In this document: in pieces, positions 1 through 64,000 of the stretch
Numbering within the stretch: position 1 is the stretch's first letter
Layout: the number at the start of each line of letters is the position of its first letter
Origin: Eledone cirrhosa
Taxonomy: Eukaryota
Length of the DNA: 64,000 nt
NCBI GenBank assembly: GCA_964016885.1
Contig: OZ024742.1
Coordinates: 316,572,001 to 316,636,000 of the forward strand
Direction of reading: 5' to 3'
Made by a program: the position numbers and the translations under genes
The notes under the pieces: generated by a model
What the model saw: the letters and a program-made list of their open reading frames with translations, nothing else
Told to the model about the DNA's origin: nothing
Databases searched by the model: none

Positions 1-482
1 TGACTTTTGGGATGCTCCCATACAGCTCTGAGTTTTTCATCCTCAGTGTATACTGATTAATGTTCAGAGCCATCCTCAGCATTCTCGTGTAGCACCCATC
101 CACCATCTGAGTGAGTTTCTTGGTCAGTGTCCAAGTCTCAGACCCATACAGCAGCACAGACTCCACTACAGCAATGAAGAGGCGGATTTTCAGGTCTCTA
201 CGAAGGTCCGACTTCCACACCGATCTCAAGCTGTGGCACGCCGCCCAGGCCTTGCTCTTCCTCTAAACCACATCATCTTCCGTATTCCCAATCTTTGCAC
301 CCAAATAAAGGAAGTCCTCAACCAATTCCAGCGGCTTCCCGCCTACATTAGTGATCCCCTCTGGCCTCTCAACATTCTCTACCAGATATTTTGTTTTAGT
401 CTCATTCATTCTCAGCCCCACACTCAGCGACACAGTCGCAACCTCCCGCTTCAAATCCTCTGCCCCCTTCACTGTATTTGTC
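1..482 (-). mobile_element. RTE-clade LINE fragment (RT C-terminal region), 5'-truncated against (TA)n and running off the window edge
   Basis: Minus strand translates as ...[11 protein letters not shown]...[11 protein letters not shown]...*RKSKAWAACHSLRSVWKS...KIRLFIAVVESVLLYGSETWTLTKK...RMLRMALNI. The LLYGSETW motif is typical of RTE LINEs. One in-frame stop. Same family as 62728-63301. Confidence 0.85.
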
Positions 483-2825
<2,343 letters not shown>

Positions 2826-3569
2826 TTAGCAGCCGAAATTCTTCAAAAAACTAGGCCTAAGTATTACCTACGAACTGAACCATAAGAAGGTAAACTTTCT
2901 AGATGTGACTCTAAATCTAAATACGGGATTAATAGAACCTTCCACAAAAATAATGAAAATCTTGCCTACATTAGTTACAACTCAAACCACCCCAAATCCA
3001 TAATTAGATCCATAGCACGTAGTATATCCCTCCGAATATCCCGCTTATCCTATAACCTAGAAATCTTTAACGAACATGCTGACTATTATAATGCAGCATT
3101 ACGTAGGGCCGGTCATAAAGATAAACTGCAGTATATAGTGAATAAAGACAACGTAAACAATCCTAGTAACTACTACACCAACCGCTCACACAATAATAGA
3201 AATAGCTGGATTAGACATAGGGTTAGGCACATAGCACCTGGAGTGAACGGTCAAAACACTAATAACGTAAACCCAAGAAACAATAGAAGAAACAGACAAA
3301 GAAAATACCTATGGTTCAACCCAATCTTCAACTCCTCTATAAAAACTAGACTGCCCTCGACATTCTTTAAACTAATAGATAAACACTTCCCTATCTCACA
3401 TAGATATCACAAAATACTCAATAGATTTACTATAAAACTCTCATACTCGACAGCAGAAAATATAGAATCACACATACGCAGGATCAACCACAGAAATATC
3501 TCTAGTAAATCAACCGCACCTATGCATAACGTAACACCAAATTATAAGCATAAACACTTCACAACATCA

Positions 3570-3570
<1 letters not shown>
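2826..3570 (+). pseudogene. Inverted internal piece of the same Naiad-like PLE (RT thumb/linker)
   Basis: Reads LGLSITYELNHKKVNFLDVTLNLNTGLIEPFHK...SNHPKSII...RKYLWFNPIFN...KHFPISHRYHKILNRFTIKLSYSTAENI, collinear with the 772-aa ORF (NFLDVTFNL...SNHP...WYNP...KHFP..H.Y.KILN..TI.LSYS). Confidence 0.85.
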
Positions 3571-5145
<1,575 letters not shown>

Positions 5146-5153
5146 ATATATAT

Positions 5154-5246
<93 letters not shown>

Positions 5247-5248
<2 letters not shown>

Positions 5249-5466
5249 GTACATACATATATGTATACAGACGTACTGTAGTATGTATATATATACATAC
5301 ATGCACACATATATACATGCACGTATCGGTTTACCGAACATTTATTATAATGCTCGGTTTGTTTGTAAACAAACAAACAGCCCGAATTACGCCGTACTGT
5401 GTTTAGGCAACCACGTCACCTTTTTGTTCAACACTGACACAGGAATGATGTACTAGTTTCAATCAT
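5247..5466 (-). mobile_element. Non-autonomous PLE-type repeat fragment (family also at 893-990, 41330-41715 and 49505-49685)
   Basis: Shared CAGACGTAC(T/A)GTAGTATG...TTTACCGA sequence. The reverse complement starts with a hammerhead 3' half (GAAA-ctag-TA) at ~5450-5460. Confidence 0.6.
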
Positions 5467-5577
5467 ATATATATATATATATATATATATAGGTAAGTTA
5501 TTCCGGGTTGAATCGGAGGTAACCACAGTAAGTAAGGTACTCAATACATAGCAGCGTATAAAGGTTTTAATATAGAT

Positions 5578-5630
5578 GAGATTCTACAGGACTAGAACTG
5601 TTTTATTCTTTAGAAATCATCAGGAATCTC
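5578..5630 (-). ncRNA. Type I hammerhead with a G12A lesion
   Basis: Reverse complement: gagattc-CTGATGA-tttctaaagaat-AAAA-cag-ttctagtc-ctg-TA-gaatctc. The sister copy at ~6290 retains GAAA. Confidence 0.65.
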
Positions 5631-5954
5631 GCGAGAATCGCATTTCGGCGGGTAGAAAAAGCGAAACGCAACGCAAATTCAGAGTGAAATTTCGTATTTC
5701 TAAAGAAATATGGTATGATTATGGAGAAACAGATAGCAAGCCGTAGCTATGCAAAACACCGGGGCTATCACCCTCTGGTGGTGTCCAACAGAAGCAAGCT
5801 ATGCATGTAGCTAGATCCTTATTCTATTCTATTATAAGTTTAGCCAACTTATGCAGCTTCATATGCAAATGAGATTAATCACCTCATTTACACAGACGAG
5901 AAAACCATATATTCTCGTCTGTTTTCAAGTCTAGCAGTCACAAGAGTGGGAGGG

Positions 5955-5998
5955 ATCGTTCTGATGAGAACCAGTTAAGTTAGAAATGCATTGACGAT
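5955..5998 (+). ncRNA. Minimal type I hammerhead
   Basis: atcgtt-CTGATGA-g-aac-cagttaa-gtt-a-GAAA-tgca-TT-gacgat. Palindromic ATGCAT stem III. Confidence 0.7.
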
Positions 5999-6334
5999 TG
6001 TCTCCCTTGCTTCTGCTGGAGACCATCAGAGGATGATAGCCCCGTTGTTTTTCATAGCTACAGCTTTCTAAATGTTTATCCATAAACATACCGTATTTCT
6101 TTAGAAATATGAAATTTCAATACATATCTGTATACAGCTATGCATGAAGCTAAATCTTAATTCTCTCTCTCCCTATATATATATTTGTGTGTGTATGTGT
6201 ATCCCGGGTTCACCGGGGGTAAACATAGTAAGTAAGGAACTCAATACATAATAGAGTATATAATGATTAATATAGAAATGACTTCGAATGAAACAGTTCT
6301 AGCCCTGTAGAAACCATTTCTAAATTAACCCCCT

Positions 6335-6454
<120 letters not shown>

Positions 6455-6717
6455 GTGTGTGTGTTGTATGTGTGTACGTACATGCACGTATATCCATTTT
6501 TTAATTCTTATTCTATCTTCTGATAACGGACAAGGGGTCGAAACGTTAAGATTATTTTCTTGTTTAAAGCGTTGAAGTAAAGTACTGTGAAGCCTTTAGT
6601 GTATGACGTAACTGAATAAAATGTATGTATCCTTATACATTGTATTTGAGCGTATATATGTGTGTGTGAGTGTGGGTTTATGATTGAGAAATGACTTCAG
6701 CAAAGACAACAGTTTAA

Positions 6718-6786
6718 AGAAGAAGAAGAAGAAGAAGAAGAAGAAGAAGAAGAAGAAGAAGAAGAAGAAGAAGAAGAAGAAGAAGC
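6718..6786. repeat. (AAG)n microsatellite
   Basis: Direct reading. Confidence 0.95.
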
Positions 6787-6900
6787 ATTGTAAAATGTAG
6801 AAAAAATGAAGAATTTAACTTCAAAGATTTGCATAGAACAAAATGTTGCATCAGAGAAAAAAAAATCAAGAAAGAGAACTTATTTCAAACCCATCAGTAA

Positions 6901-8119
<1,219 letters not shown>

Positions 8120-9168
8120 GTGTTATCAGTGACTAACTATATATTGTGTATTATTGACTACGCTCAAGTAGCTATATACTACAGGAAAAAGAATTTAAGA
8201 ATTTGTAATATGAATGAATGTTTCGGCATAGATAACACGAAACACAGAGCAACAAACAATAGACATGCTTTGTTAATAATATTTTCTTTATTCCACACAA
8301 ATACACCAAGTAAAACTTATAAATGAGAGATAGCAAGATTGTGTAAGTGTTATATGCTAACCCATTGTAATATATATGCATGTAAAATAACACGCCATTA
8401 ATAAGATTACTATACAGAGTGTTCACAGATTCAAGAAATATTCTTATTGTGAAGAACCACTATGAGAGAGTCTCTGAGTTATCACGTGATTACACCCATG
8501 TTAAACATAGAAACCAACCATTACTCAAGTCCTGTCTTAATGACCTAAGAAGGAACGATTGGATATCATAGTCCCTGATAAACATAAAGACATGGTAGTC
8601 ACGACAGTGACGCATATTTATCACTGGTCTTCTTCGTTAAGGCTTACCTGTGGGTTAGGCAATAATAAACAACAACATAGTCACTCATAATGTGTTCTAT
8701 AGTATGCTGGTATCGAACTGCTGAAACATTCCAATGTTTTCGTATTATAGCTTCGGTTTCAGAACCTATACTTTGCACACATACACACTATGTCATTACT
8801 GATCAACAAATTCACATCTTCAAATATCGTGTTCAGTTTTAAATCTAACGTCCCGAAATTTACTAATTAGCAATGAACATGGTAATGTAGAGATAAAGCA
8901 GCAGTGTATCACATACATCTCCCGACTTAATTTGCATTGCTGTTACAAACTACATTATGTACAACGTAAATAACGCCAACCATCTTAGTATTGCCTGAAA
9001 GATAAGCAATACTAGCAGATATACAGTTTCTAGGAACTATGCTTGGTTAGGCTTTGAAACCTTAGGTAGTGGGCAGCTGTGATAAGAATTTATTTATAAT
9101 ACACACACACACAAACATACACATACACACACACATACATACACATACACACACACACACGCAGACAC

Positions 9169-9201
<33 letters not shown>

Positions 9202-9260
9202 CTGTATATATATATACTGTATATATATATATACTGTATATATATACATATATATATATA

Positions 9261-9343
<83 letters not shown>

Positions 9344-9945
9344 GCATTCATTATAGCTGTTGACATCTTGGAATAAGGACACAACTGAAAATTGGTCTAA
9401 GGAGATAATCCATATAAAGTTAACCCTAGAAATGATTTTCGAGGATTAAACAAACTAGTTTTGAATAAGATCATATGTGATTCCCTTGATCACAATTAAT
9501 TCACGGGGACGGTATTTGATACATCCAGAAGTGTACGTAGTCATGTTTGTATAATGATATTCCCCTATATGTATTTTTTCTCTCGGAGGAGAATGAACTG
9601 TGATCTTATAAACACATCTTCTTCTATAGATGGACTATATTAAATGTATTTAGTAACAACACTTTGAATATTCGAGGACATATCTCATTGGAAACGCTTG
9701 TAAGATAATAAATATGGTTCTTTGATGAAAGACAATTAATTTTTACATTAATACTTTTGTCTATATTCGCTCTGCATTTATATGTATAACCACACTTCCA
9801 GGCTAATATTTATTGTTCTTCGAACTTTTATATATATTGTATAAACGTATTGATCTATTCGTTTCTCTTAAAAGCTGGCAATTATATTCTGTAAGTTTAA
9901 TTCTCTACTCTGCTTTGAGATCGAGCATATCTAATGCTGGACAGA

Positions 9946-10018
9946 TTATAAAAGGGTCAAAGAAATGGATAATAAAAGGGTCAAAGAAATGGATTATAAA
10001 AGGGTAAAAGAAATGGAT
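9946..10018. repeat. 24-bp minisatellite, about 3 copies
   Basis: (T/A)ATAAAAGGGTCAAAGAAATGGAT repeated. Confidence 0.85.
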
Positions 10019-10322
10019 AGAAAGTAAGGAATAAGTGATGAAATATAGGGATAGAAGATAAAAGTGAACGGGAGGCAAGAGAAAAGAAAAAAAAAGATAA
10101 AAGAGAAAGTGTGGGAAGTAACGGGTAGCGGATGGGAAATAAAAGCAAACATAAGATAAAATGGCGAGATAAAAAAGTAATAAATATGTAATCAAAAGTA
10201 AAAATGAAAATGAATAACAAAAAAATATAAAAAAATATAAACTATATATATATATATATATATATGGTTAATTTCTTTAAGCAAACTTCAATACTCTCAT
10301 ATATATATATTTATATATATTT

Positions 10323-10605
10323 AAAAACAAATAACGAAACGAAATTAAATTTCGTTTCGCTTCTAACTCACTTTTGTATGACTGACGCTTAAACAATTAA
10401 GTTAAAGTGTACATCTACATATGTATACGGAAGTATTAGTATGCATATAAATACACACATGTATACATATGTACATGTACTCAGCTTTCCACTAGACACT
10501 TTACAGTGAGTGTCAGCTAGTCTGTATGTAACCACACAGGCGGACCGGGTTTTAGAGTCATACGAGTTTTCAAGGAAACACATTTCCTCTATTCTCCAGA
10601 GGGCC
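10323..10605 (-). mobile_element. Diverged partial copy of the 466-bp hammerhead repeat family
   Basis: Matches 17419-17700 (AAAACAAATAACGAAACGAAATTAAATTTCGTTTCG...CTCTATTCTCCAGA). Truncated before the HHR. Confidence 0.85.
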
Positions 10606-10750
10606 ATTACTACCATTATTTGATAAATGAATACTCCGTCACGCAATATTACCTACCTGGGATAAACTACTGACATGTAGTGCTTTGGTTCGCTAGGACC
10701 AGCTTATCGTCAAGAAGTTACTATGTAACAACTAAGATAAACAACATTCT

Positions 10751-10803
<53 letters not shown>

Positions 10804-10989
10804 ACGCAGAATGCAGTAGCCGAACAAAGAGTATTTGACATATATTTTCGCATTCTAACGACACTGCATGTCCTTGTATATCAGATCTATGCTTATGAGC
10901 TCTAATATTTGTTTATTACAGAGTAAATAATATGAGTTGAATTTTACTATATAGATCTCTTCTTCGCCCATTTATTCCTGAAAGAGTTC

Positions 10990-11697
10990 TCAAACACTCC
11001 TACCAGCGGGTCCTGTCAGAAGCTGGCACATTACTACACATGCTCCTGCAATTCTTGCACTTAATTCACTCGTGAACACGGCCCAGAGTTACTTGAACTT
11101 CTCCACCTGCTTCAGTGGAACTCCATTTACACGTAGAGTGCACTAGGCAGGCCTCCATGAGAGGACGAGTGTCCCGGTTTTCGCAGCACTGATTTCCATT
11201 CCACCATTCGGAATCAAACCTATCAAGTGCATGTCGGAAATCACCTTCTTCGAGCCAAAAAACACCAAGTCGTCTGCAAATTCCAGTCGACTGATTTTAC
11301 ACCCGCCAGTCACGATACCTCTTCCAACCCGACTGCCCATGTCAATCATGTTAATGTAAATAATGAGCAAGAGAGCTGACAATACGCACCCTTGGAGGAG
11401 TCCGACTTCTACATTGAATGGTTTCGATTTAGAATCATTTATCCGAACACAAATAGTCGGGCATTCGTATTGAGACATCGGGGTAGCAAGAAGCTAACCA
11501 TCGATCCCATAGTCCTGCACAGCTTTCCACAGCAGGTCCAAGGAACACGGTCATATTCCTTTTCAATTGCCTGGTAAAGAAATGCAGGGTGATTGTTGAA
11601 ACCATACTAGTTGATGAACAGTGCGCTTTTCGCCCCAGACACAAAATATTCACACTAAAACAGGTCTTCGAGAAATCGTAGGAATATTGCCAAGACA
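10990..11697 (-). mobile_element. Degenerate RTE LINE RT fragment with inverted 5' segment
   Basis: Minus strand: EKEYDRVP...SKPFNVEVGLLQGCVLSALL...LEFADDLV. Plus strand ~11580-11697: VDEQCAFRP..IFTLKQVFEKS*EY, the RT segment immediately upstream. Confidence 0.8.
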
Positions 11698-13147
11698 TAT
11701 ATTATATAGATATATAATTTTAAACGAAAACAGTAACAAAAAGTGTGAGTGGGAGAGTGAAAGCGAGTGAGAGGGAGAGTGAAAGCGAGTGAGAGAGCGA
11801 GAAAGAGAGAGAGGGAGAGTGAAAGAGAGTCAGAGAGCGAGAAAGAGAGAGGGAGAGGGAAGCAAGTGAGAGAGCGAGAAAGAGAAAGAGGGAGAGTGTA
11901 TATATTTGTATGGCAGCGTGAGTCATTTAACAATTCAATAAAACTGGTTTACTAGTTGCAACTCTTGACATCTATTTACAAACATGTTTCTTATAAATGA
12001 ATAAGTAATAGTTTAAGCGTCTGAACAAACTCTAGACATTGCCTATAAATTCCGAAATATAATTTAGAAATATTGCTATAAAGAATAGATACCCGTCTTA
12101 AACTATATAATCTATAATGTGACTTCACTTTTTTAAGATGATGTAGCTTGAGGGAGTGTTAGCTGCTCTTTATTGCAAGGCAATGTATCTCATAGATTGT
12201 TGTATGAACAGACATAGCTTAATAGCTTATTGTGAGTTAGATAACTGTTTATGAACTTGAAATACTGAACAAGGAGAAAGAACACACTGTTCCATTCTGG
12301 TGGTATGATTTCAGTGATGCTACTTGACATTAACACGTTGATTGAAGGCTTATGTCATAAAGGTATAATAATTATAATAATTTCTTACAGGAACATTCAC
12401 GTAATTAAATGTTATATAGCATTCATTAGAAGAAAATGCAACATACTATCCTAAAACAATACAAAATGGTTCAAATGTCTTATCAATGCCTGGGCTTTTA
12501 TATATATCGTTTGTAAGAAATAAGTTGTTTTATTATTGAATATTCAGAGAAAAATATGAATACAATACTGATAGATTCATACATCAGAAACTGCAATACC
12601 AATGGACTATAAAATATGCAATATATGCAATATATTTATGCATATATATGCGATTTTTGATCATCTTAACACATCCCTCAAATGAATTCGACGTGACATT
12701 GTGTGAGAAAGGGGAATCTTTTAAATACAAGGAAAGTCCATTCATCTGGGCGACTTTCCTCATAAGTTTTGAGTAGAAACAAACTAATTATGTGATTAAT
12801 GAAGGCATTGGGATGAATAAATATATGTATCTCTAAAATGAATGTACTTTAGTATAAATGAATAAACACACATACAAAAATAGTGATACATAACAATAAA
12901 CATTACAAAAGCATAGATATTTGCCAGCATCAAAATGTAAAAATTTGTATAACTGCTCATCTATGATATACAATTTGAGAGGAAAGCATAGTTAGTACTT
13001 ACAGATTAATCTAAATGAATTTTTGATAATTTTAAAATGGGTTTAAAGTAATAATCTAAGATTACAGAAGTAGATTTCTGGAAATAAATTTAGAAAGTTT
13101 TGATGTAATAAAAGAACTGTGTATAGTTATTCAGTCGATGAAAAACA

Positions 13148-13180
<33 letters not shown>

Positions 13181-13272
13181 GACGACGACTACATTAGTTT
13201 AGGTGCAGTTGGAACTGCTTGTCTTATCTGATCTTCATAAAATGTCTCTTTCGACATCATTAAGATTTGCAG

Positions 13273-13453
13273 GGTGGATTGGCAGTATCGGTAGAGGGTC
13301 GGACGCCATGCTTTCCAGCATAGTTACGTCCCTTTACGATCTGAGTTCAAATCCCGCCGAGGTTGACTTTGCCTTTCATCCTTACGGGGTCGATAAAATA
13401 AAGTACCAGTAATAAACTGGGTAATTGCTGGCCTTGTGCCTAAAGTAGAAACA
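13273..13453 (+). mobile_element. tRNA-derived SINE with 14-bp TSD
   Basis: A-box-like TGGCAGTATCGG, B-box GAGTTCAAATCC, core TTTGCCTTTCATCCTTACGGGGTCGATAAAATAAAGTACCAG. TSD ATTAAGATTTGCAG. Confidence 0.9.
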
Positions 13454-13492
13454 ATTAAGATTTGCAGATCGTTTAACATATGTGGCATTAAT

Positions 13493-13677
13493 AATTGTTT
13501 CTACTTTTGGCACAAGGCCAGCAGTTATCCCAGTGTATTACTGGTACTTTATTTTATCGCCCCCATAAGGATGAAAGGCAAAGTTAACCTAGGCGGGATT
13601 TGAACTCAGAATGTCAAGGGCCGTAACTCTATGCGTCAAATCATGGCTTCCGACCCTCTACCGATACTGCCAATCCT
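13493..13677 (-). mobile_element. Same SINE family, inverted relative to its neighbour
   Basis: Reverse complement of the SINE at 13273. Confidence 0.9.
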
Positions 13678-13808
13678 AATAATGGCGAACTTGTATGTAT
13701 GTTTTATAGTCAGTAGGAAGTTTACCTAGTGTGTGCTCTTGTGTGAGATTGAAGTCCAGCCTCTGACAGGCGAATTTTGACACAAACTCTACACACACAC
13801 ACACACAG

Positions 13809-13890
<82 letters not shown>

Positions 13891-13970
13891 ATGAGTGAAG
13901 ACTAACGTGGTCGGCTATACAATAGGGTTTATTCAAAGCATTAACAATTGTTTCATTTGTCCGGTGTGTC

Positions 13971-14005
<35 letters not shown>

Positions 14006-14007
<2 letters not shown>

Positions 14008-15767
14008 AGGGAGGCGCCGTGGTGGTGAGGCGCGCGGACCTCTACACGGCCGAAGCCCTCAGGCAGCTCTGTAACCCCCTCTTCTACCGCCCTCTACCCT
14101 CCGATCCCACCCTCTCTACGAACAACAAGTCTCCTCCACCATCAAAGACCTTATCGCCTCCTCCCTCCTCCCCCCCACCACTTCCCACCTCATCGTCCGC
14201 ACCCCCCGCACCCCACCATCTACTTCCTCCCCAAACTCCACAAACCCGACAACCCCGGCCGCCCCATCGTCTCCGCTTGCAACTGCCCCACCGAACTCAT
14301 CTCCGCCTTTCTCGACTCCATCCTCGCCCCCCCCCTTGTCACCACCCTCCCCTCCCACATCTCTGACACCAACCACGCCCTGCGCCTTTTCGACTCCTTC
14401 ACCTACCCACCCGGCCCACAGCCCTTCCTCTTCACCCTAGACATCAAGTCCCTCTATACCGTCATCCTCCACGCCGACGGCCTACGGGCCTTCAAACACT
14501 ACCTCGACCTTCGCCCCTCCCCCATTCCCTCCAGCCCACCCTCCTTCGCCTCGCCGAGCTGGTCCTCACCCTCAATTGTTTCTCCTTCTCGGGTGAGTTT
14601 TACCAACAGGTCACGGGGGTAGCCATGGGTACAAGAATGGGCCCGAACTATGCCAACCTTTTTGTTGGCCATGTAGAGGCCCAAATCTTTGCCCAGTACA
14701 CCGGCCCCACGCCCGAACTGTACGGTCGTTACATTGACGACTGTATCGGAGCCACGACCCTCACCCGAGAACAGCTCGACTCCTTTCTCTCCTTCTTCTG
14801 CTCCTTCCACCCCTCCCTCCACTTCACCACCTCTATCTCCACCACCCACGTCCACTTCTTAGATATATCCGTCGCCTTCAACCCCTCCCACCACTCCCTC
14901 GTCACCTCCGCCTTCTTCAAACCCACCGACTCCCACTCTTACCTCGACTTCACCTCTTCCCACCCCACCCACATTAAACACTCCATTCCCTACTCCCAAC
15001 TCCTCAGGATCCGCCGCCTCTGTAGCCGAGATGCTGACTTCGAGTCCCAGGCCCTTTCCCTAGTCAGCCATTTCATCCGCAGAGGTTACCCCCCTCTCTC
15101 GTCCACACCGCTCTCACCCGCGCCCGTGCTGTCCACCGCTCCACCACCCTCACCCCACGCCACCGCACACCCACCCACCGTCTCCCCTTACTCATCACAT
15201 ACCACCCCTCCACCTTACCCCTCCACCGCACCATCCGCCGCCTCTTCCGACGCCTCCAGTCCGACCCCTCCACCTCCCACATCTTCCCAACCCCACCACT
15301 CCCCTCCTTCAAACGCGCACGCAATCTCCGCACCCTCCTCGTCCACAGCTCCCTACCCCCCAACCCACGCTCTGTTTCCCCCCGCCCCGGTTCCTTTCAC
15401 TGTTCTAGGCCCCGCTGCAACACCTGTCCCCACATCACCAACACCACCACCTTCCAGGGTCCCAACGGCCACTCTCTCTCTGTCCGGCATGCCTTCCGCT
15501 GCACCTCCTCCAACCTATGTCGGACAGACGGGACGTCGCCTGGCGGACCGATTCACTGAGCACCTCCGGGATATTCGTCTCGGTGGTAGTTCCCCCATGG
15601 CCCGCCACTTTGGTGGCCCTGGACATTGCGCACGCCATCTCACAGTCTGTGGCCTACTCCAATGCCACGGAACCCCCGCCAATCGCCTTAGAGTCGAACA
15701 AAGAACTATCTTCATCTTACAGTCCCACACTCCCCCCGGCCTGAACTCCCGACCCTTATTCCTTTAG
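14006..15767 (+). pseudogene. PLE reverse transcriptase + GIY-YIG endonuclease, several frameshifts
   Basis: Motifs are spread over different frames. The GIY half of the nuclease motif appears deleted before YVGQT. Confidence 0.85.
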
Positions 15768-17271
15768 CCTTCGACCGCCCCCTCCCCCCACACTTATCCC
15801 CCACTAACACCACTAACACACCCCTCATTTTCACCGCCCACCCCAAAACTAACAATACTAACACCTCCACTCCACCCCTCATCCGACCACCCTTCCCCAA
15901 CTAACATACTAACATCCCTCCCTTCTTCTCCTCCTCCCCCTCCTCATCACACGCACACACACACCGGCACATATATACACGCGCTCACACTAAACACACA
16001 CCCTACTACCACCACTAACCCTCACCCCCACACCTCCATCCCACCACCCCGCAACTAACCCCACTAACACCGCCTGACCCCAAGCACACGAACACACACA
16101 CCCACTTACACCACCCACTCCACACGCAACTAACATCACTAACACCCCCCCCAACCCCACGCATACGTACCCACACACCCTCGTACACCACCAACTCTAC
16201 ACACCCTACCACCACTAACCCCCACTCACATCTGCATTCAACCCTTCCCCACCTCCCGTATACTAACACCCACTAACACCCCTTCATCAAACTACACACA
16301 CACCAGTACACCACACTCCCTCCATAGAAGTACACACACCCTTCTCCCCCCCCCCTCCACCCACACCCTCGCTCCACACTCACTCATCCCACTAACGCCT
16401 CTACTAATACACACACACACCCTCCTCACTCCAACTTTCACACCTACCCATCCTCGCCCATTTACCATTCCACCGACTGCTGCTAAGCACTCTGACCACC
16501 TCTCAGCACAAACAGACACACAGTACTCCCACTGCTTGACCACTTCCTGTTGCGCGCGCAACCCCACATCTCTCCTCTTCCGACCATCTCTTCATGGAAT
16601 ACTCGTATGTGGAACTTGACCACCACGGAATCTACTAAACATCATAGGAATTTACCAACTTTTCAACCATCCTCTTACGAAATCACCTATATAACTCACC
16701 CACACACACACCCCAAACATTTTTTTTTTCACACGCCACCTACACCCACAACACGCTTAAACCCCACACACACGTGCTTTCCACCACATATTTACACCCT
16801 CAGCCTCCTGATTCCTCTCCTCCCACCCCTCTATCCACACACGCACAGACACTCCGACCTACAACCCCCCCCCCCCCCCCCCCCCACCCCCCACCCCACA
16901 CACCTCTTCCTGAACATGCAACCCCGTTCTTCCCCCAACCCTTAATTTCACATACACACACACACACACACACGTACACCTACACACACACACCACCATC
17001 AGCCCTCCCCGCTCGGACACCCCGTCTCCCTCTCCCCACTCCACCCGCCACCACCCCCTACACCCCACACCCTTCCACCACCTGTTTTACCCCTTTTTAA
17101 TTTCAGTTTATTTTGATCATGCTTTTATATTTAATTTTATTTCATTCCTTGTATTTTGATCATGCTTTATTTTTATTTTTATTTTTAATTTCATTCGCAC
17201 CGTTTCCTTTGCTATATGTCTCTCCACCACTCCCCTACACACCCTTTGAACTCTGTTCCCACACACTTCTC

Positions 17272-17303
17272 ACCTGAAGAAGGGCTTATGCCCGAAACGT
17301 CGT
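17272..17303 (+). ncRNA. Minimal hammerhead motif in PLE pLTR
   Basis: ac-CTGAAGA-a-GGGC-ttat-GCCC-GAAA-cg-TC-gt. Confidence 0.7.
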
Positions 17304-17712
17304 TCCCCACCACCACCCCACTCTCCAGAGCGTGAAATTAATAAATATTCGTTGTACTGCCTCTCTGTTTTGTTCCTGTCCAAATTTTTCCATTATATAT
17401 ATATATATATATATATATAAAAACAAATAACGGAACGAAATTAAATTTCGTTTCGTTTGTAACTCACTTTTGTATGACTGACGCTTAAACAATTAAGTTA
17501 AAAATGTACATCCACATATGTATACTGAAATACTAGTATGCATATGAATACACACACGTATACATATGTAGATGTACCAAGTTTTTCACTGGTCACTTTA
17601 CCGTGAGTGTCCAGCTATTCTGTATGTAAACACACAGACAAACCGGTTTTTAGAGTCATACTGGTTTTTGAGGAAACACCTTTCCTCTATTCTCCAGAAA
17701 GCCAGACAAGGA

Positions 17713-17755
17713 ACATTGAACTAGTTTCGTTGTTGTTACAACTCATCAGCAATAT
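17713..17755 (-). ncRNA. Canonical minimal type I hammerhead
   Basis: Reverse complement of the motif at 18489-18531. Confidence 0.85.
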
Positions 17756-18488
17756 TTACCTATCTACCGGCCTTTCTGGAGAATCGTAAAAGCACATATC
17801 GTTATATGCTTTTTCTATGAAAATTAGTAGTGGGCAGACCAATCTGCATAGAGTGTGAGTACGTACCGGTTCAACGGAGACGATAAAAACAAATAACGAA
17901 ACGAAATTAAATTTCGTTTCGTTTGTAACTCACTTTTGTATGACTGACGCTTAAACAATTAAGTTAAAAATGTACATCCACATATGTATACTGAAATACT
18001 AGTATGCATATGAATACACACACGTATACATATGTAGATGTACCAAGTTTTTCACTGGTCACTTTACCGTGAGTGTCCAGCTATTCTGTATGTAAACACA
18101 CAGACAAACCGGTTTTTAGAGTCATACTGGTTTTTGAGGAAACACCTTTCCTCTATTCTCCAGCTGGACACTCACGGTAAAGTGACCAGTTGAAAACTTG
18201 GTACATCTACATATGTATACGTGTGTGTATTCATATGCATACTAGTATTTCAGTATACATATGTGGATGTACATTTTTAACTTAATTGTTTAAGCGTCAG
18301 TCATACAAAAGTGAGTTACAAACGAAACGAAATTTAATTTCGTTTCGTTATTTGTTTTTATCGTCTCCGTTGAACCGGTACGTACTCACACTCTATGCAG
18401 ATTGGTCTGCCCACTACTAATTTTCATAGAAAAAGCATATAACGATATGTGCTTTTACGATTCTCCAGAAAGGCCGGTAGATAGGTAA

Positions 18489-18531
18489 ATATTGCTGATG
18501 AGTTGTAACAACAACGAAACTAGTTCAATGT
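18489..18531 (+). ncRNA. Canonical minimal type I hammerhead
   Basis: atattg-CTGATGA-gttgt-aaca-acaac-GAAA-ctag-TT-caatgt. Palindromic ACTAGT stem III. Confidence 0.85.
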
Positions 18532-18753
18532 TCCTTGTCTGGCTTTCTGGAGAATAGAGGAAAGGTGTTTCCTCAAAAACCAGTATGACTCTAAAAACCG
18601 GTTTGTCTGTGTGTTTACATACAGAATAGCTGGACACTCACGGTAAAGTGACCAGTGAAAAACTTGGGACATCTACATATGTATACGTGTGTGTATTCAT
18701 ATGCATACTAGTATTTCATTATACATATGTGGATGTACATTTTTAACTTAATT

Positions 18754-18802
<49 letters not shown>

Positions 18803-18809
18803 CAATGAA

Positions 18810-18866
<57 letters not shown>

Positions 18867-18939
18867 AACTATCCAGTGAACTTTCAACCGTCAAGGTTGT
18901 TTTTCCACGGTTATAGCAATATTTATAAAAGAAATCTTG

Positions 18940-19004
18940 TATTGTATCTGATGAAAGCGCACCAATAATGCCTTGGTTGCCCTTGAAATATATATAATAA
19001 AATA
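18940..19004 (+). ncRNA. Type I hammerhead within a pLTR-like repeat (~18870-19128)
   Basis: tattgtat-CTGATGA-aagcgcaccaa..ttggttgccctt-GAAA-tatata-TA-ataaaata. Confidence 0.75.
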
Positions 19005-19124
19005 ATAATGGTTTTATAAATATAGTTTCCATTTATTAATATTACTCCAGTAAACTGTTGAGTGGTTTATATCAGTTATAAACTTTTAAGCTTTTTGGAA
19101 TCCCAGCCAATCAAATATAACTTC

Positions 19125-19170
<46 letters not shown>

Positions 19171-19176
<6 letters not shown>

Positions 19177-19700
19177 GAATTTGTGCTCCGAAATAACGAT
19201 GTATATATGAATGTATATATAGTGTATTTGGCAATATACTGTATGTTTAATTAAAAACATTTTGGAGGACCTTACGCTATTGTTTTAAAGTAGTGACTAT
19301 GTCACTTACTTGTTTTTTCAACAAACAAAGGGAGATAAGCTGACAGATCTGTTTCACACTGTTGGTGATCATAAGAGCTTAGCACTAGCCTTTGTTTGTT
19401 GAAAATTATAAATGTTGGATTCTTATAGAATTCCAGTAATAATCAGGAACTGATTATATAGAGCAGTTGCCGGTCCAGCAAAGATTGAAAATTAGATATG
19501 GTGCTCTGAAATAGCGATGTATATATGAATGTATATATAGTATATTTGGCAATATACTGTATGCTTATCTCCCTTTGTTTGTTGAACAAAGAAGTGACAC
19601 ATAGTCACTACTTTAAAACAATAGCGTAAGGTCTTCAAAATGTTTTTAATTACGCATACACTATATTGCTAAATATACTTTATATACATTCATATATATA
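19171..19700. mobile_element. Retrozyme-like element: ~318-bp unit, tandem on minus plus inverted arm
   Basis: 19171-19245 is repeated at ~19489-19563, and 19562-19700 is the reverse complement of ~19205-19340. HHR at 19336-19381 (minus) with mutated core CTTATGA. Same family as 42005-42330. Confidence 0.75.
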
Positions 19701-19870
19701 TATATATAATGTAGGAGGTGAGTTTTATTGTAGTACAATAAAGCAATGCAGATATCGGATAAGAAGCACTCTACAGTTTGTAGGACTGGAGTATACATAA
19801 TATATAAGATCAAAAGATGGATAATAAAATACATGGAACTCTTTTAACCATCTTTTGATCTTATATATAT

Positions 19871-20560
19871 AGGGAAAAAAGATGAAGCCGAAAATGCAAC
19901 TGGAGTCTGTTTAAGAATATTTATTTGGTTCCTTTACCGGTTCGCAGTTCTTGTGCTTTTCAAAAGTAGAATTGAGATGGAGCGTTTGTGGTTTTTCTCG
20001 CATCTGATTGATGTTCGGATGTTACTTCTGTTTTATATGGAAAAAAGTGGCTCGAAATGCTAGGTTATTAAAAAAGTGATTTGGTTTGTTGAAGAATGTC
20101 ACGTGAAATAATAAATTTCGCGCCAGTTCGCGTTAAAAAGTTCTTATTATATTTGCCTTTAAAAAAGGGGGGTGGGAGCTGAGATTGTTTTTTCATATAT
20201 GAGTGAAATATGGTTGGTTGAAGCAGTCACGTGAATAAGCACATCAACTTTCGCGCCAATTTGTGTTTGAGTTTCTTTTTACTTAAAAAAGTGGCTGAAA
20301 AGTTTTTTTTTATAAATGTAATATGATTGGTTATAAATGAAATTATGACTGTCATGTGAACAAGTACATTAAAATTCGCGCCCGCATTTGGGAATTTTAT
20401 TTTTGTAACCATTTAGGGAATTTTGTGCCAAACAAAAGATAATGGTCAAGAAAAAAGGGATGGGAGAATTGTTCTGATTCAGTGATTATGGCGGATGTGC
20501 TGAGGTGTCAAAATTCAGACATTCTATTGAAATAAAGAAAGTAGAGATATGTATTTTTAT
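19871..20560 (-). mobile_element. PLE pLTR/3' UTR-like repeat with U3:A8 hammerhead at 19929-19971
   Basis: The terminal ~130 bp match 31690-31830. HHR: TTGAAAA-gca..tgc-GAA-ccgg-TA (one A lost). Confidence 0.55.
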
Positions 20561-20569
20561 TTGTTTGCT

Positions 20570-20606
<37 letters not shown>

Positions 20607-21238
20607 GTGTGTGTTTGTGTAGAAAAATGATTCTATTAGTAGAAGTGGGGAGGGAGTTATGTGTGTGTGTATGTGTGTGTGGGAGTATGGTTAGCATGTT
20701 AAGATGGAGAGAATATATAATTGTGTGTGTGTGTGTGTAGGAAAATGATTCGTTAGTAGAAATGGAGGAGGGAGTTATGTGTGTGTGGGGGGGGGGGGTA
20801 TTGTTAGCATTTTATGGTGTTAACATAATGTATATTAAACTATATTTAATGCTGGTCTATATTTTTGAATAAACATATTTTCCTTATTTATTCGTATAAT
20901 AATACAACAGAATAAATACGAATACACAAGGAAAATATGTTTATTCAAAAATATAGACCAGCATTAAAAACAGTCTTGTAATTCTGAAGTATTTTTCCAT
21001 ATAATTTAACTCCACCAATCTCTTTTTCAATCTCTGTCTCTCTGAGGGGTCACCCCTGAGGTGTCATTCAATGAAACGAAAAACACACTCACTGCTGTGC
21101 TGGTTCTTGCTATTTGAAATTTCTTGTTAGCTATTCTCATACACCGTGGCCCCCCCCCCCACATATATAATATATATATATAATATATATATAATATCGC
21201 TCTCTCTCTCTCATTCTCTATCTCTCTCTCTCTCTCTC

Positions 21239-21360
<122 letters not shown>

Positions 21361-21547
21361 TTATATACATATATGCACATTTATACGCACACAAGCAAAT
21401 ATATATATATATATATACATATACACACATACACACACACACACATATATATATGTGCGTGTGTGTGTATGTATGTATGTATATATATATACATATTTGT
21501 TTGTGTGCGTATAAATGTGCATATATCTATATAAATATAATATATAA

Positions 21548-21609
<62 letters not shown>

Positions 21610-21614
<5 letters not shown>

Positions 21615-22026
21615 ATAATAATAAATTTGAAGACTAAAATCCAAAGAGGGCTCGATAAGGATAAATATATATCAAATATATAAGAACGGTAGAGCAAATA
21701 TTTATTAAAATAACAGTTTAAAGTTTAAGCAGCAGAGAACGTCCCCATGAACCACCTAATACGACTTCTTTTATACCATAAACGTGGTTTTGTCTTTGCG
21801 TGTAATTGTTTTTCACCGCTCCTATTAATGACGTATTATATTCGTTTTTTTCCCGTTCTTTGCCAGGGAACGTTTCCACGAACCGAAGTATCGTCTTCCT
21901 GTTCTTCCTCCGGTTGTAACGTTTTTTGAAATATTTACTTCTGCGTTCACAGATTGACTTTTTTAGTTTCAAAAGATCCCGTTAAGGGTGAAAGCAGCGA
22001 TTCTTTGCTTAAACTTTAATCTGTTA

Positions 22027-22035
<9 letters not shown>
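21610..22035. repeat. pLTR-like repeat with inverted ends (family also at 40955-41005, 53300-53385 and 54241-54480)
   Basis: TATTAAAATAACAG(T/A)TTAAAGTTTAAGCA and its reverse complement. Flanked by (TA)n. Confidence 0.7.
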
Positions 22036-22067
<32 letters not shown>

Positions 22068-22069
<2 letters not shown>

Positions 22070-22434
22070 AGAGGTTATATTTAATTTGTTGTGATACAAC
22101 AAGCAAAATATTTTTATAACTGATATAAAGCACTCAAATTACTGGAGTAAATATACAATATATTAACAAATGGAAACTATATTTATAAAACCATATTTAT
22201 TTCATTATACATATTTCAAGGGCCACCAAGGCAAATTATGGTGCGCTTTCATCAGATAAGATATAATATAGGTTAGTTTTATAAATATTGACATACTCAG
22301 ATAAAAAAAAACCAGGGTATGTAAATATTTATTTATAAAATTAACCTATATTATATTTTATCTGATGAAAGCGCACCATAATTTGCCTTGGTGGCCCTTG
22401 AAATATGTATAATGAAATAAATATGGTTTTATAA

Positions 22435-22440
<6 letters not shown>
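22068..22440. mobile_element. Inverted pair of hammerhead-bearing pLTR-like repeats
   Basis: HHR at 22354-22419 (+): tattttat-CTGATGA-aagcgcacca..tggtggccctt-GAAA-tatgta-TA-atgaaata. Mirror copy at 22198-22263 (-). Confidence 0.8.
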
Positions 22441-22529
<89 letters not shown>

Positions 22530-23589
22530 TGTGTACAAAATTGTATACACTTCATAGTTTTGTGCTATATAGTATTGGAATGCAATTTCTAATAACTGAA
22601 AATTTTGTTATGAACAGTTTCATAAAATGTGGTTTTAGTAATATGTTTTCCTTTAGCAGAAGCCAAATAATAGAAATGTTTTTCGTTGCCTTGATCAATA
22701 TATTACAAGTCTGTTATGGTGTTACTTCCATGTCAAACGTCAGGCCTAGAGATGTTTTGTCTGCAACTATGGTTATTGGTTTTATTTTCCTACTAATCTG
22801 AAGTACATTAGTGTAAAGCAGATAAATGTCAGTCAGATATTTCCCCATGTAAATAGTCATAAGATTCAAGTCTCGCTACATATAGATATAATAAAAGGCA
22901 ATCCTAATATTTAACCTTGTTTGAATCAAAGTTAAAAGGAAGATCTATGTTCACATAGGTCATATAGCTTCTCACATATGAAAACAATTCTTTACCACTG
23001 TCGAAAGCTCTGTCATGAACCTGTTTTGTCGAGAAACGTTTTCACATCAATGTCTGAGATAACAACATACCATCCATAATGAATTAGGTAAATGCCCAAG
23101 TACGCTTAGAAGGCAACAATCTCCAGTGTTTGCCTTTCAGCCTGGATTAGTTGCCTCTATGTTCATATCATATATTTTCTCACATATGAAATAATTTTCC
23201 TCGTCTTTATCACAGTAAAGCTCTGTCATGAACCTGTTTTGCCGAGACAGTTTTTCACATCAATGTCTGAGATGACAGCCATTATAAATGAGATGATTAC
23301 CCAGGTACACTTAGTAGACAACGATCTTCAGAGTCTGACTTTCAAGCTGGACTATTTGCCACTCAATAAAATTCACTTTCGTGTTTTCATTGTTGCTGTT
23401 GCTGAGACTGGTAGTCATGTCTGCATCAATAAAGACGTGGAAAATTGCCTATACTTGTGTTTTCCTGTAAAAGCCTTTTTGTTTTTGTATTGTTGGAGGT
23501 CAACTTATCAATGAAAAACATCTTTTCAAACTAGAATTTATATGAAATTATAATCTTTTATTACCATGTATTATTATATTTATATGCCT

Positions 23590-23729
23590 TGCAGCACAGT
23601 TACGTACTTTTACGGACTGAGTTCAAATCCCGCCGAGGTTAACTTTGCCTTTCATCCTTATGGGGTCGATAAAATAAAGTACCAGTAATGTACTGGATAT
23701 TTGCTGGCTTTGTGCCAAAAGTAGAAACA
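23590..23729 (+). mobile_element. 5'-truncated SINE with 17-bp TSD
   Basis: SINE core present. TSD ATTATATTTATATGCCT. Confidence 0.9.
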
Positions 23730-24236
23730 ATTATATTTATATGCCTAAAGTATAATTGACTAACTACCGTCCTGCTTCTTATTTCATGTCAATATACAGA
23801 TATATATTCTCATATGATATTGTATATAAAGACATTGTAATCAGTTTCTATTTTTTAATTCTATATGTCAGTTAATGTACGGATGTACATAAGTGCAAAC
23901 ATTTTGATATATTGTTTTTAATATACCACTTTTGCTTTGCTTTTGCCTTTGCTTATGCTTTTGCTTTGCTATGTATTCTTAATTAGTATAGTGTGAACCT
24001 CGTCCGTTGTATGGAGTTATCTCATTGATGTAAAACAGTTGACATTTTAAACAATATTTAGAATTTAGATTCCTATGTATATGTAGAGCAATGAACAGAT
24101 ATCTCTTATGTAGCGTGGTATGGCACACCGGTCTATATATAGAATGAAGATATATTTTAAATTTAAAAAAAAAAAAATATATATATATATATACATATGT
24201 ATATATATATATATATATATACCTTCCCTGTGGGGC

Positions 24237-24325
24237 TCCCTTGATAAGCTGGGTTACCTCACAACAATGTTACATATCTATGATATAACATTTTTGCATA
24301 GTGACCAGCGAAACTACAGTCGGGA
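24237..24325 (+). ncRNA. U3:A8 variant hammerhead with extended stem II, in a short insert within (TA)n
   Basis: tccc-TTGATAA-gctg-g-gttac...gtgac-cagc-GAAA-ctacag-TC-ggga. Confidence 0.75.
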
Positions 24326-24375
24326 CGAAGAAAAAATAGGTATATATTGTGTCTATTATTCCTTCTTATTTTATA

Positions 24376-24441
<66 letters not shown>

Positions 24442-24446
<5 letters not shown>

Positions 24447-27400
24447 AGGATGAATATAAAATGAAAGTGCTTTTGTTAAAAAAGGAATTTATTAGGTATT
24501 GACATATGTTTCTGTAACAGACCGAATACCTATGTATCGCTGCTTGCGTAATCATATAATGTTAGCAAGTATTCGATAGCAAATGTATAATCAGTTGTCA
24601 CTTCTTCAGAGATTTTGGATAAACTGGATAAAATCAGAAAAATTGAAGTATTTATATTAGTAAAAGAGGAAGGAACAGAGGGGATAGAATATGACAGATG
24701 GTAAAATAATTTACTGCTAAACAAGTATATAATGGGTTTTTAATGAGAATACCATGAGTAAATCTAAATAAGAATTTTGGGAGTGCCGATTTTAATCTCT
24801 ACTTGACCAACTGGACAGTGGACAGGGCTGGTCATTTGGTGCAGTAGTATTAATCATAAAGTGTCAATTGGGGAAGGGGGAGATTTCGATTGCTACTAAA
24901 TAACATCAATGCTAGTAGTCAGCTGGTATTTCCACTAGGGAATTGAATCAAAAAATCAGAAATCTCATTTTATCTATAGCAGTTTGTATTAAAAGGTAAA
25001 TAATAGAAGAGTTGATAGAATTAAGACTAATAAAGAATGTTAATATCTATTTTGACAATCAAACGGGGATAGAGACAGGCGTTCAATCCTGGTAGTATTT
25101 ATAATATGAAAATGTAGATTTTAAGCGATGGTTACAGTATAACGATCGCTCTATTCTGTTATTTAATAAAATGTTTTTGGATTTCATAATACAAAATAAT
25201 TCTACATTACATAATTTACAAAATTCCTGTCCATTGGTATATGGGGGGGCAGACGCTATTATATCCCATTTTAGGTGAAATTGTTGGTTATTTTCACGCA
25301 GCTGCCAAGCCTTGTCTGCGAGTGTTGTTACATAACGCTGGTTTTCATGTTTTATCGAATAACGATGTCTATAAAGGCGTGATTTAAAGGAGGTGGCTGT
25401 AGATCCCACATAGTACCACTTCTGTCTATTCGATTCGATAGTACATTTGTATACGATGTTGCGTTCAAGACACTGATTGTTCAACGGACACATTCCTGGT
25501 TGGACACAGTTGCAATTACAATTTTGCGTTGTTGTATTGCCATGGATGGGTTGATGAGGTTGCTTATGCAGGACAGGATGTTGTTTGTTGTTTTGTGATG
25601 TTATAGCTAATGTTTTACGTGTATTGTTATGTGTTGGAAGGCGTTTATACAACCGTTTTGCGTTAAGCATTTTTATATGTTGTTCAATATTAGGGGCGGT
25701 TGAATATGAAAGTCGGATGGTGTTAGGGTTTAAGATTTTATTATATTTATGTGATGTTGGAAAGTGTTTTCTAACTAATCGAAAGAATTTTGTGGGTAGA
25801 TTGGTTATAATAGATTTGTTATAGACCGGGTTGTACCAGATATACTCCTTACATCGCCTTCTGTTTGGTGGTGTGCGACTATTATTGTGTCTATTGCGGT
25901 AGTGTATGTATGGTGGTGATTCTGTGCTATTTCTACTCCTATGTGATTTATTTTGGGTGTTTTGGTGATCATTGACTATATACTCTATATTATCTAGGTG
26001 ACCGGCTTTCCTAAGTGCATCATCATAATACTCGGCATGTTCTTTGAAGGTTTGTTGGTTGGACGATAGGCGGGAGATTCTAAGAGAAACATTTCTAGGG
26101 ATGGATTTAATTATAGAGAGTGGATGGTTAGAACTCGTATTTACATATTTAAGGTTCTCATTTAGTTTATGGAACGGTTTAATCGTATCTGTATTGAGAT
26201 TGAAAGTAACATCAAGGAAATTGACCTCTTTGAGGTTATATTCAAATGTAATATTTAATCCTAGTTCTTTAAAAAGTTTTCTGATATTTTTACGCATCCT
26301 TTCTAAATTCTGGTTATTCATATTCTTAACTAATAGGAGCGCATCGTCACGGTAAATTCCACCGTGGAGATCCTTGAATTTTCCTTGTAATCTGTGGGTG
26401 ATATAAATTCCCACAAGATCTGTTACTTCCGCCGAATCATTAGAACCCATAGTGATATCAAAATTAGAAGGTCTATCTTTGCGAACCCAGTAGCTATCAT
26501 CGAATTTAACTATAGTTTTTCTCGCTTCCATAATAATTTTAATTTCAGCATCCGTGAGGTCGGAATTATCCTTAGCGAACGAAAGAGCTTCATGTAGAGT
26601 ATCAGGTGAAATTGAGGAATAATATTCATCAATATCAAACTGAATAAATTTTGATTTTTTCTTATCAGTAATGTTGTTAAACCATCTTATTGCTTCATGA
26701 GTGTTACCCCATAGTTTAATCTCTACTTTAACCTTAACTTGGGGGATAATTCTGTCTAGTATATATTTGCTAATTTTACCTATATCAGATTTAGAGGGGC
26801 ATATAAGTCTAATATTAGGGTTAGTATCGAAGTTTACCTTGTGGTCCTTCAGGTTGAAGGATGGTATAGCTGGTGTTAAGGGTTGCGTTCTATCGTCAAT
26901 ATAAAGTTTTTTAACAATATCACATGCCGAGTTGTTGATGTTTTTAAGTGTGGCTTCATTAGTTTTCCTGTATTTTTTATGCAATTCCTTACGGATGAAG
27001 TTATTGTAAGTGTCCACATCCATGGTATATACGTTTGATGTTTTGTCTGCTCTAACAATAACTCCATTGGCGTTTTTTAGATTATTGAGCAGTGCCGTGA
27101 TGTCATTCTGTAGTTTATTGTTCTTACGTTTTGTAAATTTGATCTCCATGATCATATCCATTAGGTCTTGTTCAAATGCATCCAAAAGTGGGTTTGAGGG
27201 TGGGTTCTTGTAAGATTTAAATCCAAATTTATCCTTGTTAAGATCCGATGTTTGGTTTATACGGCTTTTGTCAAAATGGAATGTTTTCCATCTGATTCGT
27301 CGAATAAAATCATTGGTCCTTCGTATCATACCTAGAATATAATCGCTTTTTGCCTGAATAGGTATGTTTTTTAACGACATATCCAATTGGTGCCTTTCCA

Positions 27401-27850
27401 TTTTAGAAGCGTATGCTGAATTAGTTGCTCAACTGTATAGGAGATTAATAAAATTTCAGGTTATCAATAATGTAGTGATAATATATCGTTACGTTAGAGA
27501 TGAACAGCGTACGTGCAGGTTTGCTCAACGAGTATAAATTATATTCCGGAGAAATGTAGAAAGGATGAATATAAAATGAAAGTGCTTTTGTTAAAAAAGG
27601 AATTTATTAGGTATTGACATATGTTTCTGTAACAGACCGAATACCTATGTATCGCTGCTTGCGTAATCATATAATGTTAGCAAGTATTCGATAGCAAATG
27701 TATAATCAGTTGTCACTTCTTCAGAGATTTTGGATAAACTGGATAAAATCAGAAAAATTGAAGTATTTATATTAGTAAAAGAGGAAGGAACAGAGGGGAT
27801 AGAATATGACAGATGGTAAAATAATTTACTGCTAAACAAGTATATAATGG
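24442..27850 (-). mobile_element. Naiad-like PLE, left (inverted) arm with partial tandem pLTRs
   Basis: Mirror image of 28053-31461. pLTR repeated at a 3115-bp period. Ends on TA in (TA)n. Confidence 0.95.
25083..27401 (-). CDS. Penelope-like (Naiad-type) reverse transcriptase / GIY-YIG endonuclease, 772 aa
   Basis: ADKT motif, QFDIDEYY, ITMGS, IYRDD catalytic motif, NFLDV, CNC..CPL..CL Cys cluster, NIVY..YYVGST nuclease motif, CKLC..E..LLN..E..CNH tail. Confidence 0.95.
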   Translation of the reverse strand: MERHQLDMSLKNIPIQAKSDYILGMIRRTNDFIRRIRWKTFHFDKSRINQTSDLNKDKFGFKSYKNPPSNPLLDAFEQDLMDMIMEIKFTKRKNNKLQNDITALLNNLKNANGVIVRADKTSNVYTMDVDTYNNFIRKELHKKYRKTNEATLKNINNSACDIVKKLYIDDRTQPLTPAIPSFNLKDHKVNFDTNPNIRLICPSKSDIGKISKYILDRIIPQVKVKVEIKLWGNTHEAIRWFNNITDKKKSKFIQFDIDEYYSSISPDTLHEALSFAKDNSDLTDAEIKIIMEARKTIVKFDDSYWVRKDRPSNFDITMGSNDSAEVTDLVGIYITHRLQGKFKDLHGGIYRDDALLLVKNMNNQNLERMRKNIRKLFKELGLNITFEYNLKEVNFLDVTFNLNTDTIKPFHKLNENLKYVNTSSNHPLSIIKSIPRNVSLRISRLSSNQQTFKEHAEYYDDALRKAGHLDNIEYIVNDHQNTQNKSHRSRNSTESPPYIHYRNRHNNSRTPPNRRRCKEYIWYNPVYNKSIITNLPTKFFRLVRKHFPTSHKYNKILNPNTIRLSYSTAPNIEQHIKMLNAKRLYKRLPTHNNTRKTLAITSQNNKQHPVLHKQPHQPIHGNTTTQNCNCNCVQPGMCPLNNQCLERNIVYKCTIESNRQKWYYVGSTATSFKSRLYRHRYSIKHENQRYVTTLADKAWQLRENNQQFHLKWDIIASAPPYTNGQEFCKLCNVELFCIMKSKNILLNNRIERSLYCNHRLKSTFSYYKYYQD

Positions 27851-28501
27851 AAGTGGAAATACCAGCTGACTACTAGCATTGATGTTATTTAGTAGCAATC
27901 GAAATCTCCCCCTTCCCCAATTGACACTTTATGATTAATACTACTGCACCAAATGACCAGCCCTGTCCACTGTCCAGTTGGTCAAGTAGAGATTAAAATC
28001 GGCTCTCCCAAAATTCTTATTTAGATTTACTCATGGTATTCTCATTAAAAACCCATTATATACTTGTTTAGCAGTAAATTATTTTACCATCTGTCATATT
28101 CTATCCCCTCTGTTCCTTCCTCTTTTACTAATATAAATACTTCAATTTTTCTGATTTTATCCAGTTTATCCAAAATCTCTGAAGAAGTGACAACTGATTA
28201 TACATTTGCTATCGAATACTTGCTAACATTATATGATTACGCAAGCAGCGATACATAGGTATTCGGTCTGTTACAGAAACATATGTCAATACCTAGTAAA
28301 TTCCTTTTTTAACAAAAGCACTTTCATTTTATATTCATCCTTTCTACATTTCTCCGGAATATAATTTATACTCGTTGAGCAAACCTGCACGTACGCTGTT
28401 CATCTCTAACGTAACGATATATTATCACTACATTATTGATAACCTGAAATTTTATTAATCTCCTATACAGTTGAGCAACTAATTCAGCATACGCTTCTAA
28501 A

Positions 28502-30820
28502 ATGGAAAGGCACCAATTGGATATGTCGTTAAAAAACATACCTATTCAGGCAAAAAGGGATTATATTCTAGGTATGATACGAAGGACCAATGATTTTATT
28601 CGACGAATCAGATGGAAAACATTCCATTTTGACAAAAGCCGTATAAACCAAACATCGGATCTTAACAAGGATAAATTTGGATTTAAATCTTACAAGAACC
28701 CACCCTCAAACCCACTTTTGGATGCATTTGAACAAGACCTAATGGATATGATCATGGAGATCAAATTTACAAAACGTAAGAACAATAAACTACAGAATGA
28801 CATCACGGCACTGCTCAATAATCTAAAAAACGCCAATGGAGTTATTGTTAGAGCAGACAAAACATCAAACGTATATACCATGGATGTGGACACTTACAAT
28901 AACTTCATCCGTAAGGAATTGCATAAAAAATACAGGAAAACTAATGAAGCCACACTTAAAAACATCAACAACTCGGCATGTGATATTGTTAAAAAACTTT
29001 GTATTGACGATAGAACGCAACCCTTAACACCAGCTATACCATCCTTCAACCTGAAGGACCACAAGGTAAACTTCGATACTAACCCTAATATTAGACTTAT
29101 ATGCCCCTCTAAATCTGGTATAGGTAAAATTAGCAAATATATACTAGACAGAATTATCCCCCAAGTTAAGGTTAAAGTAGAGATTAAACTATGGGGTAAC
29201 ACTCATGAAGCAATAAGATGGTTTAACAACATTACTGATAAGAAAAAATCAAAATTTATTCAGTTTGATATTGATGAATATTATTCCTCAATTTCACCTG
29301 ATACTCTACATGAAGCTCTTTCGTTCGCTAAGGATAATTCCGACCTCACGGATGCTGAAATTAAAATTATTATGGAAGCGAGAAAAACTATAGTTAAATT
29401 CGATGATAGCTACTGGGTTCGCAAAGATAGACCTTCTAATTTTGATATCACTATGGGTTCTAATGATTCGGCGGAAGTAACAGATCTTGTGGGAATTTAT
29501 ATCACCCACAGATTACAAGGAAAATTCAAGGATCTCCACGGTGGAATTTACCGTGACGATGCGCTCCTATTAGTTAAGAATATGAATAACCAGAATTTAG
29601 AAAGGATGCGTAAAAATATCAGAAAACTTTTTAAAGAACTAGGATTAAATATTACATTTGAATATAACCTCAAAGAGGTCAATTTCCTTGATGTTACTTT
29701 CAATCTCAATACAGATACGATTAAACCGTTCCATAAACTAAATGAGAACCTTAAATATGTAAATACGAGTTCTAACCATCCACTCTCTATAATTAAATCC
29801 ATCCCTAGAAATGTTTCTCTTAGAATCTCCCGCCTATCGTCCAACCAACAAACCTTCAAAGAACATGCCGAGTATTATGATGATGCACTTAGGAAAGCCG
29901 GTCACCTAGATAATATAGAGTATATAGTCAATGATCACCAAAACACCCAAAATAAATCACATAGGAGTAGAAATAGCACAGAATCACCACCATACATACA
30001 CTACCGCAATAGACACAATAATAGTCGCACACCACCAAACAGAAAGCGATGTAAGGAGTATATCTGGTACAACCCGGTCTATAACAAATCTATTATAACC
30101 AATCTACCCACAAAATTCTTTCGATTAGTTAGAAAACACTTTCCAACATCACATAAATATAATAAAATCTTAAACCCTAACACCATCCGACTTTCATATT
30201 CAACCGCCCCTAATATTGAACAACATATAAAAATGCTTAACGCAAAACGGTTGTATAAACGCCTTCCAACACATAACAATACACGTAAAACATTAGCTAT
30301 AACATCACAAAACAACAAACAACATCCTGTCCTGCATAAGCAACCTCATCAACCCATCCATGGCAATACAACAACGCAAAATTGTAATTGCAACTGTGTC
30401 CAACCAGGAATGTGTCCGTTGAACAATCAGTGTCTTGAACGCAACATCGTATACAAATGTACTATCGAATCGAATAGACAGAAGTGGTACTATGTGGGAT
30501 CTACAGCCACCTCCTTTAAATCACGCCTTTATAGACATCGTTATTCGATAAAACATGAAAACCAGCGTTATGTAACAACACTCGCAGACAAGGCTTGGCA
30601 GCTGCGTGAAAATAACCAACAATTTCACCTAAAATGGGATATAATAGCGTCTGCCCCCCCATATACCAATGGACAGGAATTTTGTAAATTATGTAATGTA
30701 GAATTATTTTGTATTATGAAATCCAAAAACATTTTATTAAATAACAGAATAGAGCGATCGTTATACTGTAACCATCGCTTAAAATCTACATTTTCATATT
30801 ATAAATACTACCAGGATTGA
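28502..30820 (+). CDS. Penelope-like (Naiad-type) reverse transcriptase / GIY-YIG endonuclease, 772 aa
   Basis: Same motifs as the 25083-27401 ORF. I see 4 amino-acid differences (S/R, Y/C, D/G, R/K). Confidence 0.95.
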   Translation: MERHQLDMSLKNIPIQAKRDYILGMIRRTNDFIRRIRWKTFHFDKSRINQTSDLNKDKFGFKSYKNPPSNPLLDAFEQDLMDMIMEIKFTKRKNNKLQNDITALLNNLKNANGVIVRADKTSNVYTMDVDTYNNFIRKELHKKYRKTNEATLKNINNSACDIVKKLCIDDRTQPLTPAIPSFNLKDHKVNFDTNPNIRLICPSKSGIGKISKYILDRIIPQVKVKVEIKLWGNTHEAIRWFNNITDKKKSKFIQFDIDEYYSSISPDTLHEALSFAKDNSDLTDAEIKIIMEARKTIVKFDDSYWVRKDRPSNFDITMGSNDSAEVTDLVGIYITHRLQGKFKDLHGGIYRDDALLLVKNMNNQNLERMRKNIRKLFKELGLNITFEYNLKEVNFLDVTFNLNTDTIKPFHKLNENLKYVNTSSNHPLSIIKSIPRNVSLRISRLSSNQQTFKEHAEYYDDALRKAGHLDNIEYIVNDHQNTQNKSHRSRNSTESPPYIHYRNRHNNSRTPPNRKRCKEYIWYNPVYNKSIITNLPTKFFRLVRKHFPTSHKYNKILNPNTIRLSYSTAPNIEQHIKMLNAKRLYKRLPTHNNTRKTLAITSQNNKQHPVLHKQPHQPIHGNTTTQNCNCNCVQPGMCPLNNQCLERNIVYKCTIESNRQKWYYVGSTATSFKSRLYRHRYSIKHENQRYVTTLADKAWQLRENNQQFHLKWDIIASAPPYTNGQEFCKLCNVELFCIMKSKNILLNNRIERSLYCNHRLKSTFSYYKYYQD

Positions 30821-31293
30821 ACGCCTGTCTCTATCCCCGTTTGATTGTCAAAATAGATATTAACATTCTTTATTAGTCTTAATTCTATCAACTCTTCTAT
30901 TATTTACCTTTTAATACAAACTGCTATAGATAAAATGAGATTTCTGATTTTTTGATTCAATTCCCTAGTGGAAATACCAGCTGACTACTAGCATTGATGT
31001 TATTTAGTAGCAATCGAAATCTCCCCCTTCCCCAATTGACACTTTATGATTAATACTACTGCACCAAATGACCAGCCCTGTCCACTGTCCAGTTGGTCAA
31101 GTAGAGATTAAAATCGGCACTCCCAAAATTCTTATTTAGATTTACTCATGGTATTCTCATTAAAAACCCATTATATACTTGTTTAGCAGTAAATTATTTT
31201 ACCATCTGTCATATTCTATCCCCTCTGTTCCTTCCTCTTTTACTAATATAAATACTTCAATTTTTCTGATTTTATCCAGTTTATCCAAAATCT

Positions 31294-31409
31294 CTGAAGA
31301 AGTGACAACTGATTATACATTTGCTATCGAATACTTGCTAACATTATATGATTACGCAAGCAGCGATACATAGGTATTCGGTCTGTTACAGAAACATATG
31401 TCAATACCT
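31294..31409 (+). ncRNA. Hammerhead-like motif with ~90-nt stem II in the pLTR (copies at 28179-28294 +, 24494-24609 -, 27609-27724 -)
   Basis: CTGAAGA-a-gtgaca-actga...tcggt-c-tgttac-a-GAAA-catatg-TC. Stem I is not locally paired. Confidence 0.5.
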
Positions 31410-31562
31410 AATAAATTCCTTTTTTAACAAAAGCACTTTCATTTTATATTCATCCTTTCTACATTTCTCCGGAATATAATTTATACTCGTTGAGCAAACC
31501 TGCACGTACGCTGTTCATCTCTAACGTAACGATATATTATCACTACATTATTGATAACCTGA

Positions 31563-31602
<40 letters not shown>

Positions 31603-31757
31603 ATATTTATATATAAATGTATATATATTAGAAAGTGAGGTTTTTTTTACAAAATGAAAAAAACCGAGGTGTCCTACACGAGTGAAAGTATAAGGAAAAA
31701 AGATGAAATCCAAATTGCAACTGGAGTCTTTTTATATAAAAATATATATTTATTTGG

Positions 31758-31801
31758 TTCCTTTACCGGTTTCGCAGTTCTTCCGCTTTTCAAAAGTAGA
31801 A
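31758..31801 (-). ncRNA. U3:A8 variant minimal hammerhead in a pLTR fragment (~31630-31835)
   Basis: Reverse complement: ttctactt-TTGAAAA-gcg-gaagaac-tgc-GAAA-ccgg-TA-aaggaa. Confidence 0.7.
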
Positions 31802-31835
31802 TTGTGATGGAGGGTTTGTGGCTTTTCTCAAACAC

Positions 31836-31892
<57 letters not shown>

Positions 31893-32109
31893 AGTCAAGC
31901 TAACAGTCAATATGGTATTTTGAGGACATATGTTGAGACCCAATAGAACGAGACCTTTCTCAATCTGATTTATCTATATTTTCCAACGGATCTTATTAGA
32001 GTAATCTTCCTTAGACAGTGTTTGTATCTATGAATTGCTTAGATAATATCAGTTGATCGAAGCTTACAGCTTACTATATTACTTATATGTGGCAATAACT
32101 TAAAGTGTG

Positions 32110-32380
32110 TATCGATCCCCTGGGCTCATGGTGCTGGTGTTTATCCTGGTTTCCGTGCTGTTAAGCGAATGAGAGTACATGACACAGCCCTCGACATGGT
32201 GCTAATCCGTTGCACAGCTAAACGCCTAGATACTACTGGTACCTATTTCCAGCTGAGTCTACCGGAGCAACGTGAAATGAATTGTTTTCCTCAAGAATAC
32301 ACCACACAAGCCAGTCGAGGTATCGAACCCATGACATTATGATCGTAAGTTCAACACCCTTAGAACTAGACCATGTGCCT
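32110..32380 (-). mobile_element. Old tRNA-headed SINE
   Basis: The reverse complement starts GGCACATGGTCTAGT...GGGTTCGATACC (A/B boxes), followed by a SINE-like central domain. Confidence 0.6.
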
Positions 32381-34034
32381 AGAACATCTAATATAGAAAA
32401 TCTTCAGAGGGTAGTTTTGGGCTATCATATAACTGTTGACTCTTGCAGAGGCCACGGCCTAAACAAGAAATATGGAATGCTGTTTTCTTCAGATTTAGAG
32501 AAAGTGATTTTGAGGATAAAACATTAGGTTAATCTGTTGTTTCTGTTAATGTTTCAGCTTCACAGCCTTATGAATTGTTTGTTGTTTAATATCATTAACT
32601 ATTGCATAAAAGAAAATTATTTTCCTTGTTGTCTTAATCGGAAATAGATATGTATATTGGATTGATGATTTTGTATGAACAGTCTACATTGGCATAGCAC
32701 AAACATACCATACATATCAGCTAATAAAGTAATTAAACACGCTCATAGACATCACCATACACACACATATATATGTACACACACACATACGTACACGCAC
32801 ATATTATTATAAATGTGTGTTTGTGTGTATATATGTGTGTGTGTCTAGTGTATGTATATAGGTATACATATGTGTATCTAGTGCATGTATTTATATGTAT
32901 ATTCATATGTGTGTAAGTATGTTATATTTATATAGCATAAATGCAAACAAAGAGAAAGAAAGGATGTAGTATGGGCGTATATATTGTGCATGGCAATGCC
33001 ATTAGTGGGGTGTTAGTGGCAACTGCATGAATGGGAGATTATTTTTCTATATCAGATATAATTCCCTTTGATCTTATATAGATATTCATTTTTCAGTGCA
33101 CTCGAATTATAACGATTTCTTTTGGTCGAATTTCTTTTTAAATCAAACGTTGCACAGAATATTTCTTGTTTCAATTATAATTACTTCTAATAATGTTCCA
33201 TAAAAAATCAAGAAACAACTGATGACTTCATATAGATAGAGTAAATCAATGTAGAATTAACGTCTAGCAATCAGAGCGATCGAAAAAGCTTGGAGGAATA
33301 TAATATCTGTAAAAACCCAAATGAGGTAAACTCGGTGGATGGACTAGAAATAACATTAAAATTCCCGCAAATCACACCGAATGGCCTTAATAAAATGTAG
33401 AACGCAGAGCAATGTACTGATAGATATATAAAGCAGGAAACAAACATGATAGACACGGTGTGGACGACATTGATCATAGATCTGCTCAAGTGGAGCTGAA
33501 TTGCTGCTAAACAAAAATATAAAGAGCAACAATAACAATTTCCCTTGTATCATAATTAATTTCTGTCGGGATTTACAAACGGCAGAGAGTGTCAGCGACG
33601 GAGAGACCAAATGAAAAACAATTTCTTTAGATAAATATGACCATCAGCTCCACTATTAATACAACGAAATGTGTTTCTTTACATAACGTACACATTCTTA
33701 GTAAATTTATATACCAGGAACAAAACACAGTAAAGTAAACTTGATTTGATGATAATTATTGATCTCTTAACTGAAAATAGCATCTTATTGATTTAACCGG
33801 CTGTAGTGGCCATAGTAATAATACTAATAATAAAAAGAGAAATTCTGGGAACGAAGGTAATATATTATATTGTAAAACCAGTAGAGTGAATTATGTTTAC
33901 GTCTGTAAGTAGATGACTTCTCGGAAATCTATATATCAATGGGGTATAGTCATGTATACAATGTTTATAATACTTAGCTGTGGTGGAAATATATAATCAT
34001 ACCTTTCACTGAACCTCTCTCTCTCTCTCTCTCC

Positions 34035-34083
<49 letters not shown>

Positions 34084-34217
34084 CCCCCTCTCTCTCTCTC
34101 ACTCTCTCTCTCACTCTCTCTCACTCTCTCTCTCTCTATCTCTCTCTCTCTCTACCTCTCTCTCTCTCTCTTTCTCTTACCCTCTCTGTCGAACACACGC
34201 GCACACATTCTGCATAT

Positions 34218-35324
<1,107 letters not shown>

Positions 35325-35330
<6 letters not shown>

Positions 35331-37941
35331 TATGAAGAGAGAAGAAACATTTAGATATAATTAGTAATAAAATGTATCATACCTAAACTGTTCCTAAATT
35401 CCTCGACTTCGTAGTTTCGTGGCATAAACAAAAACAATATATCAAAGATATAGAGTCCTTGCGAGGTCTGCCGACTTATCAAGAGGATACCTCATTTTAC
35501 TAGTCTCAAGAACGCGTCTACACGACGTGAGAAAGAATCCCAAAAGGCGGAGGGGGAGATAGTCACGCGATATAACGGTCGAGAAACAGAGCTAAGCCTC
35601 TTATAACCACGAAGAAAATACCACGGAGGCGGAGGGGGTATTCATATCGAGGCCGTAGAAGAGGTAGTGAAGAAGGCGAGAAGTATGAGTAATGGAAGCT
35701 TTCCAGTTGTCCCCACACCTCAAAGATTGCTCGACCAGAGGGAGTTATTAATATATTTAGAAACACACAGATACATGCGGGGACACACATATATACATGA
35801 ATGCATCCACACCCAACTGTGAGTTAAGGGTGCCAACTTCACCGATGTTGCTCAATGAATGACTGGGACAGACCAATTCAGTTTGAACCAGACTGAACCA
35901 GTATCAGAGTTAAAAATACATTATGAAGAGAGAAGAAACATTTAGATATAATTAGTAATAAAATGTATCATACCTAAACTGTTCCTAAATTCCTCGACTA
36001 CGTAGTTTCGTGGCATAAACAAAAACAATATATCAAAGATATAGAGTCCTTGCGAGGTCTGCCGACTTATCAAGAGGATACCTCATTTTACTAGTCTCAA
36101 GAACGCGTCTACACGACGTGAGAAAGAATCCCAAAAGGCGGTATATATGTGTGTGTCCGCATGTATCTGTGTGTTTCTAAATATATTAATAACTCCCTCT
36201 GGTCGAGCAATCTTTGAGGTGTGGGGACAACTGGAAAGCTTCCATTACTCATACTTCTCGCCTTCTTCACTACCTCTTCTACGGCCTCGATATGAATACC
36301 CCCTCCGCCTCCGTGGTATTTTCTTCGTGGTTATAAGAGGCTTAGCTCTGTTTCTCGACCGTTATATCGCGTGACTATCTCCCCCTCCGCCTTTTGGGAT
36401 TCTTTCTCACGTCGTGTAGACGCGTTCTTGAGACTAGTAAAATGAGGTATCCTCTTGATAAGTCGGCAGACCTCGCAAGGACTCTATATCTTTGATATAT
36501 TGTTTTTGTTTATGCCACGAAACTACGTAGTCGAGGAATTTAGGAACAGTTTAGGTATGATACATTTTATTACTAATTATATCTAAATGTTTCTTCTCTC
36601 TTCATAATGTATTTTTAACTCTGATACTGGTTCAGTCTGGTTCAAACTGAATTGGTCTGTCCCAGTCATTCATTGAGCAACATCGGTGAAGTTGGCACCC
36701 TTAACTCACAGTTGGGTGTGGATGCATTCATGTATATATGTGTGTGTCCGCATGTATCTGTGTGTTTCTAAATATATTAATAACTCCCTCTGGTCGAGTA
36801 ATCTTTGAGGTGTGGGGACAACTGGAAAGCTTCCATTACTCATACTTCTCGCCTTCTTCACTACCTCTTCTACGGCCTCGATATGAATACCCCCTCCGCC
36901 TCCGTGGTATTTTCTTCGTGGTTATAAGAGGCTTAGCTCTGTTTCTCGACCGTTATATCGCGTGACTATCTCCCCCTCCGCCTTTTGGGATTCTTTCTCA
37001 CGTCGTGTAGACGCGTTCTTGAGACTAGTAAAATGAGGTATCCTCTTGATAAGTCGGCAGACCTCGCAAGGACTCTATATCTTTGATATATTGTTTTTGT
37101 TTATGCCACGAAACTACGTAGTCGAGGAATTTAGGAACAGTTTAGGTATGATACATTTTATTACTAATTATATCTAAATGTTTCTTCTCTCTTCATAATG
37201 TATTTTTAACTCTGATACTGGTTCAGTCTGGTTCAAACTGAATTGGTCTGTCCCAGTCATTCATTGAGCAACATCGGTGAAGTTGGCACCCTTAACTCAC
37301 AGTTGGGTGTGGATGCATTCATGTATATATGTGTGTGTCCGCATGTATCTGTGTGTTTCTAAATATATTAATAACTCCCTCTGGTCGAGCAATCTTTGAG
37401 GTGTGGGGACAACTGGAAAGCTTCCATTACTCATACTTCTCGCTTTCTTCACTACCTCTTCTACGGCCTCGATATGAATACCCCCTCCGCCTCCGTGGTA
37501 TTTTCTTCGTGGTTATAAGAGGCTTAGCTCTGTTTCTCGACCGTTATATCGCGTGACTATCTTCCCCTCCGCCTTTTGGGATTCTTTCTCACGTCGTGTA
37601 GACGCGTTCTTGAGACTAGTAAAATGAGGTATCCTCTTGATAAGTCGGCAGACCTCGCAAGGACTCTATATCTTTGATATATTGTTTTTGCTTATGCCAC
37701 GAAACTACGTAGTCGAGGAATTTAGGAACAGTTTAGGTATGATACATTTTATTACTAATTATATCTAAATGTTTCTTCTCTCTTCATAATGTATTTTTAA
37801 CTCTGATACTGGTTCAGTCTGGTTCAAACTGAATTGGTCTGTCCCAGTCATTCATTGAGCAACATCGGTGAAGTTGGCACCCTTAACTCACAGTTGGATG
37901 CATTCATGTATATATGTGTGTGTCCGCATGTATCTGTGTGT

Positions 37942-37946
<5 letters not shown>
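35325..37946. mobile_element. Retrozyme-like array: 591-bp non-coding unit, ~1.4 copies on minus (35325-36141) and ~3.1 tandem copies on plus (36142-37946)
   Basis: Period 591, near-identical units, (TA)n on both flanks, five variant hammerheads in total. Confidence 0.9.
36450..36537 (+). ncRNA. U3:A8 variant hammerhead with enlarged stem II (also 37041-37128 +, 37632-37719 +, 35400-35487 -, 35991-36078 -)
   Basis: tcctc-TTGATAA-gtcggca...tgccac-GAAA-ctacgtag-TC-gagga. Confidence 0.75.
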
Positions 37947-38002
<56 letters not shown>

Positions 38003-39285
38003 GTATGTATATATATCCACTCGAGGTCGATAAAAATGTACCAGTCTAGTATTCGGGCTGATTCGCCCTCTATATCTCTTTCTCACTTCCTTTCTCTCAC
38101 TCTCTATTCTTCTCCAGAAGAAATTTGCTGAATTCAGACCTGGAGAAAAGACGGTCTCTGCCAGGTTTTAAAATGTCTTAAGAAACACCGTATGTGAATA
38201 TGGCGCCCTACTATGAGGGAGTTACAGATCCATACCATACCATAGTAAGAAAGAATCAGGTGTGCATTTTACTCAGAATTAAGCAGACCATAACTAGTTA
38301 TTGTATTATAATTTGGCTTGTGCTTCATCAGAGTAAACAACTTCATGGTGCCCCGCATTATTGTTAATTTATAATGTAATTTTTATTCAATACCTGAAGC
38401 ATTTTAAAGTATAGAGAGGCACAGTATTATTCTAATCTATGTCATAGAATTATTGCAAGGTACAACTAAATAATTTCCTTATATCATACCGATATATTTC
38501 TTCTGGGTAGGACTCAACATTTCACACGTTAAATTCAAGGAATATATAATATTTATACTTGAATATTAAATAAATTCAATTAACTTTCCTGTACGGATGA
38601 GACACAACGAAAAGTTAGCAGTAGTCATCTTACGCTACTTAAAATTGTAGAAGAATACAGTATTTACTCTAGTATTTTTACGCCTAAGCGCGTTAATTAA
38701 TTTTTTGTCCAAATTGAACAGTGTAACCACGTCTAAAATAACTGTGTAGCACAGTTACTCTCAAGTTAAAACTTTTCTCTTCCTGCACCCCCACACGCAC
38801 ATCTACACACAAACTTCTTTCATTTCAATATACTGCTTTAGGCGATACCTTTTCGTATGAACGTTTAATTATTTAAAACTACCAATGTATAAATACATAT
38901 ATGAAGGTATGCTGTTCACCAGTGAGACTGTCTGGAATTTATCATATTTTATTACAATTTTACAATTTTATGAAGACATAAGGAAATAAATCCAGTATAT
39001 CTTTTCACTCCTTACCTCTTCAACAGAATCATTATATACATTGTTAAACATTATCCTGAATTGTTAGAACAAAGCAAGATACTTAATATTAAAAGGTCTG
39101 CAGCTATTATAAGTTTGTTTTTCATATGGAAATATTTATAGGAGAAACTCTCTACACAATAACAAAGCTTTAATTACAATAATTCCTCAGCGATACGAAT
39201 GTTTCCGATAATTTCTCATTTCCAAGGTAAGAAATAAAAACGAAGCATTGTGACTTAGAAACCAAGAGACATAGATGTTAACTCT

Positions 39286-39352
<67 letters not shown>

Positions 39353-39353
<1 letters not shown>

Positions 39354-40758
39354 TAGCATTAAACCCCGTGTTGCTCGGGGGTCATTAAGTTACCAAGTTA
39401 GGTTGCACCACCCATTTTATGGCAGCACTTTTTTGTCTGCCAGGCACTGGGTGAATGATTTGCAGACCTCTGTGCAAAAAAGTGTTGAAATTTATTGTTT
39501 CACAGTACTTGCGCAACACGCGCGTAGACGATGCCAGCCGAACAACAGAGCTGCGATGGAGTTGTTCTGCATGGTTCTCTGTGTGTTTTCTAAATTTAAG
39601 ACAGTAGGGAGGGTTGTGATATCAGGGAGAGTTAGCTGTTGTTTCTAGCAGGTTTAGTGACCTCATAGAGGATATGTGTTTTCTAAATTTAAGACAGTAT
39701 GGAGTGGTGTGATATGGGGGAGAGTTAGCTGCTGTTTCTAGCAGGTTTAGTGACCTCATAGAAGATATGTTTTCTAAATTTAAGACAGTAGGGAGGGGTG
39801 TGATTTGTGGGGAGAGTTAGCTGCTGTTTCTAGCAGGTTTAGTGACCTCATAGAGGATATTATTGTTTATCATTATCTATAAAAGGCAGATTGTTGTTGT
39901 TGTTGTGGGTGTGCACATGTTCCATGTTTATACATTTGCACAATTTCAAACCGATTCGACTCAAAGTCTGTAAGAATCCACTTTCGTTGAGAGGTTTTAA
40001 AAAAGATTTATCGCTTGTTGTTGAATAAATGTATCTGTTGCTTTTGAATAATTGTCGTTTCGTATGAAATGTAATAATTGTTTCTACTTTTTTGGCACAA
40101 GGCCAGCAATTACCCAGTACACAACTGGTACTATATGTAATAATAAACGTTCTCTCTCTCTCTCCCTCTCACTCTCTTCTCTCTCTCTCTTCGGCAATCA
40201 CGCACGTTGTTTAATTGCTTTAAATGTGTGAGTGTGTGTTTGTATGTCTTTGTAAATAAATCATTAAGTTTGAAGCAACTAAAAGTTAGTGTGGTTATAA
40301 ATCAAGCACGTTGTTTAATTGCTTTAAAAGTTTTTTTATCATTTGAAGTGAGTGTGTGTTTGTATGCGTTTGGAAATAAATCAGTAAGTTTGAAGTATAA
40401 AAGAGAAAGTAGCAAAATGTGTGGGTTGGAGATAGAGGTTAGCAGATGATATGAGAGAGTAAAACGGAGAGTATCACCATCAAGCTTGGAAAGAGAAAGT
40501 AGCAGAAAGTATGAAATTGTATAGATTTTGAATGGTAATGGAAAGAGTTTAGCAGTTTAAATGAGAGAGAAAATCGTAAAATATTGAGTTTTATCTATTT
40601 TTTGCGTAATTGTGGGTGAAATTGAAAAAATTATATGTGCCAAGACGCAATCGAAGCTATTTCGAATACTGAATTGTAAATTTCAATTGAAGAAATTCTG
40701 TATCGTAGATTTCTATAACAAAGGAGCATGTCCATACACTGAGCTCTATAGATTATGA
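39353..40758 (-). mobile_element. Probable non-autonomous Helitron
   Basis: Minus-strand 3' end is a hairpin CCCCG-agcaaca-CGGGG, then tttaatg-CTAG|T. Candidate TC 5' end near 40750. Internal ~91-bp triplication. Confidence 0.5.
39582..39860. repeat. Three tandem ~91-bp repeats
   Basis: TGTTTTCTAAATTTAAGACAGTA...GAGAGTTAGCTG(T/C)TGTTTCTAGCAGGTTTAGTGACCTCATAGA x3. Confidence 0.9.
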
Positions 40759-40817
40759 TATATATATATATTCATTCAAAATATTAACAAAAATAGAACT
40801 TCATTGTGATCAAGTAT

Positions 40818-40882
40818 ATTTTATTATACATATTTCAGAGGTACTGAGCTAACTTCAACAGTACGTCCTCATCAGATAAAAT
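40818..40882 (-). ncRNA. Type I hammerhead (relative of the 18940/22354 family)
   Basis: Reverse complement: attttat-CTGATGA-ggac-gtactg..cagtac-ctct-GAAA-tatgta-TA-ataaaat. Confidence 0.75.
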
Positions 40883-41014
40883 AAGATGATGCATGACATA
40901 CCCTGACATAGTAGATGGTTAAGATCCAGTCATGGTAGTATATATATATATATATTAAAATAACAGATTAAAGTTTAAGCAAAGTATCGTTCCTTTCACC
41001 CTTATTATTATTAT

Positions 41015-41057
<43 letters not shown>

Positions 41058-41254
41058 TATATTTAGACATAGTCACAGATATATATATCAGTGTGGCTAC
41101 CTTTCACGGTGCAAATAATTATTAATCAGAGTTATATATAAAATTGTAAGTTTGAAGAATTATTAGATAAAATATATGCAATATTTCTTCACAATACTCC
41201 GTAGAAATGAAACGGGGCTATATGTTTAAAATGTAACCTTCATAGTTACATTTT

Positions 41255-41329
<75 letters not shown>

Positions 41330-41335
<6 letters not shown>

Positions 41336-41715
41336 TAAGTATGTATACGTACATACATATATGTATACAGACGTACAGTAGTATGTATATATATATATAT
41401 ACATTCATGCACACATATATATATACATGTACGTATGGATTTACCGAGCATTTGTCAGTGTTGAACAAAAGAGCAACGATGGTTGCTAAACACTGTATGG
41501 TTTAAATCGGGATGTTTGTTTACAAACACGACGATCATTATAATAAATGTTCGGTAAATCCATACGTACATATATATATGTGTGCATGTATGTATATATA
41601 TATACATACTACTGTACGTCTGTATTCATATATGTATGTACGTATACATACTTATATTTAAGTAACAGCCTTACTAAGAGTGAGAAATGAAATTTCGTTT
41701 CATTTTTTCCGTTTA
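41330..41715. mobile_element. Non-autonomous repeat with PLE-type inverted arm in (TA)n
   Basis: 41330-41453 is approximately the reverse complement of 41545-41660. Confidence 0.7.
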
Positions 41716-41790
41716 TATATATATATATTAATATATATATATATAAAATAACAGGAGGCTGGACTGGTGTAAATCGTTGAAAGTTTTATT

Positions 41791-41848
41791 ATACTATGAT
41801 CATTTCAATGACCGGGTTCCATATGAATCCGGTGATATCATCAGGTAT
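41791..41848 (-). ncRNA. Type I hammerhead in a short insert within (TA)n
   Basis: Reverse complement: atac-CTGATGA-tatc-accgg-attcatatggaac-ccggt-catt-GAAA-tgatca-TA-gtat. Palindromic ATGATCAT stem III. Confidence 0.75.
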
Positions 41849-42140
41849 TCGAAATATAACAAAGGAATATGTAAAAACCATGGATCCGAAAAATCAGAGA
41901 CAGAGAGGACGACTGACCAACTAGCTGCTTTCACCTCGGCCGGTCGCCCTCAAAGTGATGGCTACTCGGTCTGCTAATGACCATATATATATATATATAT
42001 ATATGATTATATATGAATGTATATATAGTGTATCTTGCAATACACTGTCTGATTAATTAAAAGAATTTTGAAGACCTTACGCTATTGTTTTAAAGTAGTG
42101 ACTATGTCACTTACTTCTTTTTTCAACAAACAAAGGGAGA

Positions 42141-42188
42141 TAAGCTGACAGATCTCTGTTTCATACTGTTGGTAATCCTCAGAGCTTA
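42141..42188 (-). ncRNA. Type I hammerhead of the ~318-bp family (element ~42005-42330)
   Basis: Reverse complement: taagct-CTGAGGA-t-tac-caaca-gta-t-GAAA-caga-ga-tctg-TC-agctta. Confidence 0.8.
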
Positions 42189-43067
42189 GCACTCCCTTTG
42201 ATTGTTGAAAATTATGAATTTTGGATTCTTATAGAATTCCAGTAATACTTTTTGCTGGCCCGGCAACCGCTCTGTATAATCAGTTCCTGATTATCACTGG
42301 AATTCTATAAGAATCCAGCATTCATAATATATGTAAATAAGATAAGACCGAAAGATAGTGCATTCAAATATCACACAGATAAAGATAGATAGATAGAGAT
42401 ACAGAGAGAGCGTGAGAGAGAGAGTGAAATGAGGTGTGACAGAAATTAAACATGAATTATAGGTTCAAATAAAGCCTAGTTAAATGAGAAACAAAGTGAT
42501 GATGTAGTTTATGGAAAACCCTGATGATTTACAATTCGACCCTAAAATGAAGCAATAACATTAAGAAAAGGTTTATAAATATTAATTTTCTGCAGGAGAG
42601 TGTAGTCTTCTAGGTGGAATAGTGGTGTGTGTTAGAGACGGTGAAGCTCCTTGTCTGGTGTTCAATCTTAGTCAGGAGATACAAGTAGGGTCCCTGATTA
42701 ATGATTTTCAATTTTCCTTTTAAATCTCCCAGAAAAAAGAAAGGAAATAAAATTAGTGAGAATCCCAATATGTGATTATTTTGTTTCATTTCATTTTATT
42801 TCATATTTCATATTTAAATTTGATATTTCAATACTTTATTATTGGCATGGCATTCTGTAGGTGTCCTGGTGGCTAAGCTGCAGCTGATATGGTGTAGTTA
42901 CATGTTTAGCAGAGATTGTAGATATCCTTTTATTTAATTATTATTTTAACAAACAATTGATATATACAACACCAATCATTGCAAGTTCAAATCTGACTGA
43001 CATGCTGTCATATATACGTAAAAATGATAGTAGATTCAAATATCACACACGCACACATACACGCAGG

Positions 43068-43107
<40 letters not shown>

Positions 43108-43415
43108 GAGAGAGAGATGAGGTGTGACAGAAATGAAACTGTCATTTTACATATCTTAGGAAAAACTGACAAATTTTAGTTTGAACCCCAATATGTATAT
43201 ATTTTATATTATTTCATTTGATTTTATTGGATTTCATTTTCTTTCACTTTGTTATATATTATTTTATATTTTATATTTAAATTCGATATTTTCATACTTT
43301 ATTATTGACATGACATTCTGTAGATGTCCAGGTGGCTCAGTTCGAGCGGATATGGTGTAGTTACAGGTTCAATGTTTAGAACAGATTATAGATATCCTTT
43401 TATATAATCATTATT

Positions 43416-43595
43416 TGGCAGTATCGGTAGAGGGTTGGACGCCATGCTTTATAGCATAGTTACGTCCCTTTACGGTCTGAGTTCAAATCCCGCCGAGGTT
43501 AACTTTGCCTTTCCTCCTTACGGGTTCGATAAAATAAAGTACCAGTAATGTACTGAGTAATTTCTGGCCTTGTGCCTAAAGTAGAAGCAATTATT
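43416..43595 (+). mobile_element. SINE copy
   Basis: Same core as 13273. Confidence 0.9.
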
Positions 43596-43912
43596 TTAAC
43601 AAACAAATGATATATATAGTGCCAATCATTGTAAGTTCGAATCTGACTGACATGCTGTCACATGTACGTAAAATTGATGAGCCCAAATGTTAGTAGATTC
43701 AAATATCACACGCGCACAGACAGGTAGAGATATAGGGAGAAAGAAATGTTTTTCAATTTAATTTTATTTTATATTTTATATCTAAATTTGATAATACTTT
43801 ACTATTGACATGACATTCTGTAGGTTTCTTAGTGGCTCAGTTGCAGCTAATGTGGTGTAGTTTCAGATTTAGCAGCGATTGTAGATATCCTTATATTTAA
43901 TTATTATTTTAT

Positions 43913-44243
43913 ACGGCCCTTGCCATTCTGAGTTCAAATCCCGCCGAGGTTAACTTTGCCTTTCATCCTTACGGGGTCGATAAAATAAAGTACCAGTAAT
44001 GCACTGGGTATTTGCTGGCCTTGTGCCAAAAGGAGAAACAATTATTTTAATAGTCACAGGGCGGGGGATTGGCAGTATCAGTAGAAGGTCGGACGCCATG
44101 CTTTCCAGCATAGTTACGTCCCTTTACGGTCTGAGTTCAAATCCCGCCAAGGTTAACTTTGCCTTTCATCCTTACGGGGTAGATAAAATAAAGTACCAGT
44201 AATGCACTGGGTAATTGCTGGCCTTGTGCCAAAAGTAGAAACA
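43913..44243 (+). mobile_element. Two adjacent SINE copies
   Basis: The second copy (44059-44243) is flanked by TSD ATTATTTTAATAGTCACA. Confidence 0.9.
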
Positions 44244-44383
44244 ATTATTTTAATAGTCACAAGATTATATAACTCCAATCATTGCAAAAACGAATCTAAC
44301 TGACATGCTGTCACATATATGTGAATAACATACAACCAAATGATTATAGATTCAAATATCACACACACATATATATATATATA

Positions 44384-44520
44384 GCGGAGGAAATGTGGTA
44401 AGGAACCAGATGGACCATAACGCACCAAAGTACTCGATACTTAGGGTAGTAGAGTGGGTAATAGAAACGAGTAGGACTCCGACGGCTGAGCTCAAGCCGT
44501 TTCGACGGCTAATTCTGGAC
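44384..44520 (-). mobile_element. pLTR-like 3' fragment with hammerhead 3' half (relative at 55745-55885)
   Basis: Reverse complement: GAAA-cggc-ttgagctca-gccg-TC-ggagtcc. Ends in (TA)n. Confidence 0.6.
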
Positions 44521-45304
44521 TAATTTTGAATATAAATTTTGAAAATAGATTTATGATTATTAATTTTCTTCACAGTTTCGTAGCAGTTTCAGTGGCCTAG
44601 CGGAGGAGATGTTGACCTCGGTTTCAACCCTTGCCAGGAAAAACTTGTAAGGTGTCCTATTAATCTTTTGTAATTTTCCTTTTACACCTCTTAGAAAAAA
44701 ACTGAGTTTAGTGAGAACCCAAATGTGTATTTATTTTATTTACTTAATTTAATCTTTTATATTTAAATTTGATATTTACAAGTTTACTCTAAAAAGGAGC
44801 AATGACATTAAGAAAGGCATAAACGACTCCGCACCAATTTGAATTTGATTTTGAAAGTAGATTTATAAATATTAATTTTCTGCATATTTGCGTAGCAGTC
44901 GTGGTGGCATAGTGAGATGTATCAAAGACGCTGAATATTCTAGTAGGGTTCAATCTTGGACAGGAAATATATTCCGGTTGTTCTGTTAATATATTTCACT
45001 TTTTCTTTTACATCTCTTAGAATGAAACTAGAAAATTTCTTTGAGAATCCCAATGTATATTTATTTTATTTTATTTCATTTATTTTATATTTCAGATTTT
45101 ATTTTATATTTTATGTTTAATATCGGTATTTTAATACTTCTGTAGATATCCTTTTATTTAATCATTATTTTAACAAACAAATGATTTATATATAACGTAT
45201 ATAATTGTAAGTTCCAATCTGACTGACATGCTGTCATATCTATGTAAATAAGATAAGACCAAATGATAGGAGATTCAAATATCACGCACGCACAGGCAGA
45301 TAGA

Positions 45305-45708
45305 TATATTTCTTTATTAGCCACAGGGGCACAAAAGAAGGGGACAAATACAAAGGGGGAAGTTTACATACAATAAAAACGTGTAAAATGTTATCACAAA
45401 TGGAATTTAAAAAGTTAGTCGATTTTCCCCAATAGAGGGAGACAGTTTATATGGGTAACACATACCCCCCCAAAAAAAATGTGCAACCCTCATCTCCAGG
45501 AGTACGAAGAGCTTGTACTCCCTTCCTCTCCTCCTCTTTTCCTCAACCTACAGGCTGATATAGAGAGAAGGCCCATTCACTCGGGCCATTCTCGCCACTT
45601 TCACCCACCTTTCATAAAACTTGCTGGGGTACAACACCTCTCTCTCCATCCTGATTCTTCTTCCAAAGTGGTATTTGAAAAAAAGAATCAGTTGTTGGCC
45701 GGAGAGAA
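45305..45708 (-). mobile_element. 3' end of an L1/Tx1-like LINE inserted in a (GATA)n tract
   Basis: ORF end LILFFKYHFGRRIRMERE..F.ERWVKVARM*, short 3' UTR with AATAAA, GATA repeats on both sides. Confidence 0.55.
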
Positions 45709-45822
45709 GATAGATAGATAGATAGATAGATAGAGAGATAGAGAGATAAAGAGAAAGTGAGAGCAAGTGAATTGAGTGGAAGAGAGAGCGAGAGAGAGAG
45801 GGGGGGGGAGATAGAGAGGGAG

Positions 45823-45908
<86 letters not shown>

Positions 45909-47394
45909 GAATTTGGACAGAAATGAGACATGAATTATAAGTTCAAATACAACCTTGGTAACGAAAAAACAAAGTGAGGATGTAGTGTATGGAAGACCCA
46001 GATGATTTACAAGTCGACCCTAAAAAGGAGCAGTAATATTAAGACTTGCATGAACGCCACCACATCCTTTTGGTTATAAATTTTGAAATAGATTTATAAT
46101 TAATAATTTTCCTCCAGGTTTTCGTTGCAGTCTCAGTAGCCTAGCGGGAACTGACATCGACGGAGGAGATGTTGACTGGGTTTCAACACTTGTCAGAAAA
46201 TACTTGTAAGGTGTCCTATTAATCTTTCACTAAACTGAAAGAGTTTAGTGAGAACATCAAATGTGTATTTATTTTATTTGCTTAATTTAATCTAATTTAA
46301 TATTTTATATTTAAATTTGATATTTACAAGTCTACTCTAAAAAGGAGCAATGACATTAAGTAAGGCATGAATGACACTGCATCGTTTTGGATTTGATTTT
46401 GAAAGTAGATTTATAAATATTAATTTTCTGTATAATTACATGGCAGTCGTGGTGGCATAGTGGGATGTATCAGAGACGCTGGATACCCTAGTAGGGATTC
46501 AATCCTGTCCAGGAAGTACATTTAGGTGATTCTATAATTTTTTTTTTCACTTTTCTTTTACATCTCTAAGAATGAAACTACAAAATTCAGTGAGAATCCA
46601 ATGTATATTTATTTTATTTATTTATTTTATTTTATGTCATTTATTTATTATATTTTATTTTATATTTCAGATTATTTTATATTTCAGATTTTATTTTATA
46701 TTTTATATTTTATATTTAATATCGGTATTTTAATACTTCTGTAGATATGCTTTTATTTAATTATTATTATAACAAACAAATGATTTATATAAAACGTATA
46801 TCATAAGTTCTAATCTGACTGACATGCCTCATATCTATGTAAATAAGATAAGAGCAAATGATAGTAGATTCAAATATCACACACGCACACACAGGCAGAT
46901 AGATAGATAGAGAGAAGGGAATGATATTTGACAGAAGCGACATGAATTATATGTTCAATTACAGTCTTGGTAAACGAAAAAACAATGTGAGGATGTAGTT
47001 TATGGAAGGCCCAGATGATTTACAAGTCGCTCCTAAAAATGTTCGCAATAGTCTCAGTGGCCTAGCGGGAACTAATCTTGACGGTGGAGACGTTGACGTG
47101 GGTTTCAATCCGTGTCAGGAAAAACATATAAAGTGTCCTATTAATCTTTTTCAATTTTCCTTTTACAGCTCTCAGAAAAAAAAACTGAAGGAGTTTAGTG
47201 AGAAGCCAAATGAGTATTTATTTAATTCATTTCATTTACTTAATTTAATTCAATTTTATATTTTATATTTAAATTTGATATTTACAAGTCTACCCTAAAA
47301 ACGAGCAATGACGTTAAGAAAGGCATGAACGATACCACATCTCTTTGGATTTGATTTTGAAGGTAGATGTCTACAAATTAATTTTCCGTATAAT

Positions 47395-47526
47395 TAATTG
47401 TTTCTACTATTGGCACAAGGCCAGAAAATTACCCAGTACATTACTGGTACTTTATTTTATCGACCCCGTAAGGATGAAAGGCAAAGTTAACCTCGGCGGG
47501 ATTTGAACTCAGAATGGCAAGGGCCA
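47395..47526 (-). mobile_element. SINE copy
   Basis: Reverse complement of the SINE core. Confidence 0.9.
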
Positions 47527-48016
47527 TTAATGGCGGTCGTGGTGGCATAAAGAGATGTATCGGAGACGTTGGATAACCTAGTAGGTCTTCAATCCTGGCC
47601 AAGAAATACATTTCGTTTGTTCTATAAATTATTTTCACTTTTCCTTTTACATCTCTTAGAATGAAATTAGAAAATTTCACTGAGAATCCCAATGTGAATT
47701 TATTTTATTTTATTCTATTTATTTTATTATATTTTATTTTATAGTTCAGATTTTATTTTATATTTTATATTTAATATTGGTATTTTAATACTTCTAGGGC
47801 TATCCTTTTATTTAATTATTATTTTAACAGACAAATGATTTATATATAACGTAAATCATTGTAAGTTCTAATCTGACTGACATGAATCATATATATGTGA
47901 ATAAGATAAGACCAAATGATAGTAGATTCAAATATCAGAAAAGTACACACAGACAGATAGGGAAGGAGGGAGAGAAGGAGTGAGAGAGAGGGTGAGAGCG
48001 AGAAAGAGAGAGAGAG

Positions 48017-48061
<45 letters not shown>

Positions 48062-48780
48062 TAAGGTGTAACAGAAATGAAACATGAATTATAGGTTCAA
48101 ATAAAGCCTAGGTAAATGAGAAACTAAGTGAAGATATAGTTTATGGAAGAACCAGATGCTTCGCAAGTCGACCCTAAAAGGAGCAACAAGATTAAGAAAG
48201 GCATGGACAACGCCACATCATTTTGGATTTTGATTTTGAAAGTAGGTCTATAAATATTAATTTTCAGCATACTTTCCTAGTCGTCTACGTGGCATTGTGG
48301 CATTTTTGTATTACCATTGTGAAAGTAGGTTTTTAAATATTTTAATTTTCAGTAGGAGTTTGTAGTCGTGTCGTTGGCGTAGTTGGAGGTGTTGGAGACG
48401 ATGGAGGTCCTGTTCGGTATTCAATCCTGTTTAGAAGATACATGTGGTGTCCTATTAATCTTTTTCAATTTTCCTTTTATATCTCTTAAAAGAAACTGAA
48501 AAAGTTTAGTGAGAACCCCAATATCTATTTATTTAATTTATTTTATTTAATTTAATCTAATTTTATTTCATTCTATCTTATATTTAATGTTTAAATTCGA
48601 TATTTTAATACTTTATGTATTATAATATCAAATTTGTTTAATGTATTATCAAATATTACACACACACACACGCGCGCACGCGCACACACACACAGAGGGA
48701 GAGAGATTAAAATGAGGTGTGACACGTGTGCTCTCATACCCACCACACATATTAACACAGACACAGACACACACACACAC

Positions 48781-48914
<134 letters not shown>

Positions 48915-49680
48915 CATACATATATATATGTATATACATATATATACATATATATATATGTATATATTGCTAAACCTTGATTATATATGTTCTGACTCGT
49001 TAATTTATTAACCTGCCATAGAACCACGTTGTCATATGGTTGGATAATACATGTGTACCTATATGTATTTTGCATGTAGGGATATATACTTTATTATTAT
49101 TAATCTCCCCTAGTCGAGATAACATTTTGGTCGTTTGACTGTTGCTATTTCTAGTGGCAGTGGATTGACCTTTCCGCCTCTGCCTTCTATCTTTGCACAC
49201 GGCACTGGACAGAATTGCTTCTATATCATTCACTCTCATCTCGGGAACAATTTTGAATAGCGCCAGTTCGTAATTTGAACTCGGGAATTTTATATTCTCC
49301 GAGTGAAAAGAACCTTCTGACGAGAGTCTTTCTTTTCAATGGATGTCTGTAAGGACTATCCTTTTATTTTTGAGACTTGAAACCGTACGGTAAAGGTAAC
49401 TAGAGCAGGCACAGTGAATTTTTTATATACTTTCCTTATGCACATTAACGGCTGAGCAGCCTAATTTAAATATCGAGTGAGTTAATCGGCCGGGGTACCG
49501 AAAACGATAAACGGAAAAAATGAAACGGCTTAATTCGGGATGTTTGTTCACAAACACACCGAGCATTATAATAAATGTTCGATGAATCCATACGTACATA
49601 TATATATGTGTGCATGTATGTATATATATATATACATACTACTGTACGTCTGTATACATATATGTATGTACTTATACATA

Positions 49681-49764
<84 letters not shown>

Positions 49765-49954
49765 GATGTGGGTACAAATGAAAGAAAATCTAATCCTCAA
49801 AACAAAATGTGAAAGGTGAGTATTGCTATTAACCCTGCACTACCTCCTTTTAATGACGAAATGTCTAGATCATCAGGTGCATTTGAGAAAATTAGAAAAA
49901 CTGATGGGGGTATATTTCTTGTTGACATGCTGCGTAAGGCTCCCAATGTGTGTG

Positions 49955-50020
<66 letters not shown>

Positions 50021-50025
50021 CGTGC

Positions 50026-50106
<81 letters not shown>

Positions 50107-53100
50107 TGTCTGTGTGTGTCTGTGTGTGCGTGCATGTGTGTATGTGAATGTGCCCGGCCAGTTGTGAAAGTGCAAAACATACAGCTTATCTAAGATCAAT
50201 TACAGTTTTTTTTAATCGTCTAATCAAATATCTCTTACAGCATTGTGTGAGTGTTTCTGACTAACGGAATTAATATTACAATGAGATATGAGAAGACGTC
50301 ATACTTTCGTTTCACACTTATATTCAAACGTGTAAAGCTATTAATAACATATATGTAGAATAAGTGATAATACCAGTCTGTGTAACACACTCACTTTCAC
50401 ATGAATTCACGCGCGTACATAAATAAAAACACACACACATACGCTTCAGCGTTCAAAAGCACGCATGCGCACACAGTCACATTCATACACACATCAACAC
50501 AGAGTTGCATAAATTCTTAAACGCACACGGAAATAGTTACACTCACGGGCACAGACATATAAGCACAATGACATATACATAACAACTCTCAAACGGACAC
50601 ATTTACAAACGAACACTCACACACGCATATATATATCTACTCACATATAGGGTTGTACGTTTTCTATATGTGTAGTTATGCTGTTGTGTTAGTTCTTATA
50701 AGTTTTAGTGGTTGTATGAAGGTGTGCCAGTGTTTGTGTGTGGTTTGACGTCTGTATAGATATATGTGTGTATGTATGTATGTGAATATTAGACATTTCA
50801 CTAATCAATATAATGTTCACCCATGGCAGGAATGTGTCGGCTAATTCTGGTTTGTTGCTTCCTTAATTTTCTCTCTTTTTGTCTGTTGTTAATAATTTAT
50901 ATATTCATTGTATACTAGTAACAAACATATGTCCTTCATACTGACCTAAAAGTCTAAGGCCTAGACCTCTTGGCACTTCTCGCTATCACTAGCTATAAAT
51001 AGACTTAAATTATATCTCTGAACAATTTAGTCACTGAAGCCGTGTTTGCGAATAAAATATGTTCTGTGTCTGTTGTTTATTCTTCCTCATTATAATGGTG
51101 CTTGTATGAATAATTGCTATGATTATAGACAACGTTAATAAAGAATTTTATCCGACACTCTACTAATTCCGCTTATCCACCTCCATGGACGAACCCACAA
51201 ATATTGAGAAAAATCAATTTATATATTCGCGACAAAACTCCCAAGACTTTTCTGATCCGGAACAGTAGCACTGTTAAATATCTTGACTCTGTATAATGTC
51301 CTTGATTTGGCAGAAGTGATTCAGTACTATATCATGCAGATGAGCAAGTAACTTGCTAATTGAAGGTAGACACTGGAACTAGGTGGCTTGTACTTTGTGG
51401 GACCAATGGAAGGGGAACTACGAGTGCTATAAGGCTAGTCTGTTGTACGACTGGAAAGAAGCTATAGATAGTTTGGAAAAACAGCTTTTTAAGACAAGTT
51501 GTTAAAAATGTCAGGCTGGCAGCGCGCCAGGTACGTTTAAAGGTAGCGTGACTATAAAAAAAAATTCAATCACCTTCTTTTAACCTTTTTAATAATTGTT
51601 TCTCATTTAGGCAATTTAAGAAGAGGGGGAAAATCGATTATATCGATCAGGTTTGCCAATCCGAAACAGATGGGATTAAGGTGGTGTACGACAAGGTGTA
51701 GATTTTAGGCTAAAGAAAGAAATTAGGATAAATGTCTCCCTGAGCTACAAGGTATTACAAGGCATTACTTTAGTTACCAAGGAAAGTCGTTTGGGTGTTG
51801 ATCAAATGATTAGCAGTATTTGTACCGGGTATTCACTTTTCGAGTTCAAATTCCACCAAGGTCAACTTTGCACCGAGTCCAACACAATAATGTGTCATGG
51901 GTTCAATATAATCGTCTTTCTCTTTTCGTCAAAATTGCTGGCCTTGTACCTAAACTAGAACTCATTATTAGATATTGTATTGACTCTCTCACACAGATGC
52001 GTATAAAATACACAACATTAAATGTCTCGTAATTCTATACTTTAGCAATAAGTCCGTTTTGGCCAAACATTTTTCATTAAAAATACATCAGAAAATAAAA
52101 GTTAGTAATGATTTTATGAAGTTTAGACGTTAAATAACAGGGATTATGAAAGTTTAATGAATTATAGCTTTACAATTAATTTTCTTTCAACATCATTAAT
52201 TTAAGAGAAAAAAGTTAACTTAGCTTCTCACACCTCGTCGTATTATTGCTTTATATCATCGGCACAAGGCCCCCCCATTTCAGACAACGACATAGTCGAT
52301 AAACAGTACTTGTCTGGTAAAATATTTTATTGATTTCGTTTTGTAGAAATGCAAAGTTAAAGGACAAAAATTAAAAAGAAACCCAGAGACTTGGACAAAC
52401 ACTCACGGATACATACACACATGGACATACACATACACGGACATGAAAATATAAACAAATAAGCATATTCAAAATTATATTAATTTCAAAATTATATTAG
52501 TTTCAAAATATCAGTGGCGTTAGGTTTTATACCTAAATAAAGACTGACTGAGCGCCACTGATAATGCCTTAATGACCCCGAAATACCAATATTTGGAGTT
52601 ATAACACAGTTATTAAACAAGCTGTGGTGTGATAGCTTGAAATACTCACAGTGAGCTTATTGTATATGCACTTACATGCTTCTAATCTGAATCATACTGT
52701 GTTAGTGCTAGTAGAATTGATACTATCCCGTTACACCCACACAGTGTACCAATAAATATCACAAACAATGAGCAAAGTCAATATATAAGACGCATTTTCT
52801 TTTATATCCCAGTGACGATTGTGTGATCGTCACTGATGAGGAGTTAACGATACTGAAATACTAATATATTGCGTTCTAATATATTGACTGGGGTACTTGT
52901 TTCTCCAAAGCTTCCACAAGACAGCAAATCGAGGCTATAGTAACACCACTTGGAACTGAACATGAAAAGGCGTGGTTGCGTAGGGAAGTTTTTAATCACA
53001 AAACCATACTTGCACCGAGTGCATTTCATTCACTGCTCTACCAACCAAGTTTTCTTTTCTATTTTCTTTCTATTTTTTCCTATTCTAGTCATATCATTTA

Positions 53101-53209
53101 TTTTTCACTATTATCGCCTGCCTTTTCTTACCCTTTCTACGATGTTTTTTCTGTTTTTTTATTGTCTGTTAAATACCTCTGCGGCACTATTGTTGAATTG
53201 TTATCATGT

Positions 53210-53264
<55 letters not shown>

Positions 53265-53385
53265 CACTACACGTAAAGCTGATAATAAAAAAAATATATA
53301 ATTTTATTTATTTGCTCTACGGGTTTTATTTATATATTTATATATAATCCTTATCGAGCACTCTTCGGATTTTAGTCTTCACATA

Positions 53386-53490
53386 ATCCCGCCGAGGTTA
53401 ACTTTGCCTTTCATCTTTACGGGGTCGATAAAGTAACGTACCAGTAATACACTGGATAATTGCTGGCCTTGTGCCAAAAGTAGAAACAAT
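53386..53490 (+). mobile_element. Truncated SINE copy
   Basis: SINE core and tail. Confidence 0.85.
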
Positions 53491-53540
53491 TATTACTATT
53501 GTTATTACTATCATTTTATTTATTCATATATGTATGAATG

Positions 53541-53580
<40 letters not shown>

Positions 53581-53711
53581 CCATGTCATGGGCCACTAGC
53601 TCTTGGTGGGGTCGTAGGGTGAAGTAGCAATATATGCTTGCCATTTAAATCGAATGAAGCAATTCTATTCTGAAGTTACTTCCATATGATAAATAAGTTA
53701 ACAGCAAAAAC

Positions 53712-53781
<70 letters not shown>

Positions 53782-53823
53782 TATATATATACATGGATAT
53801 ACATAAACAAAACCCTATCTACC

Positions 53824-53859
<36 letters not shown>

Positions 53860-54081
53860 TATATATATACATGGATATACATAAACAAAACCCTATCTAC
53901 CTTCATATATATATATATATATATATGAAGGTAGATAGGGTTTTGTTTATGTATATCCAATGAATGTTTAAACACAGAAACATATGTCAAAGCAAATAAA
54001 TCCATAATCTCTTCACGCCGACGTCTTATTTTTCTTGGTGCAATACTTGCTTATACATATATATATATATATATAAATATG

Positions 54082-54113
<32 letters not shown>

Positions 54114-54136
54114 AATATATACACATATATATAGTA

Positions 54137-54234
54137 ATAATTGTTTCGACTTTAGGCACAAGGCCAGCAAATATCCAGTACATTACTGGTACTTTATTTT
54201 ATCGACCCCGTAAGGATGAAAGGCAAAGTTAACC
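54137..54234 (-). mobile_element. Truncated SINE copy
   Basis: Reverse complement of the SINE core and tail. Confidence 0.85.
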
Positions 54235-54327
54235 TATATATAGTAATAATAATACATTTGAAGACTAAAGTTCAAAGAGGGCTCGAAAAAGATAGATGTA
54301 TATCAAATATATAAGAACCGTAGAGCA

Positions 54328-54473
54328 AATATTTATTAAAATAACAGATTAAAGTTTAAGCAAAGAATCGCTGCTTTCACCCTTAACGGAGTCTTCTGAA
54401 ACTCAGAGTTTCAGAACGTCCCGTTAAGGGTGAAAGCAGCGATTCTTTGCTTAAACTTTAATCTGTTATTTCA

Positions 54474-54482
<9 letters not shown>
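54328..54482. repeat. Near-perfect ~155-bp palindrome in a pLTR-like repeat
   Basis: ...GCTGCTTTCACCCTTAACGG..TTCTGAAACTC-A-GAGTTTCAGAA..CCGTTAAGGGTGAAAGCAGC... Confidence 0.9.
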
Positions 54483-54516
<34 letters not shown>

Positions 54517-55899
54517 AACACACACAAACACACACATATATGTATATATATGATCTGTTTGCTGTTGATATATGATCACAGGTCTTGAGTGAGATGCAAC
54601 CTTGGCAATATCATTCAGGTTCACCGTATGTAAATAGAACAGTTTTTGCTATTCTACTGAAGAAAGAAATATCGGGAACTGCCCAGGAAAGTAAAAACCA
54701 TTGAATTTCTATTGCTAAGATGAGTTTTAATGTCAGTGTCAACGTGTGTTTGTGTGTGCAGCCAATGAACTGTATGTTTAAATGCGTGCTTTGGTGAACA
54801 TCATTGGTTAGGAATGTATAAATAAGTCTGTATGTATGTGTGTCTTTGTTGCTGTTCGAGCGTGTGAGCGATCTTCAGTGAGTTTGTGTATGTCTTTTAT
54901 TTATATTTATCTATATATTTCTGAATATTGATTGCTTCGTTCGGATCATTAACCGTTAAGAATAGAAAAAAAAAATAGGTCAACACACGAATATCTTTTC
55001 AGTGGAAGATAAATTTAAGCTATTCACAAATGAACCTGAGATACTCTCTAATGTTTGATTTTCTTTTTAAGCCGATAGAGTGAAATTTGAAGATATATCC
55101 GACTGTTATGTCTCTCAGACCGAGTAACCCCGTAATTTAATCTTTCAGTGACGAACCTCGAAAAAACATCCTGAAATGAAAGCTTAAATGATTAAGAGTA
55201 AACCAGTAATTGTATATACATTGCATTACTATACCTTTGAAAACATATTTCTAAAGTAGAGATGCAATGCCATGCCCTCATATACATTTGCAATTCACCC
55301 TTGGTAAAAAAGACTTCGGACATATTAGGCTTCAACACTGGTCATTCGATGGTATTTTGTGATTAGAAGAACTCAGATCAAAGAGAAAAATATTTTAAAA
55401 GTACTAAAGAGAATTAAATATATTGACAAAGAGTTTCCATCATTAGAATGCCTGCTTCAAGAAATGCAGTGGAAATATTAGGTACCTGAGACTTTATTCA
55501 TTGGCATGCCGTTCGTGAGACTCTGATAGACCCGTGTTATAACTAGGGAAGATATATATATCTCATTCATTCAGCACTGTAGCACGTAATAACCTAGCTA
55601 ACATTATGAGTAAAGGAAAACTTTACTAATATTAAATTAAAAGTCGAATGAAATATATATATAAAATAAACACGTGTATATGTATTTATTTTACATATAT
55701 ATATGTCATTCGACTTTTAATTTAATGTTAATATATATATATATGAGAGGGTGTGGTAAGATACCAGGTGGACCATAACTCACCAGAGTGCTTGTTACTT
55801 GGGGTAGTAGAGTGGGTAATATGAACGGATTTAGGACCCCGACGGATCCAGCTGTCGAAACGGCCGGAGCTCAGCCATCGGCTGCATATATTCATGTAT

Positions 55900-56258
55900 A
55901 TATGCAGGAATGAATGGACACTTATTGGTTTCGACGACGAACATTCCAGTTGTTTGATCAACGGTACAACCTGCTCATGAAATGAACGTCAAGGTTGCCG
56001 AGCATTTCTTACAGGCGTATACAATTTACGCAATTCCAAGGGGAGGTTCAGTGTGGCATAATGTGTGCCAAAGCTGGCCTTTTTAATTAGAGGTTTAGTC
56101 CATCTGACGGGCTTCTATTTATTCGGTTTCACTCATAAGGCATGGGTTTACTCGCCACTCCGGTAAATGACATTGCCCAAGATGTTACGCGGCGGAATCG
56201 AACCCGGGACCTGATGATTGCGAAGCGAACTTCTTGAACCAATCGGCCATGCTGCGTT
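55900..56258 (-). mobile_element. Old tRNA-headed SINE
   Basis: Reverse complement: GCATGGCCGATTGG...CCGGGTTCGATTCC...TTGGGCAA. Confidence 0.6.
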
Positions 56259-58820
56259 CCACATACAGCATATACCAGCCGTCTTACCTTGTGAAATTTT
56301 CAATAATAGCCTTGTGAATGTCGGGAAAGGCAGAGAGAGAGTAGAAAAGAAGAGTGAGAGAAAGTGTGCATATGCCGTGTGTTTATATGGATGTGTTTGA
56401 TGAAAAATGTCCAAAGTGTTTCTTAATACTTCTGTTGTAAGAAGTCTTTCATTTCACGACAAATGAATCAGCTGCTCATGGCAACACGCGTGTTAATCAA
56501 AGAATGGAGATTAATGCTAAAGCATTTTTTAAAGATTAGAGTAGAATATTGCCATGTCTAACAACAGTTAGGTTAAAAACATATACATGTAGATCGTTAA
56601 ATTTTAATGACATCAAAAGCGTCAACAGTATTCGAAGCAATGGATGGTGACAACTATAAAATAAATCATATTATAATAATGAACGGCGACTACAGAATTA
56701 ACAAAATATTAAAGAATTGTATTAAAAAAGAATCTAATGAAACTGCAAAAATATGAACAAATTCATCTTCAATGTTCACTTCATATCAGCAACAATGAAT
56801 TATCTTTTATAACTTTTCTTTTTATGGTGGTGGTTGGTGGTTGGTTGGAGGGAGGAGGGTATTTATTGAGTGGATGGACGATTTCTAGTTGTGACAGTCA
56901 TATCATAATTATCTTCTAAATAAAATATATTTTACTGAATTATCTAATGTTACCTCCCCCTTCTTTTAGAATACACCAGGTTGCTATATTCTAGCAGCCC
57001 GAGCGATAATATAGAAACATGGTCGCTGGAATTTCACTGTACTAGTGCAAGATTTGTGAACAGCTCTGCGACTTCATGTTTCTCCAGAACTTTCGTTATT
57101 TAACCGAGGCACTGATAAATTATTTTATGATTTTCTTAGGCATTCATTCAGCTCCAGGACCACTCAAGAAACATAGGAATTACAAACTAGACAACAGCAT
57201 CCTTTTAGTGAAAGTTTTATTTATCCATTATGCGTTATAAATACTATGATGGCACTCTGAACTCATATAGGTTGGTGCTAATTGAAGAAATACATATTTT
57301 CTTACATTTGATTATTTTCATAAAACTTATTAATTCCTGAAAATTTCAGATCATGGATTTCCTTTGTTATCGCAGTATTCAGTTTGTGTTGCAATTGCCT
57401 TCACCTTAAAGGAGTCTCTGACTACCAAACCTGTATGAAGCTCACACAGAAGTAAATTGACATCTGGTGTTATTTCAATATGTACGTTAAGCCAACCAGC
57501 AGGTTACGTAGTCATTGTCTTACTAAATGATTTCTTCCTTGCATCAATCATAAATATCCTGTATTTTGTAATTCTACTTGTAAACTTAACAATTGCTTAA
57601 ACATACATCTGTTAAGAATGTACTTATACACAAGAAACAAATTCTTTTTGTTTATTATATCATCATACTTTCTTGGATATAAATAAATATTACCCAGAGA
57701 TACGCATTTGAATATACGTAGAGCTATAAATCGAGAAATTGCACATAGGTATTGTTAGTAAATAGTTTCCTATGAAAATATAACAGTATAGCGATATTGA
57801 TTATACAGGCATCAGTAAATATTGCTTAATGTACTTCTACATGGAAGAATATACAGAATAATTCATATATCCAAACTTACAGTTCAAAATGTACAATATC
57901 CTACAAAAGCTTGTTCACGATAACATAAGGAAGCTGAATAAACCAATCAATTAGGTGCTATGCTGTTTAGTGTAGGCGACTATCTCTCTCCATCCTCTAT
58001 GATCTTTAACCATCTGGAATGAAGTTGTAGCATTCTCTGCCACAAGCTAACCCATGCATTAGCTTTAATCTTTATTTTCCGCTCTTCCTTTAATCCTATC
58101 ATGTAGTTAAAGGGGACTGAACTGTTTCTGCATTGCATGATAACAATATTTTGTTTGTTGCTTCCTGATGGTGCTCAATACTTTTCTTTTTGGTTTTGCT
58201 TTTTCTACCTCCTTTTATTTGTGGTGTTATCTACATATTAAATGCATAGCATTCCTGTCACTACCCATAGTTCTACGACACTGATTCTTTTTCCATCGTT
58301 AAATTGACTTTCTACATTCTAATAAAAGGCAGTAAGGATCATTGAATATTATGACCAGAATTCGTAATTTAGGTTAATGACTTTTCACATAATTAAGAGC
58401 ATGATTTTATTTAATAAAAATGTCTTGGATTTCTTTATCACGCATGCTAGCGTTCAACGTATCTCGTTCGCTATTTCCTCCTGAGTTACAGAAGTCAATG
58501 TTATACCAGAAAAGCTTGTCTCCTTTAGACTTTGCAAAATCTTACAGTAACTGGAAAACTATGTTTTACTAATGAAGTATAATGAAGCCAAACCAAATAC
58601 AAAGTCGTCAAGCTGCTACTAAGCATTGGATTCATAATTAATTATTAGATTTTCGAGTGTAATCGGTGTTATTAATTTCGATAAGAAATTACTTGCATCA
58701 CTTAAAAGGTAATTTTAATTAATTAAAATGTAAGGAGCGTTGTGTCGTCGAGAGGTTTGCTTCAAAACTACACGTTTTCGTGTCCAGTTCCACTGAGCCA
58801 AGCATGCTAATGTAAATAAC

Positions 58821-59032
58821 TGTTTCTACTTTAGGCACAAGGCCAGCAATTACCCAGTGCATTACTGGTACTTTATTTTATCGACCCCGTAAGGATGAAA
58901 GGCAAAGTCAACCTCGGCGGGATTTGAACTCAGATCGTAAAGGGACGTAACTATGCTGGAAAGCATGGCGTCCGACCCTCCACGGATACTGCCAATCCAC
59001 CGCTAGTGTCAATCCACCGATACTGCCAATCC
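58821..59032 (-). mobile_element. SINE copy with duplicated 5' end and TSD
   Basis: TSD CATGCTA(A/G)TGTAAATAAC. GATACTGCCAATCCAC occurs twice. Confidence 0.9.
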
Positions 59033-59571
59033 ACATGCTAGTGTAAATAACAAACCTATCTGAGAAACTGATAAAGTATAACAAGAAAACAACATAATAT
59101 TTGTTCATTACTGTTTTTGAAAAAATTATTATCGGCCAAACAGGAACACAGAAGTATATAGACTCGAGTTCTTAGCATCTCCATGCATGATAGATTTTCT
59201 ATGAGTGGTGGCTTGACGAAATCGTTAGAGCGTCGAAAAAATATGTTACTTATTTATGGATCTTTACATTCTGGGTTCGATATCAGTTCTGCCTTTCATA
59301 CTTCCGGGCTTGTTAAGATAGAATAACAGTTAAGTATTGAAGTTAGTATAATCAACGTTCTCCCCTCCCAAATTTATTGGCTGTTTGTCTAAATTAGAAA
59401 CAATTATATATTTATAATACATAGCTTGAAATAGATATGATCATCCAAAGGACTCTGTTAGAGCAATTTATTATACTGCAAGCATGCCATATATAAATAA
59501 ATATACTTGATGATATTAAAATTTCTCTGTAATTTGGACCCACTTATATTGCAACAATATATTAGAGCTAA

Positions 59572-59782
59572 GGGCGGTGGTTTGGCAGTATTGGCAGAAC
59601 GACAGCGTTTTGCGGCAGAGAGTTACGGCCCCTTACGTTTTGAGCTCAAATCTTGCCGAGGTTAGCTTCGCCTTTCATCCTTACGGGGTCGATAAAATAA
59701 AATACCAGTAATGCACTGAAGTCGATTAATCGACATTCCCTTTCCCCAAAAACTGTTGTTCTTGTGCCTAAAACAGAAACCA
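59572..59782 (+). mobile_element. SINE, longer subfamily, with TSD
   Basis: TSD TATATTAGAGCTAA. Extra segment before the tail. Confidence 0.85.
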
Positions 59783-60189
59783 CTATATTAGAGCTAATCA
59801 CGACAGAGATGTTTAGTAGCATTAGTTTGTAATAAAGAACCTTTTAAATAGCCACAGAATATATTTAAAATATTCACAAACTCCAGTAATATTATCTTTA
59901 ATCGTACTGCTTATTGATCTCCTTTGTAATTGTCTCGATTATTATAGTTTTGATTTATTAATAGCACTGCTCTTATCTCATTATCTATTGTCTTCCTCTA
60001 ATATTGTCTTCATTTAATCTATCCTCTATTTTCATACTAATTTAACTGGCCAGTCAGTTCTTCTTCTTCTTCTTCTTCTTCTTCTTCTTCTTCTTCTTCT
60101 TCTTCTTCTTCTTCTTCTTTAGGAGAACAGCAAATTATTCTTCCCTCTTCACGAGGACGCACCTCTCTCATGATAGGACAACTACAGAT

Positions 60190-61700
60190 GCGTTCATGAT
60201 AGCAGTATGGAGGAGGATTTCTTATTAAGTAGTAGGCGGATGGCCTACCAGAACACTTTATTTACAAATCTGAATTGGGCTTCCAGCTTAACACCTGAAT
60301 TAGAAATTGCCGCGCTGAACAGTCTTCGATCCGTTTCAATGTCCTCAGTTTGCTCAGGCAGGTCTCTGAATTTGGATGCAATAGTATCCGCATACCTTTA
60401 TCCGGTAGGTTGAGCTGGACCAGCACATTTTGGTTTTAGTTAGTATCAAGTTGCAGATAACTAAATGGTGATCAGTTGACACCTCAGTCCATCTCTTAAC
60501 AATAACATCCAGCACAGAATCAAAGAGATCAGAGACAATAATTGTTTCTTCTTTTGGCACAAGACCAGCAATTATCCCACTGTATTACTAGTACTTTATT
60601 TTATCGACCCCGTAATGATGAAAAGCAAAGTTAACCTCGGCGGGATTTGAACTCAGACCATAAATAATAAAATCATTTATTGATCTCTGTCCCTGATTCC
60701 TCTTTTATCATATATATTTATGAATGTCTGTGTTGGAAGAAAGTGTTCATAATAGAGAGTTGACTGCAAGAACAGAAGTCTAATAAAGCCTCTCCATTTG
60801 TATTTAGATCGGGATCACCATTCCTTCGAACCACTCCTTTACATGTCAGGTGTTCAGTATCAAACTGTGCATTCATGTCACCCATTAGGATATATAACTC
60901 AGTCATCTTACTCTGCAGTAGCGTCATCAAGGAATGATCTGTATTCAGACTTCTTGTTTGTTGCATGAACTTGCACCGCCCACAGAGACATATCTTTCAG
61001 CCCGAGCAAATCCTTCCTCGTAATGGGATCCAGTCCATAACACATACTGACCAGCAGGAACTTCTGATTATCCCCACGCCCACTACGGCAGTCTTTTCTG
61101 GTACCACACCTGAGTAGTGGAGTCTCCATCCTCCATCCAAATCTACAGTACCAGAGCCATGGCGCTTTGTTGAGAAAACACTGACAATATTTAGCCTCAT
61201 CCACTAGTTCCTGATCTTTACCTGTAAGGGTTGTGACGTTCCAGGTTGGAATTGTTACGGTTCCCTTGCTTCCGAATCCTCTTTGGGGTCACGAGATACG
61301 CAATCTTTGTGCGTCCATCCCACGCCCCCTCAGGACAGGTCACTAGCACACCACCAGGTTTTCACCATGAAATGGAGACTGCAATCTATCTTTCGAACAG
61401 GCTCCTCCACGTAAGGCCTGTACGCTTCTCTTGTGAACCCATGGGAAGGACGATGTGGTCTGATTCCCTGTGTTATCTCTCATCGTATTGCAGTCTCGGT
61501 GGTCTTATTCGCATCAGTTACCAATCGGGTACTTTTTTCAAATCCCTGAAGATTAGGCTTTTTTAGATGCAGCCTTCATTCACCTCACCATAACTACATT
61601 TCTGCGTTAGGAGTGTTTTCCTCTGAGCTAAAGGTGTCACCAATTCTTCCATGTCTTCAAGTTGTTTACAGCAGACGGTCCGGAGTTGCCTATATCCTAA
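60190..61700 (-). mobile_element. Degenerate RTE LINE 5' part (APE endonuclease), interrupted by a SINE at 60540-60662
   Basis: WNVTTLTGK..GWRLHYSG..GVGI..LMGDMNAQ..NTNGEALLDFC..LSIMNTFFQH..STDHHLV across frameshifts. Confidence 0.85.
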
Positions 61701-62727
61701 TTAACCATTATATATATGGTTGCCTTAGCGCTATCCGCCTCTAGCAGAACAGCTCTGACGAAAGTCTAATAATACTTTCATATTATAATTACATCATTAA
61801 TTTGTAATTAATACATATTCTGCTAACTAATAACGAGTTTACTGTCTAATGAATTATATATTTCAATTTAGAATTACGACGTCGTCATCATATTCTGTTT
61901 CTTTATATTCTCATTCGCATTTATTATAAACTCTCCATGTGTATCTATATTTTACATTTATTCAATGGATATTGGTATTGGCAATGGTGGTGGGGGGTCT
62001 TCACACTCTCCCCATCTTTAGAGATTGATTTTCCAGAAACCAAGTTACGATAAAGATTTCAATTGATAAGACATTGTCTCGGCTTACCACCCATTAAATA
62101 TGGTAGACGGCCTTTCGTTATATGCTTTATATGTAAACTGCCATATTATTAGTTTACTGTTATTAACGTGTAAACTATTTTCAAATGAATTACATTATCC
62201 GTTGTAAACATTAGCTGCTTGCGCAGTGGTTAAGAATTTCTTTTCACAAACATGGTCTCGAGTTGGATCCCACTGCCTGACATCTGGGGTATGCATTGCT
62301 ACCATATCCTCCAGTCGATTTAAGCTTTGTGAGTGAAACTGTGTGGAAGAACGACAAGGGGATTGTACCTGTAATCCCCATAAAAGAAATTCCGTTTCTT
62401 TCTCTACTTACTCTTATATATCTTTCTATTTCTTCTACTTCTTATGTTATCTTCCGATGCAGAACTAACCTCTGAAACGTTGAAACTGTTTTCGTAATAC
62501 ATCAAGCGTTAAACTAATATATGTGTATATCATACTTGTACTGTGTTATTCTCTAGTGTTGATTTCATTGTTGATGTTTCGCACAGACTCGCAGACACAC
62601 ACAAATATACTCATGCACAGAGACACAGACACTCACAAACATACATACATGAAGAGACACAGGCACAAACAGACACACAGACACACCTACACACACACAT
62701 ACACACACCTATATGTATATATATATA

Positions 62728-63299
62728 TCCTCAGTGTATACTGATTAATGTTCAGAGCCATCCTCAGCATTCTCGTGTAGCACCCATCCACCATCTGAGT
62801 GAGTTTCTTGGTCAGTGTCCAAGTCTCAGACCCGTACAGCAGCACAGACTCCACTACAGCAATGAAGAGGCGGATTTGCAGGTCTTTACGAAGGTCCCAC
62901 TTCCACACCGATCACAAGCTGTAGCACGCCGCCCAGGCTTTGCTCTTCCTCTCAACCACATCATCCTCCGTATTCCCAATCTTTGCTCCCAAAAAACTCA
63001 GAGCAGGATGAAAAACTCAGAGCTGTATGGGAGCCTCCCAAAAGTCAGCTCAAAAGTGACACAGAGGAGACTGAGGTTAGCTGGACATGCTCACCGACAT
63101 CCAGAGTTGACATTGCACTCAGTGCTCCTGTGGGAGCCCCTACATGGACACACTGGAAGAGGAAGACCAAGGTTAACGTACGTTGATGCCCTAAGGACAG
63201 ACACTGGTCTGTTGGAGACGCAGGACATGGCAGCGATAATGAGGGACAGAAACCGCTGGAGAGAACTCGTCCATGGATCTCGGGAATTTTACCCGCCCT

Positions 63300-63301
<2 letters not shown>
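62728..63301 (+). mobile_element. RTE LINE 3' end with 5' inversion, inserted in (TA)n
   Basis: 62728-62990 is inverted (LLYGSETW). 63005-63301 is forward (RRLRLAGHAHRH..LLWEP..GRGRPRLTYVD..DRNRWRELV). Confidence 0.9.
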
Positions 63302-63351
<50 letters not shown>

Positions 63352-63763
63352 ATACTATGACCTATTCATTAAGAAATAGACTGTTATATATAAATTATTA
63401 ACGGCTAGATAGCCAGAGCTTCATATCATGTAGGCATTGCTTACATATATTTAATATATAAGTAACGACTTAAGATATAGATGTCAACAACTGAAAGTCA
63501 TAAACAGATTTCCTATTACGTTCAATGTGATTGTTTTTATTGAGCTGGCTGATATTGTTATTGTGGCTTCTTTTCATTTCTTTTCACAAGTGTGTATCAA
63601 TGTCCAATAACAATTTCAGCAAAGTTTATTTTTCAATGTCTGCAGGATATACATAGGCATGCTCGTTTATACACACACAAATTCGCACACACACACACAA
63701 ATTCTCTCTCACACAGAACCACATGAACACGCTCAAATTTACGCACACGCACATACATTTATA

Positions 63764-64000
63764 TATGAGGGGTGTGAAAGGAAATGTGAGAAAGAATGAG
63801 TTTTCTGACATTTATCAGCAAAATTGAAATAATATTTATTTTCCTGTTATTTATTCAGTTCCAACATATATCTCTCTTCGATTATTAGCTATTGTTTTTA
63901 TTACGCATATATCTACTTTAATTACCATTCGTCGCTTTCTATAGGAAATGGGATTGTTAATGGATATGGTTTCCACGAATATAATCATCAGCATCAATTT
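63764..64000. mobile_element. Possible decayed mariner-type end
   Basis: TA|TGAGGGGTGTGAAA start resembles a mariner TIR. No partner end inside the window. Confidence 0.25.

What the first reader, a model, noticed from the sequence alone, without database searches (positions are those of the whole stretch)
24442..31570. 7.1-kb foldback with two intact PLE ORFs, probably from one insertion event
Seen: arms 24442-27850 and 28053-31461 are near-perfect inverted repeats around a ~200-bp spacer. Both ORFs are open with about 4 aa differences, and both outer ends stop at TA within the pLTR and abut (TA)n. Known: inverted PLE 5' arms are usually short pLTR pieces. Inference: both target strands primed more-than-unit-length cDNA. 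This is a candidate active master locus and a potential 3.4-kb hairpin source of small RNA.
Basis: partly seen in the sequence, partly recalled or inferred. Interest (0 to 1): 0.7.

Follow-up and report, generated by a model that had tools for sequence, protein, structure and literature searches.

The report
Head-to-head pair of intact Hydra retrotransposons
Two open-reading-frame copies of a Hydra-clade Penelope-like retrotransposon sit head-to-head inside a TA microsatellite, likely made in one recent insertion in which both cut DNA strands primed reverse transcription; this is an unusually complete example of a known insertion layout, not a new system.

Summary
Arms 24442-27850 and 28053-31461 differ at 5 of 3,409 bases, both 772-aa ORFs are open (4 aa differences), and both outer ends stop at TA against (TA)n. 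Two corrections. First, the element is not a Naiad: the telomerase-like RT starts at residue 1, the GIY-YIG nuclease is C-terminal, and the RWK, DKT, CxCx5C, CxxC and CxH motifs mark the Hydra clade. Second, the 'spacer' is the start of the right copy's own 604-bp upstream repeat. The layout is the published Penelope-like one (partial tandem, 5'-joined inverted copy, one-sided tail). It is unusual only in that the inverted copy exceeds one 3,115-bp unit and the tail is 109 nt. Four more head-to-head insertions lie in the same window, two with both arms longer than a unit. The junction has one untemplated base and no snap-back homology, which favours twin priming from both target strands followed by end joining. 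'Active master' and 'small-RNA hairpin' are untested. Outward-facing copies need a transcript crossing the centre to form a hairpin, and the right ORF has Gly at a conserved acidic site. An assembly artefact is unlikely.

The parts
24382..24443 (.). (TA)n target microsatellite, left flank
   Evidence: shares TA with the element end
24442..27850 (-). Left (inverted) copy, 3,409 nt = 1.09 units; 3' end at (TA)n, 5' end at the junction
24442..24936 (-). 3' terminal repeat region of the left copy; identical to 30967-31461, lacks the 109-nt tail
   Evidence: 0 differences in 495 nt
24501..24609 (-). Hammerhead-like core, copy in the left 3' repeat
25083..27401 (-). Left ORF, 772 aa RT + C-terminal GIY-YIG; S19, Y167, D206, R515
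27448..27850 (-). Upstream partial repeat (pseudo-LTR) of the left copy, 403 nt, identical to 31168-31570
27616..27724 (-). Hammerhead-like core, copy in the left upstream repeat
27851..27851 (.). Head-to-head junction: one base templated by neither arm; no microhomology, no palindrome
27852..31570 (+). Right copy, 3,719 nt = 1.19 units: pseudo-LTR, ORF, 3' UTR/pseudo-LTR, tail
27852..28455 (+). Upstream pseudo-LTR of the right copy (604 nt); its first 201 nt (27852-28052) are the 'spacer'; private changes at 28004 and 28296
28179..28287 (+). Hammerhead-like core, copy in the right upstream repeat
28502..30820 (+). Right ORF, 772 aa; R19, C167, G206, K515
28502..29956 (+). Telomerase-like RT region (aa 1-485): RWK at 37, DKT at 119, D256, YRDD at 350-353
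30374..30817 (+). CxCx5C linker (aa 630-638) and GIY-YIG nuclease (Y651, Y664-V-G666, R675, H679, E734, N747; CxxC 728-731; CxH 756-758)
30967..31570 (+). 3' terminal repeat of the right copy
31294..31402 (+). Hammerhead-like core: CUGAAGA, 88-nt stem II hairpin (31302-31389), GAAA, palindromic stem III, GUC; adjacent stem I only 1 bp
31462..31570 (+). 109-nt one-sided tail, present at the right end only
31568..31628 (.). (TA)n target microsatellite, right flank

Best explanation
This is a Hydra-clade Penelope-like retrotransposon present as two open head-to-head copies with both 3' ends on one (TA)n tract, likely written in a single recent event in which the element's nuclease cut both strands of the tract and each free end primed its own reverse transcription. 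Steps: (1) Shown: RT plus C-terminal GIY-YIG protein with the conserved catalytic positions present in both copies; (TA)n at both ends; each end stops at a TA shared with the tract. (2) Inferred: (TA)n reads the same on both strands, so the enzyme (likely a dimer) treats both nicked ends alike; the two cDNAs start at two internal RNA sites 109 nt apart, which gives the one-sided tail. (3) Inferred: each RT copied more than one 3,115-nt unit from a read-through, tandem or circular RNA left uncut at its upstream hammerhead-like motif, which gives a pseudo-LTR on each arm. (4) Inferred: the two cDNA ends stopped 201 nt apart and were end-joined with one extra base. (5) The six single-copy differences are later mutations, RT errors or template differences. 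Whether the locus is transcribed, transposes or yields dsRNA is untested.
For: Geometry. The junction has no homology for a fold-back and no palindrome (best stem 3 bp; 187 of 200 background sites reach 3 or more). Protein identity. The same geometry recurs in the window. At 17420-18758 the unit is 466 nt, the arms 744 and 597 nt, the ends offset 66 nt and the junction overlap 2 nt. At 35328-37945 the unit is 591 nt, the arms 814 and about 1,800 nt and the overlap 1 nt. All six outer ends of these three insertions stop at TA beside (TA)n; TA frequency in the elements is 0.08-0.10. Literature: a purified Poseidon-clade protein cleaves and extends both target strands, starts RT at two internal sites that define the tail, is predicted to dimerise and uses uncleaved RNA (PMC11167929). 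Partial tandem + inverted 5' copy + tail is the standard layout, and Hydra families target (TA)n (PMC8557442).
Against: No empty site, second family copy or read was available, so 'one event' rests on geometry and 0.15% arm divergence. In all three long insertions the shorter arm lies wholly within the span of the longer one, and here the two arms stop within 201 nt of each other after more than 3.4 kb. A fold-back explains this naturally; twin priming needs both RTs to run nearly to the template's end. The in vitro precedent is from another clade, where the RT start sites lie inside the ORF and the tail is 30-40 nt; here both ends lie upstream of the ATG and 109 nt apart. Target-site duplication cannot be read in (TA)n.
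Confidence: 0.7

Rival explanations
1. One priming event followed by snap-back: the first cDNA (or an antisense RNA) folded back and was copied into the inverted arm, so the 201-nt spacer is the loop. This is the self-priming model proposed for head-to-head Penelope copies.
For: The short arm is nested in the long arm in all three long insertions. Near-equal arm lengths follow directly. Proposed in PMC3846280 from palindromes at inverted junctions.
Against: The end of the long arm has no complementarity to the site where the short arm starts, and there is no junction palindrome above background in the main element. The 17.4-kb insertion has a 5-bp junction stem, which 43 of 200 background sites also reach. 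The right upstream repeat's G at 28296 is not in the left arm, so under this model it must post-date insertion. The left end still has to land on a TA in the target.
Confidence: 0.13
2. An ordinary insertion with a short (294-nt) inverted pseudo-LTR was later expanded by exactly one unit through recombination or gene conversion from the neighbouring or another copy.
For: The left arm equals 294 nt plus one 3,115-nt unit and carries its own direct repeats (27554-27850 = 24439-24735). Short inverted pieces are the common form (34324-35296 and 2276-3575).
Against: It needs a 3.1-kb conversion tract. Two unrelated short elements in the window also have both arms longer than a unit, which points to a primary RT product.
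Confidence: 0.07
3. Assembly or library fold-back artefact.
For: Near-perfect long inverted repeats are a known product of chimeric long reads and mis-assembly (own knowledge); PMC8557442 notes that such structures trouble assemblies. No reads were seen.
Against: Symmetry stops exactly at element termini and the two flanks are unrelated. The centre is asymmetric, with an extra base. The ends differ by a 109-nt tail and both fall on TA. The arms differ by five substitutions and no indel. The window has no N. The same layout occurs in four other insertions of different families.
Confidence: 0.05
4. Two separate insertions of the same family into one (TA)n tract in opposite orientation.
For: The arms differ at five sites; the single A at 27851 could be a leftover of the tract; (TA)n tracts here host neighbouring insertions (34324-35296 beside 35328-37945).
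Against: The 5' ends meet within one base with no (TA)n between them; 0.15% divergence; the geometry recurs across families in the window.
Confidence: 0.05

Closest known systems
Hydra clade of Penelope-like elements (Craig et al. 2021, PMC8557442), e.g. Hydra-1_Ajap, Hydra-2_Amil, Hydra-1_Obim, Penelope-13_HM
   Same: Single ORF with RT then C-terminal GIY-YIG; RWK, DKT, CxCx5C, CxxC and CxH motifs; no CCHH; (TA)n target; hammerhead-like motif in the 3' repeat. 36% identity over 485 aa to P0049, an Apostichopus japonicus protein that matches Hydra-1_Ajap by eye. Penelope-13_HM is listed with an inverted 5'-truncated copy of 966 nt.
   Different: A new family: the best identity in searches is 55% over a short stretch and 37-46% over most of the length, and by eye it is not Hydra-1_Obim. 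The unit is 3,115 nt against 'generally <3 kb'. There are two low-confidence inserts (aa 479-516, 588-627). The hammerhead has an 88-nt stem II and almost no stem I, unlike the compact motifs tabulated for Hydra. The inverted copy is complete, not truncated within the ORF. It has pseudo-LTRs, which the one listed cephalopod Hydra family lacks.
Naiad clade
   Same: (TA)n preference; partial-tandem and inverted insertions; present in cephalopods.
   Different: Naiads have an N-terminal nuclease with CCHH, a KR-rich block, CxC and DKA. Here the RT fold starts at residue 1, the sequence upstream of the ATG is a copy of the 3' repeat, and the nuclease is C-terminal.
Penelope of Drosophila virilis and Poseidon PAc of Anolis (Penelope/Poseidon clade)
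   Same: Pseudo-LTRs, inverted terminal repeats and a tail; both strands cut and extended and two RT start sites in vitro (PMC11167929); siRNAs mapped to long inverted regions of rearranged Penelope copies (PMC3681739).
   Different: Different clade; tail 30-40 nt and RT starts inside the ORF there, against 109 nt and upstream of the ATG here.
LINE-1 twin priming (recalled, not from a call)
   Same: Both target strands prime cDNA, giving a 5' inversion joined with little or no homology.
   Different: In LINE-1 the two cDNAs copy different parts of one RNA. Here they overlap for 3,409 nt, which needs two templates, a multimeric template or strand displacement.
Non-LTR retrozymes (PMC7229834; bioRxiv 10.64898/2026.07.22.740005)
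   Same: Tandem hammerhead-bearing units related to pseudo-LTRs; the 466-nt element at 17420-18758 fits this description and shows the same head-to-head layout.
   Different: Retrozymes are non-coding; the locus in question is protein-coding and apparently autonomous.

Membership tests
Hydra-clade PLE | Single ORF with RT followed by a C-terminal GIY-YIG nuclease | tested here: met
   Model residues 1-485 match telomerase RT best (Foldseek E 1.8e-9; VIA Z 17.4, rmsd 2.7, 252 aligned). The last 148 aa match GIY-YIG clusters at 0.94-0.96. Pfam gave nothing for the query; GIY-YIG hit 4 and RVT_1 hit 2 of 32 alignment members.
Hydra-clade PLE | RWK motif near the N-terminus; DKG changed to DKT | tested here: met
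   RWK at 37, DKT at 119; no DKG
Hydra-clade PLE | Linker CxCX5C; CxxC and CxH either side of the catalytic E and N; no CCHH | tested here: met
   C630-x-C632-x5-C638; C728xxC731; C756-x-H758; only one Cys between Y651 and Y664
Hydra-clade PLE | No N-terminal CxC domain and no insertion in fingers | tested here: met
   No Cys in aa 1-158; no insertion against 30 relatives between D256 and the DITMG motif
Hydra-clade PLE | Insertion into (TA)n | tested here: met
Hydra-clade PLE | Canonical hammerhead ribozyme in the 3' repeat | tested here: inconclusive
   Core bases, the extra base on each side of stem II, palindromic stem III and GUC are present. Stem II is 88 nt (z -1.81; 8 of 200 shuffles as stable) and adjacent stem I is 1 bp. 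No Rfam hit, but Rfam also missed the compact motif at 18495.
Hydra-clade PLE | Short unit (described as generally <3 kb) | tested here: inconclusive
   3,115 nt: slightly over a descriptive, not strict, limit
Hydra-clade PLE | RT phylogeny places it in the clade | tested here: inconclusive
   Quick tree only, 40 rows, no Naiad reference. The ORF sits in a divergent subgroup separated from the core by SH-aLRT 99; path 1.94 to P0005 (Hydra-2_Amil-like by eye) against 10.7 to another PLE in the window; root unsure.
Naiad | N-terminal GIY-YIG nuclease upstream of the RT | tested here: not met
   The RT fold begins at residue 1; upstream DNA is the 3' repeat copy with a stop just before 28475; the nuclease is C-terminal
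Naiad | CxC motif before the RT, DKA in place of DKG, CCHH in the nuclease | tested here: not met
   DKT at the DKG position; the only DKA is at 696, inside the nuclease; no CCHH
Naiad | RT phylogeny with named Naiad references | not testable with these tools
   No named Naiad protein was available to the tree program
EN+ PLE insertion layout | Partial tandem forming a pseudo-LTR upstream of a full copy | tested here: met
   604-nt direct repeat on the right copy; 294-nt direct repeat on the left
EN+ PLE insertion layout | Inverted 5'-truncated copy joined at the 5' end | tested here: met
   Present, but truncated only within the second unit, so its ORF is whole
EN+ PLE insertion layout | [quoted passage not shown] | tested here: met
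   Present at the right end; 109 nt rather than the 30-40 nt described
EN+ PLE insertion layout | Target-site duplication | not testable with these tools
   Hidden by (TA)n; no empty site available
Active source (master) element | Transcribed, with near-identical daughter copies elsewhere | not testable with these tools
   No RNA data; no other copy in the 64-kb window; no close protein in three searches

The most novel reading that the evidence does not exclude
The locus is a direct genomic record of a dimeric PLE enzyme copying two separate RNAs, each longer than one unit, from both ends of a (TA)n break. It also defines a divergent, currently active Hydra sub-lineage with a 109-nt tail and a hammerhead whose stem II has grown to 88 nt and whose stem I is lost or switchable. 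Its A/G arm differences would be A-to-I edits captured from the two templates, and the locus would both drive the family and feed a 3.4-kb dsRNA back against it.
Probability: 0.15. Interest if true: 0.6.

Novelty: new member of a known kind. Interest (0 to 1): 0.36.

Why it matters
How Penelope-like elements build their tandem and inverted insertions is stated as an open question (PMC8557442), and the in vitro study read here covers a Poseidon-clade protein only (PMC11167929). This locus supplies a young, open Hydra-clade ORF with its repeats and makes two exact predictions: RT start sites 109 nt apart, and extension of both strands of a (TA)n target. It is a good reagent and a clean example, but the layout itself is published and recurs several times in the same 64 kb, so it does not change what is known.

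Tried and rejected
Pfam on the ORF: no RT or GIY-YIG hit. Profile search of PDB sequences: nothing. Rfam on the locus and on the whole window: 0 hits. A sigma-70 promoter scan is irrelevant to a eukaryote and was at chance, 6 sites against 6.4. A structure prediction of the nuclease domain alone was submitted and had not finished at the last poll, so the nuclease call rests on motifs and language-model features, not on a fold match; the fold searches of the whole model covered residues 8-485 only. Search for host exons: 103 window ORFs scanned (102 of the 129 that one search listed outside the locus, plus two added and with SINE and foldback frames left out; approximate), with 3 Pfam hits, none a host gene: RVT_1, GIY-YIG and DUF6451. 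So no host transcript across the locus is shown, though short exons would be missed. A-to-I capture: 4 of 6 single-copy differences are A/G on the sense strand and none is C/T, but p is about 0.06, only one is firmly polarised as A-to-G (28296) and one probably (29118), and the two other long foldbacks show no such bias. Selenocysteine read-through of the TGA stop: another TGA follows after 7 codons and the ORF already ends where relatives end. The careful tree did not finish; only the quick tree is reported.
Full report
OBSERVATION. The inverted repeat is real. Arms 24442-27850 and 28053-31461 align without gaps and differ at 5 of 3,409 positions (one search gives the same pair with 202 nt between the arms). 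Each arm holds an open 772-aa ORF, ATG 28502 on + and ATG 27401 on -, so the copies face outward. All four differences inside the ORF change an amino acid (S/R19, Y/C167, D/G206, R/K515). Both outer ends stop at a TA shared with a (TA)n tract. The gap between the arms is not unique DNA. It is one extra A at 27851 plus the first 201 nt of a 604-nt direct repeat, 27852-28455 = 30967-31570, which sets the unit at 3,115 nt. The right copy is thus 3,719 nt (1.19 units) and the left 3,409 nt (1.09 units). The left copy lacks 201 nt at its 5' end and 109 nt at its 3' end relative to the right.

WHAT THE PROTEIN IS. Pfam gave no informative hit for the ORF. Sequence searches returned full-length relatives at 31-37% identity (51 hits) and none closer than 46% over most of the length. 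An AlphaFold model (mean pLDDT 84) matched telomerase RT best in both fold searches, with the match starting at residue 1. The last 148 residues resemble GIY-YIG clusters by language-model features and keep the Y, YxG, R, H, E and N positions invariant in the alignment. Craig et al. 2021 (PMC8557442) define Hydra by a C-terminal nuclease without CCHH, an RWK motif, DKT for DKG, a CxCX5C linker, CxxC and CxH motifs and (TA)n targets. Every one of these is present. Naiad needs an N-terminal nuclease, CxC and DKA; none is met. The ORF is 36% identical over 485 aa to P0049, which by eye is a copy of Hydra-1_Ajap. By eye it differs from Hydra-1_Obim. A quick tree puts it in a divergent subgroup with an older remnant in this window and an Octopus sinensis fragment (P0057, 49% identity); the tree had no Naiad reference and an unsure root. 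The host is probably a cephalopod: this rests on P0057 and on a dispersed ~190-nt repeat that I recall as an octopus SINE (recalled, no call).

THE REPEAT. Each of the four repeat copies carries a hammerhead-like core: CUGAAGA, an 88-nt hairpin in the stem II position, GAAA, a palindromic stem III and GUC. The unconstrained fold places the hairpin exactly between the two core motifs (z -1.81; 8 of 200 shuffles as stable). Stem I is only 1 bp next to the core, and the bases after the cleavage site pair better with the 3' strand of stem II (-8.0 against -2.4 kcal/mol). Tabulated Hydra hammerheads are compact, 80-100 nt with flanks, although a 2-bp helix I is described for D. virilis Penelope (PMC4209133). 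Neither arm's 5' end lies at the predicted cleavage site (28287), so the templates were not cut there. Activity is untested.

MECHANISM. Both 3' ends are attached to (TA)n and both 5' ends meet in the middle. This is what results if both strands of a cut tract prime cDNA. A Poseidon-clade protein does this in vitro, from two internal start sites that define the tail, on uncleaved RNA (PMC11167929). The junction has one base templated by neither arm, no complementarity that would let the long arm fold back at 28053, and no palindrome above background. That argues against the self-priming model proposed from palindromic junctions in rotifer elements (PMC3846280). Against my reading: the short arm is nested in the long arm here and in both other long insertions, and the arms end only 201 nt apart, which a fold-back explains more simply. 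All six differences among the copies are single-copy, so they do not discriminate. I put twin priming at 0.70, snap-back at 0.13, later expansion at 0.07, two insertions at 0.05 and artefact at 0.05. If all five arm differences arose after insertion, at an assumed 2e-9 to 1e-8 changes per site per year the age would be about 70,000-370,000 years; the rate is my assumption, and RT errors would make it younger.

HOW UNUSUAL. The window holds four more head-to-head insertions beside (TA)n. 17420-18758 is a 466-nt unit with a compact hammerhead, arms 744 and 597 nt. 35328-37945 is a 591-nt unit, arms 814 and about 1,800 nt, with no hammerhead found by my scans. 34324-35296 is a GIY-YIG fragment with 180-nt inverted ends. 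2276-3575 is an older related Hydra family with a short inverted C-terminal piece. Arms longer than a unit on both sides are therefore routine for short units here. The coding case is rarer because each RT had to copy more than 3.4 kb. The layout is described in PMC8557442 (figure legend only, the figure itself was not seen), and Penelope-13_HM is listed with a 966-nt inverted copy. Six library searches listed no paper that, in the parts I read, describes two complete ORFs head-to-head. The library lacks most subscription papers, including the early Penelope structure papers, so this does not show absence.

MASTER AND HAIRPIN CLAIMS. Open ORFs at 0.15% divergence show youth, not activity. Four of four non-synonymous changes is expected without selection (p=0.40), and the right copy has Gly206 where 30 relatives have E (25), D (2), N (2) or T (1), so the left ORF is the better candidate. 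Penelope uses an internal promoter in its upstream repeat (PMC2377424); by analogy each copy here would be transcribed outward and give sense RNA only. A hairpin needs read-through from a flank or an antisense promoter. No host exon was found. There is precedent: siRNAs map to long inverted regions of rearranged Penelope copies in Drosophila (PMC3681739). The A/G skew in the arm differences (p about 0.06, absent from the other two long foldbacks) is too weak to claim captured RNA editing.

ARTEFACT. Unlikely: the symmetry ends at the element's termini, the flanks are unrelated, the centre and ends are asymmetric in the way the biology predicts, and the differences are substitutions without indels. 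Which arm carries which variant could still be mis-phased without long reads.

PAPERS SEEN. PMC8557442: abstract, Introduction, Results parts 1, 3 and 4 of 4, Discussion section 15, supplement parts 1, 2, 8, 52 and 53 of 59 and one term search; supplementary alignment figures S2, S7 and S8 were not read and bear on clade placement. PMC11167929: parts 1-2 of 4 (main text). PMC3846280: passages and Discussion. PMC3681739, PMC4209133, PMC2377424, PMC8969392, PMC7229834: passages. bioRxiv 10.64898/2026.07.22.740005: part 1 of 5. LINE-1 twin priming: recalled.

VERDICT. A real, young, complete Hydra-clade element in a known head-to-head layout, at the long extreme of that layout. New member of a known kind; interest 0.36.

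Noticed in passing
window 17420-18758: Non-coding head-to-head insertion between (TA)n tracts: 466-nt unit, compact type I hammerhead at 18495 (+) and 17749 (-) with a 7-bp stem I; retrozyme-like. An older copy (~89% identical) lies at 10299-10606.
   Followed up: partly
window 35328-37945: Non-coding head-to-head insertion: 591-nt unit, about 3 tandem units on + and 1.4 units inverted, 1-nt junction overlap, ends offset about 150 nt; no hammerhead found by my scans.
   Followed up: partly
window 34324-35296: 5'-truncated element with a GIY-YIG C-terminus (Pfam E 5.5e-4), 180-nt inverted ends and a ~57-nt extension; shares a (TA)n tract with the 35.3-kb insertion.
   Followed up: partly
window 2276-3575: Degraded Hydra element of a related family (about 50% aa identity): an inverted C-terminal piece abuts a sense piece truncated in the RT at ~2838; interrupted at 3573 by another repeat.
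   Followed up: partly
window 14007-17393 and 3573-4849: Very C-rich Penelope-like element of another clade (RT + C-terminal GIY-YIG, frameshifted) with a long 3' region and a hammerhead core at 17274, ending at (TA)n; its 3' 1.3 kb is repeated at 3573-4849 (85%).
   Followed up: no
window 28074-28164 and 28453-28471: Splice-like signals in the upstream repeat: a donor-like GTAAAT at 28074, a branch-like TACTAAT at 28126 and a pyrimidine tract with CAG at 28164, 14 nt before the hammerhead core; a second acceptor-like site before the ATG. Would parallel the 5' intron of Penelope; prediction by eye and regex only.
   Followed up: partly
window 24221-24382: 160-nt island between two (TA)n tracts just left of the element, with a half hammerhead-like motif; possibly the 3' end of an earlier insertion in the same microsatellite.
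   Followed up: no
window 13273-13676, 23555-23751, 43415-43611, 43866-44265, 47390-47525, 53385-53494, 54129-54235, 58811-59003, 60534-60669: Dispersed ~190-nt SINE-like repeat; the two copies at 13273-13676 are tail-to-tail and form an 86% inverted repeat.
   Followed up: no
window 22178-22439: 266-nt imperfect palindrome (89%), MITE-like, next to (TA)n/(TG)n.
   Followed up: no
window 42300-48620: Cluster of diverged repeats (70-83% identical blocks of 150-870 nt), possibly an old local duplication or satellite.
   Followed up: no
window 2-400, 11146-11493, 60911-61288, 62513-63298: Fragments of LINE-type retrotransposons (RVT_1 at 11146-11493; DUF6451 at 2-262; 39-308 repeated at 62727-62996, 96%).
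   Followed up: no
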